DNA of 64,000 nt from Eukaryota sp. TZLM1-RC (Eukaryota; Protista; Metamonada: BaSk clade): NCBI GenBank assembly GCA_040285825.1, contig JAUPSS010000004.1, positions 1,902,550 through 1,966,549 of the forward strand, read 5' to 3'. Positions 1-64,000 of the stretch are shown one piece after another; the stretch's first letter is position 1, and every line of letters begins with the position of its first letter. Made by a program: the position numbers and the translations under genes. The notes beneath the pieces are model-generated. The model did not search any database. It was not told where the DNA came from and worked only from the letters and a program-made list of their open reading frames with translations.

Positions 1-700
1 ATCTAAAAAATCCATCTCTCCCAAAACAAAAACACTAGATTATTTTCATTATTTTCAGCACCTTTCACAACGGCAGCAGCTGGAACAGAACATTTGAGAA
101 TTTGTTGAGCAGATTTCAATTCAAATTCTCTTTTTTGTTTTTCAGGGCACGTTCTCAATTTAATCAAATCTTGATTTGTAATGACTTTAATTAAAGGTAA
201 AAGGCACTTTAACAAAAAGTACTCAAATTCTTGAACCTGAATACAATTAGTGCAAAAAACAATCTTTATTGATGACAGGAAATAAATATATCAAGAATAA
301 TTCTGATTAGAATTATTTAACAAAATATTTAATATGTATAATGGATAAGTGAAAACCTTGTTCAATGATTTAAAATGTTTCTTGTAGGTTAAGATTGCCA
401 AAAACTTGAGGCCATTGTTTTCACAGTCTAACTGATTGTCAAGAGATGTTTGGATTTTGGTGAAAGTTTTAATGAAACCCAAGAAAAATAAAGGTCATGT
501 ATTTAAAAAAAGAGAAAAAGTAAATAAAATAAAATAATAAATTTACTCAGTAATCTTTTTTCTTGTATAGGTTTGAACACCCTTGAAATAGGTTATTTTA
601 AATAATTTCTTCCAAATGGGTACACAAAGCAATTTTTCGTTAGAATTAATTAATGTGAAGTGTTGAATTTTTTCCACTATTGATTGACTCAATAAAATAC

Positions 701-1891
701 TCACAATCTTAAACCCGATATTGACAAATCAATCATATCTGATTGATTGCGAACTTGCCTCTTTGGTAACCCTGCTCTACTCTTAGTTTTTATTCTGGTG
801 TTCAGAGTCATAAATGGCTTGCCTTCTTCGTTTCTTTCTTTAACTGGAGAATGAATCAACCCATGCCCAACAGAAAGAGATTCTTCAGTTGCAAGGTTAT
901 TTATTGGTTCAGAAATTTTGGATTTTCTGTGTTTGTGGGTACTTTGGATCTTTCTTGGAGGCAGTAACTCCGTCTGGCAAGCAACACACTGATTTTGACC
1001 TATCGACAAATCAAAACAAGACCCACAAAGACCGTGATTACAGGGTAGTATCCTATCTACCTTGTCTGCACACTTGGTACACTGCTGTTCCCGAAAAATT
1101 TTCCACGCATCCGACTCTTCCTCCAAAACCTTTGGAAAGATAGTCTCTTTTGAACGAACAGACCCTGCCTCAAACCAAGGTATTTCAAATCCAAAAAAAC
1201 AAAAAAACGAGTGGTGAGAATGAACATTGGAAAGAAAGCAATGGGAACAGAGATGTGTTTCTGAACAAATTCTACATTTGAATAAAGGGCCAGTAATTGA
1301 GAAGCTACATCTTGTACAGAGTTTTTTGTGGTTATAAAGAGATCGAAAGGGTAAAGGTTTGTTGTTGGAGGCTGTTAATTTGTACTGCTCAGACACCAAG
1401 ATTTCCCTGCAAAGAGGACACCGTACAGTATGTGAAGTGGAGAGGGAATGTGCTGTCCAGTGAGAGAGACAACTTGGGTGAAAAGAGTTGAGACAATGTG
1501 CACAATAACATAAAGTAATCGAAGAAGAAGAGAGAAGTTGGTTCATACAGATTGCACAGTCGTCATCATTGGTGAGGGTACGGGGAGCTGAGGATGGTTG
1601 TGTAGAGTTGATGGTGTTGTCAGAAGTGATGAGAGGGGCTGAAAAGTTGCTAGAAGCTAATAGTTGCTCAACTTCAAGATTATTGAATCCAGATTGACTG
1701 AAAAGTGGTGACGTTGTCGGTATTTTAAAGTACCGTTCAAGTAAAAAAGAGACATGAGGACAAGGTTTGGTGGTAGAAGAACATGTGCAATGATTATAAG
1801 ATCCAATGGAAGTTTTAAACTTTGCTCCAGTGGCATCATTTTGGAGCACAAAAGCTAAAGGTCCAAGCTTTTGAACTAGTAGAAGACTCAT
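701..1891 (-). CDS. ZSWIM2: SWIM-RING-ZZ-RING E3 ubiquitin ligase (ZSWIM2/MEX-like)
   Basis: SWIM CTCSSTTKPCPH, RING CAIC...CAHCLNSFHPSCL...CPLC, ZZ CTRC...FKCRICSETHLCSHCF...HSHH and a second RING-like motif, in ZSWIM2 domain order. Confidence 0.75.
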   Translation of the reverse strand: MSLLLVQKLGPLAFVLQNDATGAKFKTSIGSYNHCTCSSTTKPCPHVSFLLERYFKIPTTSPLFSQSGFNNLEVEQLLASSNFSAPLITSDNTINSTQPSSAPRTLTNDDDCAICMNQLLSSSSITLCYCAHCLNSFHPSCLSHWTAHSLSTSHTVRCPLCREILVSEQYKLTASNNKPLPFRSLYNHKKLCTRCSFSITGPLFKCRICSETHLCSHCFLSNVHSHHSFFCFFGFEIPWFEAGSVRSKETIFPKVLEEESDAWKIFREQQCTKCADKVDRILPCNHGLCGSCFDLSIGQNQCVACQTELLPPRKIQSTHKHRKSKISEPINNLATEESLSVGHGLIHSPVKERNEEGKPFMTLNTRIKTKSRAGLPKRQVRNQSDMIDLSISGLRL

Positions 1892-2759
1892 TGTTAAAGA
1901 TGTTGTCTATGAGAATGTTGAGGGACAGTTGCTTTTATGTGATGTCATCATTTTTGAACTTCATCAACCATGGCTCTCTGCAGGTATCCTGGTCTATCTT
2001 CATCATTTACATGTACTTTCATCACGATCAACTGTTCCAGTGAAGTAATTCAATTTCTACTTCACGAATTTACTTAGTTTTAATGAATCTTTTCAACATA
2101 AACACAAAGTGTTCCCTTCTATTGAAGCCATTGGCAGTAGCACTGATTCGGAAAGCGCAAACAGGTTCTAGGTTCGTTGCCCGATAATGACCAGCAATTT
2201 AATATAAAGTTATTTTATTTGAAAAATTAAAACAAAAATATTTATACTCATTAATGATAATAATTTCTGCCACGTCATGCCACGTCAAGAAGATGAATAT
2301 AATACTCCTCCACCATTGACGAACGAAATGACCGTAAAGTTGGTGGAAGAGTCTTCAAAGACAGAAGAGCAACTTCCATCTTCACGTCGGAATTCCTGAT
2401 GTTTCTAACATTGTTATGATGAAAACATGTATGTAAATAATGGGTAAGAAATTTGTTGAGGGCATTTGAAAGCAATGGTGGTTTTGTAGTGATTTGGAGT
2501 AATTTTCAATCCACATTTACGGGTCAAAGCATGAGGCATCTCACCAGTTCATATGAATCAATGCAAAGACATTGTACATGAAACAGCAGTATCATCTAAA
2601 AGTAAACCATGATTGAGAGGAATTTGAGTAATTCAACTACTGAAGATACTACACTGTGTTTCATAAATAATTATTTATAAAACTTCCACACTTGACAAAA
2701 GAACTCATAACTAATGGGACGAAATTCATTGAACCAAGATTTCCTCTACAAAGTTTTGA

Positions 2760-4256
2760 TCTGCTTAATGTCTAGCTAAAGCTTCTCTAATTCGATTTAC
2801 AAAAATCGAAGCAATCTATTAATAATGGCAAATTGAATTCGATAGCGTCTTCTTGACGCATGTTCCTTATGCAGGTTCAATGAAAAAGCAAAAACGATTT
2901 TATTGCCCTTTCAATATGGAATTAATACCACTGATGGAGTTTCTTCAGCGATATATGCTACAGATGTATTATTTCGCCAAAATGAATCCAATGTTTGTAT
3001 ATCATTGGATTTTAATAATGCATTCAATTTAATCAGTCGTTGCAGTATTCGTGGTGCTTTGTTACAATATTTGCCGGAATTAATGCCGTATTTCCAATCA
3101 ACATATAGCACAAATTCTAATTTACATTTTGGTAATTCTATTTTGAAATCATTCAGTGGTGTAAAGCTAGGAGATCATTTAGGACCTCTTTTGTTTTATT
3201 TGGCCATTCATCCTATTTTATTACAAATTCAAGAGATGTTTCCTTCGCTAAAAAATGATTGTATATATGGATGATGTTGTTCTTACAGGTGATTTAAAGA
3301 TTGTTAGAGAAGCAACTGTATGTTTTAAAGAATTATTTACCAAAATTAGCCTCCCACTTAATTTACTTAAATGTGTTTTGTTATCGAATTCTGCAATTTC
3401 TACAATAGTTGATGGTATAAAAATTTTAGCCAAATTATATTCAATTGATGAAATCCGTCATTTGGGTTCGTTTTTAGGAGATAATGATGAAATTACCAAA
3501 AAATTGTTTGAAAAGTTGAACTCAATTTCCGATAAAATTAACCGAATGATGACTTTAGATATACAGAAACATATCAAATTTACCAATATAAGACTGTGTT
3601 TCAGCTCCAACTTCAATCATATATTTCGATGTACAAATCCTCTTATCACTAAATCTTTGGCCCGGAAGTTTAATGAATTACGTACAAAGGTTTTGTCACA
3701 ATTACTGGGATGTAAAATGTTCCAAATTCCAGACCATGCTCATCTTAGTCCACATTATGGCGGATTAGGTTGGACGAAGGCTTCTATTCTTACTTCGTGT
3801 GCCTTTATTGGTGGATGCAGAAATGCAATCTTTGAGTTTTCCGAAAGATTTGCAGATTGGGAAGATGTATTGATGACAACGCAAAGTTCCACTGTTTTTG
3901 CATTAAATGAAGAAATTTCAAAAATTGATGTAGAAAAATGGAGTCGATATTTTCCCCAATCATTCAATGGCAATGTTCCAGAAAAGAATCCTTTTAATTT
4001 AAAATACACTCATCGAACATTACAGAAACGATTGACTGGAATGAATGAAAATGATCTTTATAATAATATATGCAGCTCCGCTGTTTTTAATCAAGATCTT
4101 CATTCATTGTTATTGGAAAAGGGTGTTTGTGAAAATCAGTCATCAGATTCTTCACTTTTTGTAACCATGGTACCACGAAGATTTGGAATGTGTGCTAATA
4201 GTGAAGCGTTTGTAACAAAAATGAGATTATATGTGAATATTGCCATTAATGAATGA
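2760..4256 (+). mobile_element. Degenerate non-LTR retrotransposon reverse transcriptase (RLE-bearing, CRE/R2-like), frameshifted and 3'-truncated
   Basis: RT motifs PFQYG, LDFNNAFN, GVKLGDHLGPLLF, YMDD and GGLG split over ORFs 2903-3274 and 3255-4256; the 3' part is nearly identical to 15950-16140. Confidence 0.85.
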
Positions 4257-4924
4257 TTATTAAAAGCAAAATGTATTGAAGTGTCTAAGGTCAATAAATA
4301 CCGATTGAAAGATGAACAAAGTGATAACAAGCTCGTTATTATTTGTAAGTACAATTGGAGTAACCATTTTGGAATTACTTCCTTATTTTTCAGTACAAAA
4401 TTAGTTCGGCACACCTGTGGTTATTACATTCACATTTTCTATTAAAAAAAGACTATTAGTAGAAACATAAAATTGTTGGATGATTGTTAAACATTGGTAG
4501 AAAAAATGCAGAGATCTCATTTCTCCTAATGTTTTCGATATCAATTTGGCATAACAAGTAGATAAGCATTGTGTTTTAATGGAATCAAGCTATAGCCAGG
4601 AAAGAAGCAAATTGAGATTAATCAGAGGAGATCCTAATTCAACGAATTTCGTCCTATTTGTTACGTGCCTATTTTGTTTTATTATTATATAAATTCAGTA
4701 AAAAATAGTAACTATTGTTGATAGAATCAACATGTCAAGATTACAATCCCCTTTCTATAATTTTACGACTATCACGGAACGCAGGGTTTTTTAATGTTTT
4801 CCGAAAACTACAACTTTGATAAACATTAAGAAGTTTATTTGGCCAACAAAAGAGGAAGAATACAAGGTTTTTGAGGAAAACCTCAAATCAATTTTTCAGT
4901 GTTAATCTTTAAAATTTCTTCATT

Positions 4925-5140
4925 TCATGCAAAAATAGTTTTTTGGGTTGTTATTAATAAATTTGTCCAATCAGCAAATCTTTGAAAAAACTTAAATATG
5001 GCACCTCTGCGTCCACCAATAAAAGCACATGAAGTAAGAATTGAAGCTTTATTCCAATCTAAAACACCATAATGTGGACTTAGATAAGCATGATTAGGAA
5101 TTTGGGACATTTTACATCCTAGTAGTTCAGCACTTTGGTA
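4925..5140 (-). mobile_element. Inverted fragment of the same non-LTR RT family
   Basis: LLGCKMSQIPNHAYLSPHYGVLDWNKASILTSCAFIGG closely matches LLGCKMFQIPDHAHLSPHYGGLGWTKASILTSCAFIGG of 3255-4256. Confidence 0.85.
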
Positions 5141-5188
5141 CACAATTCAATTGTGGTTTTCGTTTTGTTCACATAATTATAAAATCCT

Positions 5189-5255
5189 CTTTCACCTAAC
5201 CACTTCTTTCACCTAACCACTTCTTTCACCAACACTATTCTTTTCACCAACACTT
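5189..5255 (+). repeat. Short tandem repeat, 17-bp unit CTTTCACCTAACCACTT (2 perfect plus 2 degenerate copies)
   Basis: Directly visible. Confidence 0.8.
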
Positions 5256-5649
5256 GAACGAACACTATAATAAAACATGAATCGATAATATTTTATTTGG
5301 AACTATTAGTTATGTGGTGAGTATTAGCACTTTTAGTTACAATTTAAATCACCTATAATACTACCGTCATTAATATTATATATTTTATATAAATATTAAT
5401 CACTAGTATTTACACAAATTATTATCAACCACGCACATTCAAAACAGTGAAGGTTCGGAAATGGGTATTAACCAGAAAATCTGCTTTCTCAAGAGTCCGA
5501 ACCTCATAGCAGTGTGGACGTCTTCAGACTTATCATCGTATCACACTACATTAATATGAAATTAGTCAAAATAAATCTCTGCAAGTAAGCCATGTTGACT
5601 AACATTACAAGTGTCTTCAATGCAGTTTCAATTGGAGTTCAGTAAGTTC

Positions 5650-6029
5650 AAAAATCTGCTTATCTGCTTGAAATATCAACTATCGGTGACTATAAGGACT
5701 ATGAAGGTAATAACGTAAGACGATCATTGCTAAAGCAGCAATTATATCTGAGTGCCCGAAAAGCATTGAGGAGAAACACATTTGACCTCTTTACAAGAAA
5801 ACAAAAAAGATTTAGCTCAATTATCAACCAAGTGAAAAAATTTGCAGATGGTCGAGAAGTAAAGGTGTGGTTTGGCAATGGAGGTGGTGGTACATCACGT
5901 CAAAAAGTGAGAACTCCACGTAAGTTGTTTCTCAAGTTGTTACAATGTTTATTTGCTAATGTGAAGATCGGAGATGAATATATGACATCTGCAAAGGTGA
6001 ACTGCTGCAAGATGCTACACCAAAAGATC
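5650..6029 (+). pseudogene. Fanzor family-1 fragment (RuvC-II region)
   Basis: YLLEI...LRRNTFDLFTRKQKRF...VWFGNGGGG...FANVKIGDEYMTSAKVNCCK aligns with the C-terminal part of the 7822-9813 protein. Confidence 0.85.
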
Positions 6030-6532
6030 TTGTGTGCCACTAATGAAGCATTTGTAACAAAAATGAGGTTGTATTTGAATATCCCTATTAATCAATTATT
6101 ATCAAAAAAATGTATTTGTTCGAATTCACCTCAACTCACTCTGCGCCATGCTCTGAATTGTTCTCAATTGATAACTTATCGTTCTTCATTACATGATGCT
6201 GTTAGAGACACTGTTTTCAATATGGCACAAACTGCAAGAATATCGTGTATCAAAGAGCCTCTGCTGATGGAAACACTGTCATTGAATAATTTTGGCTCTG
6301 ATGATAGAGGTGATGTATACTGTGATTGGATTGAGAACTCTGAAGCTGTTGTTGACTTTGTCTCATGTAATGTTGCCATTAATAATAGATTACCTCGGTT
6401 TTTCAATAGAATAAGAGAAGCTTTAGCTAGACAGCAAGCAGATCAAGATTTTGTTGAGGAAATCTTGGTTCAATGATAGTCGTCTCATTAGTTATGAGTT
6501 AATTTAATTAAGTGTGCAAATTCAATAAATAC
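6030..6532 (+). mobile_element. 3' end of RLE non-LTR retrotransposon with a 270-bp internal deletion
   Basis: Near-identical to 16075-16851, including the 3'UTR ending AATAAATAC; lacks the segment equivalent to 16426-16695. Confidence 0.85.
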
Positions 6533-6544
6533 ATATTATAATAT

Positions 6545-6605
6545 AATCTCAGTAAAACGCATTTCAGTAAATTAAGTCGGAGGCCAATTATGTTAAATAA
6601 ATTCT
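6545..6605 (-). mobile_element. Tiny inverted RT fragment
   Basis: Minus strand reads ELFNIIGLRLNLLKCVLL versus ELFTKISLPLNLLKCVLL in 3255-4256. Confidence 0.6.
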
Positions 6606-6820
6606 GTCCCGAAAGCAATCCGGTCGAAGTGTTTTTCAAAGTTTTACGTAACGAACTTGGAAATTTTACACATGAAGTTAGTTGAGATGGTTACAATTGG
6701 GCTTGTTTTGATATTTTGCAGACAGTTTTACCACATAGTAAGGTAGATTACCACCAATTGTTCAAAGATGCCGTTTGGAACGAAGGCAGACTTCATGCTT
6801 TTCCTTATATTAATGGTGAC

Positions 6821-7430
6821 CTAGTTAACGCTAGGAACACCTTGCCGGCAAAAATGACGACACTGGGGAGGGTAGTGCTTCCCTGCGATGTCAGCAGCTA
6901 ATATAATATGTGAATTAACAGAATTATTATTTGAATTATTAAATGTTAAATCGTCAACTCCTATCTGAACATACTTGTTTGGCGAGAGCTCTGTGAATTC
7001 ATTAGCTAGATTGGTTAAGCTAGGAACGTGCATGGAGAGCTTGATAAGGCCCCATGGTGATAGGGAAGGTTCATTGTTACGGTTAGGAGAAGAGAGAGAC
7101 TGAAGAACGGAGAACAGTTCCTCCGGCTCCCACACGTAACGAAGGGACATAAAGTCAACGGACGAGGATGTGACAGAATCTACAAGCGGGAGTTTGCTTT
7201 CACGGCGAAGATCTTCCAGGGCTGCGACGACATGGCGTTCCCAACGACGACGTGCGGAAAGAATGACTGGATGGGTTTCGATTGGAGTGGAGATTTTAGA
7301 TTTGGTTGATTGAGAGATAGCCCCTCTGGTGTCTTGTTGATACACTTGGTGTAAGCACTTGCTACAGATTCAGGACTATAGCGTTGTTTAAGCAATTCTA
7401 GTTTCAAACGTCGACGAAAAACCAATATTC
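6821..7430 (-). pseudogene. TBC1D19: TBC1D19-like N-terminal fragment, frameshifted, lacking the TBC domain
   Basis: ARRRWERHVVAALEDLRRESKLPL, LRYVWEPEELFSVLQSLSSPN, WGLIKLSMHVPSLTNLANEFTEL...QIGVDD and RQGVP resemble the TBC1D19 N-terminal region as recalled; stop at 6821. Confidence 0.6.
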
Positions 7431-7821
7431 TGTAGTATCTTTATAGGTACTCATTGAAAGGTGTGGAGATGTGTAGTTTGTGCTACTACTGAAAGCCTAT
7501 TAGGAAGGTTGGAGAGGTCAAGATATTGCTGAAGTATGGACCTTTGAATGTTGAGATGAAAAACCAAGAAAAAGTTTGATAAAGATGAATTTTGGATGAT
7601 GAAACTAATGGCAAACCATTTGAAACCCAATTACCAACATCAGTGACACAACATGCTGCTTTCAAGAGAGAAACACAACAGAAACCTGATGTCTCGATAG
7701 ATGTACCTTTAATAAACTGTTTAAACAATCTTTATTTCAATATAGCAAATAGAAGAAAAGTTGTCGACATCGAAACCAAATTTTGAAAATAACCATCAAT
7801 CATTTCTGATTGTCTGACACT

Positions 7822-9813
7822 ATGCCGTGTTCCGTCTGCCGGGCGGCCACCCACAACCGACGTACTTGTCCTCAGAGACAAGTGTCATCACCAGATGATA
7901 ATGGTTGGATTCCAGAAGCAGTGCACCACCCAAGTACTGGCTTAAATGAGGGCGAAAGGCCACTCCCAGTTCCAGTTCGCCCGGCACCAGACCCTCTCCC
8001 GTCTGCCACAACCACGACTGTGCCTGTAAGCCTCCCAAGATTCTTTGCCTCTCGTGCTGCTCAAGCTATTGAGGCACAGCTTATTCACTTACGAGATGTT
8101 GCTTTCTATGCCACCTTATTGGCAAGAAAGCTTCTATTAGAATATCCGCATCTGTCCTGCTGGCTCGCTCACCGTCAATTCTGGTCGCAGTGCTTCGACT
8201 GCGTCACCCACAGTCGACCTAAAATTAGGGAGCCTTTCAAGAGCACTAACCCTGATGTCTATGAGGCTCTTACGCATATGACATCAAGTGCTACCTGGCC
8301 GTGGCCTCCGTTAGTAGAGGGCCAAGAACATCCACCCTTTTGTCAGGCTGCTCTTTTTAGCAATAGAGCTGTTCAACTCGAATCAGCTCACAGACAGCTG
8401 CTGACCGATGGCCCTGTGACCTGGAAACTGAATTTCTTCAGGTCTATGGGTAAGCAGATGGAGTGTCCTGCTCCATCAAAGTATGCCAGTTGTGTGGTTT
8501 CCGGTTCCACAATTTCTGCAAATTTAAGACAATGGTATGATGAATATCATTTTCATATTTCCGAAATTTGGAACCAAACAGTAACATCTAATGATTTGTA
8601 TACGCGTGCCCTGAGGCGTGATGAATTGGATGTCACTGTTTATAATTGTTGGTTGATAAGCCATTGGGGATTGGCAATTTTACATCGTCTAGAAAGTACA
8701 TGCCCAAATGTATTTCGAAGACATGCCTTATCCCCAATTGCCACCAAAGTTCCAGGGTTTGTTCCTTTTAATCAACAAGCTCTGGAATATTTCAAAAAAT
8801 TGAATCCTAACCAACAATTATTACGGAACCCTTTTAAGTTTTTTAACAAGAAAAAATTTAAAACTTTCTCAGTTTCTAGCAATGGACTCTCATTGCGCTT
8901 CACTTTTTCAAAGAAACCCAAAAAGACGTGCACCAGGCGAAAAAATTCTGAAATTCAAGCATTGGGTCAAAGTCGTCCTTATTTCAGAGAGTCCACTAGA
9001 AAACGAAATAAGAGAATAAATGGGCGAGCTAACCGACCGAGGAAAATTGCGAGACGGTCTCAAGATTGCTCGCAGGATCTTCCCATCAGAGAAGACCTTT
9101 TTTTCGTGGCGGTTGATCCAAACCATTCAAATTTATGTGGTTGGACAACTGGACATTGTTCACAAGAGAATAGGGTAATTGTTGAACAATCTGGAATTCT
9201 ACTGAATCCGAAAGCAAAAGTAATTGATTTTCCCCAGCCACTCACTCAATCCTCTGTGAACACTTATTCCGTTGAGAGCTTCAACAGGTATCTCATTGAA
9301 ATAGCTTCACTGATAAGGAATGATGAGCAGGAAACAATTTCTTTGGTTTCCCAAACTTTGTCCAATAGTACAGAGAGAATTTTGAGACGAAATATGTTTG
9401 ATTTTGTGATAAGAAGACAAAAAAGGTTCATTCATTTCATTAACAAAATTAAGAGACTAGCTAATAACAGGGAGACTATTATTTGGTTTGGTAATGGCGG
9501 TAATGGACCTTCTCGACAATCCACCAAAGCCCCAACTAAGAAGTTTCTGACAGAAGTAAAGAAATACTTTGCCAATGTGAAGGTTGGAGATGAATACATG
9601 ACATCTGCCAAAACCAATTGTTGCAAGGTACATCACAGGAAGGTGTATCATGAAGGCACTCGAAGAATCAATAATGCTTACTTTGAATGTCCTAGATGTG
9701 ATGAACGCTGGTCTAGAGACATTTCCGCTTCAAGAAATCAGCTAGAGATTGCGATTTCTGAACATTTTACTGGGATCAGACCAGAGACATTTAGAAGGGA
9801 GGTGAGAGAGTGA
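7822..9813 (+). CDS. Intact Fanzor (TnpB-like RNA-guided RuvC nuclease) with N-terminal CCHC zinc knuckle, 663 aa from ATG 7822
   Basis: RuvC-I FFVAVDPN (D at 9115), WFGNGG with G at the canonical RuvC-II E position, alternative E in GDEYMTS (9592), Zn ribbon CC...CPRC, RuvC-III WSRDISASRN (D at 9718); N-terminal CSVCRAATHNRRTC. Confidence 0.9.
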   Translation: MPCSVCRAATHNRRTCPQRQVSSPDDNGWIPEAVHHPSTGLNEGERPLPVPVRPAPDPLPSATTTTVPVSLPRFFASRAAQAIEAQLIHLRDVAFYATLLARKLLLEYPHLSCWLAHRQFWSQCFDCVTHSRPKIREPFKSTNPDVYEALTHMTSSATWPWPPLVEGQEHPPFCQAALFSNRAVQLESAHRQLLTDGPVTWKLNFFRSMGKQMECPAPSKYASCVVSGSTISANLRQWYDEYHFHISEIWNQTVTSNDLYTRALRRDELDVTVYNCWLISHWGLAILHRLESTCPNVFRRHALSPIATKVPGFVPFNQQALEYFKKLNPNQQLLRNPFKFFNKKKFKTFSVSSNGLSLRFTFSKKPKKTCTRRKNSEIQALGQSRPYFRESTRKRNKRINGRANRPRKIARRSQDCSQDLPIREDLFFVAVDPNHSNLCGWTTGHCSQENRVIVEQSGILLNPKAKVIDFPQPLTQSSVNTYSVESFNRYLIEIASLIRNDEQETISLVSQTLSNSTERILRRNMFDFVIRRQKRFIHFINKIKRLANNRETIIWFGNGGNGPSRQSTKAPTKKFLTEVKKYFANVKVGDEYMTSAKTNCCKVHHRKVYHEGTRRINNAYFECPRCDERWSRDISASRNQLEIAISEHFTGIRPETFRREVRE

Positions 9814-9924
9814 TAGTTGTTTGTATCCATGTATTGCCTTCGGGCGCTGTGATCCTGAAAAGGAAACCGTATAAGGGAATGGAGGAATGCTACTTGATGT
9901 ATGCATTTCCGATGAAATTCACAG
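9814..9924 (+). ncRNA. Putative omega/Fanzor RNA scaffold (may start within the ORF 3' end)
   Basis: GCC-TTCG-GGC (9836-9845), TCCT-GAAA-AGGA (9853-9864), GGAATGC-TAC...GTA-T-GCATTTCC (9884-9910), long-range CTGTGA(9847-9852)/TCACAG(9919-9924) and TCCAT(9826-9830)/ATGGA(9879-9883), directly after a Fanzor stop. Confidence 0.7.
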
Positions 9925-9963
9925 AATGATCATTTTTTTCATTTTTCATTTCATTTTTCCCCA

Positions 9964-10203
9964 ATGTCACAAAGTGTACACCAACGTCGCACACCAGCTA
10001 CCTCAGCACCCAAGCGTAAGAGGTCGGGCAAGAGTCAGAAGAAGAAGTTCTCATTTGGTAGTGTGGCTCTCTATTCGTTTATTGGACTTATTCTCATCTC
10101 TTCTTCTGCTATTTCCTTCCTAAACTCATCCAAAATGTTCAGGGATCCCTCAACTCAAGCACCAGAGACCTCTGAAGATGTTGAAATGGAAGACTTTGAG
10201 TAA
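9964..10203 (+). CDS. Small single-pass membrane protein, possibly RAMP4/SERP1-like
   Basis: Basic N-terminus, one hydrophobic helix (GSVALYSFIGLILISSSAISFL), acidic tail. Confidence 0.45.
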   Translation: MSQSVHQRRTPATSAPKRKRSGKSQKKKFSFGSVALYSFIGLILISSSAISFLNSSKMFRDPSTQAPETSEDVEMEDFE

Positions 10204-10551
10204 AGTTGCCATAGATAGTTTGTTGTTCTTGTAAAGGTTGTGTATGTCAGTTTCGTGCTTCTACATCCCATATTACGTTTACATATATGATACCACACTT
10301 CAAGACTACTGAATTTTATGTATAGTGAGTTGAGTTTCAGAAACAGCAACTAATGACTCTGTGAGACATGAATGATGAACTAACCAAACCATTGAGCATC
10401 AGAATTACAGAATTGTGGCATCCTTCATATTGGTTATTGTACTGCAATTGAAGGAATTTACTTAAATAATTGAGAACCACTTGCATATTTACGGAAATGG
10501 TGATTCCTGTCAATAAAAAACTATATCAAAATCACTTTCAAATAAACCTTA

Positions 10552-12045
10552 TCAACTACTAATCCACTTTGCCACAACTCCTAATGACGGCAGAGGTTTA
10601 TCAAACTGAGTTAAAGTATTGGATAGTAATGATTCAAAGTTTGGAAGTACTTCCTTAGCAATCGATTTAGTAAACATCGAACTACCAGAATCTTTGGAGA
10701 TAAAATCAATAATTGAAGAACAGCATCGAGAAATCAAACTAGGAAAATTACAAATAGCCGACAAGGCCAAAACAACTAAAGGTACTATGACAAGAATTTT
10801 CAAAACAAAACTACTGGAGCAACTATTCCAAACAGAGTCAAAATGATCTAAATAACAATTAAAGACAGACCAAACTTTTTCAACAACAAGTTTACTCCTG
10901 AAAGCTTTGAAATTAATACTAAAGACATTTAATTCATCCTCAATTGAATAAGCCTTCACCTTACCATCCACTTCTTCTATCATTGGTAATGGTAAACAAA
11001 TAGAGGAAAAGAGTAGAGAAAAATATTTACTCAATGGGTCAAGAGCATCTTTGTTATTGATTACTCGGAAAAATTCAATAACAACATTGGGAAGTTTTAT
11101 AAAAGGATTCCAATTAAGTTTAATCAATTCTAAACTAAATAAAGGAGAGACAATCTCGGTAAACAACAATGTTAAATGTTCAATTTCGTGACCAAATTGC
11201 TGACTGGAGCGAACAGTTTCGATAAAAGAATTCAATAGATTATTAAAACCAATAATACTATCATCTAAATCTGAAGTTAATTCATTTGCTTTGGTAGAAC
11301 ATTTAAATTGAGTAGAGTCTTTAAAACTAGTTCCGAGTGATTGGAATTTCTGTAAAATTAATAAATTTTCTAGAGCATTGGAAGATATTTCATTTAAACA
11401 ATGACGATATTGCCTCCTGTTATTGACAATGAATTTCAGCAGATCTAAATAATACTCATTGAAGCAATAATTAACCAAGGCACTTCTTTTATAATTGAAA
11501 GCAATTAATCTTTTGAATTGTAATAATAACTTCTGTGATTGTGTAAATAAATCTTCAAGCACGGAGTATTTGACTTCGAGTTGGGAAAGTAATTGACATA
11601 GTTTGTCCTCGTCGTTAGAATCAAAAGAAGTTTGGGCTTCTGAATTTGCATTGATAATATATTCATTTCGAATATTCAACAACTTCCCCTTCACTTCTTC
11701 AATGGACTGCGGAAATTGTTGAGCAGTGGTTGGCATTGGTGGTTTCTCTGGCTGTTCAATAGCAAACTCTTCCCCTATGACATCATCTGATTGATTCATG
11801 GGATCTAGAGTTGTAAATGAACGATCGGAGCTGTTTTGAAGGGTCTCCAAAAAATCCTCGTCAACAACAAAAGTTTCTTCAGTAGTTTGAACATCATGAA
11901 ATTGTTTGCTAACTTCAGGTAGTGGAGAAGAAGGTGGAGAAAGAGGTTGAGTGTGAAATGTGAATAAGGAAGAAGGTACAGAAAGTGCTGGCTTGATGGA
12001 GGAAACCTTTCGCTTCCTACGACCAAAAGATACTTCCCGAGACAT
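10552..12045 (-). CDS. Hypothetical 497-aa protein, possibly GCFC-domain (PAXBP1/GCFC2-like)
   Basis: Long ORF; basic NLS-like start, coiled coil, SPLFSLELIKLNWNPF resembling a GCFC motif; function call is weak. Confidence 0.55.
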   Translation of the reverse strand: MSREVSFGRRKRKVSSIKPALSVPSSLFTFHTQPLSPPSSPLPEVSKQFHDVQTTEETFVVDEDFLETLQNSSDRSFTTLDPMNQSDDVIGEEFAIEQPEKPPMPTTAQQFPQSIEEVKGKLLNIRNEYIINANSEAQTSFDSNDEDKLCQLLSQLEVKYSVLEDLFTQSQKLLLQFKRLIAFNYKRSALVNYCFNEYYLDLLKFIVNNRRQYRHCLNEISSNALENLLILQKFQSLGTSFKDSTQFKCSTKANELTSDLDDSIIGFNNLLNSFIETVRSSQQFGHEIEHLTLLFTEIVSPLFSLELIKLNWNPFIKLPNVVIEFFRVINNKDALDPLSKYFSLLFSSICLPLPMIEEVDGKVKAYSIEDELNVFSINFKAFRSKLVVEKVWSVFNCYLDHFDSVWNSCSSSFVLKILVIVPLVVLALSAICNFPSLISRCCSSIIDFISKDSGSSMFTKSIAKEVLPNFESLLSNTLTQFDKPLPSLGVVAKWISS

Positions 12046-12169
12046 CGGCTAGCAGCACAAAAATGTCAAGTTGCAACCCGTTGAGATTACTGGAAAGTTA
12101 AGATGAAATGAATCAAGTTGATCTTTTCATTTCCTTTCAGATACTGATCAACATGAATCATATTAAGGA

Positions 12170-12650
12170 CAGCATAGACACTTCTTACAAGTGAGTAATC
12201 TATTTTTAAGGACCGTTGCACTTTTACCTGTACGGTCGTGGGTTAAATACTTGATGTTTCTTAATCTTTTGACAACGAACATTCTTTGTAGGTGCATGAT
12301 GTTTAAAATTGGTTTGCTTCCGATCACCCATCACTACAATGTTATATTCTGGACCTCCAAACTTGCTTTCAAATTCATTCATCCATCTTGCCTCAAACCT
12401 CTCTGTGACCATGAATCTGCATACTTCTCGAGACTTTGTTGGGAGATTGGACAGACCAAATTCTAAATAGTCAATTGTTTTGGAGCGCACAAAAGTTCTC
12501 CAACAGTTTGTAATCCATAATTTCCACACTGTCAGCAATCCTAAATTCGTTAATGAAAGCTTTGCTGTTTTGTACAATTGTGAACAAAGCTTTGAAAATA
12601 ATGAATTTTTCTGAGCCATACTAATTAATGTCGACGCCAATTACTCCTTT
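12170..12650 (-). pseudogene. Fanzor family-3 C-terminal fragment
   Basis: VIGVDIN (RuvC-I, other frame, near 12625-12645), FESKFGGPEYNIVVMGD...HHAPTK, NPRPYR and LLTCKKC motifs as recalled from virus-associated Fanzor proteins; frameshifts and deletions. Confidence 0.7.
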
Positions 12651-13073
12651 CACTGTACAGATTCACCATCTCAAGTAGTGTAATTTTGATTAAATGTTTT
12701 TGTAATGCTGATCATGTTGAGATTACTGGTTAAGTAGCTCTGCCACTCAGTGGATTTCGTTGAAATTGAAATATGTTGTTTAAAATCAAATCAAATATTG
12801 TTTCAAGTCATTATCTACAGTAATTAACTCTGAATATGATAATAGTAATAAAGACTTGTTTATTAAATTTAATACTTAACATAAAACACTTGTAACAAAT
12901 TTTTTTAATGAATTTAATTAAACTGGTAACAAATATGAATAATTTATTGAAGTAGGATTTCCTCTACAGAATCTTTTGCGTTATTATCTCTTGGTCGCTT
13001 TTATAAAGGAAAACATTCAGTCAATCCTTCTTGGCTGATTTCGGAAAAAAGAAAAAATACAAGTTCTCTGTTT

Positions 13074-13820
13074 ATGTGGATGCTTTTTCGTTGTTTGCTG
13101 TGGCCAAACAATTTGCCCAATCATTTAACTTGTAAATGTGGTAAACCTCTTTTGTTTACTCATCTTTTGAACTGTAAACATTTCATTACATTTAGAAGCA
13201 AAGTGCATAATGACGTCAGGGACCACAATTATGTAATGTGCAAATCATATCGAGTAGATTCCTTTTTAGAGCCTTTGTTATCAAAATTAATTCTTGATGA
13301 TCCCAATATTGATAGTACCCGTTACAACAGAGCTTTTATGGGTCTGACAAGAGGTGATCTGGTTGTTCCCGGTTTAAATAATAGTTTTACTATTTTAGAC
13401 GCCATGTCTATTGACCCTTGTAATTCCTCTCACGAACATCTCATTAACTCGGATGTAAATAATCCTCTTCTTGCAGGCGAAAAATATAAAATTGCTAAAT
13501 ATGCGAAACCCATCTCCTCGATTAATGCAAATTCTCATGCTCAATATAATTTATGTCCCTTTGTTTTTTCTTTGCTTGGATCTTTGGGTAAGGCTGCTAT
13601 GACTTTCCTTAAGGATTTTGTTGTAGTTGTAAAGGAAAGAACTGGAAGAATTTTAATCGTGTTTACTGGCAAAACAGGATTGTATTTTCTATTTTTAAGG
13701 GAATGGTAAAACTGATTTCTTATTCACTGTCTTCTTTTGGGAAATTTTCTGAATCTTTGGCAATTAATTGTTTTGATGTAGGGGAGGGGGGCAGGTTTTG
13801 AGGATGTGGAGTTTTAATTG
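13074..13820 (+). mobile_element. 3' fragment of a second RLE non-LTR retrotransposon family (Zn motif plus restriction-like endonuclease)
   Basis: CKCG...HLLNC, RSKVHNDVRD, RGDL, DAMSID, EKYKIAKY, PFVFSLLGSLG. Confidence 0.8.
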
Positions 13821-13920
13821 TGTATTTTATCTTTTCATTTTTGTTGTTGAATAAAATATATAAATGTTGATCTGGTTATTATATCATATCATCTGCTTGT
13901 TTTCAATCTAAGTCTCTGGA

Positions 13921-14780
13921 ATGGAAATGAATCCAGCACCCACATATCCCATAGTCGCCGATGACCAAGACCCTCCTCAATTCCACGTTGATGAAGCAGG
14001 TCCTCTTGAATATGTTCTTATGTACTTTTTCTCTATCTTATTCTTCCCTATCACAATACTGGGTTCTTGGTACACTGTTGAAACTAATGAGGAAGTTGTC
14101 GTGCTCATCTTTGGTAAGCTACGCTGTGTTGCTAATGAAGGTCTTCAATTCCACAGTATTTTTGGCAGAAGGTAAGTCTTTCTCTCTCTCATCCCAGTAT
14201 TTTGAGAATCAGTAAACGTGTCTATAGTATTCGCCATACAAATATTGATGTCGTTGATTCCACTGGAGCCATGCTTGAGGTCTCTGCCGCTATCACGTAT
14301 CAGGTTGAGGATTCTGTTACCGCTTTACTAAACTTTGACGATGTTCATGACTACCTCAAGAACATTTCCCTGTGTGTTCTCCGCCGCATTGTCACTCAAT
14401 ATCCTTATATCTCCGAAACTGATGCGGAACCTTCTCTGAAAGGGGAGAATGCTCTCGTCTCTGCCAGAATGTGTGAACTTTTACAGGAGAAGTCTCAATT
14501 TGCTGGAATCAAAACCCTAACATTTGATCTCATTGATCTTCAATATGACCCAATTATAGCTTCAGCCATGCTTATCAAGCAACAAGCTCATGCCCTACTA
14601 GGTGCCCGCCAACTCATCGTGAAGGGTGCGGTTGATATTATTGTCAGTTCAATTAACAACCTCAAATCACAGGGAGTTGACTTTGATGAAGAAGATAAGA
14701 CCAAGCTGGTAGGGAACCTTCTCTCTGTTATCTGCAGTGATGTTGGTGTTACTCCTGTGCTAAATGTTGGTGTTAACTAG
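13921..14780 (+). CDS. SPFH/band-7 family membrane protein, two exons (13921-14171, 14198-14780)
   Basis: TM segment plus YTVETNEEVVVLIFGKL, VVDSTGAMLEVSAAITYQV and DLQYDPIIASAMLIKQQA; a 26-nt GTAAGT...CCCAG intron joins the two ORFs in frame (FGRSILRISK). Confidence 0.85.
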
Positions 14781-14851
14781 GTGATATATTGGTTATAAAT
14801 AAATTGTATAAAGTTTTTGGTTTATATTTACACTCAGCTGTTTGTGTTTGG

Positions 14852-15127
14852 TTATCCTTTGGCAAACTCTGGGTCCTCAAACACAAGGTTTCCGTCTTCA
14901 TTGACCTCAGCATATGTCAGTATAAGTAGGTCATCATTGTTGATGTCAAGATCGGAGACAGTTGAATCTAGATCCATCGCAGCTCCATCCTTGTATAATC
15001 GCATCTGATCAGGTGGAATGTTGGTTATGTGGGTAAGACGTTCTAAAACATGCATAAGGGTTTCATTGAATGCTACATTGAAGAAGATGGTGCGGTTTAA
15101 TCTTCGTATCCTGACATATAGTGACAT
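14852..15127 (-). CDS. ELOB: Elongin B-like ubiquitin-fold protein
   Basis: YVRIRRLNRTIFF...IPPDQMRLYKDG matches Elongin B pattern (IRRHKTTIF...PPDEQRLYKD). Confidence 0.7.
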   Translation of the reverse strand: MSLYVRIRRLNRTIFFNVAFNETLMHVLERLTHITNIPPDQMRLYKDGAAMDLDSTVSDLDINNDDLLILTYAEVNEDGNLVFEDPEFAKG

Positions 15128-15944
15128 AAAGTGTGAAAATGTTCTCTGATTGTTGGAATTTTATTTGCAGGAAACAATCCTTGCTTCTCACAAAATCCAT
15201 AGAACATGAGGCTGATTCATTGTGTTATTATGTCAATAATGCAGTAGCATTAAATTCAGATGGATTATCATCTGGAAGATTAATTTTACTTCCGGATTTT
15301 TATTTTCCGTCTTTGTAACAACAAATCCTTTTTTTCACAAATTCTAAAATTAAATTGACGAGTTTCAATGTTTCTAAAATCAGTTCTAATTTTAACAATA
15401 TTTTCAAACACTTCTAACATTAATTATTTTAATTAATAATTATAATTAAAAATTTTTCATTCATTTGTTTATTAAATTTGCAATTCAATAAATGATTCAG
15501 ATTGATAAGCTGACCACAACGACAAATCAAATCATTTGGCACACTGCATGGTCACAGAAAACACCTCATCCTTAGGGCAGTTGTCCATTGATGATCATTC
15601 AACAGTAAGCCATAAACATTTGGAATTTGAAAAAAATAAAACAACTTGAGCTACTTTTCTTAAGATCAATTGAGAAGATGGCAAAAAACGGGATTTTCTT
15701 CCTTAGCCAAGCTAAGACGTACAGTGAAAATCAAGTTTTCAAAAACTTTCAGTATTTTTTCTGCAATTTGGCGTATACAAATCTTAAAGAAATCAAACTT
15801 CTGGGTGGAATTTCTTAAATATCGCTAGGAAAGCATTTGGACCATATTTGAAGAGAGAAGGATCCGATTTCGTTCTGCAAAGACACCAAATTAGCACTAA
15901 CACAACATTCTATTAAATGTTGGTATTCAGGAAAACGTTAATAA

Positions 15945-16851
15945 CGTTTAATAATATTTGCAGCTCGGCTGTTTTAAATCAAGATCTTCACTCATTGTTA
16001 TTGGAAAAGGGTGTTTGTGAAAACAAGGCGTCAGATTCTTCACTTTTTGTAACCATTGTACCACGAAGATTTGGATTGTGTGCCACTAATGAAGCATTTG
16101 TAACAAAAATGAGATTATATTTGAACATCCCCATTAACCAATTATTATCAAAAGAAAAATGTATTTGTTCGAATTCACCTCAACTCACTTTGCGCCATGC
16201 TCTAAATTGCTCTAAATTGATAACTTATCGTTCTTCATTACATGATGCTGTTAGAGACACTGTTTTCAATATGGCACAAACTGCAAGGATATCGTGTATC
16301 AAAGAGCCCCTGCTGAAGGAAACACTTTCTCTGAATAATTTTGGTTCTGATGATAGAGGTGATGAATACTGTGATTGGATTGATAATTCTGAAGCTATTG
16401 TTGACTTTGTCTCATGTAATGTTGCAAACGATACTTTGGTTCACAGAAGTAAACTTAATCCTGTGGCTGCTCTGGATTTTAAAGCAAAAGAAAAACACAG
16501 AAAATATGATAAAGAAATTGAAGATGCAAATGTCGATAGAAATACACAGCTGGTTTTTATTGCTTTTCCATTTTCGATAAATGGAAGATTATCAATTGAA
16601 GCAGAAACTTTTTTGGATGACTTCCAAAAAATGGTGAAAGAAAAAACAATGAAAAGATTTGATATTTTTTTATGGCGATCACGGATTCAATTTGCCATTA
16701 TTAATAGATTACCGCGGTTTTTCAATCGAATTAGAGAAGCTTTAGCTAGACAGCAAGCAAATCAAGATTTTGTAGAGGAAATCTTGGTTCAATGATAGTC
16801 GTCCCATTGGTTATGAGTTAATTTAATTAAGTGTGCAAATTCAATAAATAC
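15945..16851 (+). mobile_element. 5'-truncated RLE non-LTR retrotransposon (Zn motif, RLE, 3'UTR)
   Basis: CICS...HALNC, HDAVRD, RGD, AIVDF, KEKHRKY, PFSINGRL; shared 3'UTR with 6476-6532. Confidence 0.85.
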
Positions 16852-17140
16852 GATATCTGGAAAACGTTTCAAAAAATCAAAAATGAAATTTTTGCCTCCA
16901 CCAACAAACGCAGCTTCACACAAATAATTTGATTTGTGGAAATCTAAGCCTCCCAATTCTGTGCTACAAAAAATATGACTACGTAAATAAGAAGAATCAA
17001 TATCAAGCAAATTAGCCAAAAACTTTGTTCTTAATTCGTTAAAAATTCTGCAAAATTCAAGAGATATTGACAGTGTGGTTGAACGCAGGACATGAGAAAA
17101 TTTACCTGAATAACAAATCCTGAGAAAGAAGAACACTTAT
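16852..17140 (-). mobile_element. Inverted RT-thumb fragment of a related non-LTR family
   Basis: LRICYSGKFSHVLRS...FNELRTKFLANLL...GGLDF...AFVGG is homologous to 3255-4256. Confidence 0.75.
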
Positions 17141-17627
17141 ATTTTATTTCTATTTTATTATTCAACACCTGATGAATAGTTATTCTTTCTAATTACAGGA
17201 CTGTTCACAAGAATGTGGCTCCTGCAGTATTTCTTTCAGGCAAAAGCATGATCATTGGATTTTTCCTCAAATAACCATTGTTGTATAGGAAATTCAGCTA
17301 TCCACAGATATTGAATGATCGATCTCAAACCGGCAGGTGGCAGAAGAAAATTTAAATAGTGAGTAATTTTCAAATCTCTAAGATCTAGAAGTTTATGTAT
17401 TTATTGTGACTTTGAACAGTTAGCAGTGAAATGACGCACTAAAATATACTATAATCATGATTTTATTTTGAAATGCAGAACGAAATAGAAAGCAAAATAG
17501 AATCAATCAACAAAATATCAGTCAAAGTTAATTAAATAAAAGCTGAAAGATGGTGATAAATGATTGCTAATACACGAGAAGTCACAGAGAATAAAAACAA
17601 GTAAAGTACCAAAAACAATACAAACCG

Positions 17628-20081
17628 TTAACCCAAACAATCCCAATTTGCAACTGATTCAACTGCAAAAGGGTCTTGATCACAGCTGTCAAAAACATTA
17701 CTGAAAAAAGAATTTGCTCTCGATTTGGTGAAAGACATACTTGGATTTTTATTAAATATAGAGGTCAGGACATCTGCTTTAAAAGGCACTGGATTCATCA
17801 GTTTGACTGAGTCCTGAATTAAAGAAACTTTTATAATTTTATCCAACTCATTGATAATTGCCAAAGAAGGACTAGAATTGACTTCTAGAATAAAAGGGCT
17901 GAGATCAGATGTCAACAAAATGTCATAACCAAAAATTTCAAAGCATTTCGAAGGAGGAAATGTACTCAACCTTTTTTGGTAGCCATTGAGACATTTTTTT
18001 GACTTTAATATTGACTTCTTGATTTTTTGCCAAATTTCAACTTCAAAATCAATATCATTTTCCCTGCAATACCTTCTAAATGCTGATAAGGAACATTTGT
18101 TTGACTTGGCCAATTCACTTTCAGAGCACAGATCATCCTTTATTGGAGGTTTGATCATGTTTAAAAAGGGATTATTATGACTGCATTGAATAGAAGAATT
18201 CGTTAGATGAATGAAGTGGTTATCAAGATCCTTGGCTGAAATACTATAATCAAGACAGCAAAATCGGCAGAAACCTTGATTGTATAAATAAATTTTAAAA
18301 GGACACGCAGTAACTAAAACATAAAGTCTTAAATCAAATTTTCGAGAAGAGATCAGAAATGGATCATGAATGTATTTTTGAATTGTAATTGGTGACGTAA
18401 CATTAAACGAGAGATCCTTATTTGATTGATCAAGACAAATAATTTTAAGATTTCTTCCTCTTGAAGAACAATTTGTTTTAATAATCCAAAAAGATCCCTC
18501 TTCCTCACAATTGTTGGATTGAATATAATCATTGAATAACGTAAACTGGTTTGGCATTTCAAACGTTAATGGTATTAAATTGCAAGTATTATTGGTCTGT
18601 AAAAGTCTGCTCAAAGAGTCTTTGGAGGTCAAGGGAAAAGAGATTGGTAATTTTGAAATGGTCTGAAATCTGAAAAAATATCTGAAATTATAGACATCAG
18701 ACGGATTAAATGACTTGAAAGGAAAAACATTGCTGAATTTAGGTTTCCCATAAAGAAAAACAACAGAAAAACGAGCCCAAAAAGACAAGAAATTAATGTC
18801 ATGTACAGTACCTTCATCATCATCCGAATCAAAACACTTGAACTTGGGAACTTCATTATTTAATTCATCAAATAAGATTGGACTAGTTACGTTAGATAGA
18901 CCCATAACTATAGTACTTAAAGATTCCTCAGTAAAAGAAGAAGCAAATGACCGAATTTTAACTGAATCCTTCTTAGGGAACTGCAAAGTAAAAGAAAAGT
19001 CATTTAAATTCTTTGTAGGTCTAATGAAAATGGAAGAAATTGAAGGAAAATAGGAGAAATAATCAAACTGATGAGCATTTGATTGAGAAACTGATTGAAA
19101 CTCATCATCAGAATAACAGTTTTCATCAGAACCCGCATCTTTTTGAACTTTTCCATCAGAATCCGATTGACTTTCATTATCCTGAGAAGTTTCTGAATAA
19201 TGACCGTCTAAACAAGGTTCAAAATCTGCATCTTTTTGAACTTTTCCATCAGAATCCGATTGACTTTCATTATCCTGAGAAGTTTCTGAATAATGACCGT
19301 CTAAACAAGGTTCAAAATCTGCATCTTTTTGAACTTTTCCATCAGAATCCGATTGACTTTCATTATCCTGAAAAATTTCTGAATAATGACCGTCTAAACA
19401 AGGTTCAAAATCTGCATCTTTTTGAACTTTTCCATCAGAATCATCTTGAACCGGCAAACCTGAAATATCATTGAGAAATAAATCTTGAAACTCAAAATCA
19501 CCATCTGAGTCCACATGGAGGTCAATAATATCAACATTTTTGGTCCTTTCTGATTCGGACACGGATAAAAAATCACTTTCCTCCTCAGAAAAATCAAAAA
19601 CCATTGAATTACTTGGTACCAAGTCATGATCCCTAGAACTTTTAATAAATGCACTACTCAATGATACACTTTCGGCTGCACCTTCGGCAGACAACAGAAG
19701 CGTGGGATAATGTGGATCTCTAACAACTTTGGTTGGGGTGCTTGAGGAGGATGAGGAGATAGTTGGCTTTGATGGTTTAGTTTTCTTCTTCCTAATTGGA
19801 ACTTTGGGTAATGAAGGTTTTGGTTTCTTTGCAACAGTGAGGTTGCTTTGGGCAGTGATGGGACGCAATGGTTGTTCTCTTGATGAGTGATTTGAACGAC
19901 TTGTTGTTTTTCTTGTGGCTTTTTTGGATGTGGTAAGGGTTGTATTTGAAGTGGAACAAGGTTTATGTTTAAAGACAGCAGAACGGACAGCCGAATACCG
20001 CAAGGATGACAACAAGCCTGAGGGTATCATTTGAGGGACATTGGTGGATTGTTTGTTGATGACAGATTCAAAACAATTCAT
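17628..20081 (-). CDS. Tubulin-tyrosine ligase-like (TTLL) polyglutamylase
   Basis: WIIKTNCSSRGR, IQKYIHDPFLI, RKFDLRLYVLVT, HLTNSSIQ, CFEIFGYDILL, LEVNSSPSL. Confidence 0.92.
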   Translation of the reverse strand: MNCFESVINKQSTNVPQMIPSGLLSSLRYSAVRSAVFKHKPCSTSNTTLTTSKKATRKTTSRSNHSSREQPLRPITAQSNLTVAKKPKPSLPKVPIRKKKTKPSKPTISSSSSSTPTKVVRDPHYPTLLLSAEGAAESVSLSSAFIKSSRDHDLVPSNSMVFDFSEEESDFLSVSESERTKNVDIIDLHVDSDGDFEFQDLFLNDISGLPVQDDSDGKVQKDADFEPCLDGHYSEIFQDNESQSDSDGKVQKDADFEPCLDGHYSETSQDNESQSDSDGKVQKDADFEPCLDGHYSETSQDNESQSDSDGKVQKDAGSDENCYSDDEFQSVSQSNAHQFDYFSYFPSISSIFIRPTKNLNDFSFTLQFPKKDSVKIRSFASSFTEESLSTIVMGLSNVTSPILFDELNNEVPKFKCFDSDDDEGTVHDINFLSFWARFSVVFLYGKPKFSNVFPFKSFNPSDVYNFRYFFRFQTISKLPISFPLTSKDSLSRLLQTNNTCNLIPLTFEMPNQFTLFNDYIQSNNCEEEGSFWIIKTNCSSRGRNLKIICLDQSNKDLSFNVTSPITIQKYIHDPFLISSRKFDLRLYVLVTACPFKIYLYNQGFCRFCCLDYSISAKDLDNHFIHLTNSSIQCSHNNPFLNMIKPPIKDDLCSESELAKSNKCSLSAFRRYCRENDIDFEVEIWQKIKKSILKSKKCLNGYQKRLSTFPPSKCFEIFGYDILLTSDLSPFILEVNSSPSLAIINELDKIIKVSLIQDSVKLMNPVPFKADVLTSIFNKNPSMSFTKSRANSFFSNVFDSCDQDPFAVESVANWDCLG
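19135..19442. repeat. 93-bp coding tandem repeat (about 3.3 copies) inside the TTLL gene
   Basis: Unit starts at 19135, 19228, 19321 and 19414; encodes DSDGKVQKDADFEPCLDGHYSETSQDNESQS. Confidence 0.95.
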
Positions 20082-20244
20082 TTCTCAAACCTGATTTATC
20101 CATCTGTCACAAAAGGACTTCTCAATTTTGAGAAAACAGTGAAAAAGATTTTCTTTATCCTACAATAATCTCATCATGAATAACAATTTATTCTTTTATA
20201 TATAATATATTAATTTAATAAAGTTAAAAGAAAAACTAAAAAGA

Positions 20245-21651
20245 CTATGCATTTTTCCGGCAACGTACTCTCTCCTCCAATTCATCATTTAAATTTTGGA
20301 AATCTTCTTGTACATATCCTGAAAAAAATCTATCTACACTAGAAAGTTCCTTGAATTCACTTGAATAATAAGGATTCAAATGTTTCTTGGCCAAAGAAGT
20401 TGAATAAAATGCAGTTTCAACTATAATGATAGTGGCATTCAAAACTGTATAAGTAAAAAGACTGATGAATGTGTAAAAGAACAGCCTGCTCAAAAAAGGA
20501 GCGGAAGAATAGGTAGCATCAAAGTAATCCGCCACTTGATCACCATTCAAGGCTGCAAACAAAGTGACAGCCGTCTGCCCTACACTGCCAAACAAAAAGG
20601 GTGCCGAAGATCTAAAGTAAAGATAACCAAAGAAGGTATAGGCAAAGTAGATAGGGGACATGGAGAATAACCATTTGGCAACATTGGGAAGAGATCCCTT
20701 GAGTGCTGTGATCAGTAAGTAAAGACGATCGGAAAAGGAAAAGTAAGAAGGAAGAGTGACAAAACGAAGTAGAGTACCTGTGCCGATGACAAGATCCAAA
20801 CGGGATAGAACAAAGGAGGGGAAGATTAGAGACAACGAAGCAAGAATAAGCAAGACATCAGATAGAAATGATCCCAAGAACCAACAAAGCTCTGAGTTAG
20901 AGAAGGAAGGTGACTTTGAGAGGAGAAAGGAAGAGGCTGAGGTTATTTGCCGCACTCTACTACCAAAATTAACTAAAACTAAAAGGCTAGATAAAACACC
21001 ACTTATAATAATATTCAAGTTTAAAAAGAGAGAGACCTCAGCCATTTCCTGTCTGGAGGGGTAAGAAAATTCAATGAAATAGGTGATGGTTCCGCTTCCT
21101 TGAATTAGTTTGAACTCATGCAGAATTTTCCAATGTGAAGTTTTACCTGGAATTTTGTGATCTATCTGCATTTGAATAAAAAGAGATTTGCTTGACTGTA
21201 AGGCACATAATAAATTTTCCTCAGAAGCAAACACCTCAGGAATCAATGTATCAGGGGAAAGTGAATAGTTTCTACTTAAATCATTTTTGCTTATTGTACA
21301 TGAAGAAGGGATGACAAAAGATCCAGAGCGTCGTGGCTTGAAGAAGAGCAGGGGGTAAGGATCACTGGAACTGGAAAGGTGAAAACTACCAAGAGAAGAG
21401 TCTGGTATAGACTGGAATTGAGTGGATAGTAACTTTATTTGTTCCAGTATATCATCAATAGAGTGGTAATAAAGTAAACGTTCCTTGGTGTCCATTAATT
21501 CATCAGGGTCTTCCAAAAAATAGGAGTTTAAACTATCTTTGATCTCTCCCACAAAGTGAGAAGCATCTGTTACATGGGTGACAATAAGGACAAGAGACGA
21601 TGCAGCCAAAAGAAGGTGAAGGACAACCTGGGCCCGCTTCATGCATGACAT
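20245..21651 (-). CDS. Mucolipin/TRPML-like cation channel
   Basis: Multiple TM helices; pore LFAALNGD and S6 SRLFFYTFISLFTYTVLN resemble TRPML. Confidence 0.8.
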   Translation of the reverse strand: MSCMKRAQVVLHLLLAASSLVLIVTHVTDASHFVGEIKDSLNSYFLEDPDELMDTKERLLYYHSIDDILEQIKLLSTQFQSIPDSSLGSFHLSSSSDPYPLLFFKPRRSGSFVIPSSCTISKNDLSRNYSLSPDTLIPEVFASEENLLCALQSSKSLFIQMQIDHKIPGKTSHWKILHEFKLIQGSGTITYFIEFSYPSRQEMAEVSLFLNLNIIISGVLSSLLVLVNFGSRVRQITSASSFLLSKSPSFSNSELCWFLGSFLSDVLLILASLSLIFPSFVLSRLDLVIGTGTLLRFVTLPSYFSFSDRLYLLITALKGSLPNVAKWLFSMSPIYFAYTFFGYLYFRSSAPFLFGSVGQTAVTLFAALNGDQVADYFDATYSSAPFLSRLFFYTFISLFTYTVLNATIIIVETAFYSTSLAKKHLNPYYSSEFKELSSVDRFFSGYVQEDFQNLNDELEERVRCRKNA

Positions 21652-21722
21652 TGTTCAATATGTTGCTTGTGAAATGATGATAATGTTGTGTTAAAGATGA
21701 GATTGAGATTTGCGATTAAATA

Positions 21723-21995
21723 CTGTGAATTTCACTTATCATGCATTCCCCTGTGAAATTCACTCCTGTTTTCAACTCCCTCAGTGTCTACTCACAGGCT
21801 GTAAGAGACATGTAGCATCATTTGACAAAGACAATCATGATCTTCATCAATGGGCTACCTCACTTAAATACACCTACTGCTTTCACAGAACAAAGCCTCG
21901 CGACTTGATGTATCTAAGTGGATCTACCAAATGCTACTAGGGCATTTGTAGATCGGTCTCAAAAGTTTTTGTTTCTGTATGCTTAGGTTCCCTAT
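21723..21995 (-). ncRNA. Putative omega-RNA of Fanzor family 2, copy A
   Basis: Non-coding region conserved with 55933-56241; stacked hairpins including AAGTC-GCGA-GGCTT and CTGT-GAAA-GCAG within a 14-bp helix. Confidence 0.7.
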
Positions 21996-22912
21996 TCATC
22001 TTCTTAACAGAGCTTCTGGGCAAATGTATCTTTCCGGCCACAATTCCGCTTTCTTCTTAATTTGAATATTTTTTGCAGCGGAAATATCTCTGTCATATAC
22101 CATTTGACACTCAGTACAAATACGCATCTGCCATGAGCCTGCTTGAATATTCTCGGCCATGCAACAACTTGACATTTTGCTTGTATTAAATTCACTGGTT
22201 GACAAGTGCTTCACGTCCTTTTGATAACACAACCATTTTCTGAAAGCCCTTGCTGATCCATATCGATTGACTTTTCGGCAATGAGAAGGGAAATTAGCAG
22301 AACCCACAGCAAGATAGAGTTTTTCAGGATGTCCAGCCAGCCTTTGAAATTTGTTGAGACTCTCTCTGAACCGTCTCTCTTTTCGTCTGCGGTTATCAAA
22401 TTTAATTATTTTCCATTTCTGGCGATTACTTTCCAAATACACTTTCCTCCTGACCAAATTCCAATGGTTCAAATATTGGTTGAAATTTTGAACGGAATAT
22501 TGGTTGGGAGAGTGTTTACTGGGTGAAGGTTTTGTCATGTATCTCCTGCCAGTTGGACAAGGGATAACTCCACATTGATTATCATTTAAGAAGTAACCAC
22601 ATAATCTTGATTGGCCAAGATCAACGCCGATAAGGGGGCTTTCAGGTAAAATTTCGACTGGATGTCTACGTCTTCGACGGGGCATTTTTTTAGTACCCTT
22701 CAACTGTGTTTCTCTGGTTTTGTTGGCATTAGGGTCACTTTTCATTTCATTTTTTGATCTTCTTTTCTTTTTCGGTGGTTCATCCAGCTCATCTGTGTTT
22801 TCTGAGTCATTATTTTTACCTTCAAAGGTCAAAAGCAGTTCATTACCATTAGTTTTCAATAAAATTTTGTTAAATCTATTTTTCAAACTTTTTCTGTTGA
22901 TATTGAATTTTT
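21996..22912 (-). pseudogene. Fanzor family-2 copy A: open C-terminal half, 5'-truncated
   Basis: LIGVDLGQ, LAVGSANF, STSEFNTSKMSSCC, CTEC, YDRDISAAKNI; identity with copy B starts near 22912, and the sequence upstream is a CCT6 fragment. Confidence 0.85.
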
Positions 22913-22914
22913 GC

Positions 22915-23127
22915 CTATATATATTTATTTCTATGCAATACAAATCCAACTATCCTTGTTGTTGAGCTTTCATTGACAAGCTTCTTCCTAAAGTTAACAG
23001 AATGATCATAAGGTAACAAACCAGCAGCTATAATTTCATCACACAACAATAATTGAGAAGAAATAACAGCAGATGAACGAATCATATTTCTTAAAACACA
23101 ATAGTTGTCCCAAATTCCAAGTTCCAA
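22915..23127 (-). pseudogene. CCT6: C-terminal fragment of chaperonin CCT-zeta
   Basis: [35 protein letters not shown] matches the CCT6 C-terminus ([33 protein letters not shown]). Confidence 0.75.
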
Positions 23128-23160
23128 GGGATTAGGGAGGGATTAGGGAGGGAAGGGAAA
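23128..23160 (+). repeat. G-rich telomere-like repeat (GGGATTAGGGA x2 plus degenerate)
   Basis: Directly visible; contains TTAGGG twice. Confidence 0.5.
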
Positions 23161-24119
23161 AAAAGGGATTTGTATTCAACCTAAAATTCAACCACAGTAA
23201 TACTCAATGTCTCTGTTCTCTGGTGTATGTTAAACTTCTGCGTCGTCTCCACTATTTAGTCAGCGGTTTCACCCTTTCTATGATGAATGCCGCGTTACAA
23301 TAGTGGTAGATTTCATCCCAAATGCATGGTGTTTTTCCGTGCTATTGGTTATCAGACGCACTTTTCTCAAGAAGAGCGATTCCTGTTGTTCTTCTGCTTC
23401 GTGGTCTTTTACAATACTAACCTCAGCTTTGTACTCTCTGATTTTGTGTGTACTAACAACATATTGTTTTGTCACTCACAACAATCTACATTTCTCATAC
23501 AGATTCGTATTGTCAGCAACATTGTGACACTACTGTTCATCATAAATTTTATTGGATTGTTTCTCTCATTTATAGTACCTCGCAAGTATATGTCACAGAT
23601 GATGTTTTCAATTTTATTACAGTGCTTGCGTATAATTTCAAGTGTTCATGTGCAGTTCAAATATTGTGCTTTGAAGTTGCGATATCATTGCTAATTATGT
23701 TGTTTAATAGTGTTGTTTTTGCACTATTTGAATCAAAGTTCAGGGGTGTTAATTCCTAACTAATCTCACAATTAACATCAATCAAAGCAATCAATTTTGC
23801 TTAAGGAATTTCGTCTTTCATATAATCTTTTTTAGGTAAAAAATATGGTTTCATATGAGCTAAAAGAACACAAAAACTATTTTGGAATAAACTGCCATGA
23901 TTTCGAGAGGCTTCTGGAACAACTTCATACTATTCCATCAAGTTCGTTGGCAGTATTCCAAAGAAAGCAGTTGTGAGTGAAGGAATTGAAACAAAGGACA
24001 ATATTGGATTGAAAATAGCATTTGTTGTACTGTGGACAATTAGTCTAGTATAGATTTCATTAGTGACGGCCTTTATAAGGGCCAGTGAAATTTAAATAAA
24101 TATTTTTTATCTCATCAGT

Positions 24120-25343
24120 TAATGACAATAAGACTGTCGAATACCTATCGGCAAATGGTAATCGCTCCACGACCTTGGTATGTGCAAGTGGTGTTCTTGC
24201 TCTAAATGTGAATAGCTTGGCCACTCAAGTGTTTTTAAGGATCGAACTCCAGATCATTCCTGGTACCAATAATTTTTTGATCGGAAGAGACTTATTACAA
24301 ACCTTGGGGCCGCACGGCGCACGGTTTTAATATTAATTTGGATCGCGAACACCGCACCATCTTAACTGCTGAATGTGAGTTTGGTAATAGAATTTGTCAA
24401 TCATTCAGATTCATAGAACAATTGAGTAATAAATCAGACTTAGGTAATGATTTTGGGCATTCCACATTTAGACATGAGTTAGATGAGTTGGGCTGTAGAA
24501 TATGCCTGGATGACATTAGGGACGAGGAACGCCTAGTCGTGCTATTCGAAAAATATAGAAATGTATTTAGTGGGCTACCTCACCCGGATGGAATTGATTG
24601 TCAGCCGATGACCATTGCATTTTATGACGAAAGTAAGGTCGTCAAAAAAAACCTCGAAGATTAAACCCAGAAAAACAACGGGTAGCCGAGGAAATTTTTA
24701 ACGAATTGATCCGTAATGGATTTGCTGTGCCCGCAAAGTCTCAATTCAGTAGTCCCATCTGTCTTGTGATTTACCCTGATCACAGGAAACCACGATTAAC
24801 TGGCGATTTTAGTGGTATTGGTGGAGTAAATGATTTAACTAAACCTGTAGAGGCAAATTTGCCCAGGATTAGCGACATTTTAGAGTTTCTAAGTAAAGCT
24901 AATTATATAGCAACTCTAGATTAACCTACGGCATGTTGCCAGCTCAAAATTGCAGAAGAGGATATTGATAAAACTACCGTATCAATTCCCGGGATGTCGA
25001 TCAGTTTTAAAAGGGCTTGTTTTGGTTTGAAGAACGTTCCTGCAGTCTTCCAAAACATGATGATGGAAATTTTTGATTCCGAAGGTGTATTTATATATAT
25101 CAATGATATTATATAGTAGCTTCATCCTTGGATGAATTTTTATCAAGAGTAGGTACGGTACTAGAACGCGCCAAACGTTTTAGAGTTAACTTGGGCCTAC
25201 CCAAGTGTAGTTTTACCACTTGCAAACATGAAACAAAAATTCTAGGTAGTATTTCTGCAAACAAAACCCGTTATATAGATGAGTATAGAATCGAGGGACT
25301 GATCAACCTACCCAAACCCAGGACATTACCTGAGGTCAGGAGT
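24120..25343 (+). mobile_element. Degenerate Ty3/gypsy pol fragment (protease end plus RT)
   Basis: LIGRDLL, SPICLVIYPDHRKPRLTGDF, PRISDILEFL, FGLKNVPAVFQ, YINDI, LPKPRTLPEVRS; stops and frameshifts. Confidence 0.85.
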
Positions 25344-25422
25344 AGGCAGGCGAGTAGAATTATTGGACAGACATATTGTCTAGATTGGTTGATACCAAAC
25401 CCAAAACCACTTGAGTCCAACA

Positions 25423-28400
25423 TGTGAGAAATTTGACACCTCACAGAGTTGAAGAACAATTACCCTATTTGAATTTATTAAATATGTTGCCTTAGGTTGC
25501 AAAAGTGGTTGAGATAAAGATAATTTATTTTCTATTCATATTATAAAAGCCTAAGGGCGCCAACACTGCTTCTTCCCCTTTTCAAAGATAATAAGCTTGA
25601 TAAATATGAACCAAACTATAAACAAATAACTAAGTAACTACAAATAATCTAAACTAATCTAAACTAAGAATTAGCATCACTTCCTAATTCTAGTACTGCG
25701 TCTAGGCCTCTTGTGAGGCGTAGAGTTATTGGAGGTACTTTTCCGTTGACTATTAGTACGTTTTCCAATTTTCTTGTTATTCCTACTGAACAACTTGTAA
25801 GCTTCTGAATGTTTAACTGAATGGAGAGGCCCTTCTGTTGTCTCACCGCCAAACCATTGAACAGTACAGAAACTACCTGGGTCAGAATTATATTCTGAGA
25901 GGATTTTCTCCATAACATGTTTCTCACCATCGCCTGCTGCGACTGCCTTAAGAAATTCGATATCCTGTGGATTATCTGCGTTATAGATTTTACAATCTTT
26001 CTTAGCAGCCTTTAATTCGCAGCCAGTGATAAGATTCTTTAATAATAAAATGGAGTTGGAAGGAAGGTCTATTACTAAAAAGGGTCCGTTCCAAGATCCA
26101 TCTAATTTATTATTCTGTTTGATTTTACGGAGGACATAGTCACCAATATTAAATACTATAGAACGCGAATTAGTATTGTCTACTGAAATCGAAGTATTTA
26201 ATGATTGATGACGCTCTGCTTCTTCCCTTTTTCTTGCAGACGAGTATTTTTTATTTTAATATCGTCTAATAAAAATATATTGGAATCAAATTTTGATAAG
26301 TTTCCTAATATGTTTGCAGGGTCCGATCTTGGACTAATCGAAGATCCGAACATTAGTTCGTAAGGTGTAAAACCTGTCTTTCTGCTTTTAGTGGAATTTA
26401 TTAATAGTTGGGATATGGGATATAAGTAGACCAATTTCCGTAATCATTAAAATCTATTAATAATTTCCTCAAGCATTGTAGAACGTCTATATGTTTTCGT
26501 TCTACGAGTTCATTACTTTCAGAGTAGTGGGGTATTGATTTACTCGTCTCAATAGCTAATCTATTACACACTATCTTAAAAGTCTCATTGGCGAACTCGG
26601 GACCATTATCACTATGAATTAACATAGGAATGCCAAAAATTGCGCAAACGTTCCAAATCAAAGCGTCTGCGGTCTCTAAGGCATTGAGTTCGTTCAGAGG
26701 GACTAAAATTGAATATCCAGTAAAAGATTCTACAAATACTAATAAGTATTTATTACCATCAATATCAGTATTCAGAGGTCCAATTGTGTCGACATTTAAT
26801 CTAGCAAAAGGACGATCTGCCCAAAGGAAACCTGTGGAAGGTGTTTTCTATTCTTTTAACTGGTGCCGTTCTTTGACAAGTTGGGCATCTTTTGATGTGG
26901 TTTATGAGGTCCTTTCTCTTATTAGGCCAGAAAAAGTCGCTTTTGGACAGTTTATGTAGACTGTCGTTTTTGCTGGGGTGGCCTGATTGAACCAATCCAT
27001 GTATTAATAGTAGAGCCTGTTTTTTGAGGTTTTTTGGAATTAAAGTTTTATTTTTATTGTTTTTCCAAATTTGAAAATTTTCAACTAGAATTGCATTTTC
27101 AAATAAAGGGTCATTGTTATTTTTGGCTATTTGCTGTTCACATCTTATTTTAGAGAACCAAGAAGAAAAAATAGCTAAGTCCTGGTGTCTACTTAGGGTT
27201 GAAATTGATGGGATGTCTTTGAAGTCCGAATCAGAATCATCGGCTATTGGAGGTATCTCGTAATTCGAAAGTAAAGTATCTGGTATATTTATACTACATA
27301 TAGAAGGAGTTTCCTCATTTTGATCTAAATCAATATTCCTCGATAGCATATCTGCCCAGTGGTTGTCTTCACCTGGTTCATGGACTATATCAAAGTCGAA
27401 TTCAGATAGTATCGGCAGCCATCTCTTTACAATTCTGTCTTTCTCTGGGGCTGTGGCCAGGAATGCATTATTTTTGTGATCAGTGAAAATTGTTAGATGT
27501 CTAGTCGAAAGGTAGCTTTCTAAACAACTTTCAGTTAAAATCAGAAGAATTGCATATAATTCTTTCTGTAAAGTGGACCATTTTCTTTGTGTTTCTGTAA
27601 GTAATCTACTATAGAACGACAAAAGTTTCACTTTTCTCTTATTCAGCGGGGTTCCTGCAGGAGAGTATGGTTCAATTTCTTGCCAAATGACACCTCCTAC
27701 TGCTACATCTGATGCATCAGTACTTATTAATACGCGCTTGCCCGGAGCTGGTAATTCAAGGGACATGTGGTTAATTATTAAATAGTTTATTTGTTTAAAA
27801 TAATCATCATGCTCGTTGGTCCATTTTATTATTCTTGGTTTTCCCTTTATTAACTCATTGATTGGAGCTATTAATTCGAAAATACCTGGAAGCCAATCTC
27901 TAATATAATTGATGGATCCTACCAATGAGCGAACTTCCTTCACTGATTTTGGTCTAGGGATTCTCATCAAGGCTTCTATCTTTTTCTTACTAATAAATCT
28001 AGTTTTATCCTGGAAGGTGCTTCCTAAGATGTCAATAGGGTGTTTGGAAGTTACGAATTCACATTTACGTAAACCTATATTTACACGTTTATTTCTGGCG
28101 CATTGGAGGGCCTTCTGTAATCTCTTATAGAATTCATCGAAAGTCGTTCCAACTATTATAATACCATCGATATATATATAAAAACGCCATCAATTTGGAA
28201 TATTTCCATCATTACATTTTGAAAAACTGCTGGGATAATCTTTAATCCGAAGCAAGCTCTTTTAAACATAATTCACCTTCCAGGGATTGAGATTGATGTT
28301 TTCTCAATGTCCTTCTCAGCTACATTCATCTGCCAGAAAGCTTTTGGTAAATCAAACGTGGCAATGTAATCTGTTCTACTTAAAAACTCTAAAATATCAC

Positions 28401-29330
28401 TAATCCTAGGTAGATTAGGCTCTACTGAAATCTTGTGGGCATTGACTCCAGCTTTACGACTAAAGTCTCCCGTTAACCTGGGTTTCTTGTCGTCAGGATA
28501 TATAACTAAGACAATAGGAGAGCTGAATTTATAATTAGATTCAACTACGTAGCCCATTTCAATCAGTTCATCAAATATTTTGTTTGCTATTTCCATTTTG
28601 CTGGGATTTGATCGTCTAGCATGTTTATGTACTATAGCATTCTCGTCTCTAAAGGGGATTGTTAGAGGTTTTCAATCGATTCCTTTTCTGTTTGGAGTTT
28701 CACTAAAAACATCGCTGAAAATTCCTAGTAGACTCGTTAATTTCAATTTATTGTTATCATCATCTAATTTTATCTCACAACCAGATCTAGTTAACTGCTC
28801 CTCAAATTCGGAAGGACTCGATGATTGGTTATCTAAGGTCCCAATCGAATGTTGAGCGATTCTTGTGTTGAATTCAGATTCTGCATTTAACAAAGTGCGG
28901 TGTTCTTTGTCTAATCTAATGAAAAGACCATCATCCGTCTGAAGCCCAAGTGTTTTTAACATCTCTATCCAAAAAAAAATGTCTGTCTATTAATAATTTG
29001 TTCGAACCCGGGATTATGGGAAGAGTATGTCTAAAATGTACCTGGTGCACAATGCTTCCTACGTTGAACGACAGAATACCATTTGCACTCCCTAGCGATT
29101 TACTTGATACGTTATTGGCTGGTAAGAACTCAATTGTATCATCTCTATTAATTGACATGTTGCATTTGTTAGCCAAATCTTCTGTTATAACCGAACAAAA
29201 CGCTGACGAATCAATAGTTGCAATCATTTTTATATTATTTATTAAAATCTCCAATCTTAGAAATGCAGAACGCTGGGATCTGATGTGGTTCTCACTAACA
29301 GTAGAATTTATACCAAAAATACTATTGATA
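25423..29330 (-). mobile_element. Degenerate Ty3/gypsy LTR retrotransposon (PR-RT-RNaseH-IN-chromo-like) with PPT and probable 3' LTR
   Basis: IDSSA protease, FDLPKAFWQ, YIDG, TDASD RNase H, HSDNGPEF integrase, WNGPF, chromo-like EKIL...TVQW; PPT GAAAAGGGGAAGAAGCAG (25566-25583) then TGTTGG at 25565; LTR end at 25423 is tentative. Confidence 0.9.
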
Positions 29331-29779
29331 TTAGAGCTGGGTTTGTAGAATTGTAGAGGATTAAGTAAGAATTGTTGAGCTGTTGGGGAGTTGTTGACTG
29401 GGTTTCCGAAATCGGCAATTGATTGATTATGATTGATTGCGTTGATTTGTTTCCGATTGGGAAAAATTCCAGTATTTCTGACCCTGTTGCTGAAATTTTA
29501 TTTTGATGTTTTTGAGTTTGTTGTTTCTTGGGGTTTACATTTCTTCCTTTAGTTTCAATCAAAAATTATTGGAAATGCGATTTTTGACCAACAAACATCA
29601 AAGCTTAAGTGTAAAAAACAACAAAAAACACTGAACGACAAATTTGCATTGAGAATACAATATTAAATACCGAGAACAGGAAGATTTTGCCAAAGAAACC
29701 ATTGAAACCGAGTATGGTCAAAAAAATTGAGCCAAGTTTGAGTGGCTTCAACCCTGATCCATTGATTCAATTCAAATCA

Positions 29780-30300
29780 ATGACCCCAAATTAAAATCTT
29801 CCCACTGTTATGTGCTTTGATCTTGAAACCTATCAGGATGGTCATCTTTACCAAAATCGTGATGGCCAATTTCTCCCTCCTGACGAGATTATCAACAAAA
29901 AGAGAAAAGAGGGTGCAAATTTTTTGAAAAAGAAAACTGATAAGTCAATGGGTGAGTGGATTTTTTGATTAAAAGGTGTTTTCAATTTCGATTTTTGATG
30001 GTAAGTTTGATCACCATAATTTCTTTTTGGAGAGTAAATATTCACTTATATTGAGAATGAGTCCTCAAATAAGATTACCAGACATTGATATGGGTGTTCA
30101 GGCAGAAATATTCTCTGACAAAAAAACCTTGCTTCGTAGGTTCCTAAACCTTATTGGTGATCATCAACCCCATTGGTTTTTTAATCACAATTTAATGCAG
30201 TTTGATTTACAGGTTTTAAAAAGAAGATTAAATAATTTTGATTTACCATTTCCCACTGTTCGAGATGATTCAACAATTGATGTACTCAGTAAACTTTCAC
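29780..30300 (+). pseudogene. Family B DNA polymerase 3'-5' exonuclease fragment
   Basis: ExoI-like VMCFDLETY (from 29807) and ExoII-like LLRRFLNLIGDHQPHWFFNHNLMQFDLQVLKRR, separated by a stop. Confidence 0.65.
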
Positions 30301-30588
30301 TAAGACGGAGAGTAGTTGTCATCAGGGAAAATGGCTTTTTTCTTTTAGTTATTTTGGTTTTTGCCAAAAAATTTATTAAAATACCCTACGGACATGGATG
30401 AGGCATTTTGGCATATAAAATGATAACTGAAAAGAAAATCAAACTTCATCAGGAATTTTCTCATATATTGCCAATGGATTGTTTAGCTACTTCTCCTCAG
30501 ACAAAATTCGATTCAATATGGGCTTCATGATTGCATCCTTTGTCTGAAACTTTTCGTGCTGTTTCAGAAAGACAAATTTATTTTTTCA

Positions 30589-31590
30589 TCTTATAAAACC
30601 ATTCGAGCAACCGTCTACTCAATGGTTAAACATTCAGATGTGATACTCAAATTGAGAGAAACTGCTGACAAATTTCTACAGTTACGTATTCACACCACTT
30701 GTTGCTTATAGCTGTATTTACAGTCTCGTTTTGAACGTAATTTTATACCAACACGAATATCTGCCCAGTTATATGAATCATTAATGGCAGGAATCCGTTA
30801 TATTTCAGCTGAGTATTATGGGCAAAAAATAGTGAAACCAAAAAGTGCATTTTCACAGGATTTTGAAGACTTTATTTATGGTGAAGGAGTTTATACTTTA
30901 AGAACTACCTTTGAGCGACAAAAGTTAAACAAAACATTGAGTTATCTTGATCACTTAAGACACAAACCTGAACAGTTTTCACGATTTCCATCTGATGGCT
31001 TCAGTAGACCGACTGAGTCCATGGTCCCAGTGATGTTTGCCAATTTTGAGAATAATTTGAAATTAAATTATGAAAAACATATTACTCGATTTATTAATGT
31101 TTATTTTGACAAACCAGATGTGGAAAATGTGTTAGCAGAAATGCACAAGCTGGGTGGATACTCCAAGCCATTATCTACAATTGTTTCACTTTATAGATTT
31201 AGGCTTCGTCAATTCAATAACTTGTTTTTGGTTGATGACAGAGGTGGCTTGGATTCTTTGTTACAATATCCTGAAAATATTTCAGACCTTCTGAATGATG
31301 AATTTTTCGATTTATGTGAACAATATGATATAAGAATTGATGAACTGAGAGACATATTTGAAGGTCTTATTGAGCCATTAACCTGCCAAAATGAAAATTT
31401 GGGCAGTGACGAGAATTTAGTTGATAACATATTTCCAGTGGACATACATTTTCTTGCAGACGCTGTTGAAAAAGATCCTCAAATATTCCTAAAACCAGCA
31501 ATTACAATTGCCCAATATTTCTCAAGTAGAGAGAAAAACCTTATCATATTTGTCCTGTTTCAACAACATTATCCACATAGATGGATTTAA
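30589..31590 (+). pseudogene. Fanzor family-3 N-terminal half (WED/REC region), premature stop, RuvC missing
   Basis: In-frame upstream extension YKTIRATVYSMVKHSDVILKLRE...CL*LYL (TAG at 30709), FENNLKLNYEKHITRFIN and VEKDPQIFL resemble Fanzor N-terminal motifs as recalled. Confidence 0.6.
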
Positions 31591-31763
31591 TATTGCAGTA
31601 GAATTTGTTCGTCGGGATTTACAAGGTTAGAAATGTAAGCCAGACAACAAGGCTAGTATTTCGGATTTATATAATGATGATGTCGATGTTGATACTTTTC
31701 AAGGCAGACGAATTGTTGTTTGTGATCATAGATAGTTTTTGTAATTATTCCGCACGAAAATAG

Positions 31764-33161
<1,398 letters not shown>

Positions 33162-33329
33162 ATTTGATACATTGGTGTTTTTTAGTACTTGCACTTTGCA
33201 TTCATAAAGTTGGAATTGAATTTTTTTGTAATTTTGTGATTGGAACAGGAATGATTCTTAATAATGAATTAAAATTCCACATTGTTGTGACCTCATTTGA
33301 TGATGTTTTGAATGTTGTTGATGTTGTAA

Positions 33330-33760
33330 CAGTGGGTGTTTAAAAGAAAAATGTCTTGAAAAATGCACTATCTGAAGTATCCACCTTGACGTTTCAGAAT
33401 TGTAAACGGAAGAAATATGCAAATCCTCTGAAAGAATTGAAACATGTTCACCATGCGGATTACCACATTTGTCCAATTGCTTTATCTTTGTATGGACGTC
33501 TTGGAGAAACTGCCATGAATTTTGATGATGATTTTGAAAATCTGGTAAAAAGAAGAATGAATAAGCGTTTTGACCATCGTTTGTGGTTAAATCGTATTGT
33601 TTTTTTATTTCTAAAACAATTCCTAATATGTTTTCGAATGCTCTGACGTCTGTCAGTGCACATTACGAAGACATTGCTGTTGTACGGTTTGAAGGTGTGG
33701 AAGTTTGTTTTGAAGATACTGATTTCTACTTTGTCGTTTTGAAAATTGATTTGGAATACC
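33330..33760 (+). mobile_element. Degenerate 3' RLE fragment of a non-LTR retrotransposon
   Basis: KRKKY...CPIALSLYGRLGETAMNF...KRFDHRLWLNRIVF parallels the C-termini at 13074 and 15945. Confidence 0.75.
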
Positions 33761-33847
33761 AACAGAATTTGATTTTGCAATTGGAACACTCACACTCATC
33801 TCTTCTTCACAATAATACTCTATTCGGTATTGTTGTGTTGATAACCA

Positions 33848-35755
33848 ATGTCCGCAGACCACGTATCTCCTTCCTTTCAAAACTCTCGTCGATATTCATC
33901 TGTCGATAACTTTCTCTCATCTGGAACTTTTCGCTCTGATGAAGACCCTTCCCAGCTTCGGACACGTCTCAACCAAGTCCAACAAGAACTGATTGATCTG
34001 AAGAAACGCTATGCTTCTGATAACGCGTATGCTAGAACCAGAGTCAAGGAGTTTCAACTCGCTCTAGAAGAAAGAGACTCCATTATTTCATCTCTCCACA
34101 ACGATATAACTCGACTCCGAAACAGTGTTGACAATAGAGAGGATATAGTCAAGAAGCGTTACCTAGAGCAGATTAGCCAGTTGAATTCAGAAAACAGGGA
34201 ACTCAAGAATGAATTTTATGACATTTCAGAACTCAGTACGAAACTTCAACACACAACTAATGCCGCGGAGTGCTTAAGGAAGGAAGTCGGCGAATTGAAA
34301 ACATTATTAAGAAAAAGAGAAGAAGAGAATTCCAATTTAATTGTTGAAAATGAAGAATTAAAAACTAATAGACTCAAGTCTGAAGATCTTATCAAGGGTC
34401 TTTTGGCTGAACTAAAGAAAGTGAAAAGGAACAGTTTTGAATTATCAAATCAGAAACACTTATTAACCCAATTCATTAATAGTTCTTCTCTTTTTACCTC
34501 TGTTTTTAATAACTTTTTGGTTGAATTAAATGGTAAACCTCAAGAAAGTTGTCGTAAAATCACCTTAAAGTCAGTCGCCATTGGAGTTTACGCAGCAGTT
34601 GTTCTTTCTAAAGGAAACAGGCAAGCAGTCAGTCAAATTGATGTTACCAGTGAATCACTTGCCTCTATTTTGAACTCTGGTCAAGAAAATTCTCGCATTT
34701 TGAACCAAATTCTTCAACTTTCAAAGGGTCATTATTTGAGACTTGGATTCAGTTCTCGATTCACAAGTTCGAACCAGTTCAAAATTCAAGACATTTTGAG
34801 CTCAATCAAATCACTAAGGTCAAAACTCTTGACCAGTGAAGACCAAGTTTCTTCTCTCTTAGCGCAGTTATCTGAAGAACAATCACTATTATCTTTTGAA
34901 AAACAACGTACTGTCTCTTTAGCGGCTTCCTTGGCAAAATCACAAGAATTAGCCAATCATCTGTCCAAAAATATAGAGAAGTTACAAAATGAACAATCAA
35001 ATTCGTGTCCTCTCGACAAGTATAATGAACTGGTTGCCGTCTGTCATGATCTCGAATCCCAAAATTCTAAATTGTCATCAGAAACAGGTCAATTAGCTTC
35101 AAATATTTCAGTTATGGAAGCCGAAATTAATGCTCAAAAAACGGTCATTGAACAAGAACAGGAGAGTAAAAACACTTTGCTAAATAAAATTAAAGAATAT
35201 GAATCAAGAATTTCCCAACTTGATACTACCGTCACCTCACTTGAGCACCACACAGATAACCTAATGGCCAAGTGTCTAGGGTCTGAAGAAGAAGTAGCCA
35301 AATATTCATCTTCTAACGAGGTGTTAACAGAGCAACTGAACGAGAGATCGAAAATGATTGAAGAGCTTAAAAATGAGCTGTCAGTCGTCAAAAGTCGTTT
35401 GACTTCTACTGACCAGGAAATCCTAAACAGAGACCAGAAAATTAAGATGTTGTCTTCGATACTTGATCAAAAAACACGTGATCTCGACATCACCAATGAT
35501 CTTTTGGAGAAGAAATCTCAAGAACTTGAGCAAGCTATTGATATGACCAGATCGTTAAGCCAGGCATCACGGAAATATGCAAAAATTTCCCCAAGCACCC
35601 CCCAAAGTAATGTTTTTTCTACCAAGGATTCTTTTGTTTCTCCCACTGATGATGCATATACAGAGCGTATCCCTGCTTCTAATGATTTCAAAGATGATTC
35701 TCTATGTGAAGAGGTAGAAGAATTAAAAAGACTGGTTAAGAGTGTGGATTGGTAG
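33848..35755 (+). CDS. Coiled-coil protein of unknown function
   Basis: 635-aa ORF rich in heptad E/K/L/Q. Confidence 0.75.
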   Translation: MSADHVSPSFQNSRRYSSVDNFLSSGTFRSDEDPSQLRTRLNQVQQELIDLKKRYASDNAYARTRVKEFQLALEERDSIISSLHNDITRLRNSVDNREDIVKKRYLEQISQLNSENRELKNEFYDISELSTKLQHTTNAAECLRKEVGELKTLLRKREEENSNLIVENEELKTNRLKSEDLIKGLLAELKKVKRNSFELSNQKHLLTQFINSSSLFTSVFNNFLVELNGKPQESCRKITLKSVAIGVYAAVVLSKGNRQAVSQIDVTSESLASILNSGQENSRILNQILQLSKGHYLRLGFSSRFTSSNQFKIQDILSSIKSLRSKLLTSEDQVSSLLAQLSEEQSLLSFEKQRTVSLAASLAKSQELANHLSKNIEKLQNEQSNSCPLDKYNELVAVCHDLESQNSKLSSETGQLASNISVMEAEINAQKTVIEQEQESKNTLLNKIKEYESRISQLDTTVTSLEHHTDNLMAKCLGSEEEVAKYSSSNEVLTEQLNERSKMIEELKNELSVVKSRLTSTDQEILNRDQKIKMLSSILDQKTRDLDITNDLLEKKSQELEQAIDMTRSLSQASRKYAKISPSTPQSNVFSTKDSFVSPTDDAYTERIPASNDFKDDSLCEEVEELKRLVKSVDW

Positions 35756-36530
35756 CTTGGGTTGTACTCTCAGCCGATTTTGTGATTTCTTCTGTATTTA
35801 ATTAATAAAAATGTAAATTATTAGAAAGTATTAGATTGTTGTTTTAAATATTCATCAGACAATTATTCCAATTATTCCTAATGAATCAACCCCTGAATTC
35901 AATAATTCAAAACAAGGTTAAACCACTTTAATTAATTAATTAGGAAGATATTGCATCCATAATACTTCAGACTCTTAAGTAATACTCCATCTAATTCAAA
36001 AGATTTTTTTAAAAAGAGTCATGCTAAACAATATAAAAACCAATGAAAGCCAGTTTTCATTATTTAAATCACCCTCGCTAATGTTTGTTATTTCTCCATT
36101 TCGTTTTTGCATTTCTATAGTTATTTTGATTTCAACGTTTGGGTGTCAAAGGACACGGTTAGAAAACATCTCAAACGCTATTAATTATGTAGCTCCTTCA
36201 TAAAAATATGAAGTGTTTCTGTTAAACATTAGAAATCTATCAACCATGTTGTAGAGGTGGACAATACTGAATCCAAACGTTGTCAAAAAACATCGTAGAT
36301 GAAGATGTTATTGAAACAACTTTTTCTTAAAGATGATGATTATGAATGTAGTGATGAGTGTAAAAAATTAAGCTGCCGTTTTTGATAAGATTTATGTGGT
36401 AGACGATGATGATGTGGGAGTCGAAAATAATGAACATATCATAGAAAAAGAGCAATAATAGAAATAAGAGAAACAAATTAGAAATGAAAAATAATCCAAA
36501 TGTGATACTGGCATAATTTGTTATCAACAG

Positions 36531-39500
36531 ATGCCCCACATCGACAACCCCTCAGTTCCAAAAATACTACTTGCTGCTTCTACAGGGGATAAGCGTCTGG
36601 TTACAGAACTTCTATCTCTAGGCCATTCTATATCTTCAACTGATGATAATGGACGTACAGCACTACACTACGCTTCTTCTGAAAATCATTCTGATCTCAT
36701 CCCTCTTCTTCTCTCTCCCAAATACTCTAAATCCGCTGATCCAGACCCTCAGGACAATTCTGGCATTACACCGTTGCATATTGCATGTAGAGATGGTCAT
36801 ATTCAAACTGTCAAAGCTCTGGCCAATGCTGGCTGTGACCTCAACGTTAGAGACAATCGTGGTTTTTCTCCTCTACACTTTGCTTGTTCTGGACCAGAAC
36901 TCTCTCTCCCAGTATTGGACTTTCTAATTGACAACATCTACATCAACGTTAGAGAAGCTGTGGGCAACACCCCTCTTCATCTGGCTGTTTCCCAATCCAA
37001 TATTAACCTAGTCACACACTTACTTGCACAGGGAGCTTCTCCAAATGAGGTCAACCATGATGGGAGATCTCCTCTGCATTTGGCTAGTGAAATAGATGAG
37101 CCAAAGATTGTTGAGTTGATCGTTTCATGTGATTTAACCAACTTGTACCTTCCAACCAAGACTGGGGAGACGTGTTTACACGTGGCAGCTCAAAAAGGAA
37201 ACTTAGATAACGTGAGGGTCATTTTAGATTGCCAATCTGATGGAAAAACTGATAGCAAGTCTCTACTTGTCAACACCATTAATGAGCTTGATGGTTTTTT
37301 GGCTATTCACTATGCGGTGGAAAAAGGCTTTATTAAAGTAACTGGGTTACTATTGAAATACGCTCAATCAACAATCAAAAATGCACGTGATAAGGAGTTA
37401 AAAACGCCTTTACATCATGCTGTAATCAATGAGCATATCAATTTGATTGATCTATTGATCGATTCAGGAGCTGATGTCAAATCATTAGATGACCAAAAAA
37501 AGACCCCCATTCATTGGTCAACTAGTTTCAACTTTCATCACGTTTCCAAGTTGTTTTTAAAAGTCAATCAAAGTCAATTGGTTATTTTGGACTTTCAAGA
37601 TTCTTCAGGTAATACTCCAGTCCATTATTTAGCTCTCAATAACGACGAGGAATTAATTAAAAAGTTCTTTAAGTTATATAGCTTTAATTGCTCACTAAAA
37701 AATGAGGAAGATCTCTCAGTTTTGGATATTACTGCTAAGAACGCCAATCTTTCACTCCTATCATTTTTGATTGAGAATGCCACGTCATCAGATCAGAAAT
37801 CACAAGACTCTTCCGCCCTTATGCATGCCGCCAGGTCGGGTAGTGATGATTGTGTTTTAAAGTTGCTAAAAGCTGGATATTCTCCTAATTTTTTCAACAA
37901 TGAAGGTTTCACTCCATTACTAATTGCCCTTAAATGCAAATTTTCTAATATCGTGTCACTTCTCCTCTCCTTCAAAGTCAATGTTAATGTGAAGGACCCT
38001 GATCAGCTCACCCCTCTTCACTATGCCATCAGCAGTGGTCAAGGGGTGGTGGTAAACAAGTTGTTAGTCCACGGAGCAGCTTTGAATGGGAAAGAAGCAG
38101 TTGATGGTGATTTGACGTCGCCTCTTCATCTAGCAATCAAAGTAAGACACGATGGAATAGTACAAACTTTGCTACAATCAAAAGCAAGTACATTAGCCAG
38201 AGACTCTTTTGGCAACACTCCACTTCATTTAGCTTGTTCCAATGGTTATTCCGAAGCTGTTCCCTGGATAGTTCAATTTGGAAATAAAGAATTAATTAAT
38301 TCCAAGAATAATAGAGGGGAATTTCCTTTGTTTTTAGCTTGTAAGGAAGGGTTTATTGGCATTGTTGAATATTTAACAAATTCAAATGCTGATTGTTTAT
38401 TAAAAAATATGGATGGCTTAACAGCTGGTTTTGTTGCCGTCTTAAATGGTAGAAATCAAGTTCTTTCTTATTTAATCAAACACGAATTAATTGATGTAAA
38501 TGACAAGTACTTAACCGGTCTTAATCAAGAATCAAATTATCAATCATTTGAAGTCAATTCCGGACTTGTCAAGGGTGATACTCTTCTCCATGCCGCCATT
38601 AGGCAAGGTTTTGTTGAAACTGTTCAAGCATTAATTGACCACAAGGCTGATCTTTGCTCGACTAACAGAAGGGGATCAACACCTCTTCATGTGGCTGTTG
38701 AATTAAAAAAGTATGAATTAATTAGGCTACTGCTGTGTAATGGTGCCAATCAGTTCGTTGTAGATAAAGATCATGACATTCCATTAACTATTGCCACCAA
38801 GATGTCAGATCTTGATGCCATGGATCTTTTACTTGAATCGTCAGTCAAACCACCCAAAAAGTATTTGTTAAAAGCATTACAACTTGCTACTATTAATAAT
38901 GATGAAAAGGCCGCTTCTGTTTTGTTTTTGAGTGGAATTCAATCTGATGATGATCTTCATATGAGCAAAGATCCATTGAGGGAAAGAATCAGAAATAAAG
39001 GTCAAAAAGACCAGAATTTTGATGAAAATGACGTATCACCTCTGCATATTGCTTGCAAATTTGGTCTTGACAAAATAGTGGTTAATTTACTTTCAATATT
39101 TGGAGCCGATCCAAATTCAATCGATTCTGATGGCAATTCACCCCTGCATTTGATATCTCTTTCCGGTAATTATTCATTAGCTTTAGAAGTTTTGAAAAGA
39201 GGGGGTAATTTAAATCTTCAAGATGGAAAAGGAAAGACTCCATTGATGATCGCAGTCGAAAACAATCATTTTGATTACTGCTTGACAATCATCAACGAAT
39301 CAGAACCATTGATCAATGTAGATATTCGTGATGAAGAAGGCAACACTTTGCTTCATTACATCGCAATTTACGGTAATGATCAACTTTGTGTGAAACTTCT
39401 TTCAATGGGTGCTTATGCTAATGCTCAGAACGACAAGAAAAGAACCCCAGTTCACTTGGCTTGTTCAAGGGGCAATGGTTCAATTTTTCATTTATTGATC

Positions 39501-40922
39501 CGTAATTCAGGTGATTTTCTGCAGAAATGTGAAAATGGGGTTTCAGGGGTTCATTTTGCTGCTCAAAAGGGCCACTCTAATATCATCAAACTCATGGTTC
39601 AATTCAATAAAGAACTTCTTTCAGCTGATCACTTTGGGAACACATCTTTAATGTACGCAGCCCAGTCCAACGCTAAGTCATTTGGGATGATACTTGGTGT
39701 TGTTGAATCCCTTGATCAAGTGATATCCACCAACAAACAAAAGATGAACATTCTCCACTTTGCTGCTAGTGGAAATGACTCTGAAGTAGTAGACTTGATC
39801 TTGGCAAAGCTTGATGAATTCAACAAGGTTTTAAAAACAAATATTAAAGCCAGAATGCCTGAATTAATTCAATTCATTAATAATAAAGATGCTTTTGGAT
39901 TCACACCTCTCCAAATAGCTGCTTCTAAAGGAAATGATCTCATCTTGTCAAGGTTGGCAAGTTCTCCAAATATTGACATTAATTCTCAATCTAAAAGGTC
40001 TGGCAAAGTCACTGCTCTCCATTTGACTTTCAACGACTCTCTACTGACGAACAAAGACTCAGAAGCTCGGTTTTTCAATTGTAGGAAGATTTTACTGAAT
40101 GCTGGAGCTAAGTTAAATTTAGTTGATGCTGAAGGGAACTCTGTTTTGCACTATGCAGCAGAAAGAAAAGATTTTAGGTCTGCTTTTCTATTTATTTCTT
40201 ATGGAGCCGATCCCACAGTTCAAAATAAGTTTGAAAAATCACCGTTTATGTTACTTTCTCCCTCTATTATTGAGAAATTTTTACCAAGATGGAGAGAAGA
40301 CTTTACAGAGAAGGTTACTCTCAGGACTTTTGTTGACCAATCAAACATAGTCCCTGCTTCCTCACCAATTGAACTGCTACATAGATCATGTACTGGAAAT
40401 GTTGTAGATCGTGATGAAGATGGAATTGAAGAACTTTTATTATCAGAACCTGTCACATCTTTTAATTCTCTTTTTCAGCAACTATCTGCCCTTTATTGTG
40501 TAATGCTAAATTGTCTAAAAGAAAAGAAAACGCCCCAAAGTGGTTCCTTTTTTGCGTCGAGGTTGTATGACAAACCAACAATTGGTTTTCCATTAGTTGT
40601 TCTGGATAACTATGTTCCTTTTTCAAACGGTGATGACGTCACCAAAATAAAGAAGAACACGTTTACAGTTTCACATATTTCAGTCAAAAACGTGGGTGAC
40701 GGAGAGGCAACTATCAAATTTGTCCTTCCACCAGTCAATTCTTCTTTTCTTTTAGAAGTCGATCCCCTAGTTTGTGTTATTAAACCACGAAGTTCTACTG
40801 ATGTAAGATTTTCGCTAAAGATGAGACAATTGGGCAAACTACGAGACGTGATCTACTTGGATGTTTCTGGGGGTATGCGAATAATGATGCCAATCAGAAT
40901 TGATTGTTTGATTGATTCATGA
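36531..40922 (+). CDS. Large ankyrin-repeat protein with C-terminal Ig-like (ASH/MSP-like) domain
   Basis: More than 25 G-TPLH-A-type repeats; C-terminal ISVKNVGDGEATIKF...LEVDPLVCVIKPRSSTDVRFSL beta-sandwich pattern. Confidence 0.9.
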   Translation: MPHIDNPSVPKILLAASTGDKRLVTELLSLGHSISSTDDNGRTALHYASSENHSDLIPLLLSPKYSKSADPDPQDNSGITPLHIACRDGHIQTVKALANAGCDLNVRDNRGFSPLHFACSGPELSLPVLDFLIDNIYINVREAVGNTPLHLAVSQSNINLVTHLLAQGASPNEVNHDGRSPLHLASEIDEPKIVELIVSCDLTNLYLPTKTGETCLHVAAQKGNLDNVRVILDCQSDGKTDSKSLLVNTINELDGFLAIHYAVEKGFIKVTGLLLKYAQSTIKNARDKELKTPLHHAVINEHINLIDLLIDSGADVKSLDDQKKTPIHWSTSFNFHHVSKLFLKVNQSQLVILDFQDSSGNTPVHYLALNNDEELIKKFFKLYSFNCSLKNEEDLSVLDITAKNANLSLLSFLIENATSSDQKSQDSSALMHAARSGSDDCVLKLLKAGYSPNFFNNEGFTPLLIALKCKFSNIVSLLLSFKVNVNVKDPDQLTPLHYAISSGQGVVVNKLLVHGAALNGKEAVDGDLTSPLHLAIKVRHDGIVQTLLQSKASTLARDSFGNTPLHLACSNGYSEAVPWIVQFGNKELINSKNNRGEFPLFLACKEGFIGIVEYLTNSNADCLLKNMDGLTAGFVAVLNGRNQVLSYLIKHELIDVNDKYLTGLNQESNYQSFEVNSGLVKGDTLLHAAIRQGFVETVQALIDHKADLCSTNRRGSTPLHVAVELKKYELIRLLLCNGANQFVVDKDHDIPLTIATKMSDLDAMDLLLESSVKPPKKYLLKALQLATINNDEKAASVLFLSGIQSDDDLHMSKDPLRERIRNKGQKDQNFDENDVSPLHIACKFGLDKIVVNLLSIFGADPNSIDSDGNSPLHLISLSGNYSLALEVLKRGGNLNLQDGKGKTPLMIAVENNHFDYCLTIINESEPLINVDIRDEEGNTLLHYIAIYGNDQLCVKLLSMGAYANAQNDKKRTPVHLACSRGNGSIFHLLIRNSGDFLQKCENGVSGVHFAAQKGHSNIIKLMVQFNKELLSADHFGNTSLMYAAQSNAKSFGMILGVVESLDQVISTNKQKMNILHFAASGNDSEVVDLILAKLDEFNKVLKTNIKARMPELIQFINNKDAFGFTPLQIAASKGNDLILSRLASSPNIDINSQSKRSGKVTALHLTFNDSLLTNKDSEARFFNCRKILLNAGAKLNLVDAEGNSVLHYAAERKDFRSAFLFISYGADPTVQNKFEKSPFMLLSPSIIEKFLPRWREDFTEKVTLRTFVDQSNIVPASSPIELLHRSCTGNVVDRDEDGIEELLLSEPVTSFNSLFQQLSALYCVMLNCLKEKKTPQSGSFFASRLYDKPTIGFPLVVLDNYVPFSNGDDVTKIKKNTFTVSHISVKNVGDGEATIKFVLPPVNSSFLLEVDPLVCVIKPRSSTDVRFSLKMRQLGKLRDVIYLDVSGGMRIMMPIRIDCLIDS

Positions 40923-42032
40923 TTACTGGATTTTGGTCCATGTTGTATTTGTAACTTTCATTTGTATCATAGACATTGGAGGGAAATAAAAATGTTTAAT
41001 TTTTGTATTCTGGGGTGTATTGATTACTTATACATCTATTGAAATCTACATCAAAGATATCAATGTATTGTTCGATTGCTTTTTGTTGCTATTAATACCT
41101 GCACATGTTGTTTAATACATCAATCACATCATGTATGATTTAGTCCAAATGATTGAGGCTGTCCAAAGTTCGTTCGATTTAAAAACCAAAAAAAAAGAAA
41201 AATTTATGTTTGATAACCGTGTACAGAATCTGCACTGCTTCTACATAGTTAAGCCAACATGGACATTATGTTTGCTTCCTCAGTAAAAGTCTTGAAAAGC
41301 CAACGGTACTGAATGAGAAGTAGACCATTACCTTAATGGCAATGGTGCCATCTCCGACATTCAGTAATTAAACCTTCTGAAATCAGTAGTTTTGTGTTAT
41401 ACAGATATTCAATAAGTGGAAGAACGTTAGTTGTATCTCTCAATCTCAAAGGATGAAGCTCTTATGGATGCAAATGGTGAGTACGACATCTGTGGTCAAA
41501 ATTAAATAATCTATAAGAAATTCAATTTCTTGATTTTTGAAACACAGAACAGCTTCTCAGTGCATAACACTGCTATAATAAGAAATGTAAAATTGCATAG
41601 TCAAATTCTTAGAAGAATTGCACAGTCACAAGAGCTGGAATGTATTCATCTGAATAACAGTTAGGTTCGACTAGTATAGGAAAATGCACTCACTCAATCA
41701 AGTCTTTGCAGAAGATTGATTCAAAATTCAAGAAGGGAATAAGTATTTCCTAGTGTTTCAGTTAATGAGTCAACCCTATTTAGAAATTTCTTGTTTTAGT
41801 TGCACAGTACAAAGCAAATAGGATGTGTGATGAATAGTATCAATACTGAATTTAATTACAAACTATCAGTTGGAGCATGTTTTGAAGATATTGATTTCTA
41901 GTTTATTGTTGGAAAAATAATAAAAAAACCCAATAAAGGTTTTCAAAAAGAATTCCTGACAGGGGGGCAAGACAATCGGATATTTCACGGGTTTGATTTT
42001 ATCAAAGGAATAATATAAAGATGTACATAACT

Positions 42033-43778
42033 TCAATCAATTACTATACACTCTTCTTCTTCGAGTTTAACAAAAGAACCCAAACTGAAACTGTGAACCT
42101 TCCAAAAACCAATCATTTGGTCAATCAAACTGTTATCAGTCACGTCATCACGAAGACGTTCCCACCTTCTCCTTAGGGCAAGTGTTACATCTATAATTGT
42201 AACTGAATCATTCAATTCACTGCATTTTCTCAACACTCTACCAATCATTTGTGTAAAAACAATTTCAGATCTGGTCATTCTTGCAATCAAAATGCAATCA
42301 ACTGCCGGTAAATCAAACCCTTCTAAAACCATTCCGACTGTTACTAGGTAGTTAAAAACCCCCGATTTGAAGGCACTGATGATTTGACTGACTGATTGAT
42401 TGGTTTTTGAGTGTAACGAAACCGCCTTTTTGTTCAATTTTGCCAATTCTGCTGCTGTTTCGTCAGCAGTTTTAATATCTCTACAAAAAATAATGACCTT
42501 CTCTCTCAAAACAAAACCTTTGAATCGTTGGAATTCTTCAAACCAGCTGACAACATTAGAAATGTAGACTGGATTGACAATTTGATTGATAGAATTTGAT
42601 GTAGACATTGACAATTGTTTTAAAGAATGGGAAAGCTTTCTCAAGACAACATCTAGAATAACTTCTGTGGAGGTTCTAGAACGGTCAAAAGAAGTCACTT
42701 GACTTATTATTGAAGAATATGCCAACCGTGAAGGAAATGTCGTAGGCAAAACTTCCAAATATTCAACTTCAGGAAAAAGATTCAAATTTTTTGCAGAAAT
42801 CCATGTAAGCTCTGCATAAACAACATTATTGAAAATCTTCTTCAAGATGCTGCCCTCTGGGTCATTTCTATGTGTTAAAGTAGCAGTAAGACCCAATTGG
42901 TATCGTAATTTAGTTGATTTGCGAATATTGGACAAAATTTCATAATAAGTAGGTGCTATTGAGTGGTGAACCTCATCTATAACTAAATGGGTAATAGTAG
43001 AAACTAAACTAACCGGAAACTGATTCTCAAAAGATTGAAATAAACTAAATATGAATATTGAATCATCAAACCGCTGGTTTATTGAGCTTGAGTCTGAAGA
43101 AATCTGAAGAAAACAACGATCAGAAAAGTTAAATTTACCTTGAAAATGCTGTTTAAACTTGGCAAAAGCAGTGCTCAGAATGACACTTGAATGAACCAAA
43201 AATAGACAACGAAAACAGTACCTCCGAGGTTGTGGGGTCGAGTCCGTGCAAGAAAATTTCAACTTTGGGTAAATTTCATCATTGGTAGCGTCACTTGCCA
43301 ACAAATCATTTTCTAAATCAATAATGGATAATATAGTCTTCCCCAGTGCAGTTGCCAATACTAGACATCCAATAGAGCTGTTTAGGGATGTGCGGACTCC
43401 CTTCATGTGATCTAGGATGGCTCTTTGCAGCTCTGATGGTTCATAATATGGTAAGTTATTGGTAGGAAATGTTGGATTGAGGTGCTGAACATCATAATGT
43501 CCAAGAGTGTGGTAGAATGGTGTTTGAGGAATCAAGCAGAAGTTTTGCGATTGAGTAGAGGGGGGAGGGGGTTCATGAATTACCTCAATATCTGATTGGG
43601 AGGATGTGATACAGTCAGCCTCTTCACTGGAGGAAACTGTAATGGGTGATGGAGGCGGAGATGGTACAAACTTGTTGTCAAAGTATTGAGAAAGAATATC
43701 TGGAACTTGTGAAAGAAAGGATGCTTCAGCATCAGCATCAGCAAGCAGAGCATGTGCTAAATGAATAAAGCTAAACAT
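42033..43778 (-). CDS. SF2 DExH helicase, ResIII/IRC3-like
   Basis: LATALGKT, IDEVHH, GLTAT, EGFDLPAVDC, QMIGRVLR. Confidence 0.85.
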   Translation of the reverse strand: MFSFIHLAHALLADADAEASFLSQVPDILSQYFDNKFVPSPPPSPITVSSSEEADCITSSQSDIEVIHEPPPPSTQSQNFCLIPQTPFYHTLGHYDVQHLNPTFPTNNLPYYEPSELQRAILDHMKGVRTSLNSSIGCLVLATALGKTILSIIDLENDLLASDATNDEIYPKLKFSCTDSTPQPRRYCFRCLFLVHSSVILSTAFAKFKQHFQGKFNFSDRCFLQISSDSSSINQRFDDSIFIFSLFQSFENQFPVSLVSTITHLVIDEVHHSIAPTYYEILSNIRKSTKLRYQLGLTATLTHRNDPEGSILKKIFNNVVYAELTWISAKNLNLFPEVEYLEVLPTTFPSRLAYSSIISQVTSFDRSRTSTEVILDVVLRKLSHSLKQLSMSTSNSINQIVNPVYISNVVSWFEEFQRFKGFVLREKVIIFCRDIKTADETAAELAKLNKKAVSLHSKTNQSVSQIISAFKSGVFNYLVTVGMVLEGFDLPAVDCILIARMTRSEIVFTQMIGRVLRKCSELNDSVTIIDVTLALRRRWERLRDDVTDNSLIDQMIGFWKVHSFSLGSFVKLEEEECIVID

Positions 43779-43844
43779 TAAGTCATTGATGGCAACAAGG
43801 TATTGCCAACAGCTTCAATTCAAATTCAAAGAATTTGAATGCTA

Positions 43845-44588
43845 CACCGTTTTCCTAAATTAGTGTGAGTGTCAAATTAATGTCAGTGTCAAATTAGTGT
43901 CACTCACATTAATTTAGGTGTGGTGAAGTTTGAAGATGTAATGACATTAATTTGGTACATGTAATTATGTCACATTTTTTTGGTAATTCTTCCTTTTCGT
44001 ACTGTTGTAGCAAATTTTTTGATAAATTTTATCCCTATTCAGTTCTTGTCTTAATTTGTTCTTTATTACACAATTCAGATCACCTATTCTAACTTCTTTC
44101 GCTCGAATATCCAATATTCAGTTATCCAAACAGAATCAACTTGAAAAATTGCGAATGATTACCAAAAATGACCAAAATTGTTCTGAATCTGGAATGCTTA
44201 AAAATCCTGGTAAGGGATATTTTATTTTTTTAAACCTAGCAGCAACAACTATTGACAAAGTCAACGAGATCCGAAATGAAGCCGGTTTAACCTATAACAG
44301 AGTGACCATGATCCGCGTGATTTGCACTCAATGTTACAGGTCGTTGAAGAAGTTTGTCAATTGTCGCCTGTGTTGCAAAACATTGAGCGTTTGCACAAAG
44401 ACCACTTTAAGGGTAACCCAGTAGAAAATTTGTTTTTTTGGAAAATAGTTAAGCAATAAATTAGTATATCAAGTTGGTTAAATTAATTCGGAACTTTCCA
44501 AATTAATGTCACTATTATTAATTTGGACACACCTTAATTAATGTCAGTTCCAAATTGATGTGAGTGACATTAATTTAGGTAAATGGCG
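43845..44588 (+). mobile_element. Non-autonomous TA-flanked TIR DNA transposon (Tc1/mariner/pogo-like) with transposase C-terminal remnant
   Basis: TA-CACCGTTTTCCTAAATTA ... TAATTTAGGTAAATGGCG-TA (17/20 inverted match including TA); subterminal AAATTAATGTCA repeats; SGMLKNPGKGYF...VNEIRNEAGLTY...MIR remnant. Confidence 0.75.
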
Positions 44589-44794
44589 TACAATTTGTAT
44601 AGTTTTGTTAGAAGTAACATCACAAATACTATTTTTGCTGTCAACAATGAGCGTCAAATAATGAGAATGAAACACCTTTAAGCCAACGTTCATTATGTTC
44701 ATATTAGTGTATTTCGTCAGATACTAATGTAATTCTTTTGCAGTCAAGTTAACCTAATTTTTTGTTTACTCTGACTACCTAACAATACCTCACT

Positions 44795-46291
44795 ATGACA
44801 CACGCCAAGCTACCTCTCACAAATGTCCGATCCTTTGAACTAACACATCTTGAGCAATCTCTCTTTAATCTGTTCCTAGAAGTTGTACATTATTTTCGCA
44901 TTGACACAACTGTTCGTGTTGCTGGTGGATGGGTTCGTGATAAGGTTCTTAATAGACCAACCAAATTTGATATCGATATAACTGTTTCTAATATGATGGG
45001 AGTTGATTTCGCCAACAAGATCAATGAGTTTTTGTCTATCAGGGGTGAAGCTGCTGGAAAGCTAGCTGTTATTGAACAAAATCCTGAAAAGTCCAAACAT
45101 TTAGAAACTGCCAGGATGAAGTTGATGGGAAGCTGGATTGACTTTTGTAATCTACGTTCAGAGACATACACGGCTGACTCAAGGATACCAACTGCGAGAC
45201 TTGGTACTGCTGAAGAGGATGCTTTAAGAAGAGACTTTACTGTTAATGCTTTACTTTACAACCTACACTCAAACAATGTTGAAGACTACACTGGCAGATC
45301 CTTCACAGATCTCGCGAATAAGCTAATTTCAACTCCTCTGGACCCTCTCACCACATTGATGGATGATCCTCTTCGTGTTATGCGTGCTATCAGATTCAGT
45401 TCAAGATTAGGCTTTTCTCTGGATGATTCATTGTATCAAGCATGTAAGAATCGTAATGTACATGAAGCACTGAGAAGTATCGTTTCCAGAGAACGTATAG
45501 GCACGGAATTACAAGAAATGATGGAATCAACTAATGCTTTTGATTCAATCAAATTGATTGTTGAATTAGGACTGACTGATTTAGTTTTTTGCCCGCCTGA
45601 TGACCTTCAACATTCACTCTGTGCTGAATTAACTTCCGAAAATGCTGCATTGCGGATTCTAAAGCGTTGTTTCTTGGCCATTAAACTCATCAGTGTCTTT
45701 AAGTTTGAGATTTCTGCTGAATTCCAAAGAATTTTGTTGACTTCTTGTGTACTTTTCCCTCTTCGTAAACATGAAGTTTTGGTCAAGAACAGAGCTGTTG
45801 CATTACCTACTTGGATAGGGATGAATTCTCTTAAATGGGCAAAGGTCGTTTCACAGTCTATAACTATTTCCTGTCACACTGCGGAAATGTTTCATAACAT
45901 TGAATCTGAAAGTCCATCTCGATTGGAATTGGGTCAAATTCTCCGAAAGTCAAAGGAATTATGGACTATTGGCTTGATTTTAGCAGCTGTTGACAATTGC
46001 TCAAGTATCGACCTGAGTTGGAATTCTGAATTACCAACAATAGTGTTTGAAAAGATTATTCCCTACCAAGGTTTTGTTCAGTTGATCAAGTCGTTTGGTT
46101 TGATCGATATATGGAAAGTGAAGTGTGCTTTTTCGGGAGCTGAAATTCAGAAATTATTAAATTTGGCCCGAGGTCCTAAAATTGGGGAAGCAGTTGAACA
46201 CTGTATCAGATTACAGATCCAGAGTCCTCAACTATTAAAAGAGGAACTAAAGAATGCTCTTTTAGAGTCATGGCCAAATCAAAGTAGCTGA
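44795..46291 (+). CDS. CCA1: Class II CCA-adding tRNA nucleotidyltransferase
   Basis: RVAGGWVRD, DIDI, NPEKSKHLETA, DFCNLRSETY, EEDALRRDFTVNAL, DDPLRVMRAIRF. Confidence 0.95.
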   Translation: MTHAKLPLTNVRSFELTHLEQSLFNLFLEVVHYFRIDTTVRVAGGWVRDKVLNRPTKFDIDITVSNMMGVDFANKINEFLSIRGEAAGKLAVIEQNPEKSKHLETARMKLMGSWIDFCNLRSETYTADSRIPTARLGTAEEDALRRDFTVNALLYNLHSNNVEDYTGRSFTDLANKLISTPLDPLTTLMDDPLRVMRAIRFSSRLGFSLDDSLYQACKNRNVHEALRSIVSRERIGTELQEMMESTNAFDSIKLIVELGLTDLVFCPPDDLQHSLCAELTSENAALRILKRCFLAIKLISVFKFEISAEFQRILLTSCVLFPLRKHEVLVKNRAVALPTWIGMNSLKWAKVVSQSITISCHTAEMFHNIESESPSRLELGQILRKSKELWTIGLILAAVDNCSSIDLSWNSELPTIVFEKIIPYQGFVQLIKSFGLIDIWKVKCAFSGAEIQKLLNLARGPKIGEAVEHCIRLQIQSPQLLKEELKNALLESWPNQSS

Positions 46292-46494
46292 TGTTTCTCA
46301 CAATGTTTTTTTACCTGGTATTGTGTATTTGTAGATTTTTTCTGTTGTGGATCTCCTCCTGTAATAAATTATTTGAATATTGTATTTCTGACAAATCATA
46401 ATTTCAGTTTAACTTCTTTTGAAAGATATTCTATAAATATCGAATATCATTTTTGTAAAGATGTAAATGTACAGGTTCCCAGTAGTTTTACAAA

Positions 46495-46848
46495 ATGGGT
46501 AGAGTAATGATTCCTTCAAGTGGTCGTGGGAAAGGTGGAAAGGGATTAGGAAAAGGTGGGAAAGGTTTAGGTAAAGTTGGAGTTAAGCGTCATAGGAAGG
46601 TTCTACGTCAAAACATCCAAGGTATTACCAAGCCTGTTATTCGTCGTCTTGCTCGTCGTGGTGGTGTGAAGCGTATCTCTGCACTTATCTATGATGAAAC
46701 CCGTACTATTCTTCGTGATTTCCTCGAAAAAGTAATCCGTGACTCTATAACATATTGTGATCATGCTAGAAGGAAGACCGTCACTGCCATGGACGTTGTC
46801 TATGCTTTGAAACGTCATGGGCGTGTTTTGTATGGTTTTGGGGTCTGA
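46495..46848 (+). CDS. H4: Histone H4 variant with extended N-terminal tail
   Basis: [30 protein letters not shown]...[15 protein letters not shown]; extra GKGGKGL-type heptad. Confidence 0.95.
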
Positions 46849-46936
46849 ATAAATATCGACTTGTCATCTTTAATTGGTATCTCGGTATTCACCTAATCGG
46901 TATGCTAAACTAGATTTATAAACAGAAAAGACACAA

Positions 46937-49900
46937 CTAAACATAATGAGCTTGCGAAACAATGCAAGACTTTAGAGCTTCTAACTGAATTTCAGAGAAC
47001 TGTTTCATATGAACTGCTTCCCATTGCTCATAATGAGTCTGCCAAAAGTCTCTGATGACCTTACGTACCAAAGAACCTATGGGATCGGGATCGGGAGCAT
47101 GTTTGGCCAATTCAACAATGATTTCTGGTAGATAATCAGGTACTTCATATGGATAAGCAAGAACAATAGCTGCCAAGCCAAGACAACCAGCATGACGTTT
47201 CACCAATGTGTCCTTATCTTTTCGAACAAGGGCTGTCCTAGCAAGTGTTCTATAGTCATTTAAATGTGCAATAACAGTGTTTTCGTCCACAAATCTGTGA
47301 ATAGTGGATAGAATTTGGCAGCAATGAAATCTAACCTCGGCGTTAGGGTCCAGGAGACATTTTGTCAAAAAGTTTGAATACTGAATTAGCACCTTGGTAT
47401 TGAAAGAAAAAGAGTAAGAAAAAACACGAACAGTTGTTAAAATTTCCTTTCTTAATGCAGGTGAACGTTCTCCATGTGGACCATAGAAAGACTTTTCGAG
47501 ACTATCAAGAATTTTCAACGGTGAAACTTCGAATGGAGGTACTGGGATGTGTAAAAAGAACCGTCGTAATCTCTTTGAAATCAAAGGATCAGGAAAACCA
47601 ATCAGACCAACAATGACTTCTACCAAATTCTGATCTTCAAATATCTTAAGTAGAGCCCAACTCTCCCAGGAGCTTTCCAAATAATTTAAAATTCTACACA
47701 GAGATCTCGTAGCAAGGACAGATTTTGAAGGGGGTTTATCATGCTGGAAATCAAATGATTGTAACGTTTCATGGGCTTGATTGATTAAATGATTGAGGAT
47801 ATCACATACGGACTGATCATTTATAAAAGGTTCCAAGTTGAGTTTACCATTACCACTCAAATCTTTCTTATTTCGGAAATCAATAGAAGAAGTGATGAAT
47901 GGAAAGAGTCCATCAGCAGCTGTTTCTCTCAGCAACTTGTAATCAGACAATGCTGCATTCATAAAGTGTGGTGCTAGCAACTTAGCCATTGGACCTTTCC
48001 TCCAACAGAGTTCGGTGCTGGTCTCGTCCATTAATCTCAAACACTTAGAAAGATTGCCAACAGACTGTTTGCCTTCTTCAATAGTGACCAAAGTCTTTGC
48101 AAGCATTACAAGTGGTAAGAATCTTTTTAAATCCCGATCTAAAGTAACATAGTGAAGGTTTTGTTGCCAATTGAAAGCCGCTTCTGCTGTTAACCTTGGA
48201 TAAACATTCTGTAAAAGATTAATACTAAAATTCCAAATTCTATCCAACTCGGTTAAGCTCCAGTGTCTGGCTCCCCTTAAAAAACCACACACTACTTCAG
48301 AAACAGCCAACTGAGCCCACTTGTCAGTCGGATCTGAAGAGAGATTAGTCAAGATGGACTCAAAAGAAGAAAAGGCATCTCCACTAGTGAATCTACCCAA
48401 ATAGGTAAAGAAGTGGGTTCTATATTGAGAATTAACTGCAGATTGTTCAGCAATAAAGGACTTTAACAGTTCCTCAAGGCGCTTTTCATCAGCCAAGAAT
48501 TCAAGTAAGGTATTTTGGACAGGTGTCCACCTCTCTATTTGACCCAATTTAACTTTTTTATCCTTGTTTATTGGGAAAAATCCTTCCCAATTGTCATCCC
48601 TGAATAATTGTTTTTGGAAAAGTTTTTCATCTGCCGAGGTGTAAAAACCAGATAAATCGATTGATTGACCGAAATGGAAACGATCAAGTGTTTGTCCGGG
48701 TAACAATCCAGTTTCCTCCAGAGACTTGTCATAATTCAAAACCTCACCAGCATTAGGATCATCAATTTCTTCTCTATTGTCCTTATACCAATCTAACAAA
48801 AGATGGAAACAAGCATTGATGCTACGAAGAACAGAACGTCGAACACGAGGTGAAGAATGGGACAAAAACGAAAGAATAGTACGAACAAAATAACTGTAAA
48901 CGTGATCAGAAACGTCATCTGATTGGCTAGGAGCTTCTGGTCGCTCGTATATTGTCTTTGATTCATTTTCAAATGACAGACTATACCAAAAGCATCCTGG
49001 TCTAATTAACCTTACCATCAATTCTAATAAAGGAGTGGCTAGAAAAGCCTGAGTATTGGTAAATGATAGAGCAACAATACTAAAAATAGGTTTGATAATG
49101 GAAAGGTAACACGTCAAGTCTTTGTAATTCTGATTGGCTTTTTGATTGATTGCATAGTTGAAATAAGTGTCCATTTCAGCAGGCAGAGTAAATAAAAGTT
49201 CTTTAATTAAGTCTTTTGTGCTCATTGAGGTACTGAAAATTGGTTCAAAATGGGTGAAAACATCACTAAATGATGACGTGACGTCTAATAAATGTGGAAT
49301 CAATCTTGTGAGTTCAGAACTAGTTAATGTTGATGGTAAATCACCAGTTAAAGTCCATTTGCCAAAAGTATTGATAATAGTAGTTAGAAATTTAGCTAAA
49401 AGTGTCCAATGTCTAGTAATAGAAGCAATTAATCTTCTGCTTGCAAATAGATAAATTAAACCTTTAATCTCGTGAAATTCTGGTTCCCTTTCTTGACAAA
49501 TCTTGGCCAAAAAGCTCACACTAGACTCAGCTACTCCGGCTACATTCTTTGTCATGTAGCCAATAGGTTCTTGACTAGTCTCCCTAACAATAAGATAAGG
49601 GTGAATGGAGAGCTTCAGGAGGTAATCAACAGCTCCTTTCGGTGCTTCTAAGTCACCAGTGTACCCTACTTCAGAAGTGAGGAGCGAATGGAGTTGAAGG
49701 AAGGTTCGCTCTATCATTAGTGGCCTACTCGTATACTTATTATCAGTGCTGACAGTTTCATCAATGAAAAGACCTCTCAATTGGTAGTGGTGCTCCAATC
49801 TATAGGCCCACCACTTGCTAGAACAGTAATTCTTGGAAGCAAGGGAGTCTAGAATAGAAGAACAAACAGATAGGGCACTAGGATCATCAGAAACTTCGGC

Positions 49901-52570
49901 AATTGCGTCACAAAAACACGTTGTAATTGAGCATAATTGATCTCTAATAGAGAGTTTTTCGTCCTTCAGCCAGCCTAGTTCAGCATTGAACTCTTCCATT
50001 TTACTAAAATCAAACCCTCCCTCAAAAGGAGTCAGTAAAGAAAACTTACTCCTCATTCGTGTAGGATAAACAAAAGGTTTTTCATATTGATAGTTGGTAG
50101 GGGAAAGTCTAGTAATTGGAGCTAGACCAACAACAAGAGAATTCAGGATTTGTAGGGAGATCATCAGTAAACTTTTCCTTTGAGATAGAGATGCTGAGAT
50201 TCGGTTCCTGTAGTCAGCAAGAGCTTTACAACACCAATAAATTAAATCCTGACTGACAGCTAAGAGTTGATTAATGGTATTTTGGGTTGGTTTATAAAAC
50301 TCAACATTAATTTCTTCAAAACTTCGAGCTTTCACGTAATCAGAAGGGTTTTTGGGGTGCGTATTATCACTGAAAGGTCGACATTCACTGGGGTATTGAC
50401 ATAAAAGGGAGTAGTAAGCAAATCTAATGCAACTAGACGCTTCCTGCAAAATGGAAGGATCATTTGACTTAAAAAATGCCGAGACGATCGTTAAAACCCT
50501 TGGCAAACTATCAACCAATGTTTGGGAGCCAGCTCTGGTCAAACAACCATTGAGGACAGATAAGTAATAATGGGACGAATCAGATGAGCCAAGGAAGACA
50601 TTGACGCTACTTTCAGATTCATAGAAAGGGCGTTGGTTTCGTGGTAGAGAGGCCAAAGAGATGTCAGATGGCATTAACAAACCAACTGATCTATCAAAAA
50701 CTCGTGATTCAATGAACTTTAACAACTTGGGAATGACAAATGAAGGGTTTCTAAAGGTGACTGCTGCGACAAGGGCCGCACATGAAGAAAATGGATCCTC
50801 AGAGACAATATTGTTCTTTAAAAAGTCAAAAACAACTTCGAAAGCAGATGCAAACAATTGATCATCCATGGATTGAAATAGGGCATCGGCTAGACCTTCA
50901 AAAGTGGCATCTGACGGCACTTCTCCCACTCTGACCAACACACACAAGCGCTCTACAATGTTAAGAGACAGAGAACGAAGAGAGGAAACGTATTTTCGCC
51001 AACTGGGTGACGTGATAGAGTCTGGAGAAGTCAATGGAATTCTGGTACAAATTGATAGGTACATCTTCAAAGCGTTGAGACATTTTTTTGAATCAACAGG
51101 ATCAATCGCAACCAAACAATCACTTGTAATTGAAGTAAATTGACCCCAAACCTCCCTTGCCTTTTCATCATCGTCTTCCTTCTCCAACTCACCAAGATAT
51201 CGAAGCAATGGTTGAATTGAGAAGGACATCAGCATTAAGGCAGGGGGTACCAAATGGGGTTCCTGGAGGGCTAGTAGTGACTCTTGAACAGTAGTGAGAA
51301 CTGGAGGAATAATGACATGGGGTTCAAGCTCAGCAAGATCAGACAAAGCAAGGAGAGCATCATGTGAGAGAGAGGAGGAGCGGGCATAAACAGCTGTGAG
51401 AAGGGCTGGGTAGAGGTCTTCACATAGATTGACCACAAATTCTCTTGGTAAATGGTACTTTGGATCTACTGAAGGAACCTTTAATCGGCGTACATCTCCT
51501 AGTTGAGCTTTTGTGACTCTGGAATTGAGTTCTGAAGTAAAGGAAGAAAGCAAATCTCCAATTGACCTAGACCAATGTCCCTCAGTTTGGGGGTGAAGGA
51601 ATGGTTTGATTACCCTGATAAAATGTTTGAAATGTTCTAAATACAGTGGTGAAAGAGAAACAGGACGAAGTGAGTGGGCGAGCCATTTCCCTGCAGCTTC
51701 AAAGAACATTGAAGCCTTGGTGGTGGCGACCAAGAACTTTGAATATGAAGACTCCAACTTGGGCCCTGTTCCACTCTGCTGTGACAAGGGAAGATGTAAG
51801 AGGTGCAGGATCTTCGCCATTATTGAGCCAAAGTGAGGACTCCAATCAAAATCAGGGCGGTAGAAAGCAATACGGGCTAGCATTCTCATTGTTAGAATAT
51901 GTGGTTCTAAAAGAGTTTGATCAGACCATTCCCACGATTTGAGAACTGCAGGCAAAAATGAAAGAGGTGGTTCATGGTGCTTACGGATTCTGACAGGGAG
52001 TAGAGTACATAAAAAACCATGTGCTTTGTGATGCTGGGTGTCATATGGACAGAAGAAAGGAACAAAGGTATCAATCATTTCTTGGGTACATCCTTCCTCA
52101 AACCAATGACATATAGATGGTAGGAGCGACATAATGGAAGCTCCAAGGGATCGAGGAAGCACAGGATGGTTTCGTCCATATGGAGAAAAGACATATCGAT
52201 CCGCAAGATCGTAAAATTCTTTCCACTGGATCTCAAAATTCAAATCTGGGGGTACTATTGATAGAACATCGGAGAACATTCGACATAATGAAGCAAGAGA
52301 CTTGTGATCTTGCTCGGGATGAATAATGAGTTTCCATAGTACTTTGAGTATACGTACAGCCTCTTGGTCAGGTATGGGAGCTTTGATATAGAGTAAAAGA
52401 TCAAAACGCTGGAGCCAAAAAACTAAAGCATCTCGGAACGCTGTGGTAGCAAGACACCACGTCAAGCCATCACAACATTCGTGTAAAACCTCAGGAAGTT
52501 GATTGGAAAGACGAGATTTAATATCATCATCCAGCGCTGAGGAAACAGAATAAAGATTAGCCATTGGCAT
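46937..52570 (-). CDS. PSME4: Proteasome activator PA200/Blm10
   Basis: 1877-aa HEAT-like protein; KRHAGCLGLAAIVLAYPYEVPDYLP and penultimate-Tyr C-terminus (AHYV). Confidence 0.92.
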   Translation of the reverse strand: MPMANLYSVSSALDDDIKSRLSNQLPEVLHECCDGLTWCLATTAFRDALVFWLQRFDLLLYIKAPIPDQEAVRILKVLWKLIIHPEQDHKSLASLCRMFSDVLSIVPPDLNFEIQWKEFYDLADRYVFSPYGRNHPVLPRSLGASIMSLLPSICHWFEEGCTQEMIDTFVPFFCPYDTQHHKAHGFLCTLLPVRIRKHHEPPLSFLPAVLKSWEWSDQTLLEPHILTMRMLARIAFYRPDFDWSPHFGSIMAKILHLLHLPLSQQSGTGPKLESSYSKFLVATTKASMFFEAAGKWLAHSLRPVSLSPLYLEHFKHFIRVIKPFLHPQTEGHWSRSIGDLLSSFTSELNSRVTKAQLGDVRRLKVPSVDPKYHLPREFVVNLCEDLYPALLTAVYARSSSLSHDALLALSDLAELEPHVIIPPVLTTVQESLLALQEPHLVPPALMLMSFSIQPLLRYLGELEKEDDDEKAREVWGQFTSITSDCLVAIDPVDSKKCLNALKMYLSICTRIPLTSPDSITSPSWRKYVSSLRSLSLNIVERLCVLVRVGEVPSDATFEGLADALFQSMDDQLFASAFEVVFDFLKNNIVSEDPFSSCAALVAAVTFRNPSFVIPKLLKFIESRVFDRSVGLLMPSDISLASLPRNQRPFYESESSVNVFLGSSDSSHYYLSVLNGCLTRAGSQTLVDSLPRVLTIVSAFFKSNDPSILQEASSCIRFAYYSLLCQYPSECRPFSDNTHPKNPSDYVKARSFEEINVEFYKPTQNTINQLLAVSQDLIYWCCKALADYRNRISASLSQRKSLLMISLQILNSLVVGLAPITRLSPTNYQYEKPFVYPTRMRSKFSLLTPFEGGFDFSKMEEFNAELGWLKDEKLSIRDQLCSITTCFCDAIAEVSDDPSALSVCSSILDSLASKNYCSSKWWAYRLEHHYQLRGLFIDETVSTDNKYTSRPLMIERTFLQLHSLLTSEVGYTGDLEAPKGAVDYLLKLSIHPYLIVRETSQEPIGYMTKNVAGVAESSVSFLAKICQEREPEFHEIKGLIYLFASRRLIASITRHWTLLAKFLTTIINTFGKWTLTGDLPSTLTSSELTRLIPHLLDVTSSFSDVFTHFEPIFSTSMSTKDLIKELLFTLPAEMDTYFNYAINQKANQNYKDLTCYLSIIKPIFSIVALSFTNTQAFLATPLLELMVRLIRPGCFWYSLSFENESKTIYERPEAPSQSDDVSDHVYSYFVRTILSFLSHSSPRVRRSVLRSINACFHLLLDWYKDNREEIDDPNAGEVLNYDKSLEETGLLPGQTLDRFHFGQSIDLSGFYTSADEKLFQKQLFRDDNWEGFFPINKDKKVKLGQIERWTPVQNTLLEFLADEKRLEELLKSFIAEQSAVNSQYRTHFFTYLGRFTSGDAFSSFESILTNLSSDPTDKWAQLAVSEVVCGFLRGARHWSLTELDRIWNFSINLLQNVYPRLTAEAAFNWQQNLHYVTLDRDLKRFLPLVMLAKTLVTIEEGKQSVGNLSKCLRLMDETSTELCWRKGPMAKLLAPHFMNAALSDYKLLRETAADGLFPFITSSIDFRNKKDLSGNGKLNLEPFINDQSVCDILNHLINQAHETLQSFDFQHDKPPSKSVLATRSLCRILNYLESSWESWALLKIFEDQNLVEVIVGLIGFPDPLISKRLRRFFLHIPVPPFEVSPLKILDSLEKSFYGPHGERSPALRKEILTTVRVFSYSFSFNTKVLIQYSNFLTKCLLDPNAEVRFHCCQILSTIHRFVDENTVIAHLNDYRTLARTALVRKDKDTLVKRHAGCLGLAAIVLAYPYEVPDYLPEIIVELAKHAPDPDPIGSLVRKVIRDFWQTHYEQWEAVHMKQFSEIQLEALKSCIVSQAHYV

Positions 52571-53033
52571 AAACGAGCTTGAAAGGGCTCTGAATTATCT
52601 GGATATGCTGATGGTGAGAAGGATATCTATTGTATTTACAGTACTGACTCTAATCCCCCTAATAATCCCCCTACCTTAGTTTTTGCTTTCTACTAGTCTA
52701 ATCACCACTCTTTCTCATCTCATGCCACTGTGCTTCCAGCTATTGTCCAAAAAAAACTGTTATTCACTAAAATTGTTCAATAAAATTTACTGTGGTTTTC
52801 ACTTTGGTTGCATTTTGGTGTATTTTTTTTCACCAACCAGATCTTGCACCAACGTCTGGTTTCTCCCTACGACATCTATGGGCCTTAGTTTTCAACTTTT
52901 ACTTAATGGTGTAGACATAAAACACTGAAAACCTAGAACACACAGTTCAGGATCTTTGCATAATAACGTGCCAATAATGTTCAAATAAACAACAAAAAAT
53001 ATCAACTATTTATTTACAAAATAACTTACTTTA

Positions 53034-53408
53034 TTACAGATTGTCTAAATTTACAGAGATATTTTCAACAGTATTGAAAAGGGCTTCCAGCTCTCGTTCG
53101 TCTAGCTCCATGTTAACATTTGCCTTCGAAATGCCATTAGAAAGCTTCAAACCAAGTAAAACGCTAGGGACAGAAGTGTTTTTGTTTGATGAATGAGTAA
53201 CAATTTTGTTTAACTTCCAATCAGAGCTTTCAAGGAAAGTTTTCCTGGTATTATTACCGGATGAGCGAAGAGCATGAGGTGTGTACATGGACTGTACCGG
53301 TTTAGGCGTCGGTGGTGGAACAGCATAAGTTGCAGTTTGCGGAGGGCCAGTAGTGGGGACATGAACTGGGGGAGTAATAGAACCAAGTTGAAAGATTACA
53401 GGGGAGTC
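53034..53408 (-). CDS. COMM-domain protein (last exon; 5' exon unresolved)
   Basis: LESSDWKLNKIVTHSS...PSVLLGLKL...MELDERELEALFNTVENI fits the COMM domain pattern; frame open up to a pyrimidine-rich TTTAG acceptor at 53409. Confidence 0.55.
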   Translation of the reverse strand, partial: DSPVIFQLGSITPPVHVPTTGPPQTATYAVPPPTPKPVQSMYTPHALRSSGNNTRKTFLESSDWKLNKIVTHSSNKNTSVPSVLLGLKLSNGISKANVNMELDERELEALFNTVENISVNLDNL

Positions 53409-53619
53409 CTAAAGCTCGAAAAAGAAGGTAAGTGAGGGAAATAAGAACCTAGTTTATGAAGTGAGGGGAAAATGTGGGAATAGTGAAAACCTCCCGAAAC
53501 CAAGATGAGGGTTGAAAAACTCCCAGAACAGGCAACAAGAAGTCGAAAATGGGGTCACAAGTGTATAATTGATAGATGAGCTGTTTATTCTCACTACATT
53601 ACAGACATCCACTCTGAGT

Positions 53620-55932
53620 CACGTGTATTCACTCGGTCTTGTGCACTTAACTCGCTGCTGACCCTTGCAGCGGTGCAACAAATTCGGACTGACCTTCCTT
53701 TGGTCACCGAGATTTGTCATGAAGCTTCTTTAGTGCTTCAATCTTTTCGTCTAGTTTATCCGTTGGCATCTAGAGCCTTAGTGAAACAGGATGTATGGTA
53801 TCCTGTTATAACCATCATCACCACTGGATTTTTTCCAAAGCCATCCACCTCTAAAGGCCAACGCCAATTACTCCATATCTTTTACAGTGGATTTCTTCCT
53901 GAATGCCCACAAGACAGGTCTCTTGTTTCTTCATGGGAAAATTCTTTCGTGCCTTATAGAAATTCATTCAATCTCTTTCTCAATGGCTGCAGTCTCAGAA
54001 TTGTAATCTTACCAGTAGAAAAAGGCTTTCCCCTCACTCTGCTTGTCGGGCTCGTCAATTGGCGTCCAACGTGAAGACAATTTTACCTAAAATTTGTCAA
54101 TCCTGGACAAAAAACTTTATTCGTGCTCATTGTTGAGCTCTAGATAAAACAAATGTCTGAGCCAATTATCTTTTCTCTCTTTTACCAGATGAACCCTTAG
54201 CCTAATCCGAAGAAGCAGTTGTTGATTCTGTTCTAGAACACTACATCAATTTCAATCTGAATTATTCAAGAGAAAGATTCTTTTTATTAAATGTATGTAA
54301 GTTTATCTTGAATCTCCTTCAAAGATTTCCTGCCACTGCCTCTTTATCGTCTTCACATGATAAAATCACCTTTTCATCAAATGAAATTGGTGAGCTTTTT
54401 CTCATTAATCTTAAAATTTCACAATAATTACTCACCTTCTTTTCTCATATGCATTGCTGGAAGAAATTTAGGATAATACCTGTAGCTTCTCATAAAGGTT
54501 CTCAAATTCTTGAGATTTCTTCACATGTTTTCCAATATGTGAAAAAATTTCCACTTATTGAAGGATCATCTTTCAAAACAAAGTTTATCAAAAATACATG
54601 TCTGAAACGAATTTTCGAATAATGCCCTCACCAAAAATTCAAAATCAACAGAAAAAGTTAGAAAAATAGATTTAAAAAATTTTTATTAAAAGCTAATGGT
54701 AATGAACTGCTTTTGACCTTTGAAGGTTAGAATGATGACTCAGAGAACACAGATGAGCTGGATGAACCACCGAAAAAGAAAAGAAGATCAAAAAATGAAA
54801 TGAAAAGTGACCCTGATGATGCCGTTAGGCAGAAATACCAAAGAAGTGAAGAGAGAAAAGAGCTTTATTAATAGAAATACTTGTTTTTGAACAAGTGCCA
54901 CGTCATCATGTAAATTCCTCAACTGTCTAGCAAGTTAGTTAATCAGTAACAACAACACTACTTCTTCCCATTTTCTTTCAACAGTTTCGTGAACCATTTA
55001 GCATAATGAAGAAAGGGGATTTGTGAGATACTGAGGCACGTGGCGTAAATGATTGACTTCGTGCTTAACTTTTGAGGGACAATCACGAGCTTGATGACCT
55101 TTCTGGTGACATTTGAAACGTGTCCCTTCAGTCAAATTGCGCTGCATGAACCACCAAAGAAGAGAAAAAGATCAAAAAAGGAATGAAAAGTGACCCTAAT
55201 GCCAACAAAACCAAAGAAACACAGGTGAAGGGCACTAAACAAATGCCCCGTCGAAGACGCAGACAACCAGTCGAAGTTTTACCTGAAAAACCCCTCATTG
55301 CCGTTGATCTGGGCCAATCTAGATTATGTGGTTACTTCTGAAATAATTATCAATGTGGAGTGATCCCTTGTCCAACTGGCAGAAGATACATGACAAAACC
55401 TTCACCCAGTAAACACACTCCCAACCGATATTCCGTTCAAAATTTCAACCAATACTTGAACCATTGGAATTTGGTCAGGAGGAAAGTGTACTTGGAAAGT
55501 AATCGCCAGAAATGGAAAATAATTAAATTTGATAACCGCAGACGAAAAGAGAGACGGTTCTGAGAGAGCCTCAACAAATTTCAAAGGCTGGCTGGACATC
55601 CTGAAAAACTCTATCTTGCCGTGGGTTCTGCTAATTTCCCTTCTCATTGCCGAAAAGTCAATCGATATGGATCAGCAAAAGCTTTTAGAAAATGGTTGTG
55701 TTATTTAAAGGACGTGAAGCACTTGTCAACCAGTGAATTGAATACAAGCAAACAGTCAAGTTGTTGCATGGCCGAGAATATTCCAGCAGGATCATGGCAG
55801 ATGCATATTTGTACTGAGTGTCAAATAGTATATGACAGAGATATTTCCGCTGCAAAAGATATTCAAATTAAGAAGAAAGCGGAATTGTGGCCGGAAAGGT
55901 ACAGTTGCCCAGAAGCTTTGTTAAGGAGATGA
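53620..55932 (+). pseudogene. Fanzor family-2 copy B: near full length, degenerate, interrupted by an LTR fragment
   Basis: N-term TRSCALNSLLTLAAVQQIRTDL...VYPLASRALVKQDVW parallels family-1 PVSLPRFFASRAAQAIEAQL...EYPHLSCWLAHRQFW; the C-half closely matches 21996-22912 (IAVDLGQ, SELNTS, RDISAAKD); internal stops. Confidence 0.8.
54814..55145 (-). mobile_element. LTR retrotransposon remnant: gag zinc knuckle, PPT and 144-bp LTR
   Basis: Minus strand: FKCHQKGHQARDCP, GAAAGAAAATGGGAAGAAGTAG PPT, then TGTTGTTG (54957)...CATCATCA (54814) containing AATAAA. Confidence 0.7.
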
Positions 55933-56241
55933 ATAGGGAACCTGAGCATACAGAAACAATTTTTTAAAAAAAAATTTAAATTTTATTTTGAGTTTTATAT
56001 TTTATTTTTGATTTTTTTGAAAATCTTTTGAGACCGATCTACAAAAAGCTTAGTAGCATTTGGTAGATCCACTTAGATACATCAAGTCGCGAGGCTTTGT
56101 TCTGTGAAAGCAGTAGGTGTATTTAAGTGAGGCGCATTGATGAAGATCATGATTGTCTTTGTCAAATGACGCTACATGTCTCTTACAGCCTGTAAGTAGA
56201 CATTGAGAAAGTTGAAAACAGGAGTGAATTTCACAGGGGAA
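55933..56241 (+). ncRNA. Putative omega-RNA of Fanzor family 2, copy B
   Basis: Homologous to 21746-21995 except for an AT-rich insert near 55960-56024; same hairpins. Confidence 0.65.
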
Positions 56242-56292
56242 GCGTATGTGATTCTTCATTGCATCTCCAGACACTATTGACTGCCACATCGT

Positions 56293-56580
56293 TTAAGATG
56301 GACTGTTATTTTCTTCTACAGAGATCTTCTTGACTACTTTCATTTTAGTTCCTTCCTGTCGTCTTTTAGCACCCGATGAGGATGTGCTTGTTTCAGGAAC
56401 TTGCAATGGACAGTTTCTTCTGTTGTGGCCTTCTCCGCAAAATATGTAACTTCTCAGTTTTTTTGTCCATCTCAGCAGTCTTCTTTTTCTGATCTCCTTG
56501 TGAAGTAGATGATCCATTTTCGAAATCTTTTGTTTGAGTTTTTGGTCTCTCGAAAATGGATGGTCTACCGTATGTTGTTG
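56293..56580 (-). mobile_element. Possible Mutator-like transposase C-terminal remnant
   Basis: Degenerate knuckle FCGEGHNRRNCP preceded by a RPKT..KRFRK-like basic stretch; weak. Confidence 0.3.
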
Positions 56581-57672
56581 AGATAATTTCTTAAGTTGTG
56601 GCCGAATTATTTAAAACACTTATTGTACTAGTTCAATCCTGGATGATTCTGTTTTGAAAAATTAGAAAGAAGTTAAGCAAAGAGATCCGACTCTTCTCAT
56701 TTCAACAGTTTTCTTCTTTTAAAACTCTTTTAAAATTTGTTGCTGCTTCACATGATGTTGTTGATGTGTTATTGGTCCATCGTTAAAGAACATTTTCAAA
56801 AAAAATAAACAGTGATGGCTTTCAACTCCATTTACTTCATTTTGTTATAATCATCGTAATTAATCTAAATAGTTCAGTGATTTGAAAATGACATTGTTCA
56901 CTTGGCACTTTTAAACCCTCACATTTACAATCTCCAGCTTTGACTCCAGCCTGTAGTAAAATAAGTATTTCAGTGCGTTCCTGTACACATACACGCGCTA
57001 AATCAAGACTCCCATAAGCATCGACTTTGCCTCCAGCTTCTAACTATCGTGCAAAAATTTCAAGATGACCTTGCTGACTACCTGATCGTCATCATTTCTT
57101 GCTCAAGCATTTTACCTGCAATAAATGGTCAACTCCAATGGCCTTATTGTCACAAGCCTCAATAATAGATTGATTATCACTGGAAGTCTTTGCTAAGTAA
57201 GGTATGTATATCACAATTTATAAGTTTTCAATAAATTTATTAATATCAAGATAGTAAAAACAAGAACAAATAACATGGTAAATCATAAAATATCAGCTGG
57301 TTTTAAACTTCCTCAGCTTACTCCATGAATTTGATGGACAATAAACCAAACTTCAATGTGCACGTACGCTGACTTTACCCAAAATTAGTTTTCATTTCAT
57401 TAACTTCCTAATGCTTAACAGAAAGAGCTTTTAAATTTGAATAAACCACTTTCATTCAATTAAAACTTTCATATTTTAGTTTCACAATTTCTAACTTTTA
57501 ATCAACATTGTAGTTAAAGAAAAAAGACATTTCCAATAACGAAAAGAATCAGTTCAATAAATTTATTACTACAACTGCTTAACGTAGATTGAAATCTGTA
57601 CAACATGAAATAAATTACAAAAAAAACTAGAAAAATACAAATTCAAAACTTAATCAGAATTATTTAATTTAG

Positions 57673-59127
57673 TTAATCACCATTAGAAACTCCTAGAGAG
57701 AGCTGCAATGTTTCAATCTGTTCCCTAATGCAAATAATTGTATTCAATAAATCAAAATAGCGAATTCTATGCTTAGACAATGAATCAGTCAAACTATCAA
57801 TAAAATTAAACAATTCTGACCAGGAAGATTGTTCAACAATGGAAATAATAAAGGGGTAAACGTAATAAATAATGTGATTGATAATAGTGCTAGCTTCAGA
57901 ATGCTGCAATGTTGAAACCAGTCCCAAAATGTGATCAAATTGGGCATTTAACAAAAGTTTTTGGAAGTAGTTAAAGACAAAAGCATTATGATCGATAATT
58001 CCCAACAAAACCACAAAACCACTATTTAAAACAACATTAACTAAAGAATTATCATTTGAATGGCTAATTAAAAGAGGAAAAGAGCTAGATTTCTGTTCAT
58101 CAGGAAATGGTAAACAATTCGAGGCACTCGAACAAACATCAACATTGATCTCTATAATGTGTAAACAACTGTCGAAAAAGGAAAGTTTCCCATTACAAAG
58201 ACCAACAACAAATATTAAACCCCCAAACAGACCATCCAGTGAAGAACAAGGTGACTCCAAGGATGTGGCGTAAGAGTCTCCAGAAGTTAAGTTGAAACAC
58301 GTCAGCATTGGCCCTTTTTGACCTTCTGTGGCATAGACCAGAGTATTGGAAATAATCATTGGATTACAGGAAAGTCGACAATCAATCATTTTGATTGGAG
58401 GATGTAAACGGGATAATTCATCTCCAATAACAGAAAAAGAAAGTAATGTATTTGTAGTAAACACTATCAATAACAATTCTTCATTTAATTCACAGACTTT
58501 AGAACACACAATTCCCTGAATAGAAAATTCATATAACAAGTTCCAAGTATTAACTTTACCATTGTCAGTATTGGAATAGATTCTGATTGAAGAGGAAAGA
58601 GTTACAAAGACGAGATCTGAAACGTAATCCACAGATAACGCAGGTGAAGGCAAATCTAATGTGAAGGAAGGGTTGGAAGAGGAGAGTACGTGGATGAAGG
58701 ACTTGGCTTCATAAGCAAGGAAAATGTGACTGGAGGATGGTGAAAAGAAAGCAGATGATATGGAAAGATTTAGGCTTGGGGTAATAATATGATCGATTTG
58801 GATGTGGGATATGCTGTTGGATGAAAGCTGGATAGTAGAGAGAGTGCCATTGGAGAAAAGGATTTGAAGAGAGTTGGCCACAGGGAAGCGAGTGAAAACA
58901 GGGTCTTCAGATGCTAAAATTGAGTCAAACTCATCAAGACGAGAAGAAAGTTTCAGAGGTCGCACTGATGGAAGTTTAAGTGGATGACCAATAGAAGTAT
59001 AGTATTGTTCAAGACATTTCTTCAAAAAGCATGGAGAATTGTGTGAACAATAAGAAGGATATACCTGGGACAGTTCAGAAGGTGAAGCTGAAAGTACATC
59101 AACAGTGATGGAAAGAGACTGGTGCAT
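57673..59127 (-). CDS. WDPCP: WDPCP/Fritz-like beta-propeller (CPLANE ciliogenesis factor)
   Basis: LDEFDSIL...LQILFSNGTLSTIQLSSNSISHIQIDH and FVVGLCNGKLSFFDSCL resemble WDPCP motifs as recalled. Confidence 0.65.
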   Translation of the reverse strand: MHQSLSITVDVLSASPSELSQVYPSYCSHNSPCFLKKCLEQYYTSIGHPLKLPSVRPLKLSSRLDEFDSILASEDPVFTRFPVANSLQILFSNGTLSTIQLSSNSISHIQIDHIITPSLNLSISSAFFSPSSSHIFLAYEAKSFIHVLSSSNPSFTLDLPSPALSVDYVSDLVFVTLSSSIRIYSNTDNGKVNTWNLLYEFSIQGIVCSKVCELNEELLLIVFTTNTLLSFSVIGDELSRLHPPIKMIDCRLSCNPMIISNTLVYATEGQKGPMLTCFNLTSGDSYATSLESPCSSLDGLFGGLIFVVGLCNGKLSFFDSCLHIIEINVDVCSSASNCLPFPDEQKSSSFPLLISHSNDNSLVNVVLNSGFVVLLGIIDHNAFVFNYFQKLLLNAQFDHILGLVSTLQHSEASTIINHIIYYVYPFIISIVEQSSWSELFNFIDSLTDSLSKHRIRYFDLLNTIICIREQIETLQLSLGVSNGD

Positions 59128-59179
59128 CCAAATTAACTGAGAATTTCACAAAATTGAATAAAAATCGTCAACAGTCAGC

Positions 59180-60474
59180 GAACTTATTTCTTCTCAACTT
59201 TTTTCTTGCACCACGCTGCAGGTCTCCACACATAATTGAAGAATTTTCAGGCCCTTCCTCAGATTCAGGAACATAAGGTAAATTTATTTCAATAAGATAC
59301 TCTTGGAAGCTCTGAGCGGAATAGGTATTAGGATTTGCTTGAGTGAGAGGAGGAGGGTGATTTGATTTTCGTTTTTTTAGGTTTAGTAGCAGGCTAGAAC
59401 CCTCAAGAACATGTACAGAAATTCAGAACGAACCAGCAGTTTAACCACAAAGATTGCTGTGCTACAAAAAACAAAGTTTCATCAGGATCTCGAAAATTGG
59501 GCTGTTCATCCACTAATAACCGTGGTCTTCGCTGTGGATTTGCTTTTCTATGGACATAACATTTTCTTTTCCTTTCAGAATTATGGAAATCATAATTTCC
59601 AGAAACACGTCTTGACTCAATTTCCGCTTTAGGTGACCGACTATATGTATTCCTTGCCCTCTGGGTGAACAAGAACCGCAACGAATCACCATTTGAGAAA
59701 GTGGCAGAGTTAATAAATTTAGAATCCTCAGGGCAGTTACTTTCTAGAAAAGATAAATTATTCAGTCCTGATTGAAAGATTGTGGCCGCAGTTTCCATAT
59801 TAATGGTAAATCGTTCATTTCTGATTGAGGTTTCCAACATTTTTGACCCCCACCAATATAAGCTGTTGCTGTCATATTTAGCCAGTGGGTTAAGATATGC
59901 TGATGATTTTTTTGGTACCATTGTAAAATTGACTCATCCGTCTGAACATCTTGAAGTGGAAACTCGGCGTACTTTTTGGGTCTGTTGCAATTAGGACACT
60001 GGGGACAGCTCTTGAAAAATTGTTTTGCCAAACAACAGGGCCGTCAGTCAACAACTGGCAAAGAGCTTCTTTCAGTTGGATGGCTCGATTGCCAAGAAGA
60101 CTTGAATGGTACCAAAATTTACTACCGTCGGCTAACGTGGTTCCATTTAGTGGGCGCCAAGACCAAAGGTGGTGAACGAGATGTTACAGCGCTTGAAAAA
60201 CCAGATGTTGTTTTTCGAATGGTCTCCTTTGTTGGGGTTCTCTTTCACAAACAAAGTCGAAACAGAGGCACCAGAACTGGCTTTGAGTAAGCCACATTAA
60301 GTGTTCTGGGTATTGGATTACAAAGAATCGTACTGGGTGAATAGCATGAGCTCCAATACTAGCGAAAACTTGGAACTGGTGTTCTTTAACTTTTCGTGCT
60401 TCTGAGCCGAAGAACTGGTTGACAGACGCTTCCACAGTTGTGGTTTGTGGAGTTTTATCCATGACAGTCAACAC
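59180..60474 (-). pseudogene. Degenerate Fanzor family-1 relative, RuvC-I Asp deleted, 3'-truncated
   Basis: YPEHLMWLTQSQFWCLCFD, SNGDSLRFLF, TLFFVA/SNLCG, PPPLTQANPNTYSAQSFQEYLIEI and ARKKLRRNKF align in order to the 7822 protein across several frames. Confidence 0.85.
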
Positions 60475-61266
60475 AGAAGGGAAACAGTTAGAAATGATTC
60501 AAAAATGGTTTCCTTAAGTTGAAAATTTGGTGAAATCAACAAGTCTTATAGTTGTCAATTCAAAGTGTAGTTAGTTTCAATTGTTTATTAATGATACAAA
60601 TCGCTTGAAGTTACATCTTGAATGTTTTCCCTTTCTTCAAAAAAGTACTACAAGATACAAAAATTGGTGAGTGGAGTTTGGTTGGGTTTTTACCATTCGT
60701 CAGGTTCGCATTTGAGTCATATTTCATTACATTACCTTTTGTTGCCACCATCTCCAATTGCTATCTTCACAATGAAAACCACAATTACATTAACTGCCCT
60801 TTTCAGGATCACCAACACATCTTTTTTAATTGTTTTATATCTCAACGTACTCGAACCTATCCTATCTACAAAATCCAAGTCCTTTCGCCGAATTTCATGA
60901 GTACATCTTACCCGTAGTACCTTCTCTTATCGAGATGCTTGATGGTAATGCCATGAAATCACAAGCCTCTTTTTTGGAAGTTCCTACTCAGGAGAACAAG
61001 AGTAAAGAACGCTTTTAAAACCTTGAAACTAATAAACTCTACTTTCTATGCAAAGTAACCAACACGATGATATCTTTGGATATTTGGAACAACTCAAAAA
61101 TGTCATTTTCCACTGCCTTCTACTTATTTCTACATAGAGAAACAACCCAGTCATCAAAGCCTTCACCAATGAGCTGACACCTGCAACAATGAAGCTAAAT
61201 GTTGGCAAATGAAAAACCAAATAGAATAATTTATACACAAATTTTCCGAAACAAAAAACAAAATAA

Positions 61267-62541
61267 TCACCAATCCAACCTAGCAGGGTTAGACGTGTTA
61301 TTCTTATAAGAAAACGAGGCCTGTAACCAATCATTTTCCATCAACCGAAGTGCAATAGGATTTTCACTAGGTTCGTGGTGGGTTGTACTAACCATCCCAG
61401 CCTCAGTTCTAGGATAGTGTTCTTCATTTGCTGCACCATGCTGTGACCCTATTTGACCACCACCATTAAGGCAAGCTTTAGGACAGGCAAAGACTTCAAC
61501 AAGAGAAAGATCACATTTTCCTTTTTTAATGGCTCGTAAAAGGTTTTGAACTTCTCTAAACCCAAAGACTTCCCCAAAGCCAATACCCTGCTCTGTATAA
61601 CAGTGACGTGCTCCTCCTCTCCGTTTGGGTACAGACCAGGGAAGATCAGTGTTTTGGAAGGATTTGAAAACAAAATCATTGTAACCATCCGTGGAAAAAT
61701 GTCTAGACGGAAGGAGAGATTCAAAAGACGAATCAAACATTAGGTCGAAATCAGCTTCAGTTATCTGCATTGGACCACTGAACCCTTCTACACCATCGAT
61801 TGAACTCTCTTCAAATAGAGAAAGTACTTCAGATGCAGTGACAACACAATCGACTCCATTGTCAGAGAGTGAATCACTTGAACGGAAGTTGAGTTCGTCG
61901 CGCACAGCTTCCAGTTTCCTATCGTGACAAGGAGCAACAACAACATGATGTAGCTCCGGAAAACGATCAGCAACTAATTTGGCCTGTATATACTGAGGAG
62001 AGGGGATGTTTGAAAGCAATGGTATAACATCTGGATGTAACTTTTCAATGTAACAGACCAAACCAGAACAAGCTGAAACAAGGAGAGGAAGACGGGACTC
62101 ACTGGACATACGTTGTTCAAGTTCCGCTTTAGTGGCTAAGAGGGCAACATCCACAGCAGTAGACATATCAACAACAAAGGATGACGGAAACAGAGTCTTA
62201 AACAGTCCAGAGAGACGTCGCATTGCACAGAGACCAGAAACGCCCCAAAAGCCTGCAAAGGAAGCTCGTGCTTGGGGTGTAATTGAAACGACAATTGGCT
62301 GAGGAAATTTGAACAAGGTTGCAAGGGATTGTGATGAGAGAAGAACTACTTCAGCAGAGGTAACACAACCAGAACACGCGAGACAGCTTTTGAGACTTAT
62401 GTTTACAGAAGATGTAGCAATTTCATTCATAGCAGTAGTGGTATCATCAGCAGCAGCAAGTTTGCCTGAGTCTTCAGTCAAAGTCACAACACAATCCTCA
62501 GCGGGAGTAAAATCAGATATATTAGCAAGACGCAAAGCCAT
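61267..62541 (-). CDS. NAR1: Cytosolic Fe-S assembly factor Nar1/IOP1 (hydrogenase-like)
   Basis: ISLKSCLACSGCVTSAE, SACSGLVCYIEK, PCHDRKLEA, EVFACPKACLNGGGQ, C-terminal Trp. Confidence 0.92.
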   Translation of the reverse strand: MALRLANISDFTPAEDCVVTLTEDSGKLAAADDTTTAMNEIATSSVNISLKSCLACSGCVTSAEVVLLSSQSLATLFKFPQPIVVSITPQARASFAGFWGVSGLCAMRRLSGLFKTLFPSSFVVDMSTAVDVALLATKAELEQRMSSESRLPLLVSACSGLVCYIEKLHPDVIPLLSNIPSPQYIQAKLVADRFPELHHVVVAPCHDRKLEAVRDELNFRSSDSLSDNGVDCVVTASEVLSLFEESSIDGVEGFSGPMQITEADFDLMFDSSFESLLPSRHFSTDGYNDFVFKSFQNTDLPWSVPKRRGGARHCYTEQGIGFGEVFGFREVQNLLRAIKKGKCDLSLVEVFACPKACLNGGGQIGSQHGAANEEHYPRTEAGMVSTTHHEPSENPIALRLMENDWLQASFSYKNNTSNPARLDW

Positions 62542-62681
62542 TGATGCTCAACAGTAACTAGAGAGATGTATTAAAAGAAAGAGTCTCTGTACAGCACAGA
62601 AGTTATGATAGTATCACGTTTACAATTACGTGGGATGTGTTGATATAAGGGAAGTTGTTTTCAAGTTGATATTTTCTTTTC

Positions 62682-64000
62682 ATGCGGGAGCCTCTTTTAA
62701 CATCAAAGAAGCATTTGCCCTTCTTTTATCATGGGCCTCTGAGCTATCCTCCAAAGATGGAAAGTTCTGAAGCTCGCATTGGTAGTGGTTTCACATCATT
62801 GATGGGAATGGCGTGGCTTTTTAACCATTTCTATTTAGAAAATGATGTGCTTTCCTATGTGGTTATTGTTGCCTTTGGAGATTTTTTCCTTCGCCTGGTT
62901 TTGGGGCCACTGTTTTCACCCCTAGGGCTGCTCTCCAAGATTCTGTCGTATGTTTTTCCTCCCAACCGGTGTTCAAGTGTTCCTAAGCGACGTGCGTACT
63001 TTGTTGGTTCATTGTTCACCGCTATTTCAGCTATTGCGCAGTACCTTGGTTATCCCATTGTTTCTGTTGTATGCCTCGGAATGCTGACCATTTTTTCGTT
63101 TGCTGAAGCTGCATTTAGTTTCTGTGTCCTGTGTGTTTTCATCAAGGCCATTGCCCAGTATCGAAAGCAAAGGTTACTTACCTCTTTGTATTCGTCTCTA
63201 GAACCTCATTCTAAACCATTCACCAGATCTCATCCTCCTGTTGATAAATCCCCCCAAGGCCAATACGACTATGATTTAGTCTTCATAGGTGGTGGTTCTG
63301 CTGGTATGGCAGGCTGTCTTTATGCCAAAAAACACTATGGTCTCCGTATCGCCGTTATTGAGTACCATGAACAGTATGGTGTTGCCGGTACATGTGCTAC
63401 CCGTGGTTGTATTCCTAAGATTCAAATCCATGAAGCTGCTTCTCTTAAAAGAACACTCAGTCCTGCTTTCAGCAAGAAGTATGGCTTTAATGTTGATTAT
63501 GAATTTGACTGGTCCCAATTAATGTCTCAAGTTCAGAACAACACCGAAAATACTTCAGTAGCATACACTCAACAGCTTGAGTCCAATGGAATTGATCTCT
63601 TCAGAGGTTTTGGCAGCTTCGTAGATCCCCATACTGTAGAAATCTCTGACCCTGATGCCAACTCCAAGAACCAAATCACCGGTAGAAGAATCATCGTTAG
63701 TGTTGGTGGTAGACCAAATCTACCCAAGATTGGAGGTATTGAACACGCAATCACCTCTGATGACTTTTTCAAGCTGAAAACCCAACCCAAGAGCATTGTT
63801 GTTGTTGGTGCTGGTTTCATTGCTCTTGAATTGAGCACTTTGCTTGCTGAACTTGGTACTAAAGTCACTGTAATGGTTCGAAACACCATTGCTCGTGGTT
63901 TTGACAAGGAAATAGTCGAAAAAATAACCCAGGATTTGGAAGAAATTGGTGTAGAATTCGTCAAAGCCTCACCTGTTGGCATCTCCAAAACAGAAGATGG
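62682..64000 (+). CDS. DUF4395-like membrane domain fused to a class I pyridine nucleotide-disulfide oxidoreductase (glutathione/thioredoxin reductase-like); runs off the window end
   Basis: Manually translated open frame from ATG 62682: EARIGSG...GPLFSPLG...PKRRAYFVG...AEAAFSFCVLC, then YDYDLVFIGGGSAG, GTCATRGCIPK, ITSDDFF and VVGAGFIALE. Confidence 0.85.
   Translation, partial: MREPLLTSKKHLPFFYHGPLSYPPKMESSEARIGSGFTSLMGMAWLFNHFYLENDVLSYVVIVAFGDFFLRLVLGPLFSPLGLLSKILSYVFPPNRCSSVPKRRAYFVGSLFTAISAIAQYLGYPIVSVVCLGMLTIFSFAEAAFSFCVLCVFIKAIAQYRKQRLLTSLYSSLEPHSKPFTRSHPPVDKSPQGQYDYDLVFIGGGSAGMAGCLYAKKHYGLRIAVIEYHEQYGVAGTCATRGCIPKIQIHEAASLKRTLSPAFSKKYGFNVDYEFDWSQLMSQVQNNTENTSVAYTQQLESNGIDLFRGFGSFVDPHTVEISDPDANSKNQITGRRIIVSVGGRPNLPKIGGIEHAITSDDFFKLKTQPKSIVVVGAGFIALELSTLLAELGTKVTVMVRNTIARGFDKEIVEKITQDLEEIGVEFVKASPVGISKTED

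What the first reader, a model, noticed from the sequence alone, without database searches (positions are those of the whole stretch)
21723..21995. Family-2 omega-RNA defined by two copies, with GNRA-capped junction and a structure-preserving substitution
Seen: about 250 nt downstream of the stop are conserved between copy A (minus) and copy B (55933-56241), and identity ends abruptly after TTTCACAGGGGAA. Helices: GATCTACAAATGC/GCATTTGGTAGATC; CACTTAGATACATC/GGTGTATTTAAGTG enclosing AAGTC-GCGA-GGCTT and CTGT-GAAA-GCAG; TTGATGAAGAT/GTCTTTGTCAA; TGTCT-CTTACA/TGTGAG-T-AGACA, where copy B has TGTAAG (a G-U pair becomes A-U). CTGTGAAA can alternatively pair with the distal TTTCACAG, as in family 1. 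Inference: a large scaffold with candidate guides TGCATGATAAGTGAA (A) and GCGTATGTGATTCTT (B), or a boundary 23 nt further out in A.
Basis: partly seen in the sequence, partly recalled or inferred. Interest (0 to 1): 0.78.

Follow-up and report, generated by a model that had tools for sequence, protein, structure and literature searches.

The report
Fanzor guide RNA inside transposon end
A strongly folding 275-base stretch behind a Fanzor nuclease gene forms the right end of a multicopy protist jumping gene and likely encodes its guide-RNA scaffold; the element ends 23 bases further out than first proposed, which moves the predicted guide, and it looks like a new, unusually long member of a known system.

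Summary
The helices are real: z -5.3, against -3.3 for the best of 100 background windows. The gene upstream is a Fanzor1. The main boundary proposed is wrong. In public contigs, 7 of 9 3'-side loose ends fall at 21720-21724 and none at 21745-6. The end is the outer TTCACAG followed by TA, and it matches a left terminal repeat at 52788 in 21 of 27 bases. This is a TA-flanked inverted-repeat element like Spu-1. The predicted guide of copy A is 21720-21706. No RNA data exist here. Unusual points: a tail longer than the 75-150 nt of solved Fanzor1 RNAs, a predicted alternative fold shared with the window's other Fanzor family, and captured host-gene fragments. Three look-ups found no earlier scan note on this DNA. 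Verdict: new member of a known kind.

The parts
21721..21995 (-). Structured non-coding tail of copy A from the stop codon to the TA; likely omega-RNA precursor (scaffold)
   Evidence: function inferred
21723..21747 (-). Right terminal inverted repeat (25 nt), ending in TTCACAG
   Evidence: loose ends at 21720-21724; 21/27 match to 52788 counting the TA
21721..21722 (-). TA, putative target-site duplication; predicted last two bases of the scaffold
   Evidence: TA follows in 6 of 7 outer-end contigs (one of them with a G-to-A change at the last repeat base)
21706..21720 (-). Predicted 15-nt guide of copy A (flank after the TA), just upstream of a polycystin/mucolipin-like channel gene starting at 21651
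   Evidence: position; length by analogy with PMC10432273 and PMC10711439; for the neighbour
21751..21763 (-). Inner direct repeat of the end motif, 28 nt inside; pairs with the outer repeat as an 11-bp helix; 2 low-depth contigs stop here
21785..21810 (-). Helix H4 (11 bp, one bulge)
21812..21858 (-). Helix H3 (long hairpin with G-U pairs)
21861..21920 (-). Helix H2 (14 bp) enclosing the GCGA hairpin (21906-21893) and the GAAA hairpin (21888-21877); 21888-21882 is also complementary to the last 7 bases of the terminal repeat
21921..21954 (-). Helix H1
21996..22913 (-). 3' half of a Fanzor1 gene (residues 205-509 of P0001, 97% identical); 5' half absent, so no whole nuclease
22921..23125 (-). 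Captured piece containing a TCP-1/CCT chaperonin C-terminal fragment; found with 0 differences in a separate 1349-nt contig that runs on with other sequence
   Evidence: PF00118, E 1.1e-5, below the curated cut-off
23170..23199 (-). Candidate left end of copy A with TA (first 10 bases identical to the left end of copy B; 19/30 overall)
52788..52814 (+). TA plus left terminal inverted repeat of copy B
   Evidence: best non-self match in the window, 21/27; null maximum 19 in 3000 simulated 1.5-kb regions
53034..53288 (-). 84-aa COMM-domain ORF, likely cargo of the element
53595..55932 (+). Full-length but broken Fanzor1 gene of copy B (lost start codon, in-frame stops, frameshifts, 320-nt insertion at 54818-55137 with a 65-nt duplication)
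55933..56241 (+). Tail of copy B; lacks 23 of 25 bases of the right terminal repeat
9834..9924 (+). Comparator: predicted omega-RNA of the window's other Fanzor family (tetraloop hairpin, then CTGTGA pairing with the terminal TCACAG)
   Evidence: z -3.3

Best explanation
This is the right end of a multicopy, TA-flanked inverted-repeat transposon carrying a Fanzor1 gene, and the folded tail likely encodes the omega-RNA scaffold, predicted to end at the outer TTCACAG plus TA with the guide read from the flank beyond it. Shown: the family boundary, the TA, matching left ends, the Fanzor1 protein family and the folding potential. Inferred by analogy with SpuFz1: the tail is transcribed through the end, a full-length Fanzor from another copy binds it, and the complex cuts empty alleles next to a TAM ending in TA (TTA predicted from two left flanks). 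Repair from the occupied allele would then preserve the element after cut-and-paste excision by a transposase supplied in trans. Copy A cannot make a whole nuclease and would act as a guide donor; copy B is decayed and has lost its end. More speculative: the mature RNA starts near the GCGA hairpin (about 21906), and 21888-21882 closes a terminal stem with the last 7 repeat bases, as predicted for family 1.
For: Boundary: of 9 contigs with a 3'-side loose end, 7 leave the reference at 21720-21724, 2 at 21751, none at 21745-6; TA follows in 6 of the 7 (X1 and X2 are one sample, so one may be counted twice). Terminal repeat: 21/27 match at 52788, 807 bases upstream of copy B's ORF in the right orientation; null maximum 19 in 3000 regions and 20 in 60 whole-window simulations. 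A second left end with TA lies 284 bases upstream of copy A's truncated gene. The COMM ORF between B's left end and its Fanzor has 9 cluster members besides the window's own in Eukaryota sp. TZLM1-RC; 2 of the 9 locus tags shown lie two tags from a family Fanzor fragment (005395/005397, 004755/004753). Protein: 123 member sequences in 14 clusters, a 651-aa full-length member P0022 with D444, E587, D622 and TS..C..C-RD motif; profile hits SpuFz1 E 1.3e-13 and PpFz1 2.4e-11 against Fanzor2 1.3e-5; the top 7 Foldseek hits are Fanzor1 structures. RNA-like folding: sense strand more stable than antisense (A -81.8 vs -64.7 kcal/mol, z -5.3 vs -4.5; B z -4.7 vs -2.7); 8 G-U among 74 pairs. Among variants common in the contigs, 5 of 6 are unpaired where 34% of sites are (weak, 3 of them are private to copy A in one linker). 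Literature passages: TIR and TSD form part of Fanzor1 scaffolds and RNAs run about 15 nt beyond the TSD (PMC10711439); Spu-1 has 33-bp TIRs and TA TSDs (PMC3627910); TA-ending TAMs are common (PMC10530073).
Against: No transcript, RNP or cleavage data. No compensatory double change: 21 rare variants split 11 breaking, 4 compatible, 6 unpaired, as random decay would give, and one common variant (21943) breaks a pair. The antisense strand of A also folds well (z -4.5). In the full-length fold the terminal helix stops 4 bases short of the guide and the family-1-like closure costs 13.7 kcal/mol; the 186-nt form has z only -1.6 and its closure depends on the exact 5' start. The two left ends agree in only 19 of 30 bases. 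No empty allele was seen; the flanks had no contig cover. The protein has DLG for DPG, TNG for TDG and Ser at the first zinc-finger Cys, so activity is not assured. The model is low confidence (pLDDT 52; TM-scores about 0.2). No transposase was found among the window ORFs scanned.
Confidence: 0.75

Rival explanations
1. One reading: the scaffold ends after GGGGAA and the guides are the 15 bases that follow in A and B.
For: A and B diverge exactly there.
Against: 0 of 9 3'-side loose ends fall at 21745-6 and 7 run through the next 23 bases. Those bases are the terminal repeat matching the left end at 52788. A guide made of the element's own constant end would not be locus-specific. No outer repeat occurs downstream of B in the window.
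Confidence: 0.03
2. Two registers: the inner TTTCACAG is a second usable right end, so some copies or some processed RNAs close their terminal stem on the inner repeat and take the guide from there.
For: 2 of 9 loose-ended contigs stop exactly at 21751. The inner repeat offers 8 pairs to 21888-21881 and dominates the predicted fold for 5' starts 21904-21896 without flank (P 0.67-0.95). B's shortened tail folds this way.
Against: Both contigs are 151 nt, depth about 2, with 5-7 other differences, and their flank consensus is mixed, so a TA could not be read. B keeps 5 bases beyond the inner repeat, so it is no clean inner-end copy. The inner repeat is explained as a subterminal transposase site, weakly echoed 28 nt inside B's left end.
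Confidence: 0.12
3. Only the last 70-110 bases (H4, linker, terminal 11-bp helix, AG-TA) form the omega-RNA; H1-H3 are 3' UTR, processing or dispensable structure.
For: Solved Fanzor1 RNAs are 75-150 nt with a first stem-loop, then one or more stems next to the guide (PMC11423790 section 5). H4 and the terminal helix fold on their own with P 0.94-1.00.
Against: Does not explain the parallel with family 1, where a tetraloop hairpin precedes CTGTGA (chance of the complement in the tail 0.016 and 0.026, post hoc). The 21-nt linker is much longer than SpuFz1's 6 nt (PMC10432273). This rival keeps the same end and guide as the best explanation.
Confidence: 0.3
4. The hairpins are DNA-level features (subterminal repeats, a captured fold-back piece) and no functional RNA is made.
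For: The terminal helix follows automatically from two near-palindromic repeats. The antisense strand folds nearly as well in A. No covariation.
Against: Five further helices with G-U pairs on the sense strand; strand asymmetry is clear in B; the four eukaryotic Fanzors tested in PMC10530073 all co-purified with RNA from this position.
Confidence: 0.1

Closest known systems
Spu-1 / SpuFz1 of Spizellomyces punctatus (PMC10432273, PMC3627910; passages read)
   Same: Single Fanzor1 ORF of similar size (633 vs 651 aa), about 30-bp TIRs, TA duplication, no transposase in cis, many partial copies, RNA locus between stop codon and right end, guide donors without a whole ORF.
   Different: Tail of 275 nt against an 80-nt region; imperfect TIRs (21/27); captured host-gene fragments; DLG and TNG motif variants; the single protein does not find SpuFz1 by phmmer, only the profile does.
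GtFz1 (150-nt RNA) and PpFz1 (75-nt RNA) (PMC11423790; passages and section 5 read)
   Same: First stem-loop followed by a variable number of stems before the guide; Foldseek and profile hits.
   Different: Predicted scaffold of about 186 or 245-275 nt is longer than any of the three solved Fanzor1 RNAs; the first hairpin has 5 predicted pairs, not 7.
ApmFz2 omega-RNA (PMC11832414; passages read)
   Same: Long scaffold (206 nt) with long peripheral stems and a long-range contact to the bases next to the guide.
   Different: Fanzor2 in an IS607 element with a pseudoknot and GGG TAM; the protein here groups with Fanzor1.
Mariner-type Fanzor1 elements such as PUl-4 (PMC3627910; passages read)
   Same: Fanzor-only elements with TIRs and TA duplications.
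   Different: No Mariner transposase or matching TIR family was identified here.

Membership tests
Fanzor1 | RuvC D-E-D triad with the alternative glutamate just before the zinc finger, and RD motif | tested here: met
   D444, E587, T590-S591, R621-D622 in P0022; same residues in copy A's ORF
Fanzor1 | C4 zinc finger in canonical spacing, DPG and TDG signatures | tested here: inconclusive
   Ser at the first Cys position with C596, C597, C612, C615 present; DLG and TNG instead; closer relatives P0034 and P0035 keep DPG; PF07282 hit E 3.4e-6 above cut-off
Fanzor1 | Large REC region, 600-800 aa, closer to Fanzor1 than to Fanzor2/TnpB | tested here: met
   651 aa; profile and fold searches rank Fanzor1 structures first (model low confidence); no tree was built
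Fanzor omega-RNA | Structured non-coding region between ORF and right end, overlapping TIR and TSD | tested here: met
Fanzor omega-RNA | Expressed RNA extending about 15 nt beyond the end and bound by the protein | not testable with these tools
   no RNA holder listed
Fanzor omega-RNA | Structure kept by covariation across copies or families | tested here: inconclusive
   no double-sided change among the variants listed; copies too alike or decayed; no covariance model built
Fanzor omega-RNA | Terminal double-stranded stem abutting the guide (Fanzor1 type) | tested here: inconclusive
   two competing stems predicted; which forms depends on the 5' start
Fanzor system | TAM-dependent RNA-guided DNA cleavage | not testable with these tools
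   TTA predicted from two left flanks only
Spu-1-like / Tc1-mariner-type element | Terminal inverted repeats and TA duplication | tested here: met
Tc1/mariner | DD(E/D) transposase in cis, or TIRs identical to an autonomous mariner | tested here: inconclusive
   none among 19 + 51 window ORFs scanned with Pfam (50 of the 70 short ORFs listed were given); no genome to search

The most novel reading that the evidence does not exclude
The long tail is a self-silencing guide precursor. In the full transcript, helix H2, the GAAA hairpin and the inner/outer repeat helix lock both halves of the functional terminal stem. Only removal of the 5' leader releases the family-1-like fold, which can close on either of two transposon-end repeats 28 nt apart and so give two guide registers from one locus.
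Probability: 0.15. Interest if true: 0.7.

Novelty: new member of a known kind. Interest (0 to 1): 0.36.

Why it matters
It extends Fanzor1 systems to a protist lineage for which two full-text searches found no report (Fanzor with Skoliomonas; Fanzor with metamonad; supplements not seen). With over 100 gene copies in one named assembly, the family is a good natural test bed for how TIR, TSD and guide scaffold constrain each other, and for whether Fanzor cutting maintains cut-and-paste elements. It gives a concrete candidate nuclease with a predicted short TAM. If the leader-controlled switch were true it would be a new layer of control on RNA-guided nucleases.

Tried and rejected
No whole genome is held, so copies could not be collected. 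No RNA holder listed among 5 runs. Rfam: 0 matches at gathering score in the window; one chance snoRNA match, E 0.32, in 21680-22060. Exact DNA patterns found nothing in metagenome contigs or prokaryote genomes. Protein-based locus searches confirmed nothing in metagenome or viral contigs; the alignment was too diverse to search with. So no DNA of distant families was available and no covariance model was built. The flanks of copy A had no contig cover and no joint showed an empty site. No candidate guide had a second match above 13 of 15 in the window. A 1323-aa relative was checked for a transposase and is an XPG fusion. The sigma-70 and terminator scan was uninformative. Rejected: IS607/Fanzor2 (no GG ends; searches favour Fanzor1), Helitron end (TIRs and TA on both sides), and reading 22913 as a family left end (contigs run on as in copy B). 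No left end was found for family 1.

Full report
Context. The window is eukaryotic and gene-dense, with Pfam hits to tubulin-tyrosine ligase, Fritz, a polycystin-type channel and an iron-hydrogenase-like protein. It holds several Fanzor copies of two families. The finding lies behind the stop codon of copy A (minus strand, stop at 21996-21998). The closest named proteins come from Eukaryota sp. TZLM1-RC: 14 clusters with 123 member sequences at 71-99% identity, with more distant families in GEM-RC1 and TZLM3-RCL. No whole genome was available.

Observation. The region folds far better than shuffles (z -4.0 and -4.4) and better than all 100 background windows of 245 nt. Identity between A and B ends after GGGGAA. 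But the tail is no more conserved than the ORF (204/214 against 711/756), so two copies say nothing about selection. Of 14 A-B differences only 2 are pair-compatible changes; 6 are unpaired and 6 break or delete pairs of A's fold, though B refolds both affected helices.

The real boundary. Contigs of four coded DNA runs (at most 2 samples, 1 study) were laid on 21690-21962; 24 were laid, from three of the runs. Nine have a loose end on the 3' side: 2 at 21720, 3 at 21721, 1 at 21722, 1 at 21724 and 2 at 21751; none at 21745-6. So the family runs through the 23 bases that B lacks and ends at the outer TTCACAG (21723). TA follows in 6 of the 7 outer-end contigs and in copy A. Read inward, this end matches 52788-52814 in 21 of 27 bases, the best non-self match in the window; simulated regions reached at most 19 (3000 regions of 1.5 kb) or 20 (60 whole windows). 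That site begins with TA and lies 807 bases upstream of copy B's ORF, which covers the whole protein but is broken. An 84-aa COMM-domain ORF sits between them. This looked like a host gene and a problem for the left end, but it is multicopy and uniformly short in the named assembly, and 2 of the 9 locus tags shown are two tags from a family Fanzor fragment, which fits cargo. Copy A has its own candidate left end with TA at 23199, sharing the first 10 bases with B's. It encloses a piece with a chaperonin fragment and only the 3' half of the Fanzor gene. Both left flanks end in TTA. Family 1 ends in the same TGAAATTCACAG motif (19/27 to A's end), followed by AA rather than TA.

Consequences for the guides. 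The A candidate is the terminal repeat itself. The B candidate follows loss of the repeat and abuts unrelated sequence with a zinc-knuckle-like frame on the other strand (no Pfam hit). By analogy with published Fanzor1 RNAs, where TIR and TSD are part of the scaffold and the RNA extends about 15 nt past the TSD (PMC10711439, passages and section 28; PMC10432273, passages), the guide of copy A would be 21720-21706 and the TAM would end in TA.

Protein. The full-length member P0022 has 651 aa. In a 10-sequence alignment it keeps D444, E587, T590-S591, C597, C612, C615 and R621-D622, fitting the motif of PMC3627910 (passages) except for Ser at the first Cys; it has DLG and TNG where DPG and TDG are usual. 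A profile finds SpuFz1 (E 1.3e-13) and PpFz1 (2.4e-11) ahead of Fanzor2 (1.3e-5). A weak model (pLDDT 52) retrieves seven Fanzor1 structures first. It is best filed as Fanzor1; no tree was built.

RNA fold. With the correct end, an 11-bp helix forms between the inner repeat and the outer repeat (P 0.99). It follows from two near-palindromic DNA repeats, so it may be a by-product. The sense strand is more stable than the antisense in both copies and 8 of 74 pairs are G-U, which leans towards RNA. Variants from the contigs give no covariation: 21 rare ones behave as random decay, and 5 of 6 common ones are unpaired, one breaking H1 (one search left 41 of its variant rows unshown, and 2 of the 27 scored come from that call). 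Family 1's 93-nt end folds as a UUCG hairpin followed by CTGTGA closing on the terminal TCACAG (z -3.3). The family-2 tail has the same layout hidden inside H2: a GCGA hairpin, then CTGTGAA, complementary to the last 7 repeat bases (chance 0.016, post hoc). In the full tail this closure costs 13.7 kcal/mol. If the RNA starts at 21906 it becomes the minimum-energy fold (P 0.58), but that form has z only -1.6, and shifting the start by a few bases favours the inner repeat or the terminal hairpin. This is a hypothesis, not a result.

Mechanism. Shown: TIR element with TA ends, Fanzor1 family, strong folding. Inferred: transcription through the right end gives scaffold plus flank-derived guide; a full-length Fanzor from another copy cuts TA-containing empty alleles; repair from the occupied allele preserves the element, which moves by a transposase in trans (none found in the window). 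The homing role is taken from the TnpB literature (abstract of 10.1101/2023.11.20.567912 in the listing) and is raised for Fanzors only as a possibility in PMC10432273.

Comparison and novelty. The arrangement matches Spu-1 closely (PMC3627910, PMC10432273). Solved Fanzor1 RNAs are 75, 90 and 150 nt (PMC11423790 section 5), and the Fanzor2 scaffold of ApmFz2 spans -205 to 0 (PMC11832414 passages), so a 186-275-nt scaffold is long for Fanzor1 but not unprecedented among Fanzors. TA-ending TAMs are known (PMC10530073 passages). Searches for Fanzor with Skoliomonas (a genus name recalled for the relatives' label) or with metamonad found no paper. PMC11316075 has no Fanzor or TnpB in its main text and does not contain the label TZLM1-RC (passages). 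No supplements of any paper were seen, and they may list these proteins. Three look-ups of earlier scan notes gave one unrelated note and two blanks. Verdict: a new member of a known kind with a corrected boundary; interest 0.36.

Noticed in passing
window 7810-9926 (+): Intact 667-aa ORF of a second Fanzor family (25% identical to family 2) with an N-terminal zinc knuckle; shares the terminal motif but is followed by AA; no left end found.
   Followed up: partly
window 5661-6029 (+) and 59141-60444 (-): Broken relatives of family 1; the first is interrupted at about 6030 by a non-LTR retroelement fragment.
   Followed up: no
window 53034-53288 (-) and 22921-23125 (-): Host-gene fragments (COMM domain, chaperonin C-terminus) carried inside Fanzor elements, Pack-transposon style; the COMM ORF is multicopy and uniformly about 84 aa.
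   Followed up: partly
window 2666-4277, 6030-6537, 12911-13709, 15917-16856: Several fragments of a non-LTR retroelement (RVT_1 hit at 2846-3250, restriction-like C-terminal region), in both orientations.
   Followed up: no
window 24847-25100 and 28172-28425: 254-nt inverted repeat pair, 70% complementary, around a broken Gypsy-type pol gene (RT, RNase H, integrase, protease at 25677-29497).
   Followed up: no
window 43874-43922 and 44528-44576: 49-nt inverted repeats enclosing about 600 nt with a short ORF without Pfam hit; MITE-like.
   Followed up: no
window 3700-3959 and 4871-5127: Long inverted repeat arms (186 and 69 nt, about 80% complementary) about 1 kb apart.
   Followed up: no
window 56296-56610 (-): Frame with a zinc-knuckle-like motif abutting the point where copy B lost its right end; probably another element's remnant.
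   Followed up: partly
window 29973-30398 (+) and 30712-31590 (+): Family-B DNA polymerase exonuclease fragment, followed by a 292-aa frame without Pfam hit that may be the N-terminal part of another Fanzor (by eye only).
   Followed up: no
window 19126-19449: Three 93-nt tandem repeats inside the tubulin-tyrosine-ligase-family gene.
   Followed up: no
P0060 (1323 aa, TZLM3-RCL): Predicted fusion of an XPG-family nuclease with a Fanzor C-terminal domain; may be a gene-model artefact.
   Followed up: partly
window 21751 (X1 records 4 and 5): Two low-depth contigs leave the element exactly at the inner repeat; possible alternative right end.
   Followed up: partly
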